DNA from: Alphaproteobacteria bacterium
GTDB lineage: Bacteria; Pseudomonadota; Alphaproteobacteria; UBA828
Direction: 5' to 3'
NCBI GenBank assembly: GCA_022820945.1
Contig: JAJEEP010000040.1
Location: 47,536-111,535, forward strand
Length of the DNA: 64,000 bases
Below the pieces are notes generated by a model. The model searched no databases. It saw only the letters and a program-made list of their open reading frames with translations, and was not told where the DNA came from. Positions 1-64,000 of this stretch are shown here, one piece after another. The translations under genes were made by a program, and so were the position numbers. Position 1 is the stretch's first letter. Every line of letters begins with the position of its first letter.

Positions 1-2
1 AT

Positions 3-713
3 GTCTCCTTCGACGTCCATGCCAATCAGGTCACGGCGATGATCGGCCCGTCTGGCTGCGGCAAGACAACGATGCTCAGGCTGATGGCGGGGCTCGAATA
101 CCCCTCGCGCGGCGACGTGACCATGTTCGGCCAGCGGATCATGGGGCCGGGGCCCGAGCGCGGCATGGTATTCCAGGCTTACACCTCGTTCCCCTGGCTC
201 ACCACGCGGTCCAACATCGAGTACGGGCTGAAGCTCCAGGGCCTCTCGAAGGCGGAGCGGCGCGAGCGCGCCGAGCACTTCCTCGAGCTGGTGCATCTGG
301 AGGGGTTCGCCAACGCCTATCCGGCCGAGCTTTCCGGCGGCATGAAGCAGCGCGTCTCCATCGCGCGCACGCTGGCGCAGAATCCGGCGCTGCTGCTGCT
401 GGACGAGCCCTTCGGCGCGCTCGACGCCCAGGTCACCTGGGAAATGGAGGAGATGATCATCGAGATCATCGAGCGCGAGAACAAGACGGTGGTCGTGGTG
501 ACCCACGACATCCAGGAGGCGATCTACCTCGCCGACAGGATCATCTTCTACACACGGCAGCCGGGGCGGATCAAAGCCGACCTGCCGATGGCGTTCAAGG
601 AAGGCCGCCGCTTTCAGAAGAAGGAGGAGATGCTCGTGCATCCGGGCTACGTGGACATGGAGCGGCGGCTCTACGCGATGATGCGCGAGGAAATCCGGGG
701 GCGGGTCAGCTAG
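3..713 (+). CDS. NitT/TauT-family ABC transporter ATP-binding subunit (5' truncated by window edge)
   Basis: Frame is open from position 3 (VSFDVHANQVTAMIG...). Walker A GPSGCGKT, MVFQ..FPW, signature LSGGMKQR, Walker B LLLLDEPFGALD, H-loop VTHD. Confidence 0.93.
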   Translation, partial: VSFDVHANQVTAMIGPSGCGKTTMLRLMAGLEYPSRGDVTMFGQRIMGPGPERGMVFQAYTSFPWLTTRSNIEYGLKLQGLSKAERRERAEHFLELVHLEGFANAYPAELSGGMKQRVSIARTLAQNPALLLLDEPFGALDAQVTWEMEEMIIEIIERENKTVVVVTHDIQEAIYLADRIIFYTRQPGRIKADLPMAFKEGRRFQKKEEMLVHPGYVDMERRLYAMMREEIRGRVS

Positions 714-755
714 GGACCGCCTCCACGGTCAACCGGAGAAAAGGGAGAAACGAAC

Positions 756-1796
756 ATGCTGTGGCGAACATCCATCATGACACTGGCGGCCTGCGCGCTC
801 GCGCTCGGCGTCGTCGGCGCCGCGAGCGCGAAGGACACCGTAAGGGTCGCGCACTTCAGCTGGCCGGGCTACGGCTTCCTCCACATCGCCAAGGCGAAGG
901 GCATGCTGCCCGAGAACATGGACCTCGAAATCTCGATCATCGAGGACCCGGTGCAGAGCATGGGCCTGCTCGCCAGCGGCCAGCTCGACGTCGTGACCAG
1001 CACCATCGAGTTCGGCCCGATTGCGCTGGCCGAGGACATGCCGGTGAAGCTGCTCGGCCTCACCAATCTCGGCAACGGCTCGGATCGCATCATCGTGGGC
1101 CCAGACATCAAGGAGCCGGGGGACCTGAGGGGCAAGAAGGTCGGCGTCATCGAAGGCGGGCTTTCGCAGATCTACATGGCGATCTGGCTGGAGCAGCAGG
1201 GCATCAAGTGGGACGAGGTGGAGATGGTGAACCTCTTCCCGGATGCCGCCGCAGCCGCGATGATCGCGGGTCAGCTCGACGCCGCCGAGCTCTGGGACCC
1301 CTACGGCCCGCAGGTGCTGGAGGAGCTCGCAGGCTCGCGCGAGATGAGCCATTCCGGCGAGGAATACTGGCTCAAGGAAGGCCTGATCGCCGACGCGATC
1401 TTCGTCTCCGACGCGTTCATCGCGGAGAGCCGCGACCTGCTGGTGGCGCTGATCAAGTCCCGCTACGAGGCGGTCGAGTGGTGGCGCGAGAACCCCACCG
1501 AGGGCAATGAAATGATCGCCGGGATCCTGCAGTGGGGCGTGCCGGACGTGGAGCCGATCCTCGGCGGTGTGAACAACCCCGACGACGGCACCCTCTACAT
1601 GTATAGTCTGGAGGAATCGGCGCAATTCTGCGGCGTTGCCGAGGGCGAGCCGCCCTTCGGCCAGCGCAACGGCCAGCTGACCGATCACTGGGAGCTCACC
1701 AACAAGTGGTGGTTGACCTTCGGCCTGATGACCGAGACGGTCGCTCCGGCGGAGGGGATCGATTGCTCGATCCTCAAGGACGCGCTCGGCGGGTAA
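756..1796 (+). CDS. ABC transporter substrate-binding protein, NMT1/THI5/SsuA-like
   Basis: N-terminal signal peptide ending ASA, WPGY motif, DLRGKKVG, LDAAELWDPY. GGAG RBS upstream; follows the TauT-type ATPase. Confidence 0.88.
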   Translation: MLWRTSIMTLAACALALGVVGAASAKDTVRVAHFSWPGYGFLHIAKAKGMLPENMDLEISIIEDPVQSMGLLASGQLDVVTSTIEFGPIALAEDMPVKLLGLTNLGNGSDRIIVGPDIKEPGDLRGKKVGVIEGGLSQIYMAIWLEQQGIKWDEVEMVNLFPDAAAAAMIAGQLDAAELWDPYGPQVLEELAGSREMSHSGEEYWLKEGLIADAIFVSDAFIAESRDLLVALIKSRYEAVEWWRENPTEGNEMIAGILQWGVPDVEPILGGVNNPDDGTLYMYSLEESAQFCGVAEGEPPFGQRNGQLTDHWELTNKWWLTFGLMTETVAPAEGIDCSILKDALGG

Positions 1797-1802
1797 GGTT
1801 GG

Positions 1803-1836
1803 GATGCGGGCGGCGCCACCGGGGCGCTGCCCGTAT
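1803..1836 (+). promoter_or_regulatory. intercistronic stem-loop between the SBP gene and tmoA
   Basis: GATGCGGGCGGCGCC...GGCGCTGCCCGTATC pair with G-U wobbles. No U tract, so more likely an mRNA-stabilising or processing hairpin than a terminator. Confidence 0.45.
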
Positions 1837-1865
1837 CGCCCGGTACGGACCAGGGAGACGATCGA

Positions 1866-3386
1866 ATGGCGCTGCTTGAGATGCACGAATGGTACGACCT
1901 CGCGCGGGATACCAACTGGACTCCCGGCTACGTCGCCGAAGAGGAGATCTTCCCGCCGGAACTGAGCGATCCCTACGGGATTTCGGTCGAGCAATGGGAG
2001 ACCTTCGACGAGCCCTACAAGGTCTGCTACCGGGACTATGTCGAGACCCAGCGCGACAAGGACATCGGCGCCTATTCCGTGAAGTCGGCGCTGGCGCGCG
2101 CGGACTTCTTCAAAAAGGCCTCACCGCACTGGAAGGCGCTGCTCGCGCTGCACTTCAGCCCGATCGGCTTCGCCGAGTTTCACTCGGCGTCCGCCTTTGC
2201 GCGGATGACCCGGTTCAGCCGTGCGCCGGGGATGCGCAACATGGCGACCTTCGGCACGCTGGACGAAATGCGTCACGGCCAGATCCAGATGTATTTCGCC
2301 TACGAGTTCATCAAGCAGGACCGCGTCTTCGACTGGGCGCACAAGTCGTCGAAGACCGAGAACTGGATCATCATCAGCCTGCGCCATGCGCTGGATGACA
2401 TCGAGCACACGCGCGACGCCATCAGCGCCGCGATCATGACCAACTTCGCCTTCGAGCAGGGCTTCACCAATTTGCAATTCATCGGGCTCTCGGCGGACGC
2501 CGCGAAGGCCGGCGATCACACCTTCGCCACCATGCTGCAGAGCATCCAGACCGACGAGGCGCGGCACGCGCAGATCGGCACGCCGCTCATCAGCATCATG
2601 ATCGAGAACGGGCGCAAGGCGGAGGCACAGCGGCTGGTCGATATCGGCTTCTGGCGCATCTGGAAGCAGTTCTCCGCGCTCAGCGGCATCTCCATGGACT
2701 ACTACACGCCGCTGGAGTTCCGCGAGCACTCGCTCAAGGAGTTCATGCACGAGTGGGTGGTCGATCAATTCGCCCGTAATATGAAGGCGATCGGCCTCGA
2801 TCTGCCTTGGTACTGGGACTACTTCCTCCACGATATCGAGACCTTCCACCACTCGCAGCAGATTGGTGTCTATGTGTACCGCGCGACGGAGTGGTGGCGG
2901 CCCATCGCCTGCGTCTCGCCGGCCGAGCGCGACTGGCTGGAAGAGAAATATCCGGGCTGGAACGACACCTACGGCAAGTGCTGGGACGTGGTGATCGACA
3001 ATATCCGGGGCGGCCGCTTCGAGAAGACGGTGCCGGAAGTGCCGCCGCTGATCTGCAACATGTGCGGGCTGGAGGTCACCGGGATGGGCGGCGCAGGCCG
3101 GCAAGTGAACGGGCGGCGGTGGAACGCCACGGACTTCCACCTCGATCACGAAGGCCGGCGCTATCACTTCTGCTCCGAGCCCTGCAAATGGGTCTTCGAG
3201 CTGGAGCCCACGCGCTACCAGGGGCACCGCAGCATCATCGACCGCGTGCTGGACGGCACCGTGCCGCCGGGCCCCGACGCCTTCTACGAGTACATGGGCC
3301 AGAGCTTCGAGGAGCGCGGCGTTTGCGGCTACGACTACCAGTGGATCGACGGCTACGACCTGCCGCGCGCCGCGGCGGCGGAGTAG
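1866..3386 (+). CDS. tmoA: soluble di-iron monooxygenase hydroxylase alpha subunit (toluene/aromatic-alkene monooxygenase group) with C-terminal YHS domain
   Basis: Di-iron ligands E104, E134, H137 (DEMRH), E197, E231, H234 (DEARH) and T201-N202 fall at T4MO numbering. Start WYDLARDTNWTP, WLEEKYPGW, YHFCSEPCKWVFE. Confidence 0.95.
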   Translation: MALLEMHEWYDLARDTNWTPGYVAEEEIFPPELSDPYGISVEQWETFDEPYKVCYRDYVETQRDKDIGAYSVKSALARADFFKKASPHWKALLALHFSPIGFAEFHSASAFARMTRFSRAPGMRNMATFGTLDEMRHGQIQMYFAYEFIKQDRVFDWAHKSSKTENWIIISLRHALDDIEHTRDAISAAIMTNFAFEQGFTNLQFIGLSADAAKAGDHTFATMLQSIQTDEARHAQIGTPLISIMIENGRKAEAQRLVDIGFWRIWKQFSALSGISMDYYTPLEFREHSLKEFMHEWVVDQFARNMKAIGLDLPWYWDYFLHDIETFHHSQQIGVYVYRATEWWRPIACVSPAERDWLEEKYPGWNDTYGKCWDVVIDNIRGGRFEKTVPEVPPLICNMCGLEVTGMGGAGRQVNGRRWNATDFHLDHEGRRYHFCSEPCKWVFELEPTRYQGHRSIIDRVLDGTVPPGPDAFYEYMGQSFEERGVCGYDYQWIDGYDLPRAAAAE

Positions 3387-3395
3387 GCGGTTCCC

Positions 3396-3656
3396 GTGTC
3401 CGATATCCCGCTCGCCGTGCTGCTCGAGGGCGACTACGGCTACAAGGTGCAGGTCTTCGATACCGGCGACACCATGGCGGTGCTGGCGGAGAAGGTGGCC
3501 GATCAGGTCGCGGGCGTCCTGGTGGCGCCGTTCCCGCCCGAGGCCGTTCTCAGGGTCCGCGTGCAGGGCAGCGCAGACCCGCTGCCTGACGAGCTGACCA
3601 TCGCCGACGCCGGCTTCGTCGAGATGGAGTCCGTGGAAATATACCGCGCCGGCTGA
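3396..3656 (+). CDS. tmoB: monooxygenase hydroxylase gamma subunit (TmoB-like, ubiquitin-like fold)
   Basis: 86 aa directly after tmoA. PL...EGDY...V.DT.DTM..LAEKVA...AG..V and LTIADAG..EME.VEI patterns. Confidence 0.88.
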   Translation: MSDIPLAVLLEGDYGYKVQVFDTGDTMAVLAEKVADQVAGVLVAPFPPEAVLRVRVQGSADPLPDELTIADAGFVEMESVEIYRAG

Positions 3657-3687
3657 GCAAGCCGCGGCCGGTGAGGAGGAGACGAGC

Positions 3688-3981
3688 ATGACGACGGCAG
3701 ACGACGCCGGCAATCTCGTGGGCCCGGTGATGCGCGCGGGCGACATCGCGGACGCGGTGCTCGAGGCGATTCAGGAGGACAACGAGGGGCGCGAGGTCAT
3801 CACCGAGGCCCACGCGTCCTACATCCGGATCAAGGTCGCGGACGAGTGCTTCGTGCGCTTCGAGACGGTGGGCGACGCGCTTGGCCGCGCCGTCACACTC
3901 GGCGACATCGAGGCGAACATGCCGAGCTTCGCAGGGTTCATCCGCACCGAGCCGGACGGCATCCGGTTCGTTGCGCGCTAA
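3688..3981 (+). CDS. tmoD: monooxygenase effector/coupling protein (MmoB/DmpM/TmoD family)
   Basis: VGPVMRAGDIADAVLEAIQEDN, YIRI, ALGR, MPSFAG.I. Strong GAGGAG RBS. Confidence 0.92.
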   Translation: MTTADDAGNLVGPVMRAGDIADAVLEAIQEDNEGREVITEAHASYIRIKVADECFVRFETVGDALGRAVTLGDIEANMPSFAGFIRTEPDGIRFVAR

Positions 3982-4248
3982 GCCCGGATTTCTCACCAAT
4001 GTCACGGCCTGCGTCGCGCCCAGACGTTCGATCCGCTAGGAGAGGGCCGAAAAGCGTAGCGGGGACTACGGTTGAGGCCCGCCACGCCGCGGGCGGGCGT
4101 CTGGGCGCGACCCGAAGGGCGCCGCTCTCCGGCCGACAGCGTGCGTCACGGAGCTTGCCCGATGTCCCCGCATCGCGCTGCGCGCCGCTCCTACTCTGTC
4201 GGCCGGACAGCGACGCGCAGACCATGACATTGGTGAGAATTCCGGGCT
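3981..4248. mobile_element. MITE-like non-coding element with 33-bp terminal inverted repeats and two internal hairpin arms
   Basis: 3981-4013 AGCCCGGATTTCTCACCAATGTCACGGCCTGCG matches the reverse complement of 4216-4248 at 30/33. Internal arms: 4013-4026/4098-4111 (14/14) and 4123-4139/4196-4212 (16/17). Confidence 0.72.
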
Positions 4249-4262
4249 AGGGAGGCAGGGAC

Positions 4263-5252
4263 GTGGCGGTCGAAGTCAAAGGCATGAAGACGTGGAGCGG
4301 GCTCGCCAAGAAGCGGCGGCGGCCCAGCGAGTACGAAGTCGTCACCACCAACCTGCAGACCCGCACGCGGCACCCGAACCAGGCCTACGAGCTCTCGCCG
4401 GCGCCCGACCTGGAGATGAACGAGTTCTACAAGCGCAACGTCTCCGAGAGCCCGCTGCAGCATCCGGACTGGGAGGGTTTTCGCGACCCGGACGAGATGA
4501 TCTACCGCGTCTACACGCGGCTTCAGGACCAGCAGGAGCAGTACGTCGACGGCCTGCTCGACGAGCACAACGAGATCGGCCACGACGCGACGCTCAGCGA
4601 CGCCTGGCTCGACGTGCTGGAGCGGCTCTACACGCCGCGGCGCTTCCTGCAGATGGCGCTGCAGATGGGCGCGGCCTACCTCGTGCAAATTGCGCCGGCG
4701 AGCACCATCACCGCCTGCGCCGGGTTCCAGGACGGCGACGAGTTCCGCTGGCTCTCCCGCTGCGCCTACCGGGCGCGCGAGCTCCAGCGGGCGCACCCTT
4801 CGCGCGGCTTCGGCCAGACCGAGCGCCGCACCTGGGAGGAGGAGCCCGCCTGGCAGGGCTTCCGCGCGCTGCTGGAGAAGACGCTGGCCACCTACGACTG
4901 GGGTGAGCACTTCGTGGCGCTCAACCTGGTGGCCAAACCGGCGGCGGACGAGGCGCACCGCCAGCTCGGCCGCGTCGGGCGGCGCTTCGACGACGGGCTG
5001 CTCGGGTTGATGGCCGACAACCAGATGCGGGACAGCGAGCGCTCGCGGCGCTGGAGCGCGGCGCTCGTCGCCTTCTCGCTGGAGAACGAGGCGAACGCCG
5101 CCGTCCTCAACGGCTGGATCGACAAGTGGATGCCGCTCGCGCGTCAGGCGGTCGATACCTATTGCGGCGCGCTGCCGGAGCAGGACGACGCGGCGGACGC
5201 GGCGCTTGGCGCGGTCGAGGCCTTCCACCGGAGCCTCGGTCTCGACGCTTAG
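4263..5252 (+). CDS. tmoE: soluble di-iron monooxygenase hydroxylase beta subunit (copy 1)
   Basis: KTWS.L...RRRPSEYEVVT, SPLQHPDWEGFRDPD, QIAPASTIT.CA.FQ, WEEEPAWQGFR.LLEK.L..YDWGE.FVALNLVAKPA. Confidence 0.93.
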   Translation: MAVEVKGMKTWSGLAKKRRRPSEYEVVTTNLQTRTRHPNQAYELSPAPDLEMNEFYKRNVSESPLQHPDWEGFRDPDEMIYRVYTRLQDQQEQYVDGLLDEHNEIGHDATLSDAWLDVLERLYTPRRFLQMALQMGAAYLVQIAPASTITACAGFQDGDEFRWLSRCAYRARELQRAHPSRGFGQTERRTWEEEPAWQGFRALLEKTLATYDWGEHFVALNLVAKPAADEAHRQLGRVGRRFDDGLLGLMADNQMRDSERSRRWSAALVAFSLENEANAAVLNGWIDKWMPLARQAVDTYCGALPEQDDAADAALGAVEAFHRSLGLDA

Positions 5253-5265
5253 GGCGTTTCCGCCG

Positions 5266-5955
5266 TCACCACGGGATGATGGTGCGCTCGGGCGCGTGCC
5301 AGAAGGCGGGTTGTGCGCCGGGCTCGGCGGGCTCCACCCGGTCGATGCGCTCGATCAGCGCAGCAGCGGCTTCCTCCGGCGGGCGCGCCTCGTGGCGCTC
5401 GTCGTCGAAGGTCATGGCGGTCGCCACCATGCCGGGGTGCAGGACCATCGCAGCGATGCCGCGCCGCGCCAGATCGTGGGCGAGGTTGACCGCCACCATG
5501 TTGGCCGCGCACTTGGAGATGCGATAGCCGTAGAGCCCGCCCGAGCGGTTGTCGCCGAGCGAGTCGATGCGGCTGGTGATGAAGGCAACCGTCGACCCGG
5601 GCTTGAGGCGATCCAGCAGCGCCTCGGTCACGCGGAGGGGCCCAAGGGCGTTGACCTCGAACTGCCGGCGGATGGCGTCGTAGTCGAGCGCGCCCAATGC
5701 GTCGCGCTCGGCAATCCCGGCGTTGTTGATGAGCAGGTCGAGGGTTGTGCCCGAGCCCGCGAGCCGTCCGGCGAGGCCCTGCGCAGCCTGGTCCGAGGTC
5801 ACGTCCACGCCGGGCTCGACCCTGATCCCAAGCGCCCGCAGCTCATCGGACTCGCCCAGGCAGGCTGCGATGACGGCGTCACCGCGCGCGCGGTAAGCGC
5901 GGCAGAGCGCGTTGCCGATGCCGCGATCGGCGCCCGTGACCAGGACGGTGCTCAC
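5266..5955 (-). CDS. short-chain dehydrogenase/reductase (CsgA/C-factor-like)
   Basis: TGADRGIG, LINNAG, catalytic YRISK, LHPGMVATAM. Confidence 0.9.
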   Translation of the reverse strand: MSTVLVTGADRGIGNALCRAYRARGDAVIAACLGESDELRALGIRVEPGVDVTSDQAAQGLAGRLAGSGTTLDLLINNAGIAERDALGALDYDAIRRQFEVNALGPLRVTEALLDRLKPGSTVAFITSRIDSLGDNRSGGLYGYRISKCAANMVAVNLAHDLARRGIAAMVLHPGMVATAMTFDDERHEARPPEEAAAALIERIDRVEPAEPGAQPAFWHAPERTIIPW

Positions 5956-5985
5956 GGCGCGGCCCGCCGCCCCGGCCCGCGTCGT

Positions 5986-8001
5986 TCAGGCGACGCGGAG
6001 CGTCGGCTGCTCGTTGCGCGCCTGCCCCGGCACCTCCCAGTGGGCCGCGGTCCGGCGCCGCAGCATGTCGCGGAATTGGCGGGTGGTGTTGGGCAGAAGC
6101 TCACCGGTGCCCCAGTCCACGATCACGCCGTACTGGCGGATCAGGTCGAGCGCGTCGAGCTCCTTGCTGCGGTACCTGGCGGCGATGTCTTCCGCATCCA
6201 CGTCGAGCCAGGCGTGGCGCTGGGTGCGGATGCGCTCGCGCTCGGCCGCGGTCGCCGCCTCGTCCACCTCGTACTCGGCGAGGTCGGCATCGATCTCGCG
6301 GACCACGACGCCGTAGTCCTTCTTCGCCCGCTCGATGGAGACGTAGCCGTCGGCCACGTCCTCGCACACCGTCGCAGGATCGCGGGTGAGGGGGTCGCCG
6401 AGACCTCCGCCACCGGCCGACGGCCGCGTCACGGTGTCGCCCGCTTCCACCGGCACGCCGGAGAAGATCGAGCCCAGGTAACGCTCGCCCTGCGTGCCGG
6501 GATTGACCCAGACGCCGTGCGGGATCGACGGCAGGCCGCCCCAGAGGCCCCAGGTCACTGAGCGCTCGCGGTCGCAACAGTAGGAGACCACCGAGCGCTC
6601 CGCCTTGGTTAGGATCGCGCCCTTCTCGACGCCGAGGCCGCCGCGCGAGTTGCCCGGCCCGCCGGAATCGACGATGAGCTCGTGGCCGGTGGTCAGCACC
6701 GGGGCCAGCCGCTCCTGCCCCTCGAAGGGCTGTGTGCCGAGCTGGACCCCGAAGACCGGCCCGGTGGCGCCCCAGCCGTCGCGGCCGTTGCGCGCGCCCC
6801 AGCCGCCCACCATCCAGTCGTACCACATGAAGTAGGGGCGGTCCTCCTTGCGGCCGTCGCGCCCGCCGATGAGCAGGTATTCCAGGTTGAAGGTGCAGGC
6901 CATAGCGCGCTCGGGCAGAATTTCGGCCCAAAGCTCGAACACCGAGTTCATGATCTTCTCGAAGGGGCCCGAGCAGAAGCCGGCGACCGGCGTCGGCCAG
7001 TCCGCGTTGACCACAGTGCCCTTGGGTCCGAGGTCCACGGTGACCACCCGGTAGAAGCCGGAATTTAGCGGGATGTCGGGCGATTGCATCTTGGTGCCGG
7101 CGACGATGGCCGCGAACGCGCCGCCGTAGCAGCAGTTGAGGAAGGTCGAGATCGTCTTCGGGTGCGAGCCGGAGAGGTCATAGTGCACGCTGTCGCCGTC
7201 GATGGTCATCTTGATGCGGATCGGGATCAGCCCCTCGCCGGCGACCGGGTCCACGTCGATGTAGTCCTCGGTCTCCCACACGCCGTCGGGCAGCCTGGCG
7301 ATGCGCTGGCGGGTCAGCGTCTCGACGTAGTCCTGCACCTCGGCGAAGGAGGTCTGGATCACGTCGACGCCGTACTTGTCGCAGAGCCGGCCGATCTCCC
7401 GCTCGGCGACGTTGCAGGCCTCGGCCTGGGCCTGGAGGTCGCCGATGATGTCGGCTGGCGCGCGGGTATTGTTGGCGATCAGCTCGGCCACGTCGGAGAG
7501 GTACTCGCCCTTGCTGTAGACCCGGACCGGCGTGATGCGCAGCCCCTCGGCCATGTGGTCGAGCGCGCTCACGTTGAACGAGCCCGGCACCGCGCCGCCG
7601 ACATCGGCCCAGTGGCCGTTGGCCTGGGAAAAGCCCAGGTGGATGCCCTTGTAGAAGATGGGGCGGACGATGCGTGTGTCGTTGAAGTGGGTGCCGCCCT
7701 GGTAGACATCGTTCACGACGAAGGTATCGCCGGGGTGGATGTCGTCGCCGAACTTGTTGATGACGGCCTGGGCGGTGTAGTGCAGCGTGCCCACGTGGGC
7801 GGCGATGTCGCCCGAGCCCTGCATGATGGTGTTGCCTTCGGTGTCGCAGATCGCCGAGGAAAAATCCCGGGACCAGATCACGAAGGAGTAGCAGGTGCGG
7901 AAGATCTGCTCCGCCATCTGGTCGACGATGTTGACGTAGGCGTTCTTGAGCACCTCGAAGGTCACGGGGTCGAGCGTGTAGCCTTCTCCGTTCTTGCTCA
8001 T
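5986..8001 (-). CDS. hydantoinase B/5-oxoprolinase-family subunit (ATP-dependent cyclic amidohydrolase, pair 1)
   Basis: LDPVTFEVL, RDFSSAI, NDVYQGGTHFND, HWADVGG..PGS, EGLRI.PV, DSGGPG..RGGLG, GGGG.GDP..RDP, A..DYGVV. Start placed at ATG 8001 behind GAGGAAG. Confidence 0.92.
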   Translation of the reverse strand: MSKNGEGYTLDPVTFEVLKNAYVNIVDQMAEQIFRTCYSFVIWSRDFSSAICDTEGNTIMQGSGDIAAHVGTLHYTAQAVINKFGDDIHPGDTFVVNDVYQGGTHFNDTRIVRPIFYKGIHLGFSQANGHWADVGGAVPGSFNVSALDHMAEGLRITPVRVYSKGEYLSDVAELIANNTRAPADIIGDLQAQAEACNVAEREIGRLCDKYGVDVIQTSFAEVQDYVETLTRQRIARLPDGVWETEDYIDVDPVAGEGLIPIRIKMTIDGDSVHYDLSGSHPKTISTFLNCCYGGAFAAIVAGTKMQSPDIPLNSGFYRVVTVDLGPKGTVVNADWPTPVAGFCSGPFEKIMNSVFELWAEILPERAMACTFNLEYLLIGGRDGRKEDRPYFMWYDWMVGGWGARNGRDGWGATGPVFGVQLGTQPFEGQERLAPVLTTGHELIVDSGGPGNSRGGLGVEKGAILTKAERSVVSYCCDRERSVTWGLWGGLPSIPHGVWVNPGTQGERYLGSIFSGVPVEAGDTVTRPSAGGGGLGDPLTRDPATVCEDVADGYVSIERAKKDYGVVVREIDADLAEYEVDEAATAAERERIRTQRHAWLDVDAEDIAARYRSKELDALDLIRQYGVIVDWGTGELLPNTTRQFRDMLRRRTAAHWEVPGQARNEQPTLRVA

Positions 8002-8023
8002 CTTTTCTTCCTCGCTCTCTGCG

Positions 8024-10078
8024 TCAGCCTTCGGCCTGCGGGATGTGCATGACGATGGTGTGCCAGGGGTCGACCTCGGCCTTGAGGCCGGGCGGCACCA
8101 GCACCGTTGAATCGAGCTGCTCGATGATCGCCGGCCCTTCGACCACCGCGCCGGCGTGCAGGGCATCGCGGTCGTAGATGGGCGTCACGATCGGATCGGG
8201 CGCCTCGTCGAAGACCACCGGCCGCTCGGTCTCGGGCGCCGGCGCCGAGCGGTCCATCTCTTCCTTCGCGAACTCGGCCTTCTGCGAGAGCCCGGTCGCG
8301 GTGACGGTGAGGCGGTAGATCTCGACCGGCGCGTCGGGCCTCGAATAGTTGTGCTCGCGGCCGTGCTCCTCGTGGAACTGGGCGATGGCGGCTTCGAGCG
8401 AGCCGGCGCTTGCGTCCACCTTGATCGACATGGAGCGCCACTGGCCGAGATAGCGCATGTCGACGAAGCGCTCGAACTGCATGCGGTCCTCGGTCACGCC
8501 CTCGTGCAGCAGCCGCTGGCGGCCCTCGTCCTCCAGCGTGCTGAAGGTCTGCTCAATCTCCTCGATCTTGGCGTCGTCGGTGGAGCGCAGATACATCTGC
8601 GACATGTCGTGCTTGATATCCACCAGCAGGCAGCCGAGGGCGGACGTGACGCCGGGATTCGGCGGAACCAGCACGGTCGGGATCGAGAGGTCGCGGGCGA
8701 GCGCCACGCCATGCAGCGGCCCGGCGCCGCCGAACACGGTGAGCGCGAAGTCGCGCGGGTCGTAGCCCCGGCGGATCGAGACCAGGCGCACGGCGTCCGC
8801 CATGTTGGCGTTCGCCACCTGGAGGATGGAGACCGCCGCCTCCTGCACGGAGAGCCCGAGCGGGTCTGCGATGCGGCGCTTGATGGCCTCCTCGGCGAGC
8901 GAGCGGTCCAGGGTGACGGCACCGCCCGCGAGCCGGTCGCTGATGCGGCCGAGGACGATGTTGGCATCGGAGTTGGTGGGCTCCACGCCGCCCCGGCCGT
9001 AGCAGGCGGGCCCCGGCGACGAGCCTGCCGACTGCGGCCCGTTGCGGAGCGAGTTGGCCTCGTCGATCCAGGCGAGCGAGCCGCCGCCCGCGCCGATCGT
9101 CAGCACCTCGATGCTGGGGAAGCAGATCGGGTAGCCGTACTGCACGTACCAGTCGGTGGTGACGCGCAGGTTGCCCCGGTCGCAGAGCGAGACGTCGGTG
9201 CTGGTGCCGCCCATGTCGAGGCTGATGGAGTTCTCGTAGCCCGCGAGCTGGGCGACGAAGCGGCTCGCGATGGCGCCCGCCGCGATGCCCGAAGCGGCGA
9301 GCCGGGCTGCGAACTTCGCCGCCGTGCTCTCGGTCATCACGCCGCCGCCGGAGTGCAGCAGCAGGATGTCCTCCTCGTAGCCGCCTTCGCGGAGCCGGTT
9401 GGCGAGGCGCCCCACGTAGTCGCCGGCGACCGGCGCGAGCACCGCGTTCGCCACCGTGGTCGAGAAGCGCTCGTGCTCGAAGATCTCGGGCATGATCTCG
9501 CTGGAGAGCGAGATCGACGCGCCGGGCACTTCCTCCTCGAGGATGTCGCGCATGCGGCGCTCGTTCTCGGGATTGGCGAAGGCGTTGGCGAAGCAGACCG
9601 CGATGGTCGTCACGCCGCGCTTGTTGATGATGCGGGCGGCCTCGCGCGCCTCCGCCTCGTTCACCGGCTCGATGACCGCGCCGCTGTAGTCGATGCGTTC
9701 GCTGACCACCAGGCGGTTGCGGCGCTGGATGTAGGGCGGCGCCATCTCCTTGTAGGTGTCCCAGAGGTCGTCGCGGGTGCCGCGCCGGATCTCGATCACG
9801 TCGCGGAAGCCCTTGGTGGTGACCATGATCGCGGGCGGGAAGTTGCGGGTAATCAAGGCGTTGGTGGCGAGTGTGGTGCCGTGAGCGAAGAGCACCATGT
9901 CCTGGAGGTCCACCCCGCCGGCCCTGATGCCCTCCAGCACGCCGTCGATGGGGTCGGGTGTCGTCGGGGTCTTGGCGACGCGCATCTGGCCGGACGCCTC
10001 GTCCAGGACGCACACGTCGGTGAAGGTGCCGCCGACATCACACGCGACGCGAACGGCCGCCCTCGAAACGTCATTCAT
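8024..10078 (-). CDS. hydantoinase A/5-oxoprolinase-family ATP-binding subunit (pair 1)
   Basis: DVGGTFTD, HGTT.ATNA, DMGGTSTDVS, IGAGGGS, GPQSAGSSPGPACYG.GG, FGGAGPLH, DMRY.GQ, GPAIIEQ.DST. Start placed at ATG 10078 behind GGAGAGG. Confidence 0.93.
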   Translation of the reverse strand: MNDVSRAAVRVACDVGGTFTDVCVLDEASGQMRVAKTPTTPDPIDGVLEGIRAGGVDLQDMVLFAHGTTLATNALITRNFPPAIMVTTKGFRDVIEIRRGTRDDLWDTYKEMAPPYIQRRNRLVVSERIDYSGAVIEPVNEAEAREAARIINKRGVTTIAVCFANAFANPENERRMRDILEEEVPGASISLSSEIMPEIFEHERFSTTVANAVLAPVAGDYVGRLANRLREGGYEEDILLLHSGGGVMTESTAAKFAARLAASGIAAGAIASRFVAQLAGYENSISLDMGGTSTDVSLCDRGNLRVTTDWYVQYGYPICFPSIEVLTIGAGGGSLAWIDEANSLRNGPQSAGSSPGPACYGRGGVEPTNSDANIVLGRISDRLAGGAVTLDRSLAEEAIKRRIADPLGLSVQEAAVSILQVANANMADAVRLVSIRRGYDPRDFALTVFGGAGPLHGVALARDLSIPTVLVPPNPGVTSALGCLLVDIKHDMSQMYLRSTDDAKIEEIEQTFSTLEDEGRQRLLHEGVTEDRMQFERFVDMRYLGQWRSMSIKVDASAGSLEAAIAQFHEEHGREHNYSRPDAPVEIYRLTVTATGLSQKAEFAKEEMDRSAPAPETERPVVFDEAPDPIVTPIYDRDALHAGAVVEGPAIIEQLDSTVLVPPGLKAEVDPWHTIVMHIPQAEG

Positions 10079-10244
10079 GCTTAACGGTCCTCTCCCACTT
10101 GATCTCGCGACCGACCGCAGCCGCTTTTTCCGGCGGCGCAGCATATGCCGTGAGCGTCCCAAGGCCTAGGGCGCTATGCGACTTGTCGGGATCGCGGCCA
10201 AACGACGAAGGGACGAGACACCAGGTCGAATGTGGCTCTATCTA

Positions 10245-11651
10245 TTACTCGGCCGCTTCTTCGGTTTGAGGCTCGATCAGCTCTTCCGCCTGAGCTTCGC
10301 GGGGGTCGAGCTCGACCGGCTCCAGCGCCGGGATCGACGACGAGGCCGGCGCGACGCCCAGCTCCTCGAACTTGCGCGCCGTCGGCAGGACCCGGCTTTC
10401 CAGCGAGCCCACGCCCTTGTTGTAGCGGTCCACGGTTTGCCGCAGCGACCGGCCGAGGTCGCCCATGTGCCCGCCAAAGACCTTGATCCGCTCGTAGAGA
10501 TCGCGGCCCTGAGCCGCCACGACCTGCGCGTTCTCGGCGAGCTTCTCCTGCTGCCAGCCGTAGGCGATGGTCTTCACCAGGGCGATCAGGGTGGTCGGCG
10601 TGCTGATCAGGACCCGCTGGCGCGCGGCGCTCTCGAACAGCGCGGGATCGCTCTCGATGGCCGCCGCGAAGAAGGATTCGCCGGGGACGAACATCACGAC
10701 GAACTCGGGCGTCTCGGGCAGGGCCTTCCAGTAGTCCCGCGACGACAGCATGCGCACGTGATCGCGGACCTGGCGGGCGTGGTCGGCCATGAGCCGCTCG
10801 CGGGACTCCTCGTCGCTGGCCTCCACGGCGCTGAGGTAGGCGTCGAGCGGTGTCTTGGCATCGACGATGATCGACTTGCCGCCGGGGACGCGGACGATCA
10901 CGTCCGGTCGCAACCGGCCCTCTTCGCCCTCGATGGTCGATTGCTCGACGAAGTCCACGTGCTCGGTCATGCCGGCCATGTCGAGCACGTTGCGGAGCTG
11001 GTATTCGCCCCAGCGCCCGCGGGTCTGGGGCCGCCGGAGCGCCTGCACGAGGCGGCTGGTCTCCGAGCGCAGGCCGGTCTGCCCCTCCGCCAGATTCTTC
11101 ACCTGCTCGCTGATGGCCCGGTAGGCGCCCTCGCGCGCCTTCTCGATCGCGTCCACCTTGTGCTCGAACTTGGAGAGGCTTTCGCCCAGCGGCTTGACCA
11201 GGGTCTCGATCGCCACGCGGCGCTTCTCCAGGTCGTCCTTGGCGCTCGCGCTGTGCTTGTCGAAGCGCTCGCTCACGAGCTTCAGGAAGCTCTCGCTGTT
11301 CTTGCCGAGCGCTTCCGAGGCGATACCGGCGAACTTCTTCTCGAGCTCGGCGCCCATGCGCGTCAGCTCGGCGACGCGCGCCTCGTGGCTCTTGCGGTCC
11401 GCTTCACGCGCCGTCTGGAGCGCCACGACTTCCTTCTCGGCCTCCTGCAACTGTCCGCGCAACCTGGTGCTCTCCTCTTCGAGGTCCGGGACGCGCTCGG
11501 CATCGACGGTGAGGCGGGCGGTCTCGGTCGCGCGTGCCTCCCGCTCCTTCGCTGCTCTCCGCGTTGCCGGGAGCACCAGGGCGAAATAGCAGACGGCCGC
11601 GCCCGCGAGCGCTGCCAGCACGATGACGATGACGGTCAGCCCGAGGCCCAT
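10245..11651 (-). CDS. rmuC: DNA recombination protein RmuC
   Basis: N-terminal TM helix, coiled coil, RGRWGE.QL, RPDVIVR.PG...IVDAK, FVVMFVPGE, TPTTLIAL. Confidence 0.93.
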   Translation of the reverse strand: MGLGLTVIVIVLAALAGAAVCYFALVLPATRRAAKEREARATETARLTVDAERVPDLEEESTRLRGQLQEAEKEVVALQTAREADRKSHEARVAELTRMGAELEKKFAGIASEALGKNSESFLKLVSERFDKHSASAKDDLEKRRVAIETLVKPLGESLSKFEHKVDAIEKAREGAYRAISEQVKNLAEGQTGLRSETSRLVQALRRPQTRGRWGEYQLRNVLDMAGMTEHVDFVEQSTIEGEEGRLRPDVIVRVPGGKSIIVDAKTPLDAYLSAVEASDEESRERLMADHARQVRDHVRMLSSRDYWKALPETPEFVVMFVPGESFFAAAIESDPALFESAARQRVLISTPTTLIALVKTIAYGWQQEKLAENAQVVAAQGRDLYERIKVFGGHMGDLGRSLRQTVDRYNKGVGSLESRVLPTARKFEELGVAPASSSIPALEPVELDPREAQAEELIEPQTEEAAE

Positions 11652-11713
11652 ATCGTCGATCCGCCGTTCACCTGGCCCTGTTCAGGATGCGTCAATGAAC
11701 ACGGGCGCCTTCG

Positions 11714-13294
11714 TCAGAAACTCAGGCGCTTCAGGTCGATGACGGCGGCGCGTGACCGGAGCTGGGCCTCCACCTCGTCCGGCACCACCGAATCGACGCC
11801 GATGAGGCCGATCGCGTCGCCGCCCGGTTCTCTCCGTCCGAGATTGAAGGTGGCGATATTGATGCCGGCCTCGCCGAGGATCGTTGCCACCGCGCCGATC
11901 AGACCCGGCCTGTCCTCGTTGGTGAAGTAGAGCATGTGCGGGCCGAGTTCCGCTTCGATCTCGATGCCCTCGATTTCCACGATTCGCTGCCCGCCCCGGC
12001 CGATGAGCGTGCCTGCCACCGTCTGCGCGTGCTCTTGCGACAGCACTTCGACCCGCATGAGAGTCCGATAGTCCGCCGTCATCTCGCTCCTGACTTCGCG
12101 TACGGTGATGCCGCGCTCGCGGGCGATGAAGGGGGCGTTGACGATGTTGATGTCGTCGAGGCGCGGGGCGAGCAGACCCTGCAGGGCGGCGGCGGTGAGC
12201 AGCCGCGAATCGAGCGCGCTGGCCTGGCCTTCATAGGCGACCGTGACGCCGTGGATGCGGCCTGCCGCGATCTGCCCGGCGAAGCTCCCGATCTGCTGGG
12301 CGAGGGTGAGGTAGGGCCCGAGCTTCGCCATGTCCTCCGGCGCGACCGACGGCGTGTTGACCGCGTTCAGAACCGTGCCGGTCAGCAGGTACTCGGCCAT
12401 CTGCTGCGCGATCTGAACCGCGACGTTCTCCTGCGCCTCGACGGTGGAGGCGCCGAGGTGCGGCGTCGCAATCACCTCGTCTCGGGCAAAGAGCGGGTTG
12501 TCCTCCTGCGCGGGCTCCTCCTCGAACACGTCGAGCGCGGCACCTGCCACGTGGCCGCTCTCGATGGCGTTGATCAAGGCCGACTCCACGACCAGCCCGC
12601 CTCGCGCGCAGTTCACGATGCGGACGCCGGGCCTGGTCTTGGCCAGCGCATCGGCGTCGATGATTCCCCGCGTCTCGTCCGTGAGAGGGACGTGCAGGGT
12701 GATGACGTCGGCCTCGCCGAGCAGCTCGTCCATCGTCGCCAACGTCACGCCCAGGGAGGCGGCGCGGTCCGGCGAGAGGTAGGGGTCGAAGGCGACGACC
12801 CGCATCTTGAGGCCCTGGGCCAGGGTCGCGACAATGGCGCCGATGGTGCCGCAGCCGACGACTCCCAGCGTCTTGTCGCGCAGCTCCACGCCCATGAAGC
12901 GGCCGCGCTCCCAGCTGCCCTTGCGGGTGGAGCGGTCGGCCTGCGGGATGCGCCGTGCCAGCGCACACATCATGGCGATGGTGTGCTCGGCGGCGGTCAC
13001 GGAATTGCCGTGGGGCGTGTTCATGACCACGATGCCGCGCTTGGTCGCGGTGTTAATGTCGACGTTGTCGACACCGGTGCCAGCGCGGCCCACGACCTTG
13101 AGCCGGCTCGCCTGTGCCAGCAGATCCGGGGTCACCTTGGTCGCAGAGCGGACCACGAGGCCCTCGTAGTCGCCGATGATCTCGGCCAGCGCCTCGGGCG
13201 CGAGGCCCGGTTGAACGCTCACCTCGATGCCGCGCTCGGCGAACGCCTGCACGGCGACCTCGCTCACCTCGTCTGCGATCAGGACTCTCGGCAT
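11714..13294 (-). CDS. serA: D-3-phosphoglycerate dehydrogenase
   Basis: VRSATKVT, GRAGTGVDNVD, NTP.GN...AEH, G.G.IG, NCARGG, TPHLGASTVEAQ, C-terminal ASB and ACT domains. Confidence 0.96.
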   Translation of the reverse strand: MPRVLIADEVSEVAVQAFAERGIEVSVQPGLAPEALAEIIGDYEGLVVRSATKVTPDLLAQASRLKVVGRAGTGVDNVDINTATKRGIVVMNTPHGNSVTAAEHTIAMMCALARRIPQADRSTRKGSWERGRFMGVELRDKTLGVVGCGTIGAIVATLAQGLKMRVVAFDPYLSPDRAASLGVTLATMDELLGEADVITLHVPLTDETRGIIDADALAKTRPGVRIVNCARGGLVVESALINAIESGHVAGAALDVFEEEPAQEDNPLFARDEVIATPHLGASTVEAQENVAVQIAQQMAEYLLTGTVLNAVNTPSVAPEDMAKLGPYLTLAQQIGSFAGQIAAGRIHGVTVAYEGQASALDSRLLTAAALQGLLAPRLDDINIVNAPFIARERGITVREVRSEMTADYRTLMRVEVLSQEHAQTVAGTLIGRGGQRIVEIEGIEIEAELGPHMLYFTNEDRPGLIGAVATILGEAGINIATFNLGRREPGGDAIGLIGVDSVVPDEVEAQLRSRAAVIDLKRLSF

Positions 13295-13319
13295 CGCCTC
13301 CGGACCTCCGCTGAGCGGA

Positions 13320-14489
13320 TCAGCCCACTCCCTGCCGGCGCACTTCGTCCCAGGCCCAGTCGAGCCACGGCGTCAGCGCTTCGAGATCGTCGCGTTGCAC
13401 CGTGCCGCCGCTCCAGATTCGAAGCCCCGGCGGGGCGGCTCGGTGGGTCTTGATATCATATGCGGCGTTCTCCGCCTCCAGCAGCGCGCACATGCGCTTG
13501 ATCGCGGCCCACTGCTCGTCGGTGCCGAGATCGCTGAACCAGGGGTCCACGATGCTGAGGCACACCGATGTGTGGGAGCGGGTCTCCGGCGCCGCGGCCA
13601 GGAAGTCGATCCACGCGCGCTCCGCGACCCAGGCCTCGATGACGCCGAAGTTGGCCTGCGCCCGCGCGATCATTCCATCCCGCCCGCCGATGGACTCGAT
13701 CCAGCGGAGCGCGTCGAGCGTGTCCTCGATCGCCATCATCGAGACCGTGTTGATGGTCTCGCCCCGGAAGATGCCCTCGTTGAGGCGGCCGTCGCCGGTG
13801 GTGAGCCGGAACACCCTTGGCACCGGCCAGGGCGGCGGCGCGCTCTCCAGCCGCTCCACCGCCCGCGGGCCCAGGATCAGCATGCCGAACCCGGCTTCGC
13901 CGCCCAGCGCCTTCTGCCAGGAGTAGGTGGTGGCATCGAGCCTGGTCCAGTCCATCGGATAGGCGAGGACGGCGGAGGTGGCATCGCAAAGCGTGAGCCC
14001 GGCACGGTCGGCGGCGATCCACTCGGCATCGGGCACCCGCACGCCGGACGTGGTGCCGTTCCAAACGAATACCGTGTCGCGGTCCGGATCGACCTGCGCG
14101 AGGTCGGGCAGCCGGCCGTAGGGCGCGTCGATCACGCGCGCATCCAGCGGGCGCAGCTCGCGTTCACCGTCGATGGCCCAGAGCGCACCGAAATTGTCCC
14201 AGCGCAGGAAGTCCACTCCGCGCGGGCCGAGCAGCGACCACATGGCCATCTCGATGGCGCCCGTATCGGAGCCCGGCACGATGCCGAGGCGCCACTCATC
14301 CGGCAGGCCGAGCAGCGCGCGCGAGCGCTCCAGCAGCTCCTGGATTCGCGCCAGCGGTTCCCTCGCCCGGTGAGACCGGCCCAGCAGCGCGCCCGAGAGG
14401 ACATCGACGGACCATCCAGGGCGCTTGGGGCAGGGCCCGGAGGAGAAGAGCGGATTGTCTGGACGGACGGTGGGCTTCATGGGCGGCAC
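13320..14489 (-). CDS. serC: phosphoserine aminotransferase (Methanosarcina/alphaproteobacterial type)
   Basis: FSSGPC.KRPGW, GRSHR, PGSDTGA.E, WNGTTSGV, DATSA, PLP lysine in SWQK. Directly upstream of serA; alternative ATG at 14480. Confidence 0.95.
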   Translation of the reverse strand: MPPMKPTVRPDNPLFSSGPCPKRPGWSVDVLSGALLGRSHRAREPLARIQELLERSRALLGLPDEWRLGIVPGSDTGAIEMAMWSLLGPRGVDFLRWDNFGALWAIDGERELRPLDARVIDAPYGRLPDLAQVDPDRDTVFVWNGTTSGVRVPDAEWIAADRAGLTLCDATSAVLAYPMDWTRLDATTYSWQKALGGEAGFGMLILGPRAVERLESAPPPWPVPRVFRLTTGDGRLNEGIFRGETINTVSMMAIEDTLDALRWIESIGGRDGMIARAQANFGVIEAWVAERAWIDFLAAAPETRSHTSVCLSIVDPWFSDLGTDEQWAAIKRMCALLEAENAAYDIKTHRAAPPGLRIWSGGTVQRDDLEALTPWLDWAWDEVRRQGVG

Positions 14490-14511
14490 GGCCGGTGCGG
14501 ACCTCTCGGGC

Positions 14512-15294
14512 TCAGACCGCGATCGTCCCTTCGAGATACTGTGCGGCGCGGCCGGAGAGTCGGACCCGGTCGCCTGCGACCGTACACCGGACCGTCCCGC
14601 TGCGCGCTGAGACCTGGCGAGCCTGAAAGGTCGTCTTGCCCAGGCGTTCCGCCCAGAAGGGCGCGAGCATGCAGTGGGCGGACCCGGTGACCGGGTCCTC
14701 GGGGACCCCGAGCCGGGGGCTGAAGAAGCGCGAGACGAAGTCCGCGCTCTCGCCGGGCGCGGTCACGATGACCCCGCGGCGCTCTTCGAGCCGCGCCAGC
14801 GCCGTCATGTCGGGCCGGATGGCTCTGACTTGGGCCTCGGTCTCGAACAGCGCGAGATAGTCCATGTCGGCGAACACCGCCTGGGGTTCGGCCCCTAGGC
14901 CGGCGGAGAGATCGGCCGGCGACTCGACGGGGTGCGCGGCAAGCGCCGGGAAGTCCATGGTGAGGTCGTCGCCGCTGCGGGTCACCTCCAGACGTCCGCT
15001 CCGGGTCTCGAAGGCGACCGAATCGGCGTCCGGTTGCACATGGTGAAACACGACATGGGCGCTGGCGAGGGTCGCGTGGCCGCAGAGATCGACCTCGGCC
15101 AGCGGCGTGAACCAGCGCAATGCGTAGGCGCCGTTGGCCGACACGAAGAACGCCGTCTCTGACAGGTTGTTCTCGTTCGCGATGGCCTGCAGCGTAGCAT
15201 CGTCGAGCCAAGATTCGAGTGGACAGACCGCGGCCGGATTGCCGCCGAACACCGCGTCGGTGAATGCATCGATCTGGAATATCCGCAGGCGCAT
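14512..15294 (-). CDS. PhzF-family isomerase
   Basis: QIDAFT...FGGNPAAV, NNLSETAF, LRWFTP..EVDLCGHATLA, EDPVTGSAHC. Start placed at ATG 15294. Confidence 0.93.
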   Translation of the reverse strand: MRLRIFQIDAFTDAVFGGNPAAVCPLESWLDDATLQAIANENNLSETAFFVSANGAYALRWFTPLAEVDLCGHATLASAHVVFHHVQPDADSVAFETRSGRLEVTRSGDDLTMDFPALAAHPVESPADLSAGLGAEPQAVFADMDYLALFETEAQVRAIRPDMTALARLEERRGVIVTAPGESADFVSRFFSPRLGVPEDPVTGSAHCMLAPFWAERLGKTTFQARQVSARSGTVRCTVAGDRVRLSGRAAQYLEGTIAV

Positions 15295-15391
15295 GCAACA
15301 GTTTATTGACGATCGCGGACAGGCGTGCAAGGTGAGGCGAGGGGCTGCGGCGCCGTGCGCCGCTCCGCAACGATCGGGTTCCGCCGACGGC

Positions 15392-16819
15392 ATGAACCGC
15401 GACGCCTTGGCAGCACTCCGGATATTCCTGTTGGCCGCCTGCGTGGGGGCGGCGGCGCTTTGCGTGTCGGCGGTCACGTCACCGAAGGCGTCTGCCAAGG
15501 ACTTCTTCGACGCCTACGAGGCGTTTCAGCGGGGCGACTACGAGGAGGCGCGCGCCATCTGGTCCACGCTTGCCTACGACGGCGACGTCGACGCGCAATT
15601 CAACCTCGGCACGCTCTACGAGAACGGCCTTGGCGTGGAAACGGACGCCGAGCAGGCGGCCCGCTGGTACCGGGCTGCGGCAGCGCGCCGCGTGGACATG
15701 GCGCGGCTTGCACTGGCGCGCTTGCAGCGCACTGGCGCGCTCGAGCCGGAGCCGGACGAGGATCAGATCAAGCTCCTCGAGACCGCCGCCCGGCGCGGCC
15801 TTGCCGAGGCCCAATACGAGCTCGGCGTGGCTTACGATCGAGGGATCGGTGTCACCCAGAATTACGCGACCGCGGCTGGCTGGTACCAGCGCGCGGCTGA
15901 GCAGGGGCTTACGGACGCCCAGTACAACCTGGCGACGCTGTTCGACGAAGGCCTGGGAACGCCGCGCGATTTCGAGCAGGCACGGGAATGGTACATGCGC
16001 GCTGCCGACGCCGGAGAGGCCCGGGCCATGAACAACCTGGGATATATCTACGAGAAGGGGCTGACCGGCGTACGGGACTACGGTAATGCCGTCGTGTGGT
16101 ATCGACGTGCGGCGCACAAGGGCCTTGCCATCGCGCAAAGCAACCTCGCGGCCCTTCACTATCTCGGCCGCGGTGTGACCCGCGACTTCGAGCAGGCCCA
16201 TCGCTGGTACGGGGCCGCTGCGGAGCAAGGCGATACCGCGGGGCAGAACGGACTCGGCCTTCTCTACGCCAACGGCCTCGGCGTCGAGCGCGATCTCGTC
16301 AGGGCGATGGCCTGGTTCAGCCTCGCAGTCCACGGGGAAGGCTCGGCCGCCGCAGACGCCAAGACCTATCGCGACCGGCTCGCGCGCCTGCTATCGGTGG
16401 AAGAGCGTGCCGAGGCAGCAGCGCTGAGCGAAGAGATTCTGGCCCGAGCAGTTGCCGAGGAGGCGCCAGAGGAACCGGTCTTCGGCGTGTCCTTGCCGAG
16501 GCCGGCTAACGGCTTCCGCGATTCCGCCATCTACGCACAAAGGCTCCTCAAGTCGTTGGGCTACTATGACGCGGCGGTGGACGGAGTCGCCGGTGAGTTC
16601 ACAATCAAGGCGACGCAGCAATTTCTGAGAGAGAACGGGCTGAGAATGGACGCGCGGATTACCCGCGATCTGGTGGTAGCGCTGGAGCTAGAGCGAGAGG
16701 CACGGATCGCCGAAGCGGCGGCCGCTGCTGCCGCTGCCGCCGAAGACGCTGCGGGGCAGGAGAGCGTCGAGGAGCCGACCGGCGAAACAGCCGTGCGAAA
16801 CGGGCAGGGCCAGTCATGA
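15392..16819 (+). CDS. exported Sel1-repeat protein with C-terminal peptidoglycan-binding-like domain
   Basis: Signal peptide, about seven AQ.NLG.LY..G.GV..D...A..WY..AA..G repeats, then AQRLLKSLGYY...VDGVAG..T..A..QF. Start placed at ATG 15392. Confidence 0.85.
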   Translation: MNRDALAALRIFLLAACVGAAALCVSAVTSPKASAKDFFDAYEAFQRGDYEEARAIWSTLAYDGDVDAQFNLGTLYENGLGVETDAEQAARWYRAAAARRVDMARLALARLQRTGALEPEPDEDQIKLLETAARRGLAEAQYELGVAYDRGIGVTQNYATAAGWYQRAAEQGLTDAQYNLATLFDEGLGTPRDFEQAREWYMRAADAGEARAMNNLGYIYEKGLTGVRDYGNAVVWYRRAAHKGLAIAQSNLAALHYLGRGVTRDFEQAHRWYGAAAEQGDTAGQNGLGLLYANGLGVERDLVRAMAWFSLAVHGEGSAAADAKTYRDRLARLLSVEERAEAAALSEEILARAVAEEAPEEPVFGVSLPRPANGFRDSAIYAQRLLKSLGYYDAAVDGVAGEFTIKATQQFLRENGLRMDARITRDLVVALELEREARIAEAAAAAAAAAEDAAGQESVEEPTGETAVRNGQGQS

Positions 16820-17649
16820 GGCCTGCGCGTGCAATGAGTCCCACGTCCCCTGCGGCACTGGCTGCATCGATCGTGCTGGCTCTGGCACTGCTCGTGGGCT
16901 GTGCGACCGAGGAAGAGGCCTACGTCGAACGCTCGGTCGAGGAGCTTTACAACGAGGCGATGGACGGCCTGCTGGACGACGACTTCGAGGCCGCCGCGAC
17001 GGGATTCGCCGAAGTCGAACGCCAGCATCCCTATTCCGTGTGGGCGACGCGGGCGCAGATCATGTCGGCGTTCGTCTACTACCAAGGCAACCTCTACGAC
17101 GAGGCCATCGCCGCGGCCGAGCGGTTTGTCGAACTGCACCCGGGTCATCGCGATGCTGCCTATGGCTACTACCTGATCGCCATGTCCTACTACGAACAAA
17201 TCTCGGACGTGGGCCGGGATCAGAGCACCACGGCGCGCGCGTTGCAGGCTCTGGAGGAGGTCGCGCGCCGGTTCCCCGGCAGCGTCTACGCGCGCGACGC
17301 CCGCCTCAAGATCGATCTGGCGCGCGATCATCTCGCGGGCAAGGAGATGGCCGTCGGCCGCTACTACCTGCGGCGCGAGAATCACATTGCGGCAATCGGA
17401 CGCTTTCGCAAGGTCATCGAGCTATACCAGACCACGAGCCATGCACCGGAAGCGCTGCATCGCCTGACCGAAGCCTACCTGGCGCTGGGCGTGCCCAACG
17501 AGGCGCAGACCTCGGCGGCGGTGCTCGGCCACAATTACCCCGGCAGCCGGTGGTACCAGCACAGCTATGCCTTGCTTGTCGACTCCGACCTCGAACCCGA
17601 GGCGGATGAGGGTTCGTGGATCAGCCGGGTCTTCGGCGACGTATTCTGA
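16816..17649 (+). CDS. bamD: outer membrane protein assembly factor BamD
   Basis: Lipobox LVGC, ERQHPYS.WA, QI.DV.RDQ, HLAGKEM.VGRYY, LGHNYP.S.WY. Upstream of recN. Confidence 0.95.
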   Translation: MRPARAMSPTSPAALAASIVLALALLVGCATEEEAYVERSVEELYNEAMDGLLDDDFEAAATGFAEVERQHPYSVWATRAQIMSAFVYYQGNLYDEAIAAAERFVELHPGHRDAAYGYYLIAMSYYEQISDVGRDQSTTARALQALEEVARRFPGSVYARDARLKIDLARDHLAGKEMAVGRYYLRRENHIAAIGRFRKVIELYQTTSHAPEALHRLTEAYLALGVPNEAQTSAAVLGHNYPGSRWYQHSYALLVDSDLEPEADEGSWISRVFGDVF

Positions 17650-17658
17650 CGCCGGCAG

Positions 17659-22124
<4,466 letters not shown>

Positions 22125-22128
<4 letters not shown>

Positions 22129-22448
22129 TGTGCGCCGCGGGAGAGATTGAGCCCGACCACGCCGATGATGATGAGGATGATGGAGCCTATCCTGAGCGGT
22201 CCCATTGGCTCCTTGAACCAGATGTAGCCGATCATGGCGATGGCCGCTGTCCCGATACCGGCCCAGATCGCGTAGGACAGGCCGAGATCGAGCTTCTTCA
22301 GCGCAAGCGCGAACAACACGAAGCTGACGCCGTAGAGCACGAAGATCAGCGCCGTGAAGACGGGCTTGGTCAGCCCCTCGCTGAGCTTCATGGAGGTCGT
22401 GCCGCCGACCTCGAATACGATGGCGAGGGCAAGATAGAGCCAGTGCAT
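22125..22448 (-). CDS. SMR (EmrE/QacE-type) small multidrug efflux transporter
   Basis: 107 aa, four TM helices, [26 protein letters not shown]. Confidence 0.92.
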
Positions 22449-22647
22449 GGTGCGACTCCGCGCGAATACCGACCGGGGCTCGTCATTCTTTGATGCGTGT
22501 CGCGGAGTCAAGGAATTGGAGGGAGAGGCATATCTCCGGCGGAAAAGGTAATGCCCCAGCTTGCGTGCGCCGGGGTGGGCGGGGACAATCGCCTCGCCCG
22601 GCGCACCCGCGTGCCGCGCGTGCCTGTTAGGCGACGGTGACCGTCCC

Positions 22648-23640
22648 ATGAGCGATCAGTCCGACCTGTCGAAGCCGTTGAAGACCTGGAGTCATCTCGC
22701 CGGCAAGCGGCGGCGGCCGAGCGAGTACGAGATCGTCTCGACCAATCTGCTCTGGAGCACCGACGACGAGATGCCGTGGGCCCTCTCGCCCGACATCGAC
22801 ATGAACAAGTGGTATCTCCGATACCGCAACAACTCGCCGCTCAAGCACGACGACTGGGACGCGTTCCGCGACCCCGATGAGCTGGTCTATCGCTCCTACA
22901 ACGTCATGCAGGACGGACACGAGACCTATGTGGACGGGCTGATCCGCGACCACGCCAAGAACGATCACGACAAGGGATTGGGTGCGGACTGGGTGGCGGC
23001 GTTGGCGCGGTTCTACACGCCGACGCGCTATCCGCTCCACTGCCTGCAGATGGGCTCCGCCTATCTGGTGCAGATGGTGCCGGCGAGCACGATCGAGAAC
23101 TGCGCGATGTTCCAGGCGGCCGACCAGCTCCGCTGGGTCTCGCGCGTGGCCTACCGCACGAAGGAGCTCGCCAACACACACGCCGATGCGGGCTTCGTCA
23201 GCGGCGAGCGCAAGGCGTGGGAGGAGGATGCCTGCTGGCAGGGCTTCCGCGAGCTGCTGGAGCGCGTCCTCGTCGCCTACGACTGGGCGGAGCATTTCGT
23301 CGCGCTCAACGTCGTCGCCAAGCCAGCGTTCGACGAGGCCTGCGTCCGTCAGCTAAACCGCGCGGCCCGGAGCAACGGCGACACGCTGCTCGCCCAGATG
23401 CTCGACGCGCAGTGGGAAGACTGCGAGCGCTCGAGGCATTGGACTCAGGCGCTCGTCGAGTTCGCAGGCGCGGCCGAGGGCAATGCTGAGGTCATGGCGG
23501 ACTGGGTCGCGACGTGGGCGCCCTTGGGCGATGCCGCCATCGACGCTTACTGCGCCGCGCTGCCGGACAATGCAGGAGCTGCAGACGAGGCGAAGGGCGC
23601 GGCGAGTGCCTTCCGCGCTTCGCTGGGCTTCACGGCCTGA
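22648..23640 (+). CDS. tmoE: second, orphan soluble di-iron monooxygenase beta subunit
   Basis: KPLKTWSHLA..RRRPSEYEIVS, SPLKHDDWDAFRDPD.LVYR.YN.MQDG.E.YV, PASTI.NCA.FQAAD.LRW, WQGFRELLE. Start placed at ATG 22648. Confidence 0.92.
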   Translation: MSDQSDLSKPLKTWSHLAGKRRRPSEYEIVSTNLLWSTDDEMPWALSPDIDMNKWYLRYRNNSPLKHDDWDAFRDPDELVYRSYNVMQDGHETYVDGLIRDHAKNDHDKGLGADWVAALARFYTPTRYPLHCLQMGSAYLVQMVPASTIENCAMFQAADQLRWVSRVAYRTKELANTHADAGFVSGERKAWEEDACWQGFRELLERVLVAYDWAEHFVALNVVAKPAFDEACVRQLNRAARSNGDTLLAQMLDAQWEDCERSRHWTQALVEFAGAAEGNAEVMADWVATWAPLGDAAIDAYCAALPDNAGAADEAKGAASAFRASLGFTA

Positions 23641-23678
23641 GACGCGCCCGCGCGGGCAGAATTCTTTGGAGGGATGAC

Positions 23679-24878
23679 ATGCGCAACGTGATGATCGGCG
23701 GGACCGGCATGACCCGGTTCGGCAAGTTCCTTGATACGAATCTGCGCGCGCTCGCTGCCGAGGCAGCGACGGCGGCGCTTGCCGATGCGGACACCTCGGC
23801 CGACGAGGTCGGCATGGTCTTCTTCGGCAACGCGGCAGGCGGGCTCCTGAGCGCGCAGGAATGCGTGCGCGGCCAGGTGGCGCTCCGCCATTCCGGCCTG
23901 CTGGGCAAGCCGATCGTCAATGTCGAGAACGCCTGCGCGTCGTCGTCCACCGCGTTTCATCTGGCGGTGCTGGCCGTGGGCTCCGGCCAGTGCGACGTGG
24001 CGCTTGCGGTGGGCGCCGAGAAGATGAGCAACGAAGACAGGACCGTGCCGATCAAGGCGCTGGAGGCGGCGGCGGACCGCGACGAGTTCGAGGAGCTGAA
24101 GAAACGGATCGCCCCGGAAGGCGCCGGCACGGGCTCGGTCTTCATGGACCTCTATTCGAGCCTCGCACGGGACTATGCGGAGCAGACCGGCGCGACCGCT
24201 GCCGACTACGCCCGCGTCTCGGTCAAGCAGCGGCGCGCGGGTGCGCTTAACGAGAAGGCGCAGTTCCAGGAGGAGGTCACGCTGGAGGACGTGCTGGAGA
24301 GCCGCATGATCGCGGAGCCGCTGACGCTGATGATGTGCTCCTCGATCGGCGATGGTGCCGCCGCCCTGGTGCTGATGAGCGAGGGCTACGCCGAGCGCAA
24401 GGCGGCCCACCCGGTCGCGGTGCTGGCGAGCGCGCTGCGCTCCGGGCAGGGCGACGACCCCGAGGCGCATCCGGTCGCTCAGGCTGCAGCCACGGCGGCC
24501 TACGAGACGGCGGGGCTCGGACCCGAAGACCTCAGCGTGGCCGAGATTCATGACGCTGCGGCACCGGCGGAGCTGATGCTCTCGGAGCAGCTCGGTTTTT
24601 GCCGGCCTGGCGATGCCGTCGGCCTGCTGCGGGACGGTGTTACCGCGCTCGACGGGCGCATGCCGATCAACCCGAGCGGCGGGCTGCTCAGCAAGGGACA
24701 CCCCATCGGTGCGACCGGCGCGGCGCAGCTCGTCGAGCTGGCCGACCAGATGCGCGGGCGCTCCGGCGCGCGCCAGAAGGAAGGCGCACGCTTCGGCCTT
24801 GCCGAGAACGCCGGCGGCTGGATCGGCGCGGACGCTGCTGCCGCCTGTGTCACCATCCTGGGCTCGACCAGGCACTAG
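23679..24878 (+). CDS. thiolase-family protein (SCP2/archaeal-type branch)
   Basis: GMTRFGK, NVENACASSS, VGAEKM, CS.IGDGAAA, EIHDA, INPSGGLLSKGHPIGATG, ENAGG. Confidence 0.9.
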   Translation: MRNVMIGGTGMTRFGKFLDTNLRALAAEAATAALADADTSADEVGMVFFGNAAGGLLSAQECVRGQVALRHSGLLGKPIVNVENACASSSTAFHLAVLAVGSGQCDVALAVGAEKMSNEDRTVPIKALEAAADRDEFEELKKRIAPEGAGTGSVFMDLYSSLARDYAEQTGATAADYARVSVKQRRAGALNEKAQFQEEVTLEDVLESRMIAEPLTLMMCSSIGDGAAALVLMSEGYAERKAAHPVAVLASALRSGQGDDPEAHPVAQAAATAAYETAGLGPEDLSVAEIHDAAAPAELMLSEQLGFCRPGDAVGLLRDGVTALDGRMPINPSGGLLSKGHPIGATGAAQLVELADQMRGRSGARQKEGARFGLAENAGGWIGADAAAACVTILGSTRH

Positions 24879-24940
24879 CGCGGCGGCCTCGAGAGGGCAG
24901 AACCAGAAGGGACCGGGCCGTCAGGCCCGGAGCGCGCGAC

Positions 24941-24991
24941 CGCCCGGCGATTGAGGGAAGCTGTTAAACCAGCGCCCGGCGATTGAGGGAA
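24941..24991. repeat. 19-bp direct repeat pair in the thiolase-hydratase spacer
   Basis: CGCCCGGCGATTGAGGGAA at 24941-24959 and 24973-24991, perfect match, period 32 bp. Confidence 0.85.
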
Positions 24992-25011
24992 ATGAAAAAG
25001 AGGAGAAGGGC

Positions 25012-25794
25012 ATGAGCGAGAACGCCGTGCTGGTCGAGACCGCGGGCAGGGCAGGGGTCATCACCATCAACCGGCCGGAACGGCTGAACGCGCTCGACGT
25101 GCCGACCTGCGGCGCCCTCGACGACGCCGTGAGCCAGGTGGAGGCGGACGAGGCGGTGCGGGTCGTGGTGTTCACCGGCGCGGGCCGCGCGTTCGTGGCC
25201 GGTGGCGATATCGCCGATCTCGACTCGCGCCGGGGCCTCGCACACTACGAGGAGTTCGCGGCGCCGATCCACCGGCTCTTCCGCCGGATCGAGACCCTGG
25301 ACAAGCCCACCATCGCGGCCGTCAACGGCTTCGCGCTCGGCGGCGGCGCGGAGCTCATGCTCTCCACTGACATCCGGGTGCTTTCGTCGGCGGCGAAGAT
25401 CGGCGTGCCCGAGATCAATCTCGGGCTCTTCCCCGGCGCCGGCGGCTCGCAGCGCCTGATCCGCCAGATTCCGCTCTGTCGCGCCAAGGAGATGATGTTC
25501 ACCGGCGCGCCCATTGGCGCGGAGGAGGCGGTGACGCTCGGCCTCGCCAACCGGGTGGTCGATCCCGAGGCGCTGATGGAGGGGGCGCTCGCGCTCGCCG
25601 AGAGGATCGCGGACAAGTCGCCGCTCGTGCTGCGCCTGCTCAAGCGCACCATCGATGCCGGCGCCGACATGCCGCTGCCGGCGGCGCTCGCCCACGAGCA
25701 GGCTATGATCTCACTGGTGCTCGACAGCGAGGACGCGCACGAGGGCTGCCAGGCGTTCCTGGAGAAGCGCAAGGCCAGCTTCAAGGGCGCCTGA
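25012..25794 (+). CDS. enoyl-CoA hydratase/isomerase
   Basis: INRPERLNAL, AFVAGGDI, KPTIAAVNGFALGGGAEL, PEINLG.FPGAGGSQRL (both catalytic Glu present), EG..AFLEKR. Confidence 0.94.
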   Translation: MSENAVLVETAGRAGVITINRPERLNALDVPTCGALDDAVSQVEADEAVRVVVFTGAGRAFVAGGDIADLDSRRGLAHYEEFAAPIHRLFRRIETLDKPTIAAVNGFALGGGAELMLSTDIRVLSSAAKIGVPEINLGLFPGAGGSQRLIRQIPLCRAKEMMFTGAPIGAEEAVTLGLANRVVDPEALMEGALALAERIADKSPLVLRLLKRTIDAGADMPLPAALAHEQAMISLVLDSEDAHEGCQAFLEKRKASFKGA

Positions 25795-25797
25795 GCG

Positions 25798-26970
25798 GTG
25801 GAGGTCCAGCTCACGGAAGAACAGACGCTGATGCTCGAGACGGCGCGGCGCATCGGCGCCGCGTACGGTCTCGACTATTGGCGGGCGCTGGACGAGCAGA
25901 GCGCCTACCCGAGCGCGATGTGGCAGGCGATCTGCGACGCGGGTTTTGGGGGCATCGCGCTGCCGGAGGAGCACGGCGGCGCCGGGCTCGGGATGCTCGA
26001 CCAGGCGCTGGTGATCGAGGCGCTGTGCGAGGCAGGCGCAGGCAGCACCCTCGCCCAGATCTTCATGGTGAACCCGATTTTTGGGGGTGTCGCCATCGCG
26101 CGCTACGGCACGGAGGCGATGCGGCGCGATCTGCTGCCGCCCCTCATCGCGGGCGACATCCAGTGCTGCATGGCGCTCACCGAGCCCGACGCCGGCACCA
26201 ACAGCCTGGAACTCCGCACCTTCGCTGAGGCCCACGGCAACGGCTGGCGCCTCAACGGCCGGAAGATCTGGATCTCGGCAGTGCCGACGGCGGACAAGAT
26301 GCTGGTCGTGGCGCGCACCAAGAAGGTAGAGGAGTCGCAACGCCGCACCGACGGCATCTCGCTCTTCCTCGTTGACGTGGAGCGCGAAGGGCTGACCCAC
26401 TCCACCATCGAGAAGGCAGGCACTCACTGCGTGCCGGCGAGCAATGTCTATTTCGAGAACACGCCTGTGGCCGGCGACGAGCTGGTCGGCACGCTCCACG
26501 GCGGCTGGAAGGAACTGCTGGACGTGCTCAACACCGAGCGTATCGTCACCACCGCCGGCCTCGTCGGCGCGATGCGGCTCGCGCTCCGGCTCGCGGTCGA
26601 CTACGCCAACGAGCGCCGCGTCTTCGGCGACCGGCCGATCGCCTCATACCAGGGGCTGCAGTTCCCGCTCGCCCAGGCCAAGGCGGAGATCGAGTGCGCC
26701 GCGGTGATGAACCACAAGGCGGCCGCCCTGCACGATGCCGGCCTGCCCTACGGCGCGGAGGCCAACATGGCCAAGCTCATCGCCGCGCAGGCGGCAGCCG
26801 AGGGGCTTGAGCGTGCGATGCAGACCATGGGCGGCATGGGCTACGCGAAGGAGATGCACCTGGAGCGGCTCTGGCGCGACGCGCGGCTCTTCCGCTTCGC
26901 GCCCGTCTCGGAGGAGATGATCCTCAACTACATCGCCGTGCACGACCTCGGCATGGCGCGAGGGTATTGA
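25798..26970 (+). CDS. acyl-CoA dehydrogenase family protein
   Basis: PEEHGGAG, ALTEPDAGT, LNGRKIWIS, LNTER, YA.ER.VF, QGLQF, QTMGGMGY..E...ER.WRDAR. Confidence 0.93.
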   Translation: MEVQLTEEQTLMLETARRIGAAYGLDYWRALDEQSAYPSAMWQAICDAGFGGIALPEEHGGAGLGMLDQALVIEALCEAGAGSTLAQIFMVNPIFGGVAIARYGTEAMRRDLLPPLIAGDIQCCMALTEPDAGTNSLELRTFAEAHGNGWRLNGRKIWISAVPTADKMLVVARTKKVEESQRRTDGISLFLVDVEREGLTHSTIEKAGTHCVPASNVYFENTPVAGDELVGTLHGGWKELLDVLNTERIVTTAGLVGAMRLALRLAVDYANERRVFGDRPIASYQGLQFPLAQAKAEIECAAVMNHKAAALHDAGLPYGAEANMAKLIAAQAAAEGLERAMQTMGGMGYAKEMHLERLWRDARLFRFAPVSEEMILNYIAVHDLGMARGY

Positions 26971-27125
26971 AGGGCGACGGCTAGTCTTACAAGCAGCGGG
27001 GCAACGAAGGCACCCCCACCTTGTATCTCGTCCACTCGCCGTCGGGGTTATTGTGATGGCGTTGGACGCGCGCGGGAGACCGATCCCGGTCTCGACATCG
27101 ACGCGAGCCAATCAGGGAGGCACCC

Positions 27126-28139
27126 ATGCGCATCTACAACTACAAGAAGGGGGCAGCGCGCCGGCTCGCGGTCGGGGATGACAATGAGCTGGTCGACCCG
27201 ATCGACGCGCTGGGCGGTCAGCGCAAGCTCACTGCGCGGGACCGCGACGCGCTCGCCGACACGATCTCCTTCATCGAATCCGGGGATTGGGGCTTGCACC
27301 TCGCGCGCAAGGCAATCCGCGAAAGCCGCGGCAGCGGCAACGGCCGCCGCAGCCTGGCCCGCGCCACGCTGTTCGCGCCCGTCGAGCCCGCGGTCATCCT
27401 GTGTTCGGGAGAGAACTACTGGGACCATCGGGACGAGAAGCCGGTGGTCGAGGGCAAGGAACCCGAGTTCTTCATCAAGCTCCAGCAATGCGCCAACGGC
27501 CCGTACGACGACATCGTCTACGAGCCGAAGATCACCGGGAAGCTGGACTATGAAACCGAGCTTGCGATCGTCATCGGCAAGGGCGGGCGCCACATCGCCA
27601 AGAGGGATGCGATGAAGCACATATTCGGCTTCACCGTCATGAACGACGTCACGGCCCGGGACCGGCAGGTCAAGATGCGGCCCGACGGCACCTCGCAATA
27701 CGCGCTCGGCCCAGGCAAGAACTTCGATACCTCCGCGCCGCTCGGCCCCTGCATCGTCACGACAGACGAGCTCGGCAACCCACAGAAGCTGGCGCTCCGC
27801 ACCTGGGTCAACGACGAGCTGCGCCAGAACAACACCACCGCCATGATGATCTGGAACGTCCGGGAGCTGGTCCATTTCTTTTCGGGCTTCGTTACGCTCA
27901 AACCGGGTTCGGTGATTTCGACGGGCACGCCGGGCGGAACCGCGTGGGGAACCGATCCCGAGCTGGGCGGGCGCGGTGCCCGGACCGAACGCGAGGACAT
28001 CGAGCTTGCCGGGGGCTATCTCAAGGTCGGCGATGTGGTCACCAGTGAGATCGAAGGCATCGGCCGCCTGCGCGCCAGGGTCGTGCGACCCAGGCGTTCG
28101 CGGAGAAAGGTCTCGTCCAGAATCAAGCAAAGTCCGTGA
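27126..28139 (+). CDS. fumarylacetoacetate hydrolase (FAH) family protein
   Basis: C.G.NY.DH, PEFFIK, LDYETEL, NDVTARD.Q, GKNFDT..PLGP, TLKPG.VISTGTPGG. Confidence 0.92.
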   Translation: MRIYNYKKGAARRLAVGDDNELVDPIDALGGQRKLTARDRDALADTISFIESGDWGLHLARKAIRESRGSGNGRRSLARATLFAPVEPAVILCSGENYWDHRDEKPVVEGKEPEFFIKLQQCANGPYDDIVYEPKITGKLDYETELAIVIGKGGRHIAKRDAMKHIFGFTVMNDVTARDRQVKMRPDGTSQYALGPGKNFDTSAPLGPCIVTTDELGNPQKLALRTWVNDELRQNNTTAMMIWNVRELVHFFSGFVTLKPGSVISTGTPGGTAWGTDPELGGRGARTEREDIELAGGYLKVGDVVTSEIEGIGRLRARVVRPRRSRRKVSSRIKQSP

Positions 28140-28242
28140 GTTATCGTTCCAATCGGCATCCAACCTATGGGCCGAGCGACAGCCATGGTCGGCCTGTACC
28201 GACCGTGACAAGTGAGAGGACGGGAGAGGGTGCCGCTCTCCC

Positions 28243-29001
28243 TCAGTTCACATTCGCGGCCTCGCCCAGGGTCGGGCCGATTTCGCGGTTTATGACGAGG
28301 TCGGCGATGCCGTCGAGGTCGGTGGGTTCGCGGTTCAGGATGACGAGGGTGGAGCCGGATTGCTTGGCGAGCACAGGCAGCCCGGCGGCGGGATAGACGA
28401 CGAGCGACGAGCCGATGGCGAGGAAGAGGTCGCAGGCAAGCGTCTCGCGCTTCGCGCGCTCCATCTCGTCCTCCGGCATCGCTTGTCCGAAGGAGATCGT
28501 CGCCGTCTTGACCGGCGCTCCGCAGAGCGTGCAGACGGGCGGCACGGAGTCCCTCTCGAACGCCTCCTTGATCGGAGCAAGCTCGTAGCGGGTCTCGCAG
28601 GCAACGCATTTCGCATAGCTACCGTTGCCGTGGAGCTCGATCACCTTCTCCTCCGGCGCGCCCGAATCCTGGTGCAGGTTGTCGATGTTCTGGGTGATCA
28701 CGCTTGAGACCTTGCCGGTTCGGACCAGCTTGGCGACCGCCCGGTGCCCGCGGTTGGGCGTGGCGTCGACGATGTCCCGGTCGACCAGCAACTTGCGCCG
28801 CCAGGCCTCGATGCGCGCCTCCTCGGAGGCGAGGAACTCCTGGTAATAGATCGGCGTGGTCTGCGACCAGATGCCGCTCGGGCTGCGGAAGTCCGGGATG
28901 CCCGACTCTGTCGATATCCCGGCGCCGGTAAAGACGACCGCCCGGCGCGCGTCCGCGATCATCCCGGCGAGGCGCTCGATATCGGCGCGGGCGTCCTCCA
29001 T
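28243..29001 (-). CDS. cobB: Sir2-family NAD-dependent protein deacylase (CobB-like)
   Basis: TGAGISTESGIPDFR, ITQNIDNLH, ELHG, CVAC...CTLC zinc motif, GSSLVVYPAA, LNRE.T. Confidence 0.92.
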   Translation of the reverse strand: MEDARADIERLAGMIADARRAVVFTGAGISTESGIPDFRSPSGIWSQTTPIYYQEFLASEEARIEAWRRKLLVDRDIVDATPNRGHRAVAKLVRTGKVSSVITQNIDNLHQDSGAPEEKVIELHGNGSYAKCVACETRYELAPIKEAFERDSVPPVCTLCGAPVKTATISFGQAMPEDEMERAKRETLACDLFLAIGSSLVVYPAAGLPVLAKQSGSTLVILNREPTDLDGIADLVINREIGPTLGEAANVN

Positions 29002-29168
29002 CTCAGCCGCGCTCCGGGGCAGCCACGTCTCAGTCTCCCTCAGTGCTATCGTCGGTCACGCGCTCAAGGAGGTCCAACTGGCAGGTCTCGTCAAGACCGG
29101 CATCAACTTCGGAATGATCGGCCTACCCCATTGAGTAGTCCAGTTTCAAAGTTGGTTGCGGCCTGTCG

Positions 29169-29191
29169 CCCGTCCGCCAAAGGCGGACGGG
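29169..29191. terminator. GC-rich hairpin immediately after the pip-like gene
   Basis: CCCGTCCGCC-AAA-GGCGGACGGG, perfect 10-bp stem; no clear U tract. Confidence 0.5.
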
Positions 29192-29193
29192 GT

Positions 29194-30057
29194 CTACCTG
29201 TGCTTCTCGAGGAAGGCGCCGACGGCGGCGTGGTAGCCCTCGGGGTTCTCCCAGAACGGCATGTGGGCACAGCCGGGGAAGAACGCGTACTCCGAGTTCG
29301 GCAGGTATTGGCAGGAGACGGCGCAAAGCTCCGGCAGGATGTAGTCGTGCTCGCTGGCGACGACCAGCACGGGCGTCGTCACGCGGTGCAGGTCGCCCAC
29401 GCGGTCGAACCACCGCAGCGTGCCGGTGCAGTTGAAGAGGTGCGGGCCGAACATGCGCCGGAGCGGGCCGTAGCCGATGTCGCCGAGGGACTTCTGCACC
29501 GGCTCGGGCCACGTTCCCATCCGGCACATGTGCCGGTAGAGCAGCATGGTCACGGCCGCCTGATATTCCGGGTGTTCGGTGGTGCCCTCGGATTCGCGCC
29601 GCGCCATCATGCGCACCGTCTCGTCGCCGAGGTTCTGCTTGCAGCGGACGAAGCCCTGCTGCACCTCGCGAAAGTCGTAGGCGATGCTGCTTGAGACGAA
29701 GCATTTCACGGTGTCCGGGTGGGCGAGGCAGTATTCTAGGCCGAGCATGCCGCCCCATGAGTTGCCGACCACGGCGATGCGGCCGAGGCCGAGGGCGTTG
29801 CGCACCGTCTCCATCTCCTCCACGTAGCGCTCCACGGTCCAGAGCGAATCGTCGTCCGGCCTGTCGGACTCGCCGCAGCCGAGCTGGTCCCACGAGACGA
29901 CGCGGTAGCCCTGCGCGGCGTAGCAGAGATGGGCATCGCGCACGTAATTCGAGGGCACGCCAGGCCCACCGTGGACCACCAGAATCACGTCGTCGCCCTC
30001 GCCTTCGCTGAAGGCGGTCACCGTGTGGTCGCCAACGCGCACCCGAATTCGCTCCAT
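29194..30057 (-). CDS. proline iminopeptidase / L-amino-acid amidase family alpha/beta hydrolase
   Basis: HGGPG, DQLGCGESD.P, nucleophile GNSWGG, EHDY acid, catalytic HMPFWE. Confidence 0.9.
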   Translation of the reverse strand: MERIRVRVGDHTVTAFSEGEGDDVILVVHGGPGVPSNYVRDAHLCYAAQGYRVVSWDQLGCGESDRPDDDSLWTVERYVEEMETVRNALGLGRIAVVGNSWGGMLGLEYCLAHPDTVKCFVSSSIAYDFREVQQGFVRCKQNLGDETVRMMARRESEGTTEHPEYQAAVTMLLYRHMCRMGTWPEPVQKSLGDIGYGPLRRMFGPHLFNCTGTLRWFDRVGDLHRVTTPVLVVASEHDYILPELCAVSCQYLPNSEYAFFPGCAHMPFWENPEGYHAAVGAFLEKHR

Positions 30058-30124
30058 TTCGCTCTCCCCGTCCGCTGTTGCGGCAACCCTGTGCTACGTT
30101 CGGCACGGGCAAGAGAAGCTGGCC

Positions 30125-30652
30125 GTGCGCGCAGCGTTCATCGATATCGACGGTACCCGCACACGCTATCTTTACGAAGGCGATGCAGGCGACACCCTGC
30201 CTCTCATCCACGGTTTCGGGCTGAGCGCCGACATCTGGGCGCACGTGCTCGACCCGCTGGCGGCGCACTTCTCCGTGTACGCGCCCGACATCCTCGGCCA
30301 CGGCTTCACCGACGTCAAAGACCCGGGCGCGGACTCCGCGCCGCTCGAGATGACCCGGCACCACGAAGGCTTCATGGACGCGGTGGGGGTCGAGCGCTAC
30401 GCCGTGCTCGGCAGCTCGCTCGGCGGTCTGCTGGCGCCGCTAATCTATGCCGCGCGGCCCGAGACCATCGCGGTGCCAACGCTCTTCCTCAGCGGTCGGC
30501 AGGACATCCGCGCGCCCATCGAGGTGATCGAGGAGAATTATCGGCGCGTTCCCGGTGCGGCGCTCAGCGTGTTCGAGGAGTGCGGTCACCTGCCCGAGGT
30601 AGAGCACCCCGAGAAATTCGTGGAGACCGTGATCGAATTTCTTCGGAGGTGA
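30125..30652 (+). pseudogene. alpha/beta hydrolase with an in-frame internal deletion of the cap region (pseudogene or minimal cap-less enzyme)
   Basis: IHGFG, PD.LGHG, GSSLGG, GRQD and GHLPEVE are present, but ARPET joins directly to IAVPTLFLSG; only 175 aa. Confidence 0.6.
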
Positions 30653-30670
30653 CCCCGCAGCATGGTGCGG

Positions 30671-30686
30671 TGCAAAGCACGCGCCG
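30671..30686 (-). promoter_or_regulatory. candidate sigma54 (-24/-12) promoter
   Basis: Minus strand CGGCGCGTGCTTTGCA against consensus TGGCACGnnnnTTGCW, with exact GG-N10-GC spacing. Confidence 0.45.
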
Positions 30687-30877
30687 GTTGCGTCAGCATC
30701 GCGCCATGCAGTGTGCAAACGAGCAAGCCGCGCAGGACGCCGACCGTCCCGCAGAATCCCACTTTGTCCCGCTTCCGCTTCAAGCCCCGCCCGCCTCGTG
30801 CGTGCTGCCCCATCTGGACCCTGCGCAGCCACGTGGCCATACTGGCGAAGCGCTGCCAGGGAGAAGGAGCCTCATCC

Positions 30878-32014
30878 ATGCCGTCGATTCCGTCCGCCTT
30901 GGACATCACCCGCGACATCGTCCGCATGGACACCCGCAATCCTCCTGGCCGCGAGGTGGAGTGCGCCCATTACCTGGGCGACATGCTGAGTGCGGCGGGG
31001 ATCGAGGTCTCCTACTACGAGTTTGCGCCGGAGCGGACCAGCCTAGTGGCGGTGCTGCGGGGCGAAGGCGGGAACGGCAAGAAGCCGCTCTGCTTCGGTG
31101 GGCATATCGACGTGGTGCCGCTAGGCGCCAAGGAGTGGTCTGTCGATCCCTTCGGCGCGGACATCGTGGACGGCAAGCTCTTCGGCCGCGGCACCACGGA
31201 CATGAAGGCCGGGATCTCCGCCTTCGTCCATGTCGCGCTCAAGCTTGCGGCCGAGGACAAGCGCGGCTCGGCGGACATGGTGATGGCGATTTGCGCAGGT
31301 GAGGAGACCGGCTGCGAAGGCTCCTACCACCTGGCCGAGATCGGCGCGCTGGGCGAGGCAGGCGCCATCGTCATTGCCGAGCCGACCTCGAACTATCCCA
31401 ACCTCGGTCACAAGGGCGCGCTTTGGCTCAGAGTGGAGACCGAGGGCATCACCTCCCACGGATCGATGCCGGAGCATGGCGACAATGCGATCTACAAGGC
31501 GGCGCGCTCGGTAACCAAGCTCGAGGAGTTCGATTTCAACGTGATGCCCCACGAGCTGCTCGGCCGGTCGACGCTGAACGTCGGCACCATGCAGGGCGGG
31601 CTCAACCTAAACTCGGTGCCGGACCACGCCGAGTTCACCATCGACATCAGGACACTGCCCGAACAGAACCACGCGGAGATTTTCTCAGGCCTGGAGGGGT
31701 ATCTCGGCGACGAGAACAAGATCGCCCGCGTCGTCGATTGCGGTGGCGTGCACACCCCGCACACCCATCCCTGGATGCAGGAGATCTACGAGGTGATGGA
31801 GCGGGTCCTCGGCGAGAAGATCGAGCCGCGCGGGGCGCCCTACTTCACCGACGCTTCGGCGCTGACGCCGGCGTACGGCCGCCCGCCGACCGTCATTCTC
31901 GGGCCGGGCGAGATGCATATGGCGCACCAGACGGACGAATACTGCCCCGTGGCGCACGTCGAGCAGGCGGCGGAGGTTTACGAGATTCTGGCCCGCAGCT
32001 GGTGCGGCTACTGA
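30878..32014 (+). CDS. M20-family metallo-amidohydrolase (ArgE/DapE-like)
   Basis: GHIDVVP, GRGTTDMKAG, GEETG, IAEPT, HGSMPE.G.NAI, AHQTDEY. Start at ATG 30878 behind AAGGAG. Confidence 0.92.
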   Translation: MPSIPSALDITRDIVRMDTRNPPGREVECAHYLGDMLSAAGIEVSYYEFAPERTSLVAVLRGEGGNGKKPLCFGGHIDVVPLGAKEWSVDPFGADIVDGKLFGRGTTDMKAGISAFVHVALKLAAEDKRGSADMVMAICAGEETGCEGSYHLAEIGALGEAGAIVIAEPTSNYPNLGHKGALWLRVETEGITSHGSMPEHGDNAIYKAARSVTKLEEFDFNVMPHELLGRSTLNVGTMQGGLNLNSVPDHAEFTIDIRTLPEQNHAEIFSGLEGYLGDENKIARVVDCGGVHTPHTHPWMQEIYEVMERVLGEKIEPRGAPYFTDASALTPAYGRPPTVILGPGEMHMAHQTDEYCPVAHVEQAAEVYEILARSWCGY

Positions 32015-32140
32015 GCGGGGCCGGGGTCCGCGGACAGAGCCATCTGTGGACTCGGGCGCAGGCGCGGTTGTACGCTTTCGAATAGGGATACGGCAGCGCG
32101 GGCCGCGAGCGGCCGTGGCTGCGATGGGGAGGAAACCACC

Positions 32141-32899
32141 ATGAAGATCATGATCATCAACCCCAACTCGTCGCAGGACATGACCGACGCCGATGCCGTG
32201 GCCGGGCGCTCGGTCGCGCGGGAAGGCACCGAGGTCGTGGCGGTGACGCCGGACTACGCGCCGGCCTCGATCGAATCCTTCTACGACGAGTATCTGTGCG
32301 TGCCGGGCATCCTCAACGAGATCCGCAAGGGCGACCAACAGGGCTTCGACGCGTACATCATCGCCTGCTACGGCGACCCCGGCCTGCATGCCGCGCGCGA
32401 GATGACCGACAAACCGGTCATCGGCATTGCGGAAGCCTCGCTTTACCTGGCCTGCCAGCTCGCGGCGCGCGTCGCGATCGTCACCATCATCCCGCGCTTC
32501 CGGGTGCCGGTTGAGGACATGGTCGCGGGCTACGGGCTCAGCCACCGGGTGAGCGTGCGCACGTCGCCGGTCTACGTGCTTGACGTGGAGCAGGACTACG
32601 AGGGCTCGCTCGAGAAGCTGCGGCAGGAATGTTATCGCGCCCGCGACGAGGACGACGCCGAGGCGATCTGCCTGGGCTGCGCCGGCTTCGCGGAGTTCGC
32701 CGACGGGCTGGAAGCGGAGCTCGGCATCCCGGTGCTCGACGGGGTGGTGTGCGCCACCAAGATGGCCGAGAGCATCGTCGAGATCGGGCGCAAGACCAGC
32801 AAGTGGAAGACCTACAGGTTCCCGGAGCAAAAATCCTTCACCGGGATGCTGCATCCATTCAGCACCGAGGCTCCGGCCGGGAGAGCCGCAGCCGAGTAA
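32141..32899 (+). CDS. hydantoin/allantoin racemase (Asp/Glu/hydantoin racemase family)
   Basis: IINPNSS, SIES..DE, IACYGDPGL.AARE, PVIGIAEAS, CLGCAG, PVLDGV; both catalytic Cys present. Confidence 0.92.
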   Translation: MKIMIINPNSSQDMTDADAVAGRSVAREGTEVVAVTPDYAPASIESFYDEYLCVPGILNEIRKGDQQGFDAYIIACYGDPGLHAAREMTDKPVIGIAEASLYLACQLAARVAIVTIIPRFRVPVEDMVAGYGLSHRVSVRTSPVYVLDVEQDYEGSLEKLRQECYRARDEDDAEAICLGCAGFAEFADGLEAELGIPVLDGVVCATKMAESIVEIGRKTSKWKTYRFPEQKSFTGMLHPFSTEAPAGRAAAE

Positions 32900-32962
32900 C
32901 CACCGGCTGCCCGGCACCGTCCGGGCGGCGCCACCGTACCAGGGAGGCAAAGGGAGGCCGAA

Positions 32963-34267
32963 ATGGACAGCGGACACCTTGACAAGAGGCACGAGAAGTT
33001 CTGCGACGACGCAGAGACACGCTCACGCACGGCAGCGGGGCTCGACCGGCGCGAGTTCATGGCGGCGGCGGGCGCCACGGCGGTTGTCGCCGCGGCGGGC
33101 CTGGCGGCGACCGAGGCCGAGGCCGCGTTCTCCGAACGGGTCGCCGGCATCACCCAGGATGAGCCGATGCAGCTCATCGGCACAGGGGTCTCGGCCCAGG
33201 AGCGCTTCTTCAAGAAGTTTGAGGAGGTGAGCGGCGGGCTCCAGGTGACCGGCCAGGTCGCGAGCCTCGCCGATTCGGTCCAGAAGTGGATCACCGGCGG
33301 CTACGAGACCTTCTCGATGATCGAGACCAACGCCTTCCGCGTGCCGGCGCTTCGGGAGGCGGAGACGATTTCGCCGATCCCGGCGGAGAAGATCACCAAC
33401 TGGGAGTTCGCGGACACGCTCTTTACGGACCCCGCTCACGTCGGCGCCGACCACACCAGCGGCTGGCCGGTGGCGATGGTCTATTGGGACGACAGCCGTA
33501 CCTCGTTCGGGATGCTGCCGCAGATTTACAACATGGATGCGCTCGGCATCCTCCCGCACAAGTTCGCCGAATCCCAGCCGGACCGGCTCATACCGGACAC
33601 GCTCGGCGTGCTCTACGAAGGCCAGTGGCGCGACGTGGACGTGCGGGGCAAGGTCTCGATCCAGAACGAGGACCTGATCGGCCCGCCGCGCTGCGCGAGC
33701 TACCTCGTGAAAAACCGCAAGATGGACCCGGTCGCGGTGGGCTATGGCGATCTCGAGCCGGACGAGCTCAAGAACGTCATCGACTTCCTGATCGGCGCCA
33801 AGCAGGACGGTGTCTTCCGCGCGCTCTGGACCAACTACGGCGAGGCCGTGAACCTGCTCGCTTCGGAGGAGGTGTGGGGCATCGACTGCTGGAACCCGGT
33901 GATCGAGGATGTGAAGAAGCGCGGCATCCCGTGCCACTATGTCGACGTCTGGGAGGGCACCGGCGCCTGGTATTACGGCATGTGCCTCTCCAGCGAGGCG
34001 CCGCAGCCGGAGGTCGCCATGGCCTACATGGACTGGTGCCTCGAAGGCTGGCGCGGCGCGGCCGATGCCGAGCAGGGCTACTACTCGCCGACCCCGGACA
34101 CCGCGCGGAACTACATGACCGAGGACGCGTGGCTGAAGTGGTACGAGGGCCGCGGGCGCGACACCGGACCCAAGCTCCGGCGCCAGTCGAACATCGCCTA
34201 CTGGATGATCTGGCCGCGCAACATCACCCTCTTCATCAAGGAGTGGAACCGCTTCCTCGCCGCTTGA
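32963..34267 (+). CDS. Tat-exported PotD/PotF-like ABC substrate-binding protein
   Basis: Twin-arginine LDRREFM plus hydrophobic helix ending AEA. IDFLI..KQ.G.FRALW....EAVNLLAS.EV, A.AYMDW.LEGW.GA....QGYYS, WN.F.AA. Confidence 0.8.
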   Translation: MDSGHLDKRHEKFCDDAETRSRTAAGLDRREFMAAAGATAVVAAAGLAATEAEAAFSERVAGITQDEPMQLIGTGVSAQERFFKKFEEVSGGLQVTGQVASLADSVQKWITGGYETFSMIETNAFRVPALREAETISPIPAEKITNWEFADTLFTDPAHVGADHTSGWPVAMVYWDDSRTSFGMLPQIYNMDALGILPHKFAESQPDRLIPDTLGVLYEGQWRDVDVRGKVSIQNEDLIGPPRCASYLVKNRKMDPVAVGYGDLEPDELKNVIDFLIGAKQDGVFRALWTNYGEAVNLLASEEVWGIDCWNPVIEDVKKRGIPCHYVDVWEGTGAWYYGMCLSSEAPQPEVAMAYMDWCLEGWRGAADAEQGYYSPTPDTARNYMTEDAWLKWYEGRGRDTGPKLRRQSNIAYWMIWPRNITLFIKEWNRFLAA

Positions 34268-34282
34268 GGAAACATTCTCGTA

Positions 34283-34314
34283 GCCCCGCCGGCGCAGAAG
34301 CGTGCCGGCGGGGC
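34283..34314. terminator. hairpin between convergent genes
   Basis: GCCCCGCCGGCGC-agaagc-GTGCCGGCGGGGC, 13-bp stem with one G-U pair. Confidence 0.55.
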
Positions 34315-34394
34315 GGCACTCAGACGTTCGACCGATCCTGGGCTGGGCCGTGTAGCCCGGTTGCGTGGCAGAGTGCGTGAGCGGCGCCGATCGC

Positions 34395-35324
34395 TTATCG
34401 CCGATCCTCGCGAACGTAGGGCAGGCCAAGCGCGCCGGGTGCGCCCGAGCCGGTGCGTGAAACGAGACCGACGTACGTGAGGACGGCGAGCGTCACCAGA
34501 TAGGGCATCATCAACAGAAGATACTGCGGTACCGCTAATCCAACCGCCTGAATGCGTGGGATCAGCGCCTCGATTCCGCCGAACAGCAGTGCGCCCAGCA
34601 CGGCGCGTCCCGGCCGCCAGCGCGCAAAGATGACCAGAGCGACGGCGATCCAGCCGCGACCGTGGGTCATGTCCTCGACCCAGATCTTGGACGCCGCGAG
34701 CGCCAGATATCCTCCCGCAAGTCCCACCAGCGCGCCGCCCGTGACCACGGCGCCGAAGCGCATGAGGTCGATGCTGACACCAGCGGCATCCGCAGCCTGC
34801 GGGTTCTCGCCGACGGCGCGCAGCTTCATTCCCGGGATGCTGCGGTGAAGAAAGCGCCAGACGAAATAGACGATGGGGATGCTCGCGTAGACCATCAGGT
34901 CCTGGCTGAACACGATCTTGCCGAGCACAGGGATGGTCGACAGCACCCCCATGTCTACCTTGGTGAAGCCTTCGACCGCCCGCTCGGTCCAGGGATTGCC
35001 GATGAGGCCCGTGAGGCCGGAGGCAAAGAAGACGATGGCGATGCCCGCCACGACCTGGTTCAGGCGCATCGTCACGACCATGAAGGCGAAGAGCGCCGAG
35101 ACCACGAGGCCCGCGGCGATGGCCCCGAGGGTTCCGAGCGCGAGGATATTGCCGCTCTCGATATAGACGACCACGCCCGCAAAGGCGCCAACGAGCATGA
35201 TCCCCTCGGCACCGAGATTCATGACGCCTGCACGTTCGTTGATGATGAGCCCGATGGACGCCAGCATCAGCGGCACGGCGAAGACCGGCGTGAACGCGAT
35301 CCAGTTGACGATGAAGTCCACCAT
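34395..35324 (-). CDS. CUT2/nucleoside-type ABC transporter permease
   Basis: ERAGVMNLG.EG.ML.GA, LRAVGENP.AADAAG, GRGWIAVALVIFARWRP, PYL.TL, APGALG.PY.RE. Confidence 0.92.
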   Translation of the reverse strand: MVDFIVNWIAFTPVFAVPLMLASIGLIINERAGVMNLGAEGIMLVGAFAGVVVYIESGNILALGTLGAIAAGLVVSALFAFMVVTMRLNQVVAGIAIVFFASGLTGLIGNPWTERAVEGFTKVDMGVLSTIPVLGKIVFSQDLMVYASIPIVYFVWRFLHRSIPGMKLRAVGENPQAADAAGVSIDLMRFGAVVTGGALVGLAGGYLALAASKIWVEDMTHGRGWIAVALVIFARWRPGRAVLGALLFGGIEALIPRIQAVGLAVPQYLLLMMPYLVTLAVLTYVGLVSRTGSGAPGALGLPYVREDRR

Positions 35325-35326
35325 GC

Positions 35327-36400
35327 CTAGCGCATCCAGCGTACGCGGTAGCGAACGAAGAATTCCGAGCCCACCACACAGATCACGATGATCGATTGGA
35401 TGAGCCCGATCAGAGCCTCGGGCAAACCATAGAAGACCTGGATGCTCTCACCGCCGACATAGAGACCGGCCATCAGGAACGACACGACGACGACCGCTGC
35501 CGGGTTGTTGCGCGAGAGGAAGGCAATGACGATGCCGGAGAAGCCGTAGCCGATGGCGACATAGATCGTCAGCGCGAATTCCTGGCCCGACGCCACCAGA
35601 TATCCCCCGAGACCCGACAGCGAGCCCGAGAGCATCACGGCGCCGAGAATGGTGAGCGTGACCGGGATCCCCGACGCCAGTGCCATGCCGGGGTTGCTGC
35701 CGACGAACTTCATGTAGGCGCCGAACCGGCTTCTCTCGGTAACCAGCCAGACGATGAGGGCCGCAGCGAGCGCGATGAAGAGGCCGACGTGTATCTGGCC
35801 CCAACCGATAAGCGGCAGGCGCTGATAGTCAGCGAACTGCGCCGTCTTGTAGTAGACAGCCGCCGGGTCCTGCCAGGCGCCGAATAACTGGTTCAGAACG
35901 AACAGCGCGGCAACGTAGTTGAGAAGTAGAGTCGAGATGATTTCATTGACTTGCAGGCGCAGTCGGAGAAACGCCGGCACCGCAATCCACGCCATGCCCC
36001 CGATAATACCGCCCAGAAACATCAGATAGATCTGGATCCAACTGGGGCCAATATCGTAGATCATGACCACGGTTGTGCCGATGGCACCCCACACGAATTG
36101 TCCCTCGATGCCGATGTTCCAGAACTGAACGCGAAAGGCGACCGCGGCCGACAATCCGACGAGAATTAGCGGCGCCCACTCGAGCAATACGTCGGCGAGA
36201 CCGGCGCTGTCGAAGAACGTGAAGACGATGAACTCCTCGAAAATGTTCGAGACGTCGATGCCGGAGACGACGAGCAAGAGGACGGAAATCCCGAGCCCGA
36301 CCGCAATCGACGCGAGCACGATCAGCCCGTGCAGCCAGAACTCGATGCCCTGACGTACCTCCAGACTGACGCGGCCAATCGCAAGAGTTCGACTAGGCAT
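35327..36400 (-). CDS. CUT2/nucleoside-type ABC transporter permease
   Basis: FWNIGIEGQ..WGA, NEIISTLLLNY, VGSNP..A..SGI, GYGFSGIVIAFL.RNNP. Confidence 0.92.
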   Translation of the reverse strand: MPSRTLAIGRVSLEVRQGIEFWLHGLIVLASIAVGLGISVLLLVVSGIDVSNIFEEFIVFTFFDSAGLADVLLEWAPLILVGLSAAVAFRVQFWNIGIEGQFVWGAIGTTVVMIYDIGPSWIQIYLMFLGGIIGGMAWIAVPAFLRLRLQVNEIISTLLLNYVAALFVLNQLFGAWQDPAAVYYKTAQFADYQRLPLIGWGQIHVGLFIALAAALIVWLVTERSRFGAYMKFVGSNPGMALASGIPVTLTILGAVMLSGSLSGLGGYLVASGQEFALTIYVAIGYGFSGIVIAFLSRNNPAAVVVVSFLMAGLYVGGESIQVFYGLPEALIGLIQSIIVICVVGSEFFVRYRVRWMR

Positions 36401-37886
36401 GTCCGAGCATCAGTTCGCCGACCCGATGGCGGTCCGCCGGTCGCGCCAGCTCGCCGACGATGGCACCGCGGTTGATGACACCGACCACGTCGGAGAGATT
36501 GAGAACCTCGTCGAGATCCTCGCTGATCAGGAGCACCGCGGCGCCCAAGTCCCGCGCTGCGCGCAAATGGTCGTGAACCGCCGCGCAGGCGCGCACGTCG
36601 AGGCCATGGGTTGGCGAATGGGCCACGATCACCGCGGGCTCCCCCTGCAGCTCGCGTGCGAGTACGAGCTTCTGGGCATTGCCGCCGGAGAGCAGGCGCA
36701 CGCTGGTATCGACGGTGGCGCCCTGGATTTCGAATTCTCTCAACGCGGCGCTCGTTTGTGACCCGATCATGCGTCTCGATACCCAGGCGAGGGTTCCGAA
36801 CGCGCCGCTGCCGAGCCGGGTCGACGCATAGTTGTCGCCCACCGAGAGCTCCTGGGCGAGGCCGTAGGCGGAGCGGTCCGCCGGTACGTTGCGGATCCCA
36901 AGCGCACGGCGGCGCTTGGGATGGAGCGCCGTAATGTCGGAACCGTCGAGCCCGATATGCCCCGCTTCCGGCGCGCGGACGCCCATCAGCACTTCCGCCA
37001 GCTCCGTCTGGCCGTTGCCGCCGACGCCGGCGAGGCCGTAAATCTGCCCGCTGCAAACGGTCAGCGACAGGCCGCGTACGGTGCTGACGCCATCGTCCCT
37101 TCGCGCTGTGAGGTCGGAAATCTGGAGGCGCGCCTGGCCGCTCTGCCCCGGCGCAGTGTCGTCGACCGGCGTGTCGCCTACCATCATGCGCGCGAGGTCG
37201 GCAGCGCTTGTAGCACTTGCACCGACCGTCGCGACGGTCTTGCCGCCACGCATCACCGTGACCCGATCCGCGTGGGCCAACACCTCACGGAGCTTGTGCG
37301 TGATCAGGATGACACAGGTGCCGCGACGGGCGAGTGCCTGGATCGTGCGCAGCAACCGCGCCGCCTCGTCGTCGGTCAGCACCGAGGTCGGCTCGTCGAG
37401 GATCAAGAGGCGAGCGCCTCCCATGAGGACCTTGACGATCTCGACGCGCTGCTGCTCGGCGACGGAAATGCGATCGATCCGGGCCGCGGGATCGATCTCG
37501 AAGCCGAGCTCGTCGGATAGGCGCGCGATGCCCTCCGACACTGCAGCGATGCCCTTTCGCCATGATGTCTGCGGGTTCGCCAGTATCACGTTCTCGGCGA
37601 TGGTGAACGGCTGCACCAGCTTGAAGTGCTGGTGAACCATGCCGATTCCCAGCGCGCGTGCGTGGGACGGCCCCTCGATGCGGTGTTCGACGCCGTCAAT
37701 GCGCATGTGGCCGGCGTCGGGCCGGTAGAGCCCGCACAGCACGTTCATCAGCGAGGTCTTGCCGGCGCCGTTCTCGCCGAGCAGCCCGTGGACCTCTCCC
37801 CACTCGGCAGAGAACTCCGCGCGATCGAGCGCCATGCGACCGTCGAAGGACTTGACGATGTCCATCATCTGCAGGGCATGAGCCAT
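36393..37886 (-). CDS. CUT2-type double ABC ATPase
   Basis: GENGAGKT, GMVHQHF, QQRVEI.K, ILDEPT, ITHKL; second domain LSGGNAQK, ISEDLDE. Confidence 0.94.
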   Translation of the reverse strand: MAHALQMMDIVKSFDGRMALDRAEFSAEWGEVHGLLGENGAGKTSLMNVLCGLYRPDAGHMRIDGVEHRIEGPSHARALGIGMVHQHFKLVQPFTIAENVILANPQTSWRKGIAAVSEGIARLSDELGFEIDPAARIDRISVAEQQRVEIVKVLMGGARLLILDEPTSVLTDDEAARLLRTIQALARRGTCVILITHKLREVLAHADRVTVMRGGKTVATVGASATSAADLARMMVGDTPVDDTAPGQSGQARLQISDLTARRDDGVSTVRGLSLTVCSGQIYGLAGVGGNGQTELAEVLMGVRAPEAGHIGLDGSDITALHPKRRRALGIRNVPADRSAYGLAQELSVGDNYASTRLGSGAFGTLAWVSRRMIGSQTSAALREFEIQGATVDTSVRLLSGGNAQKLVLARELQGEPAVIVAHSPTHGLDVRACAAVHDHLRAARDLGAAVLLISEDLDEVLNLSDVVGVINRGAIVGELARPADRHRVGELMLGHA

Positions 37887-37999
37887 CCCGTGCCCCTATC
37901 GACACCATGGCGCCGAAACGGCCTCCCGGCGGGTCAGACCCTGCACGGGAGGCCGCCGTGGCCTCCTTACGGAGGAAACGCTCCTGTTATCGGTGCAGC

Positions 38000-39088
38000 T
38001 TACTGAGGCAGCTCGCCGACCACTCCCTGCACCAGATAGTTCATGCCCCAAATCTGGCCGTCGTCGAGTTGCTCACCCTCCGCGATCACCAGATTGCCAT
38101 CCTGGTCGTAGATCGGGCCCTGGAACACATGGCGTGTACCGCTCACGATTTCTTCGCGCGTCGCCATCACCTTGGCCGCGACATCTTCCGGCACTTCGGG
38201 ACCGCAGCAGACGGCGTCGGTACCACCATCCTTGATGCCCAGGAAGCGAATTCCGCTGCTCTTCCAGTCGCCGGCGACGATCGCCTGGACGGTCGGCGTG
38301 ATGTAACGCGCCCAGACCCAGACCGACGAGCACTGTGTGGCGGTCGAATACTCGCTCATGTCCCGGTGGTAGCCGGTCGACAAGACGCCGGCTTCCTGCG
38401 CCACGATCTGTGTCGAAGGCGTATCCTGGTGCTGGCCCAGGAAGTCGGCCCCCTGCTCCAGCAGCGCCTGCGCGGTCGCCCGTTCCTTGACCGGGTCGTA
38501 CCAGGCATTGGTGTAGATGACGTTGACGACGGCGTCGGGGTTCATGAGTTGGGCGCCGAGCGCATAGGCGTTGACGTTCCATGTCGTGACCGAGATTGGT
38601 ACGGCGGCGACGAAACCGATCTTGTTGGTCTTGGTCAAGGCGCCGGCCACCATTCCGCAGAGGAACTGGCTCTCGTATGTGCGCGCGTAATAGCCTTCCA
38701 GGTTATCCGCGCTGACCGTACCCGGTGTATTGAAGAATGCGACGTTGGGATTTTCCTTGGCAATCTCGAGCAAGGCGTCGTTGTAGCCGAAAGCCGAGGC
38801 CGCAATGATGTTGTAATCCCGCCTGATATAGCGCTCCACAACGGCGCGGAGTTTCGACGCGACTTCTTCAACGCCTTCGGTATAAGCGGTATGGATTCCG
38901 GTATCGGCCTCGAGGCTGACACGCGCCTCTTCCTGTGCCTGCACCCAGCCGCCATCGTCCTTCACGTTGAAGTAAATGAACGCAACTTTTGGCTCTCCTT
39001 CTATGTTGACCTGCGCTTCGGCAGCGCCATGCGTTATCGCGAGAAGTGCCGCAGCGACGAAAGCGGCTCCGATGGCTTTTAGTTTCAT
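38000..39088 (-). CDS. BMP-family (purine/nucleoside-type) ABC substrate-binding protein
   Basis: Signal peptide, KVAFIY....DDGGW, SAFGY, TKTNKIGFV, NAYALGA, WYDP.KE, GADFLGQHQD, FQGPIYDQ.G, MNYLVQGV. Confidence 0.92.
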   Translation of the reverse strand: MKLKAIGAAFVAAALLAITHGAAEAQVNIEGEPKVAFIYFNVKDDGGWVQAQEEARVSLEADTGIHTAYTEGVEEVASKLRAVVERYIRRDYNIIAASAFGYNDALLEIAKENPNVAFFNTPGTVSADNLEGYYARTYESQFLCGMVAGALTKTNKIGFVAAVPISVTTWNVNAYALGAQLMNPDAVVNVIYTNAWYDPVKERATAQALLEQGADFLGQHQDTPSTQIVAQEAGVLSTGYHRDMSEYSTATQCSSVWVWARYITPTVQAIVAGDWKSSGIRFLGIKDGGTDAVCCGPEVPEDVAAKVMATREEIVSGTRHVFQGPIYDQDGNLVIAEGEQLDDGQIWGMNYLVQGVVGELPQ

Positions 39089-39206
39089 TGATGCACTCCC
39101 TTTCTCACGTTCTTGCCAATAGTCGCGGAGGCTACATAGCCAGTGCGATAGGTTGCGGTACTTGTTGTTTCATATGCCGAGGATTCAGCATAGTCTCGGA
39201 ACTATC

Positions 39207-40088
39207 ATGTATCCAGCGCCGATTGAGACCTATTTCGCTCCGCGCACCATCGATGAGGCGCTCAAGTGCTGCGCCGAGGCAGGCGACGGCGCCATGTTCA
39301 TCGCTGGCGGCATGAGCCTGATGCAGGCGATGAAAGCGCGACTGGTGACGACGCGCGCGCTCGTCGACCTGAACGAGGTGGAGGAACTCAGCGGTCTCGC
39401 CAAGGGCCCGCGAGGCGTGACCGTGCGACCCATGACCCGCTACCGCGAGCTGGCGGTAACTACGGCCCTGCACGGCGCCATGCAGGCGATCGGCGATGCG
39501 GCGGCGACGGTGGGCGATCGGCAGGTGCGCAACGCCGGCACCATCGGCGGCAGCCTGTGCTGGAATTACGTCGCCTCGTGCATGCCTAATGTCTGCCTCT
39601 GCCTCGATGCGACTCTCGTCCTCGCGTCGCTAGAGGGTGGCGAGAGAACCGTGCCCATCGAGGAGTTCCTCGTCGGGCCGCTGGAAACCGCGCGGCATGA
39701 CGACGAGCTTTTAATCGAGATTAATTTTCCTGCCTCCAAGCATCACGGTGTCGCAAGCGCCTACAAGAAGTACGGAGGAACTGTCGACGGTTTGCCGATC
39801 GTGGGCATCGCCGCACTGATCGAAGTCGACGAGGCGGAGATCTGCTTGGATGCCCGCTTCAGCGTCGGCGGGATCCTCCCGACAGCCCGGCGCTTCGAGG
39901 GCGCCCGCGACATTTTGCGCGGCCGGCCGGGAACGTCCGAGGCCTTCGCCGAGGCCGCCAGCGCGGCGGCCGATGCCATCGAGACACAGAGCGATCACGT
40001 GGCCAGCGCCCACTACCGCAAGGTCTTGATCCGTACCCTCGGCCGCGATGTCCTGGCCGAGGCCCATGCGCGGGCGACGGGAGGCTAG
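39207..40088 (+). CDS. molybdenum hydroxylase FAD-binding medium subunit (CoxM-like, set 1)
   Basis: MYPA...YFAP.T..EA, IAGGMSL...MK.R, VGDRQVRNAGTIGGSL, D..ASA.YR. Start placed at ATG 39207. Confidence 0.9.
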   Translation: MYPAPIETYFAPRTIDEALKCCAEAGDGAMFIAGGMSLMQAMKARLVTTRALVDLNEVEELSGLAKGPRGVTVRPMTRYRELAVTTALHGAMQAIGDAAATVGDRQVRNAGTIGGSLCWNYVASCMPNVCLCLDATLVLASLEGGERTVPIEEFLVGPLETARHDDELLIEINFPASKHHGVASAYKKYGGTVDGLPIVGIAALIEVDEAEICLDARFSVGGILPTARRFEGARDILRGRPGTSEAFAEAASAAADAIETQSDHVASAHYRKVLIRTLGRDVLAEAHARATGG

Positions 40089-40092
40089 CGCC

Positions 40093-40608
40093 GTGGAGAA
40101 GACCATCACCGTCACCGTTAACGGCACGGCCTATGAGCGCACCGTGCCGCTCCGCCTCCTCCTCGTCGATTTCATCCGCGACGAGTGCGGCCTCACCGGC
40201 ACGCATGTCGGCTGCACCTACGAGGGGCGCTGTGGCGCCTGCACGGTGCATATCGAGGGCCGCGCCCACAAGTCCTGCATGAGGCTCGCGGTACAAGCCG
40301 ACGGCAGGGAGATCACCACCGTCGAGGGGCTCGCCGGGCAAGATAAGCTGCACCGCTTGCAAGAGACCTTTCGCCGCTATCACGCGCTCCAGTGCGGCTT
40401 TTGTACCAGCGGAATTCTGATGAACGCGGCGGACTTCCTGAGCGAGAACATCAACCCGAGCGAAGAGGAGGTTCGCCGCGCCCTGGTCGGCAATCTCTGC
40501 CGCTGCACCGGCTACAGCCACATCGTCGAGGCGATCCTCGCCGCCTCCGCCATGCGACACGGCGTGAAGCCGGCACCGCCCCCGGCGGAGACCGAGAGCC
40601 CGCCATGA
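40093..40608 (+). CDS. molybdenum hydroxylase [2Fe-2S] small subunit (CoxS-like, set 1)
   Basis: LTGTHVGC.....CGACTV, KSC, TVEGL, QCGFCT.G, GNLCRCTGY. Start placed at GTG 40093. Confidence 0.93.
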   Translation: MEKTITVTVNGTAYERTVPLRLLLVDFIRDECGLTGTHVGCTYEGRCGACTVHIEGRAHKSCMRLAVQADGREITTVEGLAGQDKLHRLQETFRRYHALQCGFCTSGILMNAADFLSENINPSEEEVRRALVGNLCRCTGYSHIVEAILAASAMRHGVKPAPPPAETESPP

Positions 40609-43013
40609 CCGCAACCGGGGAATCAGGCTGGATTGGCCGCTCGCTGGAGCGGCGCGAGGACGCGCGTCTGCTCACGGGCCAGGGCGAATATCTGGCCGAT
40701 GTCCGCGTGCCCGACTGCCTGTACCTCCGCTTCGTCCGCTCCAGCCACGCGCACGCGAAGATCAGGGACATCCGGCTGGAGGCAGCGCTCGCGATGCCTG
40801 GCGTGGTCGGCGCCATTACCGGCGCCGAGCTCTCGACAGAGATGCAGGGCCAGAAGATCCCGGTGCTGATCCCCGCCTTCCCCGCCAGGTACCGGCAGTA
40901 CTGGCCGCTCGCCGTGGACGAGGTGTACTGGCACGGCGAGCCGCTGGCCGCGGTCGTGGCGGAAGACAAGTACGTCGCCGAGGACGCCGCCGCCGCCGTG
41001 GAGGTCGATTACGAGCCGCTCCCCGTCGTCACCGACCCCGAGGCCGCGCTGCAGGATGGCGCGCCCCGCGTCTACGACGACTGGGACGACAACGAGATTT
41101 TTGGCACCAGCTATACCGGTGGCTTCGAGCCGGACGAGATCGCGAAGAACGACGCCGAGGTCGAGGCGCTGTTCGCCGAGGCCGACGTGGTGCTCAGGCA
41201 GCGCTTCCGCACCCAGCGCTGCGGCGTCTGCCCGATCGAGACCCGGGGGGCGCTTGCCACCTGGAGCGAGACCGACGGGCTCACCGTCCACCTGACGACG
41301 CAGCGCCCGCATATCGAGCGCCTCGCCCTTGCAGACCTTCTCGAGCTTTCAACCGCCGATGTTCGGGTCATCGCCCCGCGCGACCAGGGCGGCGGCTTCG
41401 GGGTCAAGGCGCCATTCTATCGCGAGCATGTCGTGGTCTGTCATCTCGCGCGCAAGTTGGGGCGCCCGGTGCGCTGGATCGAGACCCGCGAAGAGCACCT
41501 GATGACGGTCAGCCAGGAGCGCGACCAGATCCACGACCTCGAAATCGCGACGGACAAGGAGGGCCGCATCCACGCGCTCCGCAATCGCGGCATCGGCGAC
41601 GTGGGCGACGGGCGCCAGGGGGTCTACTGGGGCTTCGTCATGCCCTCGCTGGGCTCGGTGATGCTGCCTAACGCCTATGCCATCGACCGCGCCGACATCA
41701 AGCTGCGCTGCGCGGTCACCAACAAGACCTGCGTTAGCCCGTCGCGCTCGTTCGGCGCCCTGCCGACGCGCTTCGCGCTGGAGCGCGGCCTCGACATGCT
41801 GGCCCGCAAGCTCGGCCTGGAGACCGCCGCCCTCAAGCGAAAGAACCTGGTCACCGAGTTTCCCTTCACCAGCGTGACCGGGGTCCATCACGACAGCGGC
41901 AACTACGTGAAGGCCTGGGACACGCTGGTGGAGAGGGTCGATCTCGCCGGCTTTCGCGCGGCGCAGGAGGAGGACCGCGCCTCGGGGCGCTACATCGGGA
42001 TCGGCTTCGCCTGCGGCGCCGAGTTCTCCGGCATTCCGTCCGACGTGCTCGTGCCGCTGGAGAACCAGCCGGGCTACGGCGTGGTCACCATGCGCATCGA
42101 CCCGCGCGGCAAGGTCGCGATCCACGAAGGCGACGCACCGCAGGGCCAGAGCCACGAGACCACCATGGCGCAGGTCGCCGCGGACGCCTTCGGCATCCAC
42201 CCCGACGACGTGAGCGTGCGCCACGGCGATACCGGCACGACGCCGCTCAGCTCCGGCACTGTCGGCGCGCGCGGGGCCTCCTACACCGTCGCCGCCATCG
42301 CCGAGGCCGCCGCCGCTCTCAAGGCCAAGATGGCGCGCTACTTGATCCACGATCACGGGCTGGACGGAGCGACCGCCGACGACTTCAGCTTCACGGGCGG
42401 CGCGGTGATCTACGAGAAGGACGGAAACATCCAGCGCGAGTTCGGTGCGCTCGCGGATCGTATCGTCATGGGCTCGGTCAACGTGCCGCCCGGCGAGGAC
42501 CCGGGGCTCGAGCACACGGCCTACTTCGAGGCGCCCAAGCCCATGATCTGCTTCACCGCGCACGCCGCCAGGGTCGAGGTGGACATCGAGACCGGGCAGT
42601 TCGTCATCCTCGACTACACCACCTGCGAAGACGTCGGCACGGTCATCAACCCCATCGTCGTCGAGGGGCAGGTCCAGGGCGGCGTCGTGCAGGGCATGTC
42701 GAACGCCATGTTCGAAGAATTCCTCTACGACGAGAACGGCCAGCAGCTGACGGCGGACTTCGAGAATTATCGCCTCGCCTCTGCGGCGGATGTCCCGACC
42801 GTGACCGTGGGCCACTCGCCGACGCCATGCCCGGACCATCCTCTGGGCGTGCGTGCCGTGGGCGAAGGCCGGCCGGGACCGGTGCCCGGCGCGCTCGCCA
42901 ATGCCATCTGCGACGCGCTCGTGCCATTCGGAGTCGAGATCACGACGCTCCCGCTCAAGCCCGAGACGATTCTCGCCTTGATCGAGGCTGGCCGCGCCGG
43001 TAACGGTGGTTAG
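40605..43013 (+). CDS. molybdopterin-binding large subunit, xanthine/CO dehydrogenase family (set 1)
   Basis: RREDARLLTG.G.Y..D, GGGFG.K, DSGNY, PQGQ.HET, GDT, D.GTVINP..VEGQ.QGG, catalytic VGE. ATG overlaps the coxS stop. Confidence 0.93.
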   Translation: MTATGESGWIGRSLERREDARLLTGQGEYLADVRVPDCLYLRFVRSSHAHAKIRDIRLEAALAMPGVVGAITGAELSTEMQGQKIPVLIPAFPARYRQYWPLAVDEVYWHGEPLAAVVAEDKYVAEDAAAAVEVDYEPLPVVTDPEAALQDGAPRVYDDWDDNEIFGTSYTGGFEPDEIAKNDAEVEALFAEADVVLRQRFRTQRCGVCPIETRGALATWSETDGLTVHLTTQRPHIERLALADLLELSTADVRVIAPRDQGGGFGVKAPFYREHVVVCHLARKLGRPVRWIETREEHLMTVSQERDQIHDLEIATDKEGRIHALRNRGIGDVGDGRQGVYWGFVMPSLGSVMLPNAYAIDRADIKLRCAVTNKTCVSPSRSFGALPTRFALERGLDMLARKLGLETAALKRKNLVTEFPFTSVTGVHHDSGNYVKAWDTLVERVDLAGFRAAQEEDRASGRYIGIGFACGAEFSGIPSDVLVPLENQPGYGVVTMRIDPRGKVAIHEGDAPQGQSHETTMAQVAADAFGIHPDDVSVRHGDTGTTPLSSGTVGARGASYTVAAIAEAAAALKAKMARYLIHDHGLDGATADDFSFTGGAVIYEKDGNIQREFGALADRIVMGSVNVPPGEDPGLEHTAYFEAPKPMICFTAHAARVEVDIETGQFVILDYTTCEDVGTVINPIVVEGQVQGGVVQGMSNAMFEEFLYDENGQQLTADFENYRLASAADVPTVTVGHSPTPCPDHPLGVRAVGEGRPGPVPGALANAICDALVPFGVEITTLPLKPETILALIEAGRAGNGG

Positions 43014-43067
43014 CCCCGCCGGCCCGGAGCGGATACCTGGGACGGCCTGCGCGCAACGGATGAGTTC

Positions 43068-45110
43068 ATGAGCCTGCGAATTGCCATCGATACCGGGGGA
43101 ACGTTCACGGACGTCATCGCTATCGACGAGACGACGGGCGAGCAGCTTGCCATCAAGACGCCGAGCACGCCCGATGACCCCAGCCGGGGCCTGATCAACG
43201 GCATTGAGGAAGTCCTCGGCGAGCGGGACGCAAGCCTGAGCCAAATCCTGCACGGCACGACGACGGCGACCAACGCGGTATTGCAGCACCGTTTCGAAGG
43301 CCTTGGCCTGCTCGTGACGGCCGGCTTTCGGCACATCATCGAGATCGCGCGCCAATCCGTGCCCGACGGCTACGGCAACTCCTTCTTCTGGGTGAAGCCG
43401 CCGCGGCTCGTGCCCCTGCACCTCGTGCAAGAGGTGACGGAGCGCTTGAGCTACGACGGCTCCGTCATGACGCCTCTCGACGAAAAGAGCGTGATCGAGG
43501 CGGTGGACCATCTCGTGGACTTCGGCGTCACGCGCATCGCCGTCTGCCTGCTCCATTCCTACGCGAATCCGACGCACGAGCAGCGCGTCGGCGCGATCAT
43601 CGAAGAGCATTTCCCGGACACGTTCGTGTCGCTGTCCTCGGTCGTCCTCCCCGAATACCGCGAGTACGAGCGGGCGATGACGACTCTGATCGACGTGATG
43701 GTGAAGCCCTATTGCCAGACCTATCTCGGGCGTGCCCGCGACAGGATCGCCGAAGGTTCGGGCGACAAGCCCTTCCTGATCATGCAGTCCAACGGCGGCA
43801 TCGTCTCCAGCGAGGCGGCCGGCGAGAAGCCTGTGACGATGCTTTTGTCGGGGCCTGCGGGGGGCGTGCTCGGGGCCACCCACATGGCGAGCCTGGCCGG
43901 CTACCGCGACATCCTGACGCTGGATGTCGGCGGCACGTCCACCGATGTCTCGCTCGTGCGCGGGCTCACGCCGCAACTCTCCACACACACCACCGTCGAG
44001 CACTACCCGGTCAAGACACCCATGCTGGACGTGGTGGCGGTCGGCGCGGGCGGGGGCTCCCTGGCCTGGATCGATCCGTACGGCGCGCTCAAGGTCGGCC
44101 CGCAGAGCGCGGGCGCCGATCCTGGCCCCATCTGCTACCGGCGCGGCGGAACCGAGCCTACGGTGACGGACGCAGGCGTGGTGCTGGGGCGCCTGCCGGG
44201 TGCGCTGATCGGCGGTGGGCTCAAGCTCGATGTCGATGCCGCGCGGAGCGCCTTCGAGACTCTCGGCGAGACGCTCGGCCTCTCGGCAGAGGAAGCGGCC
44301 GCCGGCGTGCTCGAAATCGCGGCCTCCAACCAGGTCCAGGGCATTCGCCAGGTGACGACGACGCGCGGTCTCGACCCCGGCGACTATGCCATGATCGCCT
44401 TCGGCGGCGCGGGCGGGCTGTTCGCCGCCGATGTGGCCGACTTTCTCGGAATCAAGACCGCGGTCTCGCCGCCCAATCCGGGCAATCTCTCGGCCTTCGG
44501 CCTGCATGTCTGCGACATCAAGCGCGACTACGTGCGCACGCTGGTGCGCCAGCAGTCGAGCGCCACCGTCGACGAGCTTGACGGGTTGTGGGCAGAGCTG
44601 GAGCAGCTGGGCCGCGACGAAATCGCGGCCGAGGGCGTGGCGCGCGACGCGATCGTGCTCGAACGCAGCGCCGACGTCCGCTACGTTGGCGAGGGCCATG
44701 AGGTGCTGGTTCCCATTCCGGCCGGCCTTTCCGGAGGCGACGCCGTCGAGCACATGTGGTCGGACTTTCACCGGGTTCACGACGACACCTTCGGCTTCCA
44801 TTACGAGGGCAGCCAGGACGTCGAGGTCGTGAGCCTGCGCGTGCAGGCAATCGGGCGCATGCACCGTCCGGACGTGCGGACGATCGAGCCGGGAGCGGAC
44901 GCGCCCGGTCCTGCCGGAGCGCGCGATGTCTACTGGCGCGGGCGGGGCTGGATATCCTGCCCGATCTGGCGCCGGGAGGGATTGTCCCGCGGCTTCGCCA
45001 CACAAGGGCCGGGCATCGTCGAGGAGTACGGCTCGACCCTGGTCGTGCCCGAGGGCTGGGCGCTCCGGAACGACGACTACGGCAACCTCATCCTGGAGAA
45101 AATGGCATGA
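43068..45110 (+). CDS. hydantoinase A/5-oxoprolinase-family ATP-binding subunit (pair 2)
   Basis: IDTGGTFTD, HGTT.ATNA, PEYREYER, MQSNGG, LSGPAGG, DVGGTSTD, GAGGGS, GPQSAGADPGP, FGGAG. Confidence 0.94.
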   Translation: MSLRIAIDTGGTFTDVIAIDETTGEQLAIKTPSTPDDPSRGLINGIEEVLGERDASLSQILHGTTTATNAVLQHRFEGLGLLVTAGFRHIIEIARQSVPDGYGNSFFWVKPPRLVPLHLVQEVTERLSYDGSVMTPLDEKSVIEAVDHLVDFGVTRIAVCLLHSYANPTHEQRVGAIIEEHFPDTFVSLSSVVLPEYREYERAMTTLIDVMVKPYCQTYLGRARDRIAEGSGDKPFLIMQSNGGIVSSEAAGEKPVTMLLSGPAGGVLGATHMASLAGYRDILTLDVGGTSTDVSLVRGLTPQLSTHTTVEHYPVKTPMLDVVAVGAGGGSLAWIDPYGALKVGPQSAGADPGPICYRRGGTEPTVTDAGVVLGRLPGALIGGGLKLDVDAARSAFETLGETLGLSAEEAAAGVLEIAASNQVQGIRQVTTTRGLDPGDYAMIAFGGAGGLFAADVADFLGIKTAVSPPNPGNLSAFGLHVCDIKRDYVRTLVRQQSSATVDELDGLWAELEQLGRDEIAAEGVARDAIVLERSADVRYVGEGHEVLVPIPAGLSGGDAVEHMWSDFHRVHDDTFGFHYEGSQDVEVVSLRVQAIGRMHRPDVRTIEPGADAPGPAGARDVYWRGRGWISCPIWRREGLSRGFATQGPGIVEEYGSTLVVPEGWALRNDDYGNLILEKMA

Positions 45111-47026
45111 GCGCAGGAACCGCCAGGGGTGCAAGGTCTCCGCTCGGCCCGATCGAGCTCGAGGTCATCACCGGAACGATCCGCACCGCCGAGCTCGAAA
45201 TCGAGGCGGCGGTCGAGCGAACCGCGCGCTCGCCGATGATCCGGGATCAGCACGACTATCGGGTGGCGCTCTTCGATGCGAAGGGGCGCAAGCTGACCGG
45301 GCGCTCCTATGCCGCCCTGGTCGAGCCGGTCTTCGAGTATTTCGACGAGGGCGACATCCACCCGGGCGACATCTTCTTCTGGAACGACCCCTACAACAGC
45401 GCCGGCGGCATCGGGCACATCCCCGATCTCTGCACGACGATCCCCATCTTCCACGGCGACCGGCTGATCGGCTTCAGCCAGGTTTTCGGCCACCACGACG
45501 ACGTGGGCGGCTCGGTTCCCGGCAGCCTTCCGACCCACGCTACCGACATGTGGACGGAAGGATTGGTGGTGCCGCCCATCAAGATTTACGAACGCGGGAC
45601 GATCAACGAGGCGGTCTTCAAGATTATCTCGCGCAACTCGCGCCTCTCCGAGCATCTGCGCGGCGACCTCGATGCCGAAATCGGCGCCGCCAGGCTCGGC
45701 AGCCAGCGCATCGTGGCCTTGGCCGAACGCTATGGCGTCGATGCACTGGAGGCCGCTTACGACGCCATCATCGAAAACTGCGCGGAGACCATACGCCGCG
45801 AGCTACTCCCCATGATCCGGGACGGCGTCTATTCCTGGGAAGACTATATCGAGGATGACGGCGTCGAAGGCCCGCAGATGCATACGCTGCGGCTGACGAT
45901 GACCAAGACTGCCGACAAGATCGTGCTCGACTTCACGGGCACCTCGAAGGAAGCGAAGGGGCCGATCAACTGGCCGATCGATTACGCCGACGGAAAGTTC
46001 GCGCGCAAGTGGATGGGGCCGGTGCTCCGCTCGCTCGCGGCCACGCCCGAGCGGGCGGCCGAGATCGACATGAACGAGGGCGTGCTGGACGTCATCGAGC
46101 TGAAGTTCCCGCCCAAGGGAACACTTGTCACGCCGAGCTTCGGAAAGGCAACGGGTCTGCGCTTCTTCCCGCTGCTGCGCTCGCTTGGAATCTTTGCGGC
46201 CCTGCTGGCCAAGGCGACCGATGGGCGTATGCCGGCCGATCACGAGACGATCCGAATCTGGGGCCTGCATGGCGGGCGAATCGGGCATGACTTCTTCCTG
46301 TTCCGCGAGGTGCTCGGCGGCGGTGGACCGGGCCGCCCCTGGGCGGACGGCAGCGATGTCGTTCATGTGGTGCCGAACTCGCGCAACCTGCCGGCCGAGT
46401 TCTCGGAGACCCGCTACCCCGTCATCGTCGAGCGCCTGGGCCTCGCGACGGATTCGGGCGGGGCTGGCTGCCGGCGCGGCGGTTTCGGCTACGACAAGCG
46501 GGTCAGGGCACTCGAAGACTGCGAGGCGCTCTCCAACGCCGACCGCGCGCTGATCAACACTTATGGCGTTAACGGCGGCAAGTACGGGGGCACCTACGGC
46601 CTGGAGATCGACAATCCCGACGGCACGCGGCGCACGGTGGCCGGCATGGACGACCGCGTCGAGGTCGCCGCCGGCTCGACCATCAGGATCCGGACGACGG
46701 GCGGCGGCGGCTGGGGCGACCCGCTCGCGCGTGAGCCCGAGATGGTGTGCTACGACGTGCAGTGCGGCCTGGTCTCGGAGCAGGCGGCGCGCGACGACTA
46801 TGGCGTCGTGCTGGGGCGCGAGGGCCGGCGCTACACGGTCGACCAGGATGCGACCGACCGCTTGCGCGGGCGCATGAAGGCCGACCGCGGGCCGCTCCCC
46901 ATGTTCAGCCGCGGGCCCTATTTCGAGGAAATGAAGCGCAACAAGGGGATCGCCCGCCCGCCCGGCCACGACGACCCCGACGACGGCTGGTTCGCCGGCG
47001 GCATGGTCCCGGAGGCGGCGGAGTGA
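45107..47026 (+). CDS. hydantoinase B/5-oxoprolinase-family subunit (pair 2)
   Basis: RTARSP.IR...D, NDPY...GG.GH.PD, HHDDVGG.VPGS, EGL.VPP, DSGGAG.RRGG.G, GGGGWGDPL.R, A.DDYGVV. ATGA overlap with the A subunit. Confidence 0.93.
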   Translation: MSAGTARGARSPLGPIELEVITGTIRTAELEIEAAVERTARSPMIRDQHDYRVALFDAKGRKLTGRSYAALVEPVFEYFDEGDIHPGDIFFWNDPYNSAGGIGHIPDLCTTIPIFHGDRLIGFSQVFGHHDDVGGSVPGSLPTHATDMWTEGLVVPPIKIYERGTINEAVFKIISRNSRLSEHLRGDLDAEIGAARLGSQRIVALAERYGVDALEAAYDAIIENCAETIRRELLPMIRDGVYSWEDYIEDDGVEGPQMHTLRLTMTKTADKIVLDFTGTSKEAKGPINWPIDYADGKFARKWMGPVLRSLAATPERAAEIDMNEGVLDVIELKFPPKGTLVTPSFGKATGLRFFPLLRSLGIFAALLAKATDGRMPADHETIRIWGLHGGRIGHDFFLFREVLGGGGPGRPWADGSDVVHVVPNSRNLPAEFSETRYPVIVERLGLATDSGGAGCRRGGFGYDKRVRALEDCEALSNADRALINTYGVNGGKYGGTYGLEIDNPDGTRRTVAGMDDRVEVAAGSTIRIRTTGGGGWGDPLAREPEMVCYDVQCGLVSEQAARDDYGVVLGREGRRYTVDQDATDRLRGRMKADRGPLPMFSRGPYFEEMKRNKGIARPPGHDDPDDGWFAGGMVPEAAE

Positions 47027-47892
47027 AGCCGCCGCTGTTCGAGTATGTGGCGCCGCACAGCATCGAAGAAGCGCTGGAGGCCCTGGCGAGCGACGACATG
47101 GCGAGGCCGCTCGCGGGCGGCCAAAGCCTGATCCCCACGATGAACTTTCGCATCGCGGCTCCTTCCAGGCTGGTGGACCTTGCGCGGATCGATGCGCTCA
47201 AGGGGCACGCGGTCGAGGGGGACGTCATCAGGGTGGGCGCGATGACCCGCCAACGGGATCTCGAACGCGACGAGGCGGTGCGCCGCGCGAATCCCCTGAT
47301 TGCGGAAGTCCTGAGCAACGTCGCCCACATAGTCATTCGCAATCGCGGCACGGTGGGCGGCAGTATCGCCCACGCCGACGCCGCGGCGGAGCTACCCTGC
47401 ATGTTGCTGGCAACGGGCGGCTCGGTCGTGGCGCACCGCGCCGGGGGCGAGCGAACGATCGCCGCCGACGACCTCTTCCTGTTTCACATGACGACGGCGC
47501 TAGAGGCAGGCGAACTGCTGATCGAGGTCCGCATACCGACCCTTCCCCCCTCCACGGGTTACGCCTTCCAGGAGGTCGCGCGCCGCCACGGCGACTACGC
47601 ATTGGCCGGCGTCTGCGCGCTGGTGACGCTCGAGGACGGCGTCTGCACCGCCGTACGTCTTGCGGCCTGCGGAGTCGCTTCGAAACCCACGCGCCTTGCC
47701 GAGGCCGAGGCCGCGTTGCTGGGCGCCCCGCCTGAGGGGGAGGCCCTCGCGCGCGCTGCCTCGGCGGCGCGCGACGGCGCGACGGCGGCCGATGACCGTC
47801 AGGCCAGCGCTGACTACCGCAAGGACCTCGTGGCAGCACTGGTGCGGCGTACTGTAGCCAAGGCCGCCGAGCGGGCACGGGAGCGCGCGTGA
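47023..47892 (+). CDS. molybdenum hydroxylase FAD-binding medium subunit (CoxM-like, set 2)
   Basis: KPP.FEY.AP.S..EA, LAGGQSLIP.MNFR, IRNRGTVGGSIAHAD.AAELP, E.ARRHGDYA, ASADYR. GTGA overlap. Confidence 0.93.
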   Translation: MKPPLFEYVAPHSIEEALEALASDDMARPLAGGQSLIPTMNFRIAAPSRLVDLARIDALKGHAVEGDVIRVGAMTRQRDLERDEAVRRANPLIAEVLSNVAHIVIRNRGTVGGSIAHADAAAELPCMLLATGGSVVAHRAGGERTIAADDLFLFHMTTALEAGELLIEVRIPTLPPSTGYAFQEVARRHGDYALAGVCALVTLEDGVCTAVRLAACGVASKPTRLAEAEAALLGAPPEGEALARAASAARDGATAADDRQASADYRKDLVAALVRRTVAKAAERARERA

Positions 47893-48425
47893 TGGCTAGG
47901 TCGGCGGCGCGGAAGAAATTGCTTGGGCAGTCTCCCGATCCACAGGTAGCGGTGTCGATGACGGTCAACGGCGAGCGGGTCGAGCGCGAGGTCAGCCCCC
48001 GCCTGCTGCTGAGCGACTTCGTCCGCCACGAGCTTGGCCTGACGGGCACTCACGTCGGCTGCGAGCATGGCGTGTGCGGGTGCTGCACGGTGATCATCGA
48101 CGGAAAGGCCGGGCGGTCCTGCCTTGCCTTTGCCGTCCAGGCCGACGGCGCCGACATTCGAACGATCGAGAGCGTCGCGGCGCCCGACGGCACGCTTCAC
48201 CCTGTCCAGCGGGCCTTTCGCGAGTGTCACGGGCTGCAATGCGGCTACTGCACGCCGGGCTTCGTCATGTCGATCGTAGATTACCTCGAAGACAATCCCG
48301 ATCCAGACCTTTCGGAGGACGCCATTCGCGAGGTCCTCTCAGGCAACCTGTGCCGGTGCACGGGCTATAAAAATATCGTCGCCGCCTTTCGCCGCGGCGC
48401 CGAGTTGATGCGCGGCTCGCGATAG
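47889..48425 (+). CDS. molybdenum hydroxylase [2Fe-2S] small subunit (CoxS-like, set 2)
   Basis: LTGTHVGCEHGVCGCCTV, RSCL, HGLQCGYCTPG, GNLCRCTGY. Confidence 0.94.
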   Translation: MMARSAARKKLLGQSPDPQVAVSMTVNGERVEREVSPRLLLSDFVRHELGLTGTHVGCEHGVCGCCTVIIDGKAGRSCLAFAVQADGADIRTIESVAAPDGTLHPVQRAFRECHGLQCGYCTPGFVMSIVDYLEDNPDPDLSEDAIREVLSGNLCRCTGYKNIVAAFRRGAELMRGSR

Positions 48426-48444
48426 AGAAACGGAGACCCTGGAC

Positions 48445-50841
48445 GTGTCGACGCGCCAGTTCGGCGAGCCAATTGCACGCAACGCCGATGCTGCCCTCCT
48501 GCGCGGCGAGGGAAGCTTCATCGATGACATCGACCTTCCCGGCGCGCTCCATGCGGCGTTCGCCCGCAGCATGGTCGCCAGAGCGAAGATCCGCGCGATC
48601 GACACCAGCGCCGCGGAATCGCTCGACGGCGTGGTCAAGGTCTACACATGCGACAACATCGGCGCGCTCGATGCCCCGCTGCCGTTGCTGATACCGGCTC
48701 CCGACCTCACCCATCCGAAGACCCAGCGCCCGCTGGCCCGCGACGATGTGTTCTATGTCGGGCAGTGCATTGCGATGGTGGTGGCGGTCGACCGCTACGT
48801 CGCCGAGGATGCGGTGCGCCTGATCGATATCGACTACGATCCCCTGCCGGTCGAGTTGGACCTCGAAAAGGCGGTGAGCGACGACGCCCCGCGCGTGCAT
48901 CCGGACGTGCCCAACAACACCGCCGGAAACTTTTGCGTAGAGACCGGGGATACCGACGCGGCATTCGCGGAGGCCGAGCACGTCACGCGGGTCAAGATCC
49001 GCCTGGAGCGCAGCACGGCGGCGCCGATGGAATGCCGCGCCATCGCGGCGCGTTGGGAAGCCGTGACCGGAGAACTCACCGTGTGGGACGGCACGCAGGC
49101 GACACTCTCGGTACGCGGCGGCCTGGCCTCATTGTTCCGCATCGATGAGGACAAGGTGCGCGTGATCGCGCCCAATGTGGGCGGTGGCTTCGGTCAGAAG
49201 ATCATGATGTTTCACCCGGACGAGGTTCTGGTGCCGCTGGCTTCGATGGAGCTTGAGCGCCCGGTCAAGTACATCGAGGACAGGGTCGAGAACTTCATCG
49301 GCGCTTCTCAGGAGCGCACGCAGATCCACACGCTCGAAATCGCGGCCACGAAGGACGGCCGGGTGATCGGCCTCAAGGATGACTTCCTGCATGACACGGG
49401 CGCATTCATTCCTTACGGAATTGCAGTCGCCCACGTGAGCTCGACGTCGATCGCGGGCCCTTACCGCATCCCGAACTTCCGGGTCACGTTCCGCCCGGTC
49501 TATCTGCCGATGGTGCAGGTGACGCCCTACCGCGGCTGCGGCCGGCCGCATGCCTGCTACGCCATCGAGCGCGCCATGGATCAGCTCGCGGACGAGCTCG
49601 GCCTCGACCGTTTCGAGGTCCGCCGAAGAAACTTCATCGGGAAGGACGAGTTTCCCTATCCGCGCGAAGGCCTGATCTTCGCCGACGGTCTCCAGGTCAT
49701 CTACGACAGTGGCGACTACGAGGAGGCGCTTGAGCAGCTGGAGCAGGCGATCGATGTCGAGGGCTTTCGCGCGGAGCAGTCAGCGTCCCGCGAGGAGGGG
49801 CGCTATCTCGGCCTCGGCTTCGGGTTCTATGTCGAGGGAACCGGGCTCGGCCCCTACGAAGGCGGGCATATCAAGATTCACCCGATCACAGGCAAGATCT
49901 ACGTCAACACCGGGCTGACGGACCAGGGCCAGGGCCACGAGACGGTGTTCGCGCAAATCGCCGCCGAGCAGACTGGGGCACGCGTCGAGGACGTGATCGT
50001 CGTCGAAGGCAACACTGGCGCCTTCGAATGGGGGGTGGCGACCTTCGCGAGCCGCGCGGCGGTGTGCAGCGGCAACGCGATCCACATGGCGGCGGTGAAG
50101 GCGCGCGCGCAGATCGTCGAGGCGGCAGCCAACATGATGGAGTGCAGCCAGTCGGATATCGATCTCCACGACGGTGCGGCGTGGGTGAAGGGGACCGACC
50201 GCCGCGCGACGCTGGCGGAGATCGCGACCGCGACCAACCCGCTGCGCTATGCCTTCAACGAACCCTCCAAGAGCGCCACGCAGTTCGCGCCGGCGAGCCG
50301 TCACGACGGGCCGCAGCTTGCCGAAGGCAGGACTCCGGGAATCGAGGCGACCGACTACTACAGCCCACCCCACGCGACCTGGGCCTTCGGCGCTCATGCG
50401 GCCGTGATCGAAGTCGATCCCGAACTCTGCACGATCGATGTGAAGCGATACGTTTGCATTCACGATTGCGGGCGGATGATCAACCCGACCATCGTGGACG
50501 GCCAGGTGATGGGCGGGATCGCGCAGGGCGTGGGCGGCGCGTTCTACGAGCGCTGCGAGTTCGACGAAGAGGGAACCCCGCTCAACGCCAATTTCATGGA
50601 CTTCCTGATGCCCTACGCGACCGAGGTGCCCAACGCGGAGATCATGCACTCGGAGACGCCGTCGCCCCTCAATCCGCTTGGCGTGAAGGGCGTCGGCGAG
50701 GCCGGCACCATTCCGGTCGCGCAGGTCTACGCGTCAGCGGTGGAGGATGCCCTGCAACCCTTCGGGATCGCGCCAATCCGCGAGGCGCCGCTGACGCCGG
50801 ACGCCATTCACAGGATGCTCAGGCAGGCGCGCGACGCCTAA
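48445..50841 (+). CDS. molybdopterin-binding large subunit, form II CoxL-like (set 2)
   Basis: VGGGFGQK, PYRGCGRP loop, YDSGDY, YVEGTG.GPYEG, QGQGHET, TFASR, HDCG..INP..VDGQ..GG, NPLGVKGVGEAG. Confidence 0.93.
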   Translation: MSTRQFGEPIARNADAALLRGEGSFIDDIDLPGALHAAFARSMVARAKIRAIDTSAAESLDGVVKVYTCDNIGALDAPLPLLIPAPDLTHPKTQRPLARDDVFYVGQCIAMVVAVDRYVAEDAVRLIDIDYDPLPVELDLEKAVSDDAPRVHPDVPNNTAGNFCVETGDTDAAFAEAEHVTRVKIRLERSTAAPMECRAIAARWEAVTGELTVWDGTQATLSVRGGLASLFRIDEDKVRVIAPNVGGGFGQKIMMFHPDEVLVPLASMELERPVKYIEDRVENFIGASQERTQIHTLEIAATKDGRVIGLKDDFLHDTGAFIPYGIAVAHVSSTSIAGPYRIPNFRVTFRPVYLPMVQVTPYRGCGRPHACYAIERAMDQLADELGLDRFEVRRRNFIGKDEFPYPREGLIFADGLQVIYDSGDYEEALEQLEQAIDVEGFRAEQSASREEGRYLGLGFGFYVEGTGLGPYEGGHIKIHPITGKIYVNTGLTDQGQGHETVFAQIAAEQTGARVEDVIVVEGNTGAFEWGVATFASRAAVCSGNAIHMAAVKARAQIVEAAANMMECSQSDIDLHDGAAWVKGTDRRATLAEIATATNPLRYAFNEPSKSATQFAPASRHDGPQLAEGRTPGIEATDYYSPPHATWAFGAHAAVIEVDPELCTIDVKRYVCIHDCGRMINPTIVDGQVMGGIAQGVGGAFYERCEFDEEGTPLNANFMDFLMPYATEVPNAEIMHSETPSPLNPLGVKGVGEAGTIPVAQVYASAVEDALQPFGIAPIREAPLTPDAIHRMLRQARDA

Positions 50842-51422
50842 CTCGCGCGCCCGAACAGAAGCCCGATCATTCGCCTCATCCACGCAACGATGACGATGCG
50901 TGTGAGTTGCGTGGCCTCGATTGCCTGGGGAGGCTCCTGACCGTCCGCGCCGGCATCGGCTTCCTGCCCACCGCGCGCGAGCTTGTTGCGGAGACGCTCT
51001 GCAAACTGCGCGGTGAGGTGGTTGGCGACGTCCTGAACGATCCCGGAGCGGCCGATTTGCGCGAGCGCGCCGGAAAGCTTGATGTCGCCCGAGAGCCTGA
51101 CGAACGATCCGCCGTCTTGCTCCTGAATTTCGTAGGCAATGCTCGCCTTCGCGCGGTTGCCACCCCGGCGATCGACGCCCGAGGCTTCGATCCTGGCGGT
51201 GCGTGCATCGTGGTCCGTCTCGGCAATGGTGGCCTCGCCTTCGAACGCAGCCGTCACCGGCCCGAGCTTGACCGTGACCTTGCCTTGGTAGGTCGCCTTG
51301 CTGGTCTGGCCCAGAAGCTCCGTGCCCGGCATGCAGGTCACGACCTCGGGCACGTCCTGGAAGAACTCCCAGACGCGATGGGCAGGCTGATCGATACTGA
51401 ACGAGGCTTCGATGTCCGGCAC
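50838..51422 (-). CDS. coxG: CoxG / SRPBCC (START-fold) accessory protein
   Basis: F.I.QP...VW.F..D...V..CMPG.EL, Y.GKV.VKLGPV...FEG, LSG.LAQ.GR.G.V.DV...L..QFA..L, amphipathic C-terminal tail. Confidence 0.85.
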   Translation of the reverse strand: MPDIEASFSIDQPAHRVWEFFQDVPEVVTCMPGTELLGQTSKATYQGKVTVKLGPVTAAFEGEATIAETDHDARTARIEASGVDRRGGNRAKASIAYEIQEQDGGSFVRLSGDIKLSGALAQIGRSGIVQDVANHLTAQFAERLRNKLARGGQEADAGADGQEPPQAIEATQLTRIVIVAWMRRMIGLLFGRAS

Positions 51423-51641
51423 GGCGTGATCTTGCGCGGCTGTTGTGTCTTGAAGCTAGGCGAAGTGGCGGCGCGACGGAAGTGCACCACTGTCCTCCTG
51501 CCGTACTCAAGACGTGCCGACGGCCGAGGAACGAAGTCGGCAACCTTCCGGGCAACCGGCGGGTGCGAACCGCCAAGCTCCGAGTGGCTTTGCTGCCCGA
51601 ATCCGCCGAAATCTCTTGCACCACCCCGCAGGACGCGATCG

Positions 51642-51679
51642 CCAGATGAGAACCACTTCACCAGATGAGCGCCACTTCA
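51642..51679. repeat. tandem 19-bp imperfect repeat
   Basis: CCAGATGAGAACCACTTCA (51642-51660) then CCAGATGAGCGCCACTTCA (51661-51679), 17/19 identical. Confidence 0.75.
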
Positions 51680-51900
51680 AATGAGTGGCGGATGGGGGGA
51701 CCGCCGGGGATAGATTGCGCACGTTTCCAAGCGTTACCAAACGTTCCGCTAAATCAAGCCTTGCGTTTCCACCGATATCCACCTGTTTTCGCTCGCAGTG
51801 TGGGAGTCGATGGGGGAGAGATAGGCGTGGCCGGCAAGGGTTCGATTCCCTCGGAATCCGCCATCAAAGCCCTGAAGAGGGGCCGCCTCACCGCCGCCTT

Positions 51901-52416
51901 CGTCCGAAGCGTCAGATCGTGGCGGAGACCCATGAGCCTGGGGTCTCGGTGCCGATGGTGGTGCAGCGCTACAACCTCAACGCCAATCGGATTTTCGGGT
52001 GGCGGCGGCTGTTTCGCGAGGCTGAGCGCGTCGGCGGGGTCGCCCGCTTCCTCGACGACGGCCGCATCTGCCTGACCAACAACGCCTCAGAGCGGGCGCT
52101 CAGGCCGCTGTGCCTCAAACGCAAATCATGGCTGTTCTGCGGCGGCGCGCGGGCGGCGCACGGGCGGCGGTGATGTACACTCTGATCGGCACCGCCAAGC
52201 TCAACGGTGTCGACCCCCAGGCTTGGCTTGCCGACGTCCTCGATCGCATCGCCGAGATGCCGCAGACCCGCCTGCCCGAACTCCTCCCCTGGCACTGGAA
52301 AGCCGAACGGCAGCAGGCCCTCGCCGCGTAGCCGGCACTCTGCACTCGAGACTTACCGGGCGTCCGGCGCCGGCAAAATTATGCCCAATGGCACGCGGCC
52401 TTCACCGGATGCTCAC
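51901..52416 (+). mobile_element. IS66-family remnant (tnpA fragment fused to the tnpC C-terminus, frameshifted, with right end)
   Basis: KRQIVAET.EPG.SV..V..RY.LNAN.IFGWRR (TnpA HTH) joined to RFLDDGRICLTNNASERALR...KRKSWLF, a frameshift, then RAAVMYTLIGTAKLNGVDPQAWLADVL..I.......ELLPW. Ends CCTTCACCGGATGCTCAC, resembling an IS66 right terminus. Confidence 0.88.
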
Positions 52417-52454
52417 ACAAAACTAAGATTCATCAATAGATTATAAGAGTTGGG

Positions 52455-52529
52455 TGGTGACCCCTACGGGAATTGAACCCGTGTCTCCACCTTGAAAGAG
52501 TGGTGTCCTAACCTCTAGACGAAGGGGTC
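52455..52529 (-). tRNA. tRNA-Glu (TTC)
   Basis: GACCCCTTCGTCTAGAGGTTAGGACACCACTCTTTCAAGGTGGAGACACGGGTTCAATTCCCGTAGGGGTCACCA: cloverleaf, anticodon TTC, encoded CCA. Confidence 0.96.
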
Positions 52530-52572
52530 ACTGCCATGGGCCGCGCTATGTAGCGGGCGTGGCGCCTCGAAA

Positions 52573-54381
52573 TCAAGGGCTCGATGGCGGGGGCGCGGGG
52601 GCGCCGTCGTCGATGTGCAGCTCGACGGCGCGGGTGCCCCGGCGGCGGTCAAGGCGGAGCCGACCCGCGAGGTGAAACGGGTGCCCCGCGCCCGCGAGCA
52701 GCGCGTGGCCCAGCGCGTTGTCGGCGGCGCGGAAGGCGATGCCCTTGAGCCGCCTGCCCGAGCGGCCGGCAAGCTGGCAGCGCACGTGGCCGCGGCCCAC
52801 GATGTCGGCGCGCAGCAGCTGGGCGCTGGCGATGGCGAAGCGGGGCTCGGGGTTGCCGGCGCCATAAGGGCCGGCCGACTCCAGCATTTCCAGCAGGTCC
52901 GCCGTCGCGCCCTCGACGCCAAGCGCGCCGTCGAGGCCGAGGGTTGGGACCCGCGCGGCCTCGTCTGCGTCCACCTCCAGGCGGTTACGCAGGAAATCCC
53001 CCAGCGGCGACAGCTTCGCCTTCTCCACGGTGAAGCCTGCCGCCATCGGATGGCCGCCGCCGTTGACCAGCAGCCCCGCCTGGCGGGCGGCGGTGATCGC
53101 AGCGCCGATATCGACGCCCGGCACCGAGCGGCAGGAGGCCTTGCCGACGCCATCCGCTCCATCCTCCCAGGCGACGACGACCGCCGGCCGGTTGTAGCGC
53201 TCCTTCAGCCGGCTCGCGACGATGCCAATGACTCCGGCATGCCAGCGCTCGTCGTGGGCGAGGACCAGGGACGCCGATGCGGGCGCACCGTCGCCGGCCA
53301 TCTCGACCTGCTCGATGGCCTCCTCCAGCACCGCCTGCTCGATCTGCTGGCGCTCGCGGTTGAGGGAGTCGAGGTGGCTCGCGATCTCGCGTGCGCTGTC
53401 GTCATCCTCGGTGGTCAGCAGGCGCGCGCCCAGGCTCGCTTCGCCCACCCGGCCGCCGGCGTTGACGCGAGGCCCCAGGGTGAAGCCCAGATGGTAGACC
53501 CCCGGCGGCTCCTCCAGCCCGGAGACATCGCTCAGTGCCCGGAGCCCCGCGTTGCGGCGCTGCCGCATCATCGTGAGCCCCTGGCGCACGAAGGCGCGGT
53601 TGACGCCGGTGAGCGGCACCACGTCGCATACGGTGCCGAGCGCCACGAGGTCGAGCCACTGCAGGAGGTCCGGCTCCTCGCACTCGCGGTACCAGCCTGC
53701 CTCGCGCAAGTGCCGGTTGAGCCCCACGACAAGGAGGAAGGCCACGCCCACGGCGGCGAGCTGGCGGTGGGGGCTCGCGTCATCGAGCCGGTTGGGGTCG
53801 ATCACCGCGCAGGCCTGGGGGAGCCGCGCCTCAGCCACGTGGTGGTCGACCACGATCACGTCGAGCCCGGCGTTGGCGGCGTCTTCGAGCGCGTCGAAGG
53901 CGCTGATTCCGCAATCGACGGTGATGACCACGCGCACGTCCTGCGCCGCGAGCATGCGCATGGCGGTGGCGTTCGGTCCGTAGCCCTCGCGCAGGCGGTC
54001 CGGGATGTAGATGGTCGGCGGGCCGGCAACGGCCTCGAAGAAGCGGCTGAGCAGTGCGGCCGAGGTCGCGCCGTCCACGTCGTAGTCGCCGAAGATCGCG
54101 ATCTTCTCGCCTGCCTCCAGCGCGCGGGCGAGCCGCGCGATGGCCGCCTCCATGTCCAGCAGGTGCAGAGGGTCGGGCAGGAGGCGGCGGAGCGTGGGAT
54201 CGAGGTAGTCCGGCGCCTCCTCCGCCGCAATGCCGCGGGCTGCGAGCACGCGGCCGACCAGTTCCGGCACCTCGACGGCCTGTGCGAGGGAGAGGCCGGC
54301 AAACGAATCGTCGAGCCGCGCGCGCCAGCGCTTGCCGAGCAGCGAACGCTCGACCCCGAGCATCGCCGCCCCGTCGCTCAT
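52573..54381 (-). CDS. recJ: single-stranded DNA exonuclease RecJ
   Basis: GDYDVDG, YIPDR..EGYG, TVDCG, DHH, DLVALGTVCDVVPL, GPRVNAGGR, GGGHPMAAG, GPYGAGNPEP. Confidence 0.96.
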   Translation of the reverse strand: MSDGAAMLGVERSLLGKRWRARLDDSFAGLSLAQAVEVPELVGRVLAARGIAAEEAPDYLDPTLRRLLPDPLHLLDMEAAIARLARALEAGEKIAIFGDYDVDGATSAALLSRFFEAVAGPPTIYIPDRLREGYGPNATAMRMLAAQDVRVVITVDCGISAFDALEDAANAGLDVIVVDHHVAEARLPQACAVIDPNRLDDASPHRQLAAVGVAFLLVVGLNRHLREAGWYRECEEPDLLQWLDLVALGTVCDVVPLTGVNRAFVRQGLTMMRQRRNAGLRALSDVSGLEEPPGVYHLGFTLGPRVNAGGRVGEASLGARLLTTEDDDSAREIASHLDSLNRERQQIEQAVLEEAIEQVEMAGDGAPASASLVLAHDERWHAGVIGIVASRLKERYNRPAVVVAWEDGADGVGKASCRSVPGVDIGAAITAARQAGLLVNGGGHPMAAGFTVEKAKLSPLGDFLRNRLEVDADEAARVPTLGLDGALGVEGATADLLEMLESAGPYGAGNPEPRFAIASAQLLRADIVGRGHVRCQLAGRSGRRLKGIAFRAADNALGHALLAGAGHPFHLAGRLRLDRRRGTRAVELHIDDGAPAPPPSSP

Positions 54382-54402
54382 CGAATCAGGTGCCGGAGCG
54401 AT

Positions 54403-55401
54403 TCACGCGCCGATGCGCTCGGGCGCGCGGGAAAAGTCGTGCTCGGCCTCGATCATGCGCACGGTGCCGGTGCGCGAGCGCATGACCACCGAGCTGGTGC
54501 GCGCGCCGTTGGGGAGCCGCGAGACGCCCCCCAGCATGGCGCCGTCGGTGACCCCGGTCGCGCAGAACATCACCTCGCCGCCGGCAAGCTCGTGCAGGGT
54601 GTACTTGCGGCTCAAGTCGGCAACGCCCATCGCCCGCGCGCGCCTCTTCTCGTCGTCGTTGCGGAAGACCAGCCGGCCCAACATCTGGCCGCCAATGCAG
54701 CGCAGCGCCGCGGCGGCGAGCACGCCCTCCGGCGCGCCGCCGATCCCCATGTAGATGTCGACGGTGCGGTTGAGCCGCGTGGTCGCGATCACGCCTGCGA
54801 CGTCGCCGTCCCGGATCAGCTGGATGCGCGCGCTGGTCTCGCGCACCTTGGCGATCAGCTCCTCGTGCCGGGGGCGGTCCAGGATCAGCACGGTCAGCTC
54901 GTTGACGTCGCAAGCCTTTGCCCTGGCGAGCTTCGCCAGAGTCGTGGCCGGCGGATCGTCGAGGTCGACCAGCTCGTCCGGCAGCCCGTCGCCGACGGCG
55001 ATCTTGTCCATGTAGGTGTCGGGCGCGGCAAGGAAGCCGCCTTTCTCCGCCATCGCGAGCACGGCGAGCGCATTGGGGCCGCCGGTGGCGCAGATGGTGG
55101 TGCCTTCGAGCGGGTCGAGCGCGACATCGAGGCTGGGCCCCTTGCCGGTGCCCACAGTCTCGCCGATGAAGAGCATCGGCGCCTCGTCCCGTTCGCCCTC
55201 GCCGATCACCACGGTGCCGTCGATGTCCAGGGCGTTGAGGCCGCGCCGCATGGCATCGACGGCGGCTTGATCCGCGGCCTTCTCGTCGCCGCGGCCGATC
55301 AGCCGGGCCGCCGCGCGGGCCGCGGCTTCGGTCACGCGCACTGCGTCCAGCGCCAGGTTACGGTCGAGGGAGGCCATCTCGTCGGCGATCTCGCTCCCCA
55401 C
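54403..55401 (-). CDS. glpX: class II fructose-1,6-bisphosphatase
   Basis: RVTEAAA, GRGDEKAADQAAV, VVIGEGERDEAPML, DPLEGTT, APDTYMDK, GIGGAPEGV, ATGVTDG. Confidence 0.96.
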   Translation of the reverse strand: MGSEIADEMASLDRNLALDAVRVTEAAARAAARLIGRGDEKAADQAAVDAMRRGLNALDIDGTVVIGEGERDEAPMLFIGETVGTGKGPSLDVALDPLEGTTICATGGPNALAVLAMAEKGGFLAAPDTYMDKIAVGDGLPDELVDLDDPPATTLAKLARAKACDVNELTVLILDRPRHEELIAKVRETSARIQLIRDGDVAGVIATTRLNRTVDIYMGIGGAPEGVLAAAALRCIGGQMLGRLVFRNDDEKRRARAMGVADLSRKYTLHELAGGEVMFCATGVTDGAMLGGVSRLPNGARTSSVVMRSRTGTVRMIEAEHDFSRAPERIGA

Positions 55402-55410
55402 CGATGCCTC

Positions 55411-56718
55411 CTAGAACGCTTCGATCCGGATCATGCGCGGCGGCTCCAGCACCGTGTCGAGGCGGTCGATTGCGGCGAGCGCGCTCACCACCGCCGACTC
55501 CTGTGCCTCGTGGGTGGTGAGCACCACGGGGACCAGCTCGCCGGGGTTCCGCCCGCGCTGCAGCATGGCCTCCACGGAGACCTGCTCGTCGCGCAGGCAG
55601 GCGGCGATGCCGGCAATCACGCCCGGCTTGTCCACCACCATCAGGCGAATGTAATAGGCGCCGACGTGGTGGTCCATGGGCTTCGCCGCCGGCCGGGACG
55701 TGCCCGCCGCCCCCGCGGGAAAGGCCGGCATGATCTGCCCGCGCGCAATGTCCACGAGGTCGGCGACCACGGCCGATGCTGTCGGTCCGGCGCCGGCACC
55801 GGGGCCTTCGAAGAGCGCGCTGCCGATCCGGTCGCCTTCCGCCACCACGGCGTTGAAGACGCCATCGACGCGGGCGATGGGCGCAGTCTCGCGGATCATG
55901 CAGGGGTGAACGCGCTGCGTGACCGCCGCCTCGCCGTCGCGGGTGATTCCCAGGAGCTTGACCCGGTAGCCGAGCTCGATGGCGAAGCCGATGTCGAGTG
56001 CGCTGACGTGGCGGATGCCCTCGACATGCACGGCGGCAAAATCCACCGGGCAGCCGAACACGACGCTGGTGAGAATCGCGAGCTTGTGGGCGGCGTCGAT
56101 GCCGTCGATGTCGGTGGAGGGATCGGCCTCCGCATAGCCAAGCTCCTGCGCCTCTTGCAGCACGGAGTCGAAATCGCGCGCCTGGCCAGCCTGTACCGAC
56201 TCGTGCATCGCCGTCATGATGTAGTTGCAGGTGCCGTTCAGGATGCCGTAGACGCCGCCGATCCGATTGCCTGCGAGGCCCTCGCGCAGCGCCTTGACGA
56301 TGGGGATGCCGCCCGCGACCGCGGCCTCGTAGCCGAGGTGGCGGTCCGCCTGCCGGGCGGCGTCCGCGAGCGCTGCGCCGTGGTGGGCGAGCAGTGCCTT
56401 GTTGGCCGTTACCAGATGCTTGCCGTTGGCGAAGGCGGTCTCGGAGAGCGCCCGCGCGATCCCTTCTGAGCCGCCGATCAGCTCGACCACGACGTCGACG
56501 GCAGGGTGGGCGGCAAGCGCCCGGGCGTCGTCGCACCAGTCGAGACCGTCAAGCGAGACCCCGCGATCCTTGCCCCTGTCGCGCGACGAGACAGCAACAG
56601 CCTCGATCGGCCGGCCCGTGCGTTGCTCCAGCAGCGTGGCGTTGTCCCGCAGCAGCGCAAGCACGCCGCAGCCGACCGTGCCCAGTCCGGCAATGCCGAT
56701 TCGTAGCGGCTCAGGCAT
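55411..56718 (-). CDS. hom: homoserine dehydrogenase
   Basis: GLGTVG, VELIGG, VTANKA, EAAVAGGIP, GILNGTCNYI, GYAEADP, GAGAGPTASAV, C-terminal ACT. Start placed at ATG 56718. Confidence 0.96.
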   Translation of the reverse strand: MPEPLRIGIAGLGTVGCGVLALLRDNATLLEQRTGRPIEAVAVSSRDRGKDRGVSLDGLDWCDDARALAAHPAVDVVVELIGGSEGIARALSETAFANGKHLVTANKALLAHHGAALADAARQADRHLGYEAAVAGGIPIVKALREGLAGNRIGGVYGILNGTCNYIMTAMHESVQAGQARDFDSVLQEAQELGYAEADPSTDIDGIDAAHKLAILTSVVFGCPVDFAAVHVEGIRHVSALDIGFAIELGYRVKLLGITRDGEAAVTQRVHPCMIRETAPIARVDGVFNAVVAEGDRIGSALFEGPGAGAGPTASAVVADLVDIARGQIMPAFPAGAAGTSRPAAKPMDHHVGAYYIRLMVVDKPGVIAGIAACLRDEQVSVEAMLQRGRNPGELVPVVLTTHEAQESAVVSALAAIDRLDTVLEPPRMIRIEAF

Positions 56719-56915
56719 AGGGGTGTGCTTCTTTCGGGTCGGTTCGTGGCGTGGGGTGAGTCCGGCCGACCGATCTCCGGCCGCCCGACTCACCATAGCA
56801 GCGATGGGTCACGACAGGGGAGGGGTCTCGACGGGCCGATCGTGAGGCGGGGTACACGGCACGCCGGCTGCTGCCGGTGCGCCGTTTGCGCGGGAGAGCA
56901 AAACGCCCGGCACGA

Positions 56916-57356
56916 TTATCCGCCGTTCGCCGCTGTGGGCTCCGCGGTCTCTCCCGCCGGCCTGTACACAGCCCGAACCTGCGTCATCGACTCGTCCGAT
57001 CCCACCCGGGCACGAAGCTCCTCCGCCGTGTGCTGCGCCTTCTCGCGGTCCGCCACCAGGCCGGCCGTCAGCTGGACGCGCTCTTCTGCGCTCGAAACCG
57101 CGGGGGCCTCGCTCGGCACCTCGCTGAGGGAGCGGTATGAGTCGTCGCCGGGCACTGCGTCGCTGCCGAAGATTTCGTCGTCGTCCTCGACATAGCTGAA
57201 CAGGTCGCCGATGTAGTCGGTCGTGTCCTCGATCGCCGTGCATCCTGTGACAAGGAGGCCGAGAGCGATCGGCGCGATCGCGAAGAGCGCCAGCGGCCGC
57301 ATCCGGCGCTGCCTCTGATCCTGCGCAGTCGTCGCGGTGTTCTGGTCGTCTTCCAT
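56916..57356 (-). CDS. hypothetical lipoprotein
   Basis: Basic N-region, hydrophobic stretch, lipobox LVTGC, AGGAG RBS upstream of ATG 57356; YRSLSEVP...GLVADRE.A segment. Confidence 0.6.
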   Translation of the reverse strand: MEDDQNTATTAQDQRQRRMRPLALFAIAPIALGLLVTGCTAIEDTTDYIGDLFSYVEDDDEIFGSDAVPGDDSYRSLSEVPSEAPAVSSAEERVQLTAGLVADREKAQHTAEELRARVGSDESMTQVRAVYRPAGETAEPTAANGG

Positions 57357-57507
57357 GGGGATTCTCCTGGGTGACTGGCGAGCCTCGCAACCGCCAGGAT
57401 TGAGAACGATCCGACTCGTTAGTAGCATATACGCGAATCCGTTCAATCGCATCAGCGGGTATCGGCCGAAGGCCGCGCCCGCCGAACCCACACGGACCCG
57501 GCTTGCA

Positions 57508-59301
57508 ATGCCCGATGACTCGTCTGCCGCTCGGGCGGCGGAAAACGATACGGCTGACCACGTCGCCGCCATTGCGGCGCAGAGTCAGCGCATGGTTGCG
57601 CGTTTCCTGAGCGGGCAGGGCGCGTCCGGCGCCGGGGCGGGTGCAGACCCACTCAACCTGAGCGCCGCCCTGGGAGCGATGGCGCGCAGCTTGGCCGACG
57701 ACCCCTCGCCGCTGATCGACGCCCAGAAGGCGTGGTGGGACGGCTACTTCAAGCTCTGGCAACAGGGTGCGCAGCGCCTGCAGGGCGAAGAGCCCGCCGA
57801 GCCGGTTGCCACGCCCGAGCCCGATGACCGGCGCTTTCGCGATCCGGCCTGGAGCGAGAGCTGGGTCTTCGATCACCTGAAGCAGTCGTACCTGCTGACC
57901 GCCGCCTGTATGCAGTCGGCGGTGGGGAGCCTGCGCGGCCTCGACGAGAAGGACGCCGCGAAGCTCGCCTTCTACACGCGTCAATTCGTCGATGCGCTGG
58001 CGCCGACCAATTTCCTCGCCACCAACCCGGCGGCGCTCAGGGAGACTGCCGAGACCAGGGGCGAAAATCTGCTGCGGGGCCTGCGCAACGTGCTCGACGA
58101 TCTGGAGCGCAACGAGGGCCGGTTTGCGCCCCGCATGTCGGGCGAGGGCCACTTCACCCTGGGTGAGACCATCGCGACGACACCCGGAAAGGTCGTGTTT
58201 CAAAACGACCTGATGCAGCTGATCCAGTATGTGCCCAGCACGGAAACGGTGTTTCGCCGGCCGCTCCTCGTCGTGCCGCCCTGGATCAACAAGTACTACG
58301 TGCTCGATCTCAGACCGAAGAACTCGTTCGTTAGGTGGGCCGTGTCAAAGGGTTACACGGTCTTCATGATCTCCTGGGTCAACCCGGACGAGCGGCTCGC
58401 GGACAAGACCTTCGAGGACTACATGGTGGAGGGCCCGCTGGCAGCGCTCGATGCGGTCGAGCGGGGGACGGGCGAGCGCGATATCGCGGCCATCGGCTAC
58501 TGCCTGGGCGGCACGCTGACGGCGGCGACGCTGGCGTACCTCGCGGCGCGGGACGACAAGCGGATCAGGAGCGCGACCTTCTTCGCCTCACTCGTCGATT
58601 TCGCAGAGCCCGGCGAGCTCGGAGTCTTCATTGATGATGCCCAGCTCGAATCGCTCGAGTCCATGATGGCGGAGAAGGGCTATCTCGAAGGCCGTCACAT
58701 GGCGACGACCTTCAACATGCTGCGCGCCAACGACCTGATCTGGTCCTTCGTGGTCAACAACTACCTGCTCGGCCGCGAGCCGCTGCCCTTCGACCTGCTG
58801 TTCTGGAATTCGGATTCCACCCGGATGCCGGCGGCGATGCACGCTTTCTACCTGCGCAAGATGTATCAGGAGAACCTGCTGGCCCAGCCGGACGGCCTGA
58901 GCCTCGCCGGCGTGCCCATAGACCTTCGCCGTATCGACGTCCCGACCTATATCGTGGCGACGCGGGAAGATCACATCGCGCCCTGGCAATCATGCTTCGC
59001 CGCCTGCGGTCTCTACCGGGGGCAGCGCCGCTTCGTCCTGGGCGCCTCCGGCCATATCGCCGGCATCATCAATCCGCCGGCGGCCGGCAAGTACGGCTAC
59101 TGGACCGGGCCGGTCGGGGAGTCGCCGGACGCCGAGAGCTGGCTCGCCGCTGCCGAGCGCCACGAGGGCTCCTGGTGGGACGACTGGCACGCCTGGCAGC
59201 GCCGCCGCGCGGGCGGCAAAAAAATGCCGGCGCGGGTCTCCGGCGAGGGCGCGCTCAGCCCGATCGAGGACGCGCCGGGCGCCTACGTTTCAGCGGCGTA
59301 G
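57508..59301 (+). CDS. phaC: class I polyhydroxyalkanoate synthase
   Basis: DRRF..PAW, APTNF..TNP, TPGKVVFQN, PPWINKYY.LDL, lipase box GYCLGG, LRANDLIW, DHIAPW, SGHIAG, GSWW, APG.YV. Start tentatively at ATG 57508. Confidence 0.96.
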   Translation: MPDDSSAARAAENDTADHVAAIAAQSQRMVARFLSGQGASGAGAGADPLNLSAALGAMARSLADDPSPLIDAQKAWWDGYFKLWQQGAQRLQGEEPAEPVATPEPDDRRFRDPAWSESWVFDHLKQSYLLTAACMQSAVGSLRGLDEKDAAKLAFYTRQFVDALAPTNFLATNPAALRETAETRGENLLRGLRNVLDDLERNEGRFAPRMSGEGHFTLGETIATTPGKVVFQNDLMQLIQYVPSTETVFRRPLLVVPPWINKYYVLDLRPKNSFVRWAVSKGYTVFMISWVNPDERLADKTFEDYMVEGPLAALDAVERGTGERDIAAIGYCLGGTLTAATLAYLAARDDKRIRSATFFASLVDFAEPGELGVFIDDAQLESLESMMAEKGYLEGRHMATTFNMLRANDLIWSFVVNNYLLGREPLPFDLLFWNSDSTRMPAAMHAFYLRKMYQENLLAQPDGLSLAGVPIDLRRIDVPTYIVATREDHIAPWQSCFAACGLYRGQRRFVLGASGHIAGIINPPAAGKYGYWTGPVGESPDAESWLAAAERHEGSWWDDWHAWQRRRAGGKKMPARVSGEGALSPIEDAPGAYVSAA

Positions 59302-59848
59302 CTGCACCTGCCCGCTGCGGCGGGCCCGAGGTTGCCCGGTACTCGCCGGCACGGTTCGCGTAGCGCCGGGCGATGATGGTGATGGTTTCGCGCTCGGCGT
59401 TGCTTACCATGCGTACCGCCTTCGCGGGCCGGCCCATCCACATCTCGCCGCTCTTGACCCGCTTGCCCGGTGTTACCAGCGCGCCGGCGGCGACCCAGGC
59501 GCTGCTCTCCACCACGGCGAAGTCCATCACCGTGGCGCCCATCCCGATCATGCAGGCGTCTTCAAGAATGCAGGCGTGCAGCAGGCACATGTGGCCCACC
59601 ACCACGTCGTCGCCGATGAGGGTGGGGCCGTCGGCCGTGGCGGTGTGGACGATGGTGCCGTCCTGGATGTTGCTGCGTGCACCGACGCGAATGTAGTTCA
59701 CGTCGCCGCGCAGGGCGCAGTTGAACCAGACGCTCGACCGCTCCCCGAGCACGACGTCGCCGATCACGTTGCTTCCCGCCGCGACGAAGGCGTTCGGCGC
59801 CACCTGCGGCCAGCGGTGGCGGTAGGGGTGCAGCAGGCCGGCGGACAT
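59255..59848 (-). CDS. gamma-carbonic-anhydrase-like (YrdA/PaaY) hexapeptide-repeat protein
   Basis: VIGDV.LG..SSVWFN..LRGDVNYI.VG.RSNIQDG..VH, VGH..LLH.C, IGMGA, VAAGALV.PGK, W.G.PAK. Confidence 0.9.
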   Translation of the reverse strand: MSAGLLHPYRHRWPQVAPNAFVAAGSNVIGDVVLGERSSVWFNCALRGDVNYIRVGARSNIQDGTIVHTATADGPTLIGDDVVVGHMCLLHACILEDACMIGMGATVMDFAVVESSAWVAAGALVTPGKRVKSGEMWMGRPAKAVRMVSNAERETITIIARRYANRAGEYRATSGPPQRAGAATPLKRRRPARPRSG

Positions 59849-59862
59849 GGGCTCCCGTCTCG

Positions 59863-60921
59863 CTACGGAAAGAGCGGCGCCTGCTCGAGCCCGGTCGTCT
59901 CCGGCAGGGCGTGCATCAGGTTCATGTTCTGGATCGCCTGGCCGGAAGCGCCCTTGACCAGATTGTCGATGGCCGAGATCAGGATGGCGCGCCCCTCGAT
60001 CCGGTCGTCGAAGACCCCGATGAGGCAGTGGTTGGAGCCCCGCACGTGGCGGGTCGCCGGCGCCGCGCCGGCAGGCAGCACGCGCACGAACGGCTCGTCT
60101 GCATAGCGCCGGGCGAGGGCATCGCGCAGGGCGTCGGCGCCCGCGCGACTGCGCACGTAGATCGTTGCCAGAATGCCTCGGTTCATCGGCATGAGATGGG
60201 GCGTGAAGTTGACGCGTACGGGCGCGCCTGCCGCCGCGGACAATCCCTGCTCGATCTCGGGCGCGTGGCGGTGGGCGGCGACGCCGTAGGCGTGCACGCC
60301 CTCGCCGACCTCGGCGAAGAGGCTTCCCTGCTTGGCCTCGCGGCCCGCGCCTGAGACTCCCGACTTGGCGTCGATGATGATGTCGTCGGTCTCGATCAGC
60401 CCGTCTTCGAGCAGCGGCGCGAGCGGCAATTGCGCAGAGGTCGGGTAGCAGCCGGGGTTCGCAACGAGGCGGGCGGTGCCGACCTCGTCGCGCGCGAGTT
60501 CGGTCAGTCCGTAGACAGCCTCGGCTTGAAGCGCCACAGCGCCATGCGCCTGCCCGTACCATTCGGCGTAGACCTCGGGGTCCGCCAAGCGAAAGTCCGC
60601 CGAAAGATCCACCACCTTCAGGTGCTCGGGCAGAGAGGCAACGACCTCCTGCGTGGTGCCGTGGGGGAGGCAGCAGAACACCGCATCGAGCCTATCCCAC
60701 GCCGCGTCCTCGATCTTCACGAGGTCGGGGAAGCCCGCGCCGTCGAGATGGGGAAAGACCGCGCCCAAACTCTGGCCCGCCCGGCGCTCGGCGGTCAGCA
60801 GACCGACGGAGAAGCCGTCGTGATGCGCCAGCAGACGCAGCAACTCGCCGCCGGTATAGCCGCTCGCGCCGAGCACGCCGACGCGCGCCGTGTTGCCCGT
60901 GCCGGATGGGGAGGGGCTCAT
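59863..60921 (-). CDS. argC: N-acetyl-gamma-glutamyl-phosphate reductase
   Basis: GASGYTG.EL, LPHG, DLSADFRL, VYGLTE, ANPGCYPT, SGVSGAG, HRH.PEI, FTPHL.PM.RG, DNLVKGASGQA.QN.N. Confidence 0.97.
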   Translation of the reverse strand: MSPSPSGTGNTARVGVLGASGYTGGELLRLLAHHDGFSVGLLTAERRAGQSLGAVFPHLDGAGFPDLVKIEDAAWDRLDAVFCCLPHGTTQEVVASLPEHLKVVDLSADFRLADPEVYAEWYGQAHGAVALQAEAVYGLTELARDEVGTARLVANPGCYPTSAQLPLAPLLEDGLIETDDIIIDAKSGVSGAGREAKQGSLFAEVGEGVHAYGVAAHRHAPEIEQGLSAAAGAPVRVNFTPHLMPMNRGILATIYVRSRAGADALRDALARRYADEPFVRVLPAGAAPATRHVRGSNHCLIGVFDDRIEGRAILISAIDNLVKGASGQAIQNMNLMHALPETTGLEQAPLFP

Positions 60922-60978
60922 GGGAAGCCTATGTCGATCGCGAAAGCCGGAGGTAAATGCGCGCCGGCGACGCCTGAC

Positions 60979-61461
60979 CTAGCGCTTCGAGAACTGGAAG
61001 CTTCGGCGGGCCTTGCGCTTGCCGTACTTCTTGCGCTCCACGACGCGGCTGTCGCGGGTGAGGAATCCGCCCGACTTGAGCATCTTGCGCAGCTCTGGCT
61101 CGCGTGCTGCCAGCGCCCGGCTGATGCCATGACGAAGCGCCCCGGCCTGGCCGGAGAGGCCGCCGCCCTTGACCGTGCAAATGACGTCGTACTGGGTCCG
61201 GCGCCCGACCAGCTCCGCCGGCTGGTTGATGATCATCCTGAGCGCGGGCCGGGCGAAGTAATTCTCAACCGGACGCTTGTTGACCGTGATCGTACCGATG
61301 CCGGGCCTGAGCCACACCCGCGCCACGGCATCCTTGCGCTTGCCGGTCGCATAGGTGCGGCCGAGCCGGTCGATCTGCGGCTCGGGCTCGATGTCGGCGT
61401 CGGGCCGGGCGACCTCGCCGAGCTCGGCGAGGCTGGTGAGGGTCTTCGGCTCGTCAGCCAC
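60979..61461 (-). CDS. rpsI: 30S ribosomal protein S9
   Basis: [44 protein letters not shown]. Confidence 0.98.
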
Positions 61462-61927
61462 GGAGCGTGCTCCTCGCGTTCTTCGGATTCATCGCAGCGA
61501 TATCGAGAGGCTCAGGCTGCTGCGCCTCGTGCGGATGGTCGGGGCCCGCATAGACCTTCAGGTTCGCCATCTGCTGGCGGCCCAGGGGGCCCTTGGGGAT
61601 CATCCGTTGCACCGCCTTGATCACCACCTCCTCGGGCCTCTTGCCGTCGAGGATCCGGGCCGCCGTGCGGGTCTTGAGGCCGCCGGGATACCCGGTGTGG
61701 TGGTGATAGACCTTGTCTTCCCGCTTGCGCCCGGTGAGCCGCACCTTCTTGGCGTTCACGATGATGATGTTGTCGCCGCAATCCATGTGCGGGGTGTAGC
61801 TCGGCTTGTGCTTGCCGCGCAGACGGGTCGCAACGATGCTGGCGAGCCGGCCGAGGACGATGTCTTCGGCGTCCACCAGCATCCATTTCTTCTCGATTGT
61901 GGCAGGTGTTGCCGAGAAGGTTTTCAT
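61454..61927 (-). CDS. rplM: 50S ribosomal protein L13
   Basis: MKTFSA, W..VDA...[36 protein letters not shown]. Confidence 0.98.
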
Positions 61928-62093
61928 TTCGCTCACGACGATGGGATGTAACAAAACAGCGCGCAGGCCTGTTCGGCTCTCGCCGGCCAGCGCGCCGCCG
62001 GGAGTATGCCACAGGACTTTGCCCAGTCAACGGCAGCGTTGCGGGGTAATGCGTGGCACTATCGCACGGAGCGAAGACGGAGATTCGGGGACC

Positions 62094-62906
62094 ATGTCAG
62101 ACGTAGAGGGGAAGGTTGCGCTCGTCACCGGTGGCGGTACTGGCATCGGCAAGGGCATCGCGCTGCTGTTCGGGCGCCAGGGCATGAGGCTTGCCCTCAA
62201 CGGGCTGGAGCACGCGTGGAGCGCCGACAACCAGTACGAGACCGCCCACATTGGCGGCTACTCCGCGGCGCAGGCAGTGGCGGAGGAGATCGGCGGCGAC
62301 GCCTTCGCGATCGACGCGGATGTCGCGGACGAAGCGGCCGTCGAGGCCATGTTCGCGCAAACGGTCGAGCGCTTCGGGCGGGTCGATGTTGTGGTCAACG
62401 CGGCCGGCGTGATCACCGCCCGCCCCATCGCCGAGATGAGCGAGACGGAGTGGGACAACATCATGGACGTGAACGCCAAGGGCACGTTCCTCGTGAACAA
62501 GGCGGCGGTCATCCAGATGCGCGCGCAAGGGGACGGCGGGCGGATCGTCAACATCTCGTCGGTCGCCGGGAAGTTCGGCACCGCCACGCTCACGCACTAC
62601 TGTGCTTCCAAGTTCGCGGTCATCGGCTTCTCGAACGCGCTGGCCAAGGAGGTCGCGCGCGAGGGCATCACGGTCAACTGCATCTGCCCCGGCATCGTAG
62701 GCACGCAGATGTGGACCCTGCTCAATGACGCCTTCGGGGAGCCGGGGGAGACGCCGGAGCAGACCTACGCACGCTTCATCGAGGGATACATTCCCCAGGG
62801 CGTGCCCCAGACCGAGGAGGACATGGCCGAGCTCGCGCTCTATCTGGTGCGCGCGCCCCACGTCACCGGGCAGGCCATCAACCTGGACGGCGGCGCCGCG
62901 CTGTAG
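62094..62906 (+). CDS. short-chain dehydrogenase/reductase (acetoin/butanediol dehydrogenase-like)
   Basis: TGGGTGIG, VNAAG, NISS, YCASK, N.ICPGIV.T.MW, TGQAINLDGG. Start at ATG 62094. Confidence 0.9.
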   Translation: MSDVEGKVALVTGGGTGIGKGIALLFGRQGMRLALNGLEHAWSADNQYETAHIGGYSAAQAVAEEIGGDAFAIDADVADEAAVEAMFAQTVERFGRVDVVVNAAGVITARPIAEMSETEWDNIMDVNAKGTFLVNKAAVIQMRAQGDGGRIVNISSVAGKFGTATLTHYCASKFAVIGFSNALAKEVAREGITVNCICPGIVGTQMWTLLNDAFGEPGETPEQTYARFIEGYIPQGVPQTEEDMAELALYLVRAPHVTGQAINLDGGAAL

Positions 62907-62933
62907 TGCCCGAGCCGGGGCTTCGCACTGGGG

Positions 62934-64000
62934 TCACGCCCCGCGGATCATGTCCGCGGCTTTCTCCGCGATCATGATGACCGGAGAAGCGGTGTTGCCC
63001 GACGTGATCCGGGGCATGACCGAGGCGTCCACGACGCGAAGGCCCTTCAGCCCGTGCACGCGCAGCTCCGGGTCCACGACTGCGTGCGGATCCTGACCCA
63101 TCTTGCACGTTCCCACCGGGTGGAAGATCGTGGTCGCGATGTTGCCGACCTCCTTCACAAGGTCCTCGTCCGACTGAACCTCGGGGCCGGGCAGAAGCTC
63201 TCGCGGCGCGTAACGCTGTAGCGCCTTGGCCGTCATGATCCGGCGGACCTGGTGGACGGACTTGACAGCGATGCGGCGGTCGTGCGCGGTCGAGAGGTAG
63301 TTCGGCTTGATCTCGGGCTGTGCGTCCAGGTCAGTAGTCGTCACGTGGCAGGTGCCCCGGCTCTCCGGGCGCAGATTGCAGACCGACATCGTGATGGCGG
63401 GGTAGGGATGGAGCGGATCGCCCAGCCGGTCGGTGGAGAGCGGCTGGACGTGATACTCCAGGTCGGGCGTGGCGAGCGCGGGATCGGACTTCGTGAACAT
63501 CCCGAACTGGCTCGGCGCCATCGACATCGGGCCGCTCCGGCGCAATGCATATTCGAGGACGATGCTCGCCTTGCCCCAGAGGCTGTTCGCGAGCGTGTTC
63601 AGAGTCTTCGCGCCGCTTACTCCGTAGACCGTGCGGATCTGAAGGTGATCCATCAGGTTCTCGCCGACCCCGGGGTTCTCGTGAGCGATCTCGATACCGA
63701 GCCCGGCAAGCCGCTCGGGCTGACCGATTCCCGAAAGCTCCAGAATCTTGGGTGAGTTGATCGAACCTGCGGCCAGCAGCACCTCGGCTTCGGCGCGCAC
63801 TTGGCGCCGGGTGCCCTTCTGCCGGTAGACTAGGCCGCGCACCTCGTGCCCTTCCAGGATCAGGCGCTCGGTCTCGGCCTCGAGGATGACGCGCAGGTTG
63901 GGTCGCTTCATCGCCGGCTTGAGGAACCCGCTCGCCGTGGTCCAGCGTACGCCCTTCCGCTGGTTCACCTCGAAAAAGCCCGAGCCCTCGTTGTCGCCGT
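62934..64000 (-). CDS. GMC oxidoreductase (choline dehydrogenase family), 5' truncated by window edge
   Basis: AGSINSP..LELSGIG, VGENL.DH, LRPESRG, FHPVGTCKMG, LRVVDASVMP...SGNT..P..MIAEK. Confidence 0.93.
   Translation of the reverse strand, partial: GDNEGSGFFEVNQRKGVRWTTASGFLKPAMKRPNLRVILEAETERLILEGHEVRGLVYRQKGTRRQVRAEAEVLLAAGSINSPKILELSGIGQPERLAGLGIEIAHENPGVGENLMDHLQIRTVYGVSGAKTLNTLANSLWGKASIVLEYALRRSGPMSMAPSQFGMFTKSDPALATPDLEYHVQPLSTDRLGDPLHPYPAITMSVCNLRPESRGTCHVTTTDLDAQPEIKPNYLSTAHDRRIAVKSVHQVRRIMTAKALQRYAPRELLPGPEVQSDEDLVKEVGNIATTIFHPVGTCKMGQDPHAVVDPELRVHGLKGLRVVDASVMPRITSGNTASPVIMIAEKAADMIRGA

Follow-up and report, generated by a model that had tools for sequence, protein, structure and literature searches.

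The window, a stretch of 64,000 nucleotides from contig JAJEEP010000040.1 of an alphaproteobacterial genome, opens with parts of an ABC importer and of a toluene-type diiron monooxygenase. The features of this gene string and its neighbours were as follows.

3..713, + strand, ABC transporter ATPase, NitT/TauT type (PF00005, E 1e-31)
756..1796, + strand, periplasmic binding protein, NMT1/THI5 (SsuA-like) family (PF09084, E 7e-16)
1866..3386, + strand, diiron hydroxylase alpha, 506 aa (PF02332, Phenol_Hydrox, E 1.5e-70, and a YHS domain)
3396..3656, + strand, hydroxylase gamma, TmoB family (PF06234, E 1e-17)
3688..3981, + strand, effector, MmoB/DmpM, TmoD-like (PF02406, E 3e-21)
3982..4262, no strand given, MITE-like repeat (terminal inverted repeats) separating the effector gene from the beta gene
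4263..5252, + strand, hydroxylase beta (PF02332, E 4e-59)
5266..5955, - strand, IsoH-like SDR, convergent (NF049951, 262.7 bits against a cut-off of 350)
5986..10162, - strand, hydantoinase/oxoprolinase B and A pair, caprolactamase-like (PF02538, PF01968, PF05378)
22561..23640, + strand, lone beta of the genome's second diiron monooxygenase (PF02332, E 1e-69)
30662..32014, + strand, M20 ArgE/DapE-family deacylase (TIGR01910, 250.8 bits against a cut-off of 217.6)
32141..32899, after the M20 deacylase, hydantoin-racemase-family gene (PF01177)

The initial annotation had described the ATPase, binding protein, alpha, TmoB, TmoD and beta genes as co-oriented with short gaps at the head of the string, and this was borne out: all six lie on the + strand at the coordinates above, with 42 bases between the ATPase and binding protein genes (713 to 756) and 69 between the binding protein and alpha genes (1796 to 1866). 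The 5' end of the ATPase gene lies beyond the window edge, approximately 130-150 bases further upstream, directly against the permease gene. As read from locus L001, the upstream region carries an AsnC regulator, a 411-aa three-domain RidA fusion and the ABC permease in the same orientation, and a PuuE-like deacetylase-family gene divergent from them. The N-terminus of the binding protein is signal-peptide-like. Beta, gamma (TmoB) and effector (MmoB/DmpM) subunits are encoded with alpha, as in four-component group 2 SDIMOs; neither TmoC nor TmoF of the ABCDEF operon order was found in the window's gene string. A transcription stop between the binding protein and alpha genes had been named as grounds for abandoning the earlier reading, and no terminator-like site was detected on the + strand in positions 1..6100.

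RNA-library contigs from four runs (sponge or marine metagenome, three studies) match the window genes at 90-99% likeness and cover the alpha to beta genes. One contig (1766-2065) bridges the gap between the binding protein and alpha genes, and two bridge that between the ATPase and binding protein genes, although such contigs may contain DNA and derive from related strains, and a single transcript is not provable from them. The 281-base spacer between tmoD and tmoE is a repeated MITE-like insertion with visible inverted ends, of which eight near-full-length copies (78-89% identity) and fragments were found on the genome's other contigs. In close relatives the tmoD-tmoE gap is only about 12 bases, and a contig from run X1 joins 3980 to 4262 without the repeat.

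The alpha subunit was compared with solved structures and reference enzymes and placed in trees using FastTree (116 rows) and IQ-TREE LG+C20 (66 rows), in which TouA is represented by the near-identical L082 alpha (1149.5 bits to 1t0q_A) and TmoA itself is absent. It matched the ToMO TouA structure 1t0q_A at E 7e-188 and 3dhg_A at E 3e-178, and was 53% identical to the near-ToMO TouA (L082), 56% to an aromatic TMO located in a meta-cleavage cluster (L081), 41% to IsoA and 40% to XamoA. The initial annotation had called for an alpha phylogeny as a check, and in both trees the alpha fell outside the toluene and isoprene enzymes in a separate clade with a support of 100. The loci with the nitrogen module (12 labelled rows in FastTree and 15 in IQ-TREE) form one side of this branch, and all reference enzymes (TouA-like, aromatic TMO, IsoA, XamoA) lie on the other. 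Membership of the characterised aromatic TMO clade (TouA, TmoA) was rejected on this branch, and an isoprene monooxygenase (iso) cluster was rejected on the identity to IsoA, the distance in the tree and the score of the SDR below the IsoH model cut-off.

Every clade member retains the ligands of the two E..EXXH diiron motifs (E104, E134, H137, E197, E231 and H234; 100% conservation). T201 and N202 are unchanged too, and the alpha still has the hydrophobic residues F196, F205 and L208. Clade-specific changes to polar residues in the diiron helices are A107S (98%), M180E (62%; the window has E), T193N, T198Q, E214K/R, S225Q and L268Q, at positions which, judging by the T4MO and ToMO literature, would line the pocket. 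Values of dN/dS were 0.055-0.068 for alpha and 0.13-0.18 for beta against close relatives, which also have no tmoC, and 0.22-0.35 for the binding protein, which indicates that the window genes are under purifying selection.

In other clade members tmoC, and in some also tmoF, is inside the operon. The window's genome has one TmoC-type Rieske ferredoxin gene, on contig C134, and one TmoF-type (Fer2-FAD-NAD) reductase gene, on contig C68. These sole carriers would presumably deliver electrons to the window enzyme and also serve the second diiron monooxygenase, which has its alpha-TmoB-Rieske-TmoD genes on contig C134 and a lone beta in the window (22561..23640) that is 53% identical to the beta at 4263..5252.

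The binding protein (PF09084), permease (PF00528) and ATPase (PF00005) are encoded together, as in NitT/TauT-family ABC importers, and the best NCBIfam matches of the importer were taurine, sulfonate, nitrate and Sao systems. Identity as a TauABC or SsuABC transporter was rejected, all scores being short of equivalog cut-offs: the binding protein reached 98.4 bits against 163.5 for TIGR01728 (SsuA_fam) and 41.7 against 304 for the taurine model, the permease reached 99.8 against 342 in the taurine/sulfonate comparison, and the best ATPase matches (SaoA, taurine and nitrate ATPases) were all under their cut-offs. The solved structures nearest to the binding protein are all distant (TauA 6ssy at E 1e-9, SsuA, ThiY, NrtA). 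The pairing of importer and monooxygenase comes in four or more gene arrangements and is spread over Alpha-, Beta- and Gammaproteobacteria. The importer genes lie upstream in the same orientation in the window's group and upstream but divergent in L017, L022 and the loci from Gammaproteobacteria, and in L013 they are located downstream of the beta gene. Among cultured bacteria, Zavarzinia aquatilis, Pusillimonas caeni and Sneathiella litorea carry the cluster. Locus L034 has a different NMT1-type ABC set, and L041 and L026 have an NCS1 nucleobase-type permease in the importer's place.

Linkage was examined in 48 clade loci, whose alphas form 17 clusters at 88% identity; because numerous loci are closely related, locus counts overstate independence, and the cluster counts are fairer. 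The deacetylase-family gene was present in 36/48 loci (13 clusters), the RidA fusion in 35/48 (10 clusters), AsnC in 30/48 (9 clusters) and the NMT1 binding protein in 29/48 (8 clusters). Neither the RidA fusion nor the window-type binding protein was found in the 31 loci of other clades, and no RidA fusion was detected at E<=1e-30 in 400 other sampled Pseudomonadota genomes. In the reverse test, 80 metagenome loci were anchored on the RidA fusion, of which 47 were informative, and 41 of these carried the diiron enzyme. An HpaB-type or FAD_binding_3 flavin monooxygenase adjoins the fusion in five of the six exceptions and also in L097, so that the hydrolase module follows a hydroxylase. The HpaB-type and FAD_binding_3-type families hydroxylate aromatic rings.

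None of the accessory genes reached an equivalog cut-off naming a reaction. In RidA proteins the PAR-motif arginine binds the 2-iminoacid carboxylate. The third of the three domains of the fusion compared reads PAATAV where PH0854 has PARVAV, and classic 2-iminoacid deaminase chemistry is not assured because this domain is without the canonical arginine. Two arginase-family genes and HypA are inside the cluster in 12 loci (4 alpha clusters) and recur in metagenome loci, and CobW-type GTPases are in the cluster at other loci. The window's genome has neither the ureohydrolase pair nor HypA, its sole arginase-family match being 27-30% identical, and both are accordingly taken to be accessory.

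The convergent SDR was found in 14 loci, all of one alpha cluster consisting of the window's close relatives. The hydantoinase pair scored 336 bits with the CapB model and 533 with the CapA model against cut-offs of 1000, and is lineage-limited (13 loci, 2-3 alpha clusters); genome-wide, there were 34 HydA-like and 43 HydB-like matches. The M20 deacylase at 30662..32014 is 53% identical to the L027 M20 and is the genome's nearest relative of the in-cluster M20 of other lineages.

Compared with known systems, the window enzyme shares its subunit families, six diiron ligands, T201/N202/Q228 and the YHS tail with ToMO (TouABCDEF, Pseudomonas sp. OX1) and T4MO (TmoABCDEF), but its alpha, 53-56% identical to ToMO-type alphas, lies outside their clade, its operon is without tmoC/tmoF, and its clade is polar at A107, M180, T193, T198, E214, S225 and L268. 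The canonical clusters compared contain meta-cleavage genes, a FadL/TodX-type outer-membrane channel, phenol hydroxylase and an XylR-type/sigma-54 regulator, none of which was found among the clade ORFs scanned, and the window neighbours are instead an importer, a RidA fusion, amide hydrolases and AsnC. The IsoABCDEF and XamoABCDEF systems have the four-component architecture in common with the window, and the convergent SDR resembles IsoH, but the alpha is only 40-41% identical and far in the tree, the SDR is below its cut-off in one alpha cluster, and no glutathione transferase gene was found among the window neighbours scanned. HpdABCDE (2-hydroxypyridine 5-monooxygenase, Burkholderia sp. 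MAK1) and PmlABCDEF are soluble diiron monooxygenases reported to act on polar N-heteroaromatics (PMC8313251). HpdABCDE, compared here by description only, is the functional precedent cited in the initial annotation. Next in the Hpd pathway comes a ring-cleaving dioxygenase, and no gene for such an enzyme was found among the clade ORFs scanned.

A similar logic, in which an oxygenase is followed by an amide hydrolase, a RidA-family protein and nitrogen release, is known from the Rut pyrimidine pathway (RutA-RutB-RutC), PuuE allantoinase and HutG/HutI, the latter examples of imidazole/hydantoin-type ring catabolism. The RidA fusion matched the RutC model at E 6e-25 and the hydrolase matched PuuE at E 1.5e-24, both below cut-off, and the best match of the arginase-family neighbour was HutG. 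The oxygenase is a diiron enzyme here and a flavin enzyme in Rut, RidA is one three-domain chain, and no score was at equivalog level. The DmgH/MefH dimethylguanidine/metformin hydrolase operons are comparable in that, in the clade's other lineages, two arginase-family genes and HypA share the cluster with a NitT/TauT importer, but the window's genome lacks both the arginase-family pair and HypA; the relevant passages of Sinn et al. 2024 (PMC11399263) on these operons mention no monooxygenase.

The initial annotation had proposed a polar, imported substrate instead of a hydrocarbon, which the comparison supports through the separate clade and the importer linkage over three proteobacterial classes. 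The window would thus encode the hydroxylase and effector of a four-component toluene-type diiron monooxygenase in a pathway for a polar N-compound (probability roughly 0.6), and a polar nitrogen substrate is likely because the clade is co-inherited with importers and with hydrolases that release nitrogen. In the proposed pathway, the NitT/TauT importer encoded directly upstream would take up a small polar N-compound, with an N-heterocycle or a ring of the guanidino/ureido type as the likeliest candidates, and the diiron enzyme would hydroxylate this compound. Hydrolytic opening or splitting of the product may then fall to the PuuE-like hydrolase of the deacetylase family and to the three-domain RidA fusion; further downstream, M20 deacylases would act, joined in other lineages by nickel ureohydrolase pairs, and nitrogen would be released. 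The AsnC-type regulator would control the gene set. Weighing against this reading are the closeness of the alpha to ToMO and its retained F196, F205 and L208, the distance of the binding protein from all solved ones, the missing arginine in the third RidA domain, the unlinked ferredoxin and reductase genes, and the MITE between tmoD and tmoE.

It is unlikely, though worth weighing, that the polar imported substrate is aliphatic and is hydroxylated at a C-H bond adjoining nitrogen instead of on a ring, as when a methylated guanidine or guanidino acid is oxidatively demethylated or deguanidinated. In that case the RidA fusion would accelerate hemiaminal/imine breakdown and the guanidine product would go to the nickel ureohydrolases, which would fit the two arginase-family genes with HypA and the CobW-type GTPases, and a charged substrate could be bound through E180 and K/R214. 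A hydroxylase and hemiaminal-lyase pair published for methylguanidine (PMC12508155) is a precedent. Against this reading are the accessory standing of the ureohydrolase pair and HypA, the HpaB-type and FAD_binding_3-type hydroxylases found next to the RidA fusion in the diiron enzyme's place, and the ring-hydroxylating activity of the enzyme's toluene-type relatives.

That the enzyme is an ordinary monooxygenase of aromatics or alkenes (toluene, benzene, phenol or isoprene type), with an unrelated transporter and nitrogen genes merely adjacent to it, is very unlikely. The strong similarity to ToMO and T4MO, the IsoH-like SDR downstream and the database name 'toluene monooxygenase' favour it, but the clade stands apart from all four reference types, the canonical accessory genes were not seen in the clade ORFs scanned, the importer and hydrolase linkage extends over three proteobacterial classes, and the SDR is under its cut-off and confined to one alpha cluster. 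That the window copy is a decaying remnant that lost its ferredoxin and reductase genes is scarcely credible, since, although the string has no tmoC or tmoF and a 281-base repeat was inserted, all frames are open, all ligands are intact, a ferredoxin and reductase are present in trans, RNA-library contigs run from alpha to beta, and dN/dS is low for alpha and beta against relatives of the same tmoC-less layout.

Judged by its sequence, the alpha subunit is a member of an uncharacterised, widespread marine branch of the toluene-monooxygenase family, and the window's monooxygenase probably catalyses the first step in degrading a small water-soluble nitrogen compound instead of a hydrocarbon.

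Genes were called using codon-position G+C together with Pfam and NCBIfam, and the string at the window start is listed below, with negative coordinates lying upstream of the window (from L001, the window's own contig with its upstream flank).

Gene string around the diiron monooxygenase
-3072..-2356, + strand, AsnC/Lrp regulator
-2310..-1075 (L001 15690..16925), + strand, 411-aa protein with three RidA (L-PSP) domains (RidA fusion)
-1025..-144, + strand, TauC/SsuC-like ABC permease
ends at 713, + strand, ABC ATPase
756..1796, + strand, NMT1/SsuA-type binding protein
1866..3386, + strand, diiron hydroxylase alpha
3396..3656, + strand, TmoB
3688..3981, + strand, MmoB/DmpM effector
4263..5252, + strand, beta

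The coordinates bear out the gaps of 42 bases (ATPase to binding protein) and 69 bases (binding protein to alpha) reported in the initial annotation. Divergent to the AsnC/Lrp regulator gene lies a polysaccharide-deacetylase-family gene whose product has PuuE allantoinase as its top named match, under the cut-off, and matches PDB 3rxz (E 1e-58). Rfam at gathering thresholds (window, L001, and the relatives' loci L027, L041, and L034) gave a single tRNA and no riboswitch or other RNA regulator, and a promoter/terminator scan of 1..6100, a weak method at such G+C, gave zero sigma-70-like sites and zero + strand terminators. Naming the substrate through the binding protein was tried and rejected, the solved relatives being too distant. 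Elsewhere in the window, at 30662..32899, an M20 ArgE/DapE deacylase (53% identical to the in-cluster M20 gene of other lineages) adjoins genes for an Asp/Glu/hydantoin racemase and a binding protein. Hydantoinase/oxoprolinase genes are strongly expanded in the genome, with 34 HydA-like and 43 HydB-like matches (tblastn, E<=1e-10), mainly in adjacent pairs, including four on contig C119 and window 5986..10162.

The matches of the alpha subunit to ToMO TouA (1t0q_A) and T4MO TmoA had E-values of 7e-188 and 3e-178, and the subunit was 56% identical to the Paraburkholderia aromaticivorans TMO, 41% to IsoA, 40% to XamoA, and 28% to DmpN. It was 53% identical to the near-ToMO alpha of locus L082, which was used as the ToMO stand-in (1149.5 bits to 1t0q_A, yet with other residues at positions 103 and 110). 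Trees were built using FastTree (116 rows, from 201 rows collapsed at 88% identity) and IQ-TREE in quick mode (LG+C20+F+G4, 66 rows picked from the 116). The initial annotation had inferred a polar, imported substrate rather than a hydrocarbon, and in keeping with this the window's alpha fell into a separate clade with branch support 100 in both trees, whose rows did not include TmoA, TbuA1, HpdA, and PmlA themselves. The branch setting off the clade has a length of 0.18 (FastTree) or 0.30 (IQ-TREE), and on its far side stand every reference enzyme included and the genome's own second alpha (alpha2). DmpN was rejected as root, and because its outgroup branch was very long (length 10), all tree statements are unrooted only. 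Two other-clade loci carry a tandem alpha-TmoB-alpha-TmoB duplication before Rieske, TmoD, and beta (L049 5262..9604, L053 547..4895).

All six ligands together with T201, N202, Q204, Q228, and D211 are invariant in alpha. Other positions differ between the aromatic TMO clade and the window's clade; positions 100, 103, 107, 176, 180, 192, 196, 201, 205, and 214 are those that we take, from the T4MO/ToMO literature, to shape the pocket or channel.

Alpha-subunit residues in the aromatic TMO clade (34 rows) and in the window's clade (47 rows)
Position 107: A; S (98%)
Position 111: E; F
Position 146: H; Y
Position 180: M; E (62%, window included) or A
Position 192: L; T (55%)
Position 193: T; N
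Position 198: T; Q
Position 214: E; K/R
Position 225: S; Q
Position 268: L; Q

The enzyme thus has the subunits and ligands of a four-component toluene-type diiron monooxygenase, but differs from the characterised aromatic enzymes in operon layout and clade, and it lacks the defining features of isoprene monooxygenase.

The TmoC (Rieske ferredoxin) and TmoF (reductase) genes were absent from the window's operon string. The genome holds a second, scattered diiron monooxygenase, its alpha 52% identical to the window's, with alpha2, TmoB2, Rieske, and TmoD2 on contig C134 (L080 7694..10203), followed by BolA, and its beta on its own in the window (22561..23640), next to genes for thiolase, enoyl-CoA hydratase, and acyl-CoA dehydrogenase. 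By tblastn mapping, this beta-less layout also occurs in close relatives (e.g. L062-L067, L072-L078), and beta is kept in place in more distant ones (e.g. L059-L061). The C134 Rieske is the sole TmoC-type gene of the genome (runner-up match 29% identical), and a single Fer2-FAD-NAD reductase, 35-39% identical to the relatives' in-operon TmoF, stands alone on contig C68; both are probably common to the two hydroxylases.

Between tmoD and tmoE, which in close relatives are spaced by about 12 bases, lies a 281-base repeat (3982..4262) whose ends are inverted repeats, with eight near-full-length copies (78-89% identity) and fragments on other contigs of the genome. Loci L003 and L005 have an additional spacer elsewhere in the cluster, and the repeat resembles a MITE family active in the window's lineage. 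A contig from RNA-library run X1 joins 3980 to 4262 without the repeat. Eight RNA-library runs contained 5-15% of sampled words, and four of them, from three studies and labelled sponge or marine metagenome, were compared in detail. Their contigs, 90-99% alike, cover the ATPase-to-beta stretch; X2 record 13 (1766-2065) bridges the binding-protein/alpha gap, X3 record 17 and X1 record 3 bridge the ATPase/binding-protein gap, and X2 record 14 starts in alpha and reaches TmoB. As assembled contigs from related strains, they establish presence of the genes and are no proof of a single transcript. The dN/dS values against L006, L008, and L009, which share the window's tmoC-less layout, were 0.055-0.068 (alpha), 0.13-0.18 (beta), and 0.22-0.25 (binding protein).

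Window proteins were mapped by tblastn onto 78 loci around relatives from the genome collection, and ORFs were clustered for the 47 loci of the clade plus the window.

Linkage to alpha within the clade (48 loci; 17 alpha clusters at 88%; counts suffer misses from short contigs and ORF filters)
Beta: 42/48 loci, 14/17 alpha clusters
Deacetylase-family hydrolase: 36/48, 13/17
RidA fusion: 35/48, 10/17
AsnC regulator: 30/48, 9/17
NMT1 binding protein: 29/48, 8/17
M20 deacylase: 9/48, 7/17
TmoF reductase: 8/48, 5/17
Cupin-HTH regulator: 6/48, 6/17
CobW-type GTPase: 5/48, 5/17
Arginase-family genes (often paired, with HypA): 12/48, 4/17
SDR: 14/48, 1/17
HydA / HydB: 13/48, 2-3/17

SDR and HydAB were rejected as core pathway genes and taken as local neighbours, being restricted to 1-3 alpha clusters, and the upstream xanthine-dehydrogenase-family and PEP-utilising genes are limited to the window's close relatives. 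In the sister subclade, L026 carries a cyclase/arylformamidase-family hydrolase, a single-domain RidA, an M20 gene, and an NCS1 permease, and L056 carries a single-domain RidA with a deacetylase-family gene. In Pusillimonas caeni (L041) the gene immediately 5' of alpha encodes an NCS1 permease, and glycine-cleavage P protein, serine hydroxymethyltransferase, and serine dehydratase are encoded further upstream; an Amt-family transporter gene lies upstream in L016. Neither the RidA fusion nor the window-type binding protein was detected by tblastn in the 31 other-clade loci, one of which gave a weak (22%) deacetylase-family match. The canonical clusters fetched differ from those of the window's clade, their neighbours being either meta-cleavage genes or a set made up of a FadL/TodX-type channel, phenol hydroxylase, and a sigma-54 regulator.

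The fusion itself is rare, with no match at E<=1e-30 in 400 other sampled Pseudomonadota genomes. Metagenome contigs scanned using an alignment of 11 fusions yielded 80 loci, of which 41 have the diiron enzyme, 33 have a flank too short to judge, and 6 have at least 5 kb upstream with the enzyme absent. Among these six, HpaB-type two-component flavin monooxygenase genes adjoin the fusion in L098, L103, and L105, as they also do in the short locus L097 outside the six; L165 has an FAD_binding_3 monooxygenase immediately 5' of the fusion and hydrolase, and L162 has the same ORF layout (judged by layout alone). No oxygenase lies within locus L099, which has a dihydropyrimidinase/hydantoinase above cut-off and a TRZ/ATZ-family aminohydrolase. 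The hydroxylase that the RidA-plus-hydrolase module accompanies thus comes in three unrelated kinds. A three-way pattern of this sort is also seen among phenol hydroxylases, an analogy that would favour ring hydroxylation. No ring-cleaving dioxygenase was present among the scanned ORFs of the clade and the RidA-fusion loci. Near these modules, L165 has a DUF1326 and PpoB2 gene pair (12310..13873), and L098 has bacterial-microcompartment shell genes, an aminotransferase, and an aldehyde dehydrogenase (5975..7611) 5' of its flavin reductase-RidA fusion-HpaB string. Against gammaproteobacterial fusions, the fusion of the window's group aligned best when shifted by one domain (residues 166-411 on 39-287; 46% identity vs 32% colinear), a shift suggestive of circularly permuted domains.

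The analysis shows a hydroxylase that is intact, conserved, and of its own clade, inherited together with importers for small polar solutes, amide hydrolases, the RidA fusion, and amino-acid-type regulators. The importer would take up the substrate, which the diiron enzyme would hydroxylate to a lactam-like product or hemiaminal/imine tautomer, which the PuuE-like hydrolase and the RidA fusion would then open or split; M20 ArgE/DapE-type deacylases (TIGR01910 match above cut-off) or nickel ureohydrolases may perform the last steps. A small N-heterocycle or guanidino/ureido compound is the probable substrate class, judging from the transporters (NMT1-type ABC and NCS1), the resemblances to hydantoinase and PuuE, the HutG-like best match of one arginase-family gene, the formamidase-family gene of L034, and the glycine genes of L041; imidazole, 2-aminoimidazole, creatinine, hydantoin, and pyrimidines are guesses within it. 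HpdABCDE, cited in PMC8313251, is a reported precedent for polar N-heteroaromatic substrates within the diiron class.

A rival to ring hydroxylation is hydroxylation of an aliphatic carbon adjacent to nitrogen, the substrate being a methylated guanidine or a guanidino acid. In its favour are ureohydrolase neighbours in other loci of the clade and a published methylguanidine hydroxylase/lyase pair (PMC12508155); against it, the ureohydrolase pair is missing from the window's genome. A more far-reaching reading, given a probability of roughly one in three, is that this widespread marine/sponge-symbiont diiron family starts a hitherto undescribed route, free of dioxygenases, whose starting compound is polar, nitrogenous, and abundant. 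In it, hydroxylation would be followed by PuuE-like hydrolytic ring opening, the single-chain three-domain RidA, and deacylases or nickel ureohydrolases, with ammonia, urea, and a small acid (glycine, for instance) as end products.

A literature search found no account of the alpha clade or the gene cluster. The clade is common among marine and sponge-associated genomes and also present in RNA libraries that bear sponge or marine metagenome labels; Zavarzinia aquatilis, Pusillimonas caeni, Sneathiella litorea, and Limibacillus are cultured carriers. Annotation and metagenome counts treat toluene-type diiron monooxygenases as hydrocarbon-degradation markers, and if the clade acts on a dissolved nitrogen compound, such counts misread it. 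In that case the enzyme family would also have a wider substrate range, relevant to biocatalysis, and a missing step in the recycling of nitrogen by marine bacteria and symbionts would become testable with cultured carriers at hand.

What the first reader, a model, noticed from the sequence alone, without database searches (positions are those of the whole stretch)
39207..50841. coxMSL - hydantoinase A/B - coxMSL sandwich operon
Seen: eight co-oriented genes with 4-bp overlaps at 40605-40608, 45107-45110, 47023-47026 and 47889-47892, and other gaps of 54 bp or less. The two triplets are divergent from each other. Established: neither large subunit has the form I AYxCSFR loop, so neither is a true CO dehydrogenase. 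Inference: sequential hydroxylation, ATP-dependent lactam hydrolysis and a second hydroxylation or aldehyde oxidation of an unknown N-heterocycle. I do not recognise this exact architecture as characterised.
Basis: partly seen in the sequence, partly recalled or inferred. Interest (0 to 1): 0.75.

Follow-up and report, generated by a model that had tools for sequence, protein, structure and literature searches.

The report
Ring-opening operon with two molybdenum hydroxylases
A sponge-symbiont bacterium carries a real eight-gene row in which a widespread but uncharacterised five-gene unit (an ATP-driven ring-opening enzyme plus a molybdenum hydroxylase) has a second hydroxylase and a nucleobase importer set beside it, most likely to break down a small nitrogen ring compound rather than to oxidise carbon monoxide.

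Summary
There are eight co-oriented intact genes, with 4-bp overlaps at the four stated junctions and other gaps of 4, 54 and 19 bp.

The row is not one conserved unit.
- **Core.** hyuA-hyuB-M2-S2-L2 with a convergent coxG-like gene recurs in 52 of 80 HyuB-orthologue loci, and 5 more are cut by contig ends. These come from Alphaproteobacteria, Actinomycetes, Thermoleophilia and others.
- **Unbiased sample.** In 401 genomes of the class, all 5 L2-like genes lie just downstream of a HyuB-like gene.
- **Accessory block.** M1-S1-L1 and the divergent Bmp ABC importer form an 8,750-bp block (34315-43064). It was found in 4 of the 80 loci plus this window and is cleanly missing from sister species.
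- **Displacement.** In 9 loci a true XdhAB-type enzyme stands where M2-S2-L2 normally is.
- **Partners.** Creatininase-family, CodA-like, isochorismatase-like and IclR genes recur nearby.
- **Importer.** Its binding protein resembles guanine-binding AtzT.

The best reading is hydroxylation plus ATP-driven opening of a nucleobase- or imidazolone-like ring. The substrate is unknown. I found no characterised equivalent. Two earlier notes of this scan flagged related modules on other DNA.

The parts
30662..32014 (+). M20 metallohydrolase, ArgE/DapE-type deacylase. Left part of the block that is collinear across the genus; candidate hydrolase for an N-acyl or N-carbamoyl product.
   Evidence: Pfam Peptidase_M20 + M20_dimer; TIGR01910 250.8 against a cut-off of 217.6; 83-93% orthologues upstream of HyuA in L017, L018, L024, L025, L028, L077.
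32141..32899 (+). Hydantoin/allantoin racemase-family protein.
   Evidence: Pfam Asp_Glu_race 168 bits; best solved relatives 3qvj 'putative hydantoin racemase' 201 bits and 5lfd 'allantoin racemase' 146 bits.
32963..34267 (+). Orphan solute-binding-like protein (SBP8), followed by a GC-rich hairpin at 34283-34314. In sister species it lies 86 bp (hairpin end to HyuA region) upstream of hyuA.
   Evidence: Weak Pfam SBP_bac_8 hit; synteny; sequence read.
34315..43064 (.). 8,750-bp accessory block: Bmp ABC importer on the - strand and M1-S1-L1 on the + strand. Present in this window and in L019, L022, L023, L044. In L017, L018, L025, L028, L077 an 86-bp spacer stands in its place.
   Evidence: blastn collinearity breaks at 34314 and 43065; L100 shows the same left flank in a sandwich genome; nucleotide identity of block and core is alike, 84-93%.
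34395..36400 (-). Two ABC permeases (34395-35324 and 35327-36400).
   Evidence: Pfam BPD_transp_2.
36393..37886 (-). ABC ATPase with two ATP-binding domains.
   Evidence: Pfam ABC_tran, 2 stretches.
38000..39088 (-). Bmp/PnrA-family substrate-binding protein of the nucleobase-binding kind, divergent from M1.
   Evidence: Pfam Bmp 145.5 bits; best solved relatives 6pi5 AtzT 220 bits and 3s99 209 bits; AtzT was crystallised with guanine bound (abstract of PMC6834077); 98-99% amino-acid identity in the four sandwich loci.
39207..40088 (+). M1, FAD-binding medium subunit of Mo hydroxylase 1.
   Evidence: Pfam FAD_binding_5 + CO_deh_flav_C.
40093..40608 (+). S1, [2Fe-2S] small subunit of Mo hydroxylase 1.
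   Evidence: Pfam Fer2_2 + Fer2.
40605..43013 (+). L1, molybdopterin large subunit 1 (802 aa). Active-site loop SPSRSFGALP.
   Evidence: Pfam Ald_Xan_dh_C + MoCoBD_1 + MoCoBD_2; no NCBIfam cut-off reached; best solved relative quinoline 2-oxidoreductase 1t3q 416.9 bits; loop conserved in 4 of 4 orthologues.
43068..45110 (+). HyuA, ATP-dependent hydantoinase/oxoprolinase A subunit.
   Evidence: Pfam Hydant_A_N + Hydantoinase_A + Hydant_A_C; best solved relative 7hk5 'N-methylhydantoinase' 476.5 bits.
45107..47026 (+). HyuB, hydantoinase/oxoprolinase B subunit. Its stop overlaps the M2 start.
   Evidence: Pfam Hydantoinase_B 441 bits; 7hk5 219 bits; orthologues at 61-96% in 80 loci.
47023..47892 (+). 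M2, FAD subunit of Mo hydroxylase 2 (conserved core).
   Evidence: Pfam; orthologues directly after HyuB.
47889..48425 (+). S2, [2Fe-2S] subunit of Mo hydroxylase 2.
   Evidence: Pfam; synteny.
48445..50841 (+). L2, molybdopterin large subunit 2 (798 aa). Loop PYRGCGRPHAC, a form II-like variant.
   Evidence: Pfam; NF040766 982.9 against 950, TIGR02416 512.9 against 991; YRGCGR in 52 of 53 orthologue alignments; loop alignment to solved enzymes.
50838..51422 (-). CoxG-like SRPBCC protein, convergent, overlapping the L2 stop by 4 bp.
   Evidence: Pfam COXG 59.6 bits; orthologues at 40-86% next to L2 in many loci.

Best explanation
The eight-gene row is two units set side by side.

Unit 1 is the conserved core: hyuA-hyuB-M2-S2-L2 with a convergent coxG-like gene. 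It is a widely distributed, uncharacterised catabolic operon. A three-subunit molybdenum hydroxylase (L2, with a form II-like loop PYRGCGR) and an ATP-dependent cyclic-amide hydrolase of the hydantoinase/oxoprolinase family act on the same small nucleobase- or imidazolone-like N-heterocycle. The inferred chemistry is that the Mo enzyme turns a ring C-H next to nitrogen into C=O, giving a hydantoin-, ureide- or lactam-type ring. HyuAB then opens that stable ring at the cost of ATP. Electrons pass through the [2Fe-2S] and FAD subunits to the respiratory chain.

Unit 2 is accessory: a Bmp-type nucleobase ABC importer and a second, unrelated Mo hydroxylase M1-S1-L1, together 8,750 bp. It sits immediately upstream in only some species of this sponge-associated alphaproteobacterial genus. 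It probably supplies uptake and an extra or alternative hydroxylation that feeds the core.

Upstream, a hydantoin/allantoin-racemase-like gene and an M20 deacylase would handle a chiral 5-substituted ring and its opened product.

Shown: the gene structure, the modularity, the conservation and the family assignments. Inferred: the order of reactions and the kind of substrate. Unknown: the actual substrate.
For: - **Structure and families:**
- **Core conservation.** Among the best 80 of 166 HyuB relatives (61-96% identity, G+C of the loci 0.38-0.75), 52 have M2-S2-L2 orthologues directly downstream and 5 more have M2 and S2 before the contig ends. A further 9 have XdhA/XdhB there, 11 have no Mo enzyme there, and 3 have no room.
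- **Reciprocal test in 401 genomes of the class.** L2-like genes occur in 5 genomes and HyuB-like genes in 6. All 5 L2-like genes lie 1.4-1.6 kb downstream of the HyuB-like gene, and identities fall together: 70/77, 69/77, 47/52 and 47/53%.
- **Displacement.** The XdhA/XdhB genes pass the curated xanthine dehydrogenase cut-offs (643.7 against 467; 1142.6 against 849.5). In the HyuB tree those loci are nested inside core-type clades. A different Mo hydroxylase has therefore taken the same place more than once.
- **Recurring partners in the 80 loci:** creatininase family 43, IclR 25, isochorismatase-like 15, Rieske oxygenase 12, CodA-like amidohydrolase 12. A Bmp ABC transporter lies downstream in several.
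- **Importer.** The binding protein resembles guanine-binding AtzT. A paralogous Bmp transporter sits inside this genome's canonical purine cluster, and two more lie beside HyuB paralogues.
- **Same pairing elsewhere in this genome:** C119:25266-33372 (A-B-SDR-M-S-L), C68 (M-S-L-A-B) and C112.
- **No carboxylase subunit.** HyuB's stop overlaps the M2 start, which argues for a hydrolase rather than an acetone-carboxylase-type enzyme.
- **Accessory block:**
Against: - No substrate is identified and no expression data could be had, so the reaction order is inference from chemistry.
- 11 of 80 loci keep HyuAB without an adjacent Mo enzyme, for example L030 at 86% identity. The hydrolase can therefore work, or be encoded, apart from it.
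- The creatininase-family partner seen in 43 loci is missing from all genus-level loci. This genome has only a 32% paralogue, so the pathway here may differ from that of other genera.
- The partner families (creatininase, CodA-like, isochorismatase-like, creatinase-like) are exactly those of creatinine breakdown, where no Mo enzyme is known to take part.
- NCBIfam labels L2 a CO dehydrogenase.
- In some searches only 2-3 candidates per genome were scored.
- The HyuB tree is a FastTree, midpoint-rooted, and I did not examine its supports.
Confidence: 0.6

Rival explanations
1. Creatinine or N-methylhydantoin route. HyuAB is N-methylhydantoin amidohydrolase. The cluster degrades creatinine-type compounds supplied by the animal host, and the Mo hydroxylase has a side role, for example oxidising C5 of the ring or an aldehyde by-product.
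For: Partner genes in related loci belong to each family known (recalled) from creatinine breakdown: creatininase family 43 of 80 loci, CodA-like deaminase 12, isochorismatase-like hydrolase 15, creatinase-like M24 4. The best solved relative of HyuA and HyuB is named N-methylhydantoinase. In 'HyuAB only' loci the CodA-like gene follows HyuB directly. The DNA is found in sponge metagenome runs.
Against: No role for a Mo hydroxylase is known in creatinine breakdown, yet one lies directly downstream of HyuB in 66 of the 77 loci with room. The creatininase-family protein scores 111 against the creatininase cut-off of 235. The genus of this window lacks it and has a hydantoin/allantoin racemase-like gene instead, which an achiral N-methylhydantoin would not need. 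This genome has a separate cluster on C96 with a Bmp importer, HyuBA, creatinase-like genes and the CodA-like orthologue at 74%. That cluster fits creatinine better.
Confidence: 0.2
2. Oxidative pyrimidine route. Cytosine is deaminated by the CodA-like enzyme, uracil or thymine is hydroxylated by the Mo enzyme to (5-methyl)barbiturate, and HyuAB acts as an ATP-dependent barbiturase. This is a specific form of the best explanation.
For: There is a nucleobase-type importer. The CodA-like partner's best solved relative is cytosine deaminase, 193 bits. The isochorismatase-like partner weakly resembles RutB and biuret hydrolase. An XdhAB-type enzyme can take the place of M2-S2-L2.
Against: Nothing ties any gene here to uracil or barbiturate. 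The known barbiturase (recalled) belongs to another family. The CodA-like gene is in only 12 of 80 loci and is not in this window. A racemase has no obvious role.
Confidence: 0.15
3. All eight genes form one obligatory pathway: first hydroxylation (M1-S1-L1), ATP-dependent lactam hydrolysis (HyuAB), then a second hydroxylation or aldehyde oxidation (M2-S2-L2).
For: The genes are tightly packed and co-oriented, with only 54 bp and no terminator-like site between L1 and HyuA. The arrangement is kept in 4 other species-level loci with block and core equally diverged. Additional Mo hydroxylases of other kinds also lie next to the core in L031, L079 and L093.
Against: Sister species have the core without M1-S1-L1 (L017, L018, L024, L025, L028, L077), as do all other genera. 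L1-like genes elsewhere (59%; G000:C84 and G077) stand without HyuAB.
Confidence: 0.15
4. M2-S2-L2 is a genuine aerobic CO dehydrogenase, as NCBIfam NF040766 would name it, that merely neighbours unrelated hydantoinase genes.
For: L2 scores 982.9 against the 950 cut-off of NF040766. A coxG-like gene lies beside it. There is a conserved Cys in the active-site loop.
Against: There is no AY.CSFR loop. The Cys aligns one position after the copper-binding Cys of solved CODH. TIGR02416 scores 512.9 against 991. No coxD/E/F-type genes were seen in the Pfam scans of the genes I called across the window. There is translational overlap with hyuB. L2 is invariably linked to HyuAB and is replaced by XdhAB in 9 loci.
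Confidence: 0.03

Closest known systems
Form II ('putative') CoxL-type molybdenum hydroxylases, and the solved CoxL/Qor/Kdh group (M. smegmatis CODH 8uem, 6-hydroxypseudooxynicotine dehydrogenase 7dqx, quinoline 2-oxidoreductase 1t3q, S. tokodaii 4zoh)
   Same: Both have three subunits (FAD, 2x[2Fe-2S], molybdopterin) and the same domain order. L2 scores 463 bits to 8uem and 421 to 7dqx; L1 scores 417 to 1t3q. L2's loop YRGCGR is one residue away from the YRGAGR of form II enzymes and of 4zoh (the form II motif is recalled, and papers holding it are listed).
   Different: Neither L subunit has the copper loop of form I. No curated equivalog cut-off is met apart from NF040766 for L2. The gene order is M-S-L, not the S-L-M recalled for form II. 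L2's clade is defined by a nearly invariant TPYRGCGRP(Q/H)AC loop, a string that no paper in the library holds. It is also fixed next to hyuAB.
ATP-dependent N-methylhydantoin amidohydrolase, caprolactamase and 5-oxoprolinase (HyuA/HyuB family)
   Same: Two subunits with all family domains. The best solved relatives are 7hk5 'N-methylhydantoinase' and the 6yra caprolactamase-type pair. There is no extra carboxylase subunit.
   Different: Scores are far below the curated caprolactamase cut-offs (516 and 225 against 1000) and the acetophenone carboxylase cut-offs. None of the described members that I know of (recalled) is operonic with a Mo hydroxylase.
Hydantoin utilisation cluster hyuA-hyuB-hyuC-hyuE of Pseudomonas sp. 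NS671 (recalled, not seen in any call)
   Same: HyuA/HyuB together with a hydantoin-racemase-family gene and an M20 hydrolase in one neighbourhood.
   Different: The M20 protein here is ArgE/DapE-type, not shown to be a carbamoylase. One or two Mo hydroxylases and a nucleobase importer are added.
Canonical purine catabolism (xdhABC, urate oxidase, HIU hydrolase, OHCU decarboxylase, allantoinase)
   Same: A Mo hydroxylase works with a Bmp-type importer. In 9 related loci a true XdhAB follows hyuAB.
   Different: This genome has the canonical set elsewhere: C124 and a PuuE allantoinase on C24. L1 and L2 score 199 and 212 against the XdhB cut-off of 849.5. No urate-pathway genes lie by the cluster.

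Membership tests
Form I [MoCu] aerobic CO dehydrogenase (CoxL) | Active-site loop AY.CSFR with the copper-binding Cys (motif recalled) | tested here: not met
   A regex search finds none in L1 or L2. L2 has PYRGCGR, with its Cys aligned one position after the Cys of the solved CODH 1ffu. L1 has SPSRSFGA.
Form I [MoCu] aerobic CO dehydrogenase (CoxL) | Curated equivalog model TIGR02416 at its cut-off (991.15 bits) | tested here: not met
   L1 scores 461.0 and L2 scores 512.9 bits.
Form I [MoCu] aerobic CO dehydrogenase (CoxL) | Maturation genes coxD/E/F next to coxMSL (recalled) | tested here: not met
   No such families appear in the Pfam scans of the genes I called across the window. Only a coxG-like gene is present.
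NCBIfam NF040766 'CODH_aero_grp5' (exception model) | Score at or above 950 bits | tested here: met
   L2 scores 982.9 and L1 479.6, so L1 does not meet it. I could not see which proteins or evidence the model rests on. This is a label, not a tested function.
Form II CoxL | Loop AYRGAGR and gene order coxS-L-M (both recalled) | tested here: not met
   There is no exact motif. L2 differs at two positions (PYRGCGR). The gene order here is M-S-L.
Xanthine dehydrogenase family, three-subunit Mo hydroxylase | FAD_binding_5 + CO_deh_flav_C; Fer2 + Fer2_2; Ald_Xan_dh_C + MoCoBD_1 + MoCoBD_2 | tested here: met
   Both triplets meet it.
Xanthine dehydrogenase proper (XdhB) | TIGR02965 at 849.5 bits | tested here: not met
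   L1 scores 198.6 and L2 scores 211.8. The genome's own XdhB on C124 scores 1201.9.
Hydantoinase/oxoprolinase A and B (ATP-dependent) | Pfam Hydant_A_N, Hydantoinase_A, Hydant_A_C and Hydantoinase_B | tested here: met
Caprolactamase CapA/CapB | NF050156 and NF050157 at 1000 bits | tested here: not met
   Scores are 516.1 and 225.5.
Acetone/acetophenone carboxylase | Curated models, and extra subunit(s) encoded alongside (recalled) | tested here: not met
   ApcC 285, ApcA 215 and ApcD 103 against cut-offs of 1250-1500. There is no room for another gene between hyuB and M2.
N-methylhydantoin amidohydrolase (EC 3.5.2.14) | [quoted passage not shown] | not testable with these tools
   Only likeness is available: 7hk5 at 476 and 219 bits, and creatinine-type partner families in related loci.
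Bmp/PnrA ABC importer, nucleobase-binding kind | Bmp domain binding protein with two permeases and a double ATPase; likeness to a base-binding member | tested here: met
   Pfam. AtzT 6pi5 scores 220 bits, and AtzT holds guanine (abstract of PMC6834077). The ligand of this protein was not tested.

The most novel reading that the evidence does not exclude
hyuAB plus the PYRGCGR-loop Mo hydroxylase is an undescribed, widely spread two-step route. It hydroxylates a ring carbon and then opens the ring with ATP, acting on a nucleobase- or imidazolone-like compound. Examples would be a 4-imidazolone going to a hydantoin and then to an N-carbamoyl amino acid, or uracil going to barbiturate and then to ureidomalonate. 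If true, it would give the first physiological role to a clade of the long-unexplained 'form II-like CoxL' enzymes. Sponge symbionts would have multiplied this cassette (four Hyu-Mo clusters in this genome) and extended it with extra hydroxylases and importers to use host-derived N-heterocycles.
Probability: 0.4. Interest if true: 0.7.

Novelty: new variant of a known kind. Interest (0 to 1): 0.55.

Why it matters
CoxL-like genes are among the most over-represented genes in sponge symbionts. According to the one paper I read on this (section 13 of PMC8941161), the substrate of more than half of them is unknown. Many are counted as CO dehydrogenases in surveys.

Here one such clade is tied by conserved operon structure to an ATP-dependent ring-opening enzyme, a nucleobase-type importer and cyclic-amide hydrolases. 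That gives a concrete and testable organic-substrate hypothesis. It also warns that the curated label 'aerobic CO dehydrogenase' (NF040766) probably overcalls CO oxidation.

A cultured carrier exists: Microbaculum marinum KCTC 52363, locus L094. The question can therefore be taken to the bench.

Tried and rejected
- **Expression.** No RNA holder was listed for the stretch, so co-transcription could not be examined.
- **Promoter and terminator scan.** 0 promoter-like and 5 terminator-like sites, fewer than in the shuffles; uninformative.
- **Rfam.** No riboswitch in the window, only tRNA-Glu at 52455-52529.
- **Integration scars.** No tRNA-derived or long direct repeats flank the block or the cluster. 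The only repeat at the block's two ends is the 13-nt TAGCCCCGCCGGC at 34281 and 43011, and a simple deletion between those copies does not give the sister sequence.
- **Gain or loss of the block.** The DNA tree of the core has backbone supports of 31-61, so this is unresolved.
- **'HyuAB is this organism's missing allantoinase'.** Weakened, because a PuuE-type allantoinase passes its cut-off on C24. No AllB hit reaches its cut-off. The allantoicase search is void because its control matched in none of the 14 control genomes.
- **Literature.** Four searches for a hydantoinase/Mo-hydroxylase operon found no description: (0 papers). The motif YRGCGR appears in 0 papers. PMC12623156 was read in passages only and proposes nothing about this cluster.
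- **Earlier findings.** Look-ups by place and by L2 sequence returned nothing.
- **Read laying.** At 85% likeness, many joints come from paralogues in the metagenomes, so I used only the long near-identical pieces.
- **Not run.** Structure prediction, complex prediction and the large protein searches, because no claim here rests on them.

Full report
**Observation**

The window is high-G+C chromosomal DNA (about 67%) carrying housekeeping genes such as ligA, recN, recJ, hom, glpX and rpsI/rplM. It lies on contig C119 of a 4.66-Mb, 178-contig assembly that is 95% complete with 6.45% contamination.

Between 39207 and 50841 there are eight intact + strand ORFs. Start/stop overlaps of 4 bp occur at S1/L1, HyuA/HyuB, HyuB/M2 and M2/S2, and the other gaps are 4, 54 and 19 bp.

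Pfam gives two complete three-subunit xanthine-dehydrogenase-family sets in the order FAD subunit, [2Fe-2S] subunit, molybdopterin subunit. They flank a HyuA/HyuB hydantoinase/oxoprolinase pair. The triplets are old paralogues: M1/M2 33%, S1/S2 51% and L1/L2 35% identity.

Contigs of other public runs bridge the L1/HyuA junction nearly identically (X2 record 7 and X8 record 28). The join is therefore not an artefact of this assembly.

**Surroundings**

- Divergent from M1 lies a four-gene Bmp/PnrA-type ABC importer (34395-39088, - strand).
- Convergent on L2 lies a coxG-like SRPBCC gene.
- Further left are a solute-binding-like gene, a hydantoin/allantoin-racemase-family gene and an ArgE/DapE-type M20 hydrolase. 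The racemase's best solved relatives are 3qvj (201 bits) and allantoin racemase 5lfd (146 bits).

**The row is modular**

HyuB orthologues at 94-96% identity occur in 11 other genomes of the same genus, and at 73-79% in other genera and a second family of the order. I fetched their neighbourhoods and ran a wider scan of one genome per species (the best 80 of 166 relatives, 61-96% identity). Both show the same pattern.

| Arrangement downstream of HyuB | Loci (of 80) |
|---|---|
| M2-S2-L2 orthologues directly downstream | 52 |
| M2 and S2 present before the contig ends | 5 |
| Fused S-M gene plus a distant L gene | 9 |
| No Mo enzyme there | 11 |
| No room on the contig | 3 |

Of the 11 loci with no Mo enzyme downstream, L093 has L2 and S2 orthologues upstream.

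Only 4 loci (L019, L022, L023, L044), all at 94% HyuB identity or more, have M1-S1-L1 with the divergent transporter. Six sister loci of the genus (L017, L018, L024, L025, L028, L077) read M20, racemase, SBP8, HyuA, HyuB, M2, S2, L2.

blastn puts the break exactly at window 34314 and 43065. Sister genomes have an 86-bp spacer where the window has 8,750 bp. A sandwich genome has the same left flank (L100).

Block and core are equally diverged between species, at 84-93% nucleotide identity. The block is therefore old in the genus, not a recent import. Whether it was gained once or lost several times is unresolved.

L1-like genes are rare: 2 of 201 sampled genomes of the class at E<=1e-180. The 59% relatives in G000:C84 and in G077 stand without HyuAB; in G077 they lie beside urease genes, with an adenine deaminase gene about 5 kb away.

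**The core is a real, co-inherited unit**

In an unbiased sample of 401 genomes of the class, L2-like genes (E<=1e-200) occur in 5 genomes and HyuB-like genes in 6. In all 5, L2 lies 1.4-1.6 kb downstream of HyuB on the same strand. The identities of the two proteins fall together: 70/77, 69/77, 47/52 and 47/53%. One caveat is that only 2-3 candidates per genome were scored.

The loci span G+C of 0.38 to 0.75. By their record titles they include Alphaproteobacteria, Arenicellales, Actinomycetes, Thermoleophilia and Solirubrobacterales MAGs, and the cultured Microbaculum marinum KCTC 52363.

In a HyuB tree the M2-S2-L2 arrangement is found throughout, including the deepest actinobacterial branches (FastTree, midpoint-rooted, supports not examined). 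The 9 loci with the other Mo enzyme, and most 'HyuAB only' loci, are nested in two or three clades.

That other enzyme passes the curated xanthine dehydrogenase models: XdhA 643.7 against 467, and XdhB 1142.6 against 849.5. A different kind of Mo hydroxylase has thus repeatedly taken the same place behind hyuB. This is the strongest argument that hydroxylase and ring-opening enzyme serve one pathway.

**Partners that hint at the substrate**

De novo clustering of ORFs in the 80 loci, followed by Pfam, NCBIfam and tblastn, gives the recurring partners below.

| Partner family | Loci (of 80) | Note |
|---|---|---|
| Creatininase family | 43 | Usually right after L2/coxG; 111 bits against the creatininase cut-off of 235 |
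| IclR regulator | 25 | |
| Isochorismatase-like hydrolase | 15 | |
| Rieske oxygenase | 12 | |
| CodA-like amidohydrolase | 12 | Best solved relative cytosine deaminase, 193 bits |
| Creatinase-like M24 | 4 | |

Several loci also have a Bmp ABC transporter downstream.

The window's binding protein is most like AtzT (220 bits) and a Brucella Bmp protein (209 bits). AtzT was crystallised with guanine bound (abstract of PMC6834077).

In this genome a paralogous Bmp transporter sits inside the canonical purine cluster on C124, together with HIU hydrolase, XdhB, XdhC, urate oxidase and OHCU decarboxylase. Two further Bmp binding proteins lie beside HyuB paralogues on C96 and C50.

No urate-pathway genes lie next to the XdhAB-type loci. 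The genome also has a PuuE allantoinase. The cluster is therefore not simply purine or allantoin catabolism under another guise.

**The large subunits**

Neither has the form I loop or the exact form II loop. L2 orthologues carry a nearly invariant TPYRGCGRP(Q/H)AC, with YRGCGR in 52 of 53 alignments.

Aligned to solved enzymes, YRGCGR matches YRCSFR of CODH with the Cys one position late. It matches SYRGAGR of the S. tokodaii enzyme 4zoh and AYRAPGR of Kdh. L2 is thus a form II-like variant.

The best solved relatives are equally distant: CODH of M. smegmatis 463 bits, Kdh 421 and Qor 419 for L2, and Qor 417 for L1.

L2 does pass NCBIfam NF040766, named aerobic CO dehydrogenase large subunit, at 982.9 against 950. 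Against that label stand several points:
- the missing copper loop;
- TIGR02416 at 512.9 against 991;
- no coxDEF-type genes in the Pfam scans of the genes I called across the window;
- the translational overlap with hyuB;
- the invariable link to hyuAB, and the replacement by XdhAB.

I therefore give CO oxidation about 3%.

**The HyuAB pair**

All family domains are present. The best solved relatives are an enzyme named N-methylhydantoinase (476 and 219 bits) and the caprolactamase-type pair 6yra. Curated caprolactamase and acetophenone carboxylase cut-offs are far from met. No extra carboxylase subunit can be encoded between hyuB and M2. A hydrolase of a stable cyclic amide is the likeliest activity.

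**Genome context**

This genome holds 34 HyuA-like, 27 HyuB-like and 18 L-type genes, counted by tblastn at 55% query coverage or more.

Besides the window, three more places pair HyuAB with a Mo hydroxylase:
- C119:25266-33372, in the order A-B-SDR-M-S-L;
- C68, in the order M-S-L-A-B;
- C112.

In all, 5 of the 18 L genes are so linked.

Parts of the stretch are held by 20 listed public runs from 9 studies, most of them labelled sponge metagenome, and one of them may be the source of this DNA. I laid four of these runs, two of them labelled sponge metagenome. One paper reports CoxL-like genes as strongly enriched in sponge symbionts, with the substrate of more than half unknown (section 13 of PMC8941161 read). 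It mentions hyuA only as an acetone carboxylase marker.

**Mechanism proposed**

Shown: gene structure, modularity, conservation and family assignments.

Inferred: the Mo hydroxylase converts a ring C-H flanked by nitrogen into a carbonyl, giving a hydantoin-, ureide- or lactam-type ring. HyuAB opens that ring using ATP. In this genus the racemase-like and M20 proteins would handle a chiral 5-substituted ring and its N-acyl or N-carbamoyl product. The accessory block would add uptake of a nucleobase-like compound and a further hydroxylation.

The substrate is open. Three readings fit parts of the evidence:
- a 2-H-imidazolone oxidised to a hydantoin;
- a pyrimidine oxidised to a barbiturate;
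- a purine-like base.

The creatinine route fits the partner families but leaves the Mo enzyme unexplained, and this genome has a better creatinine-type cluster on C96.

**Comparison with what is known, and novelty**

My four literature searches for a hydantoinase/Mo-hydroxylase operon found no description, and no paper in the library holds the string YRGCGR. Supplements were not consulted.

Two earlier notes of this scan, on other DNA, describe related modules. Note e1-914498 covers the Rieske, isochorismatase, HyuAB, Mo variant, which I had found independently as the Defluviicoccus-type loci. Note e1-1381088 covers a HyuAB, SDR, Mo module like the paralogue on C119:25266-33372. They are AI notes and count only as leads. 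The core was therefore found before by this scan.

What is new here:
- the sandwich variant and its clean indel;
- the XdhAB displacement;
- the reciprocal linkage count;
- the L2 loop signature.

I rate the finding a new variant of a known kind, namely a catabolic operon built from known enzyme families in an undescribed and widely conserved combination. Interest is 0.55.

Noticed in passing
window 5986-10162 (-), with 5266-5955 (-) and 1866-5252 (+): A second HyuB/HyuA pair (726 and 712 aa) lies next to a short-chain dehydrogenase and a four-gene soluble di-iron monooxygenase set (Phenol_Hydrox alpha and beta, TmoB, MmoB). It may be an acetone- or ketone-type or lactam route. HyuB here is 32% identical to the one studied.
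   Followed up: no
G000 whole genome; C119:25266-33372, C68:39579-47136, C112:3513-10618: The genome shows a large expansion: 34 HyuA-like, 27 HyuB-like and 18 CoxL-like genes. Three further clusters pair HyuAB with a Mo hydroxylase, in the orders A-B-SDR-M-S-L, M-S-L-A-B and S-L-A(-B).
   Followed up: partly
G000:C96 (locus L104 1521-14468): A creatinine-type cluster holds a Bmp ABC importer, HyuB, HyuA, a creatinase-like M24, LysR, a second M24 and the 74% orthologue of the CodA-like amidohydrolase seen beside HyuAB in other genomes.
   Followed up: partly
G000:C124 (locus L101 3348-16617): The canonical purine cluster has a Bmp-type ABC importer embedded between xdhC and a PuuD-type urate oxidase.
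   Followed up: partly
window 52455-52529 (-) and about 30800 / 51480: tRNA-Glu(UUC) lies 1 kb beyond coxG. Collinearity with sister genomes ends near 30807 on the left and 51436-51483 on the right. Other species have different genes on both sides, so the roughly 20-kb unit from M20 to coxG sits in a different chromosomal place here. No att-like repeats were found.
   Followed up: partly
window 34281-34293 and 43011-43023: A 13-nt direct repeat, TAGCCCCGCCGGC, occurs at both ends of the 8.75-kb block. At the left end it forms the first arm of the hairpin after SBP8.
   Followed up: partly
window 22561-23640 (+): A lone Phenol_Hydrox-family gene stands next to a thiolase, enoyl-CoA hydratase and acyl-CoA dehydrogenase, apart from the monooxygenase set at 1866-5252.
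   Followed up: no
window 38000-39088 (-) versus L019, L022, L023, L044: The Bmp binding protein is 98-99% identical in amino acids between species whose DNA here is only 92-93% identical. The neighbouring enzymes are 86-96% identical. Purifying selection on the binding protein is therefore unusually strong.
   Followed up: no
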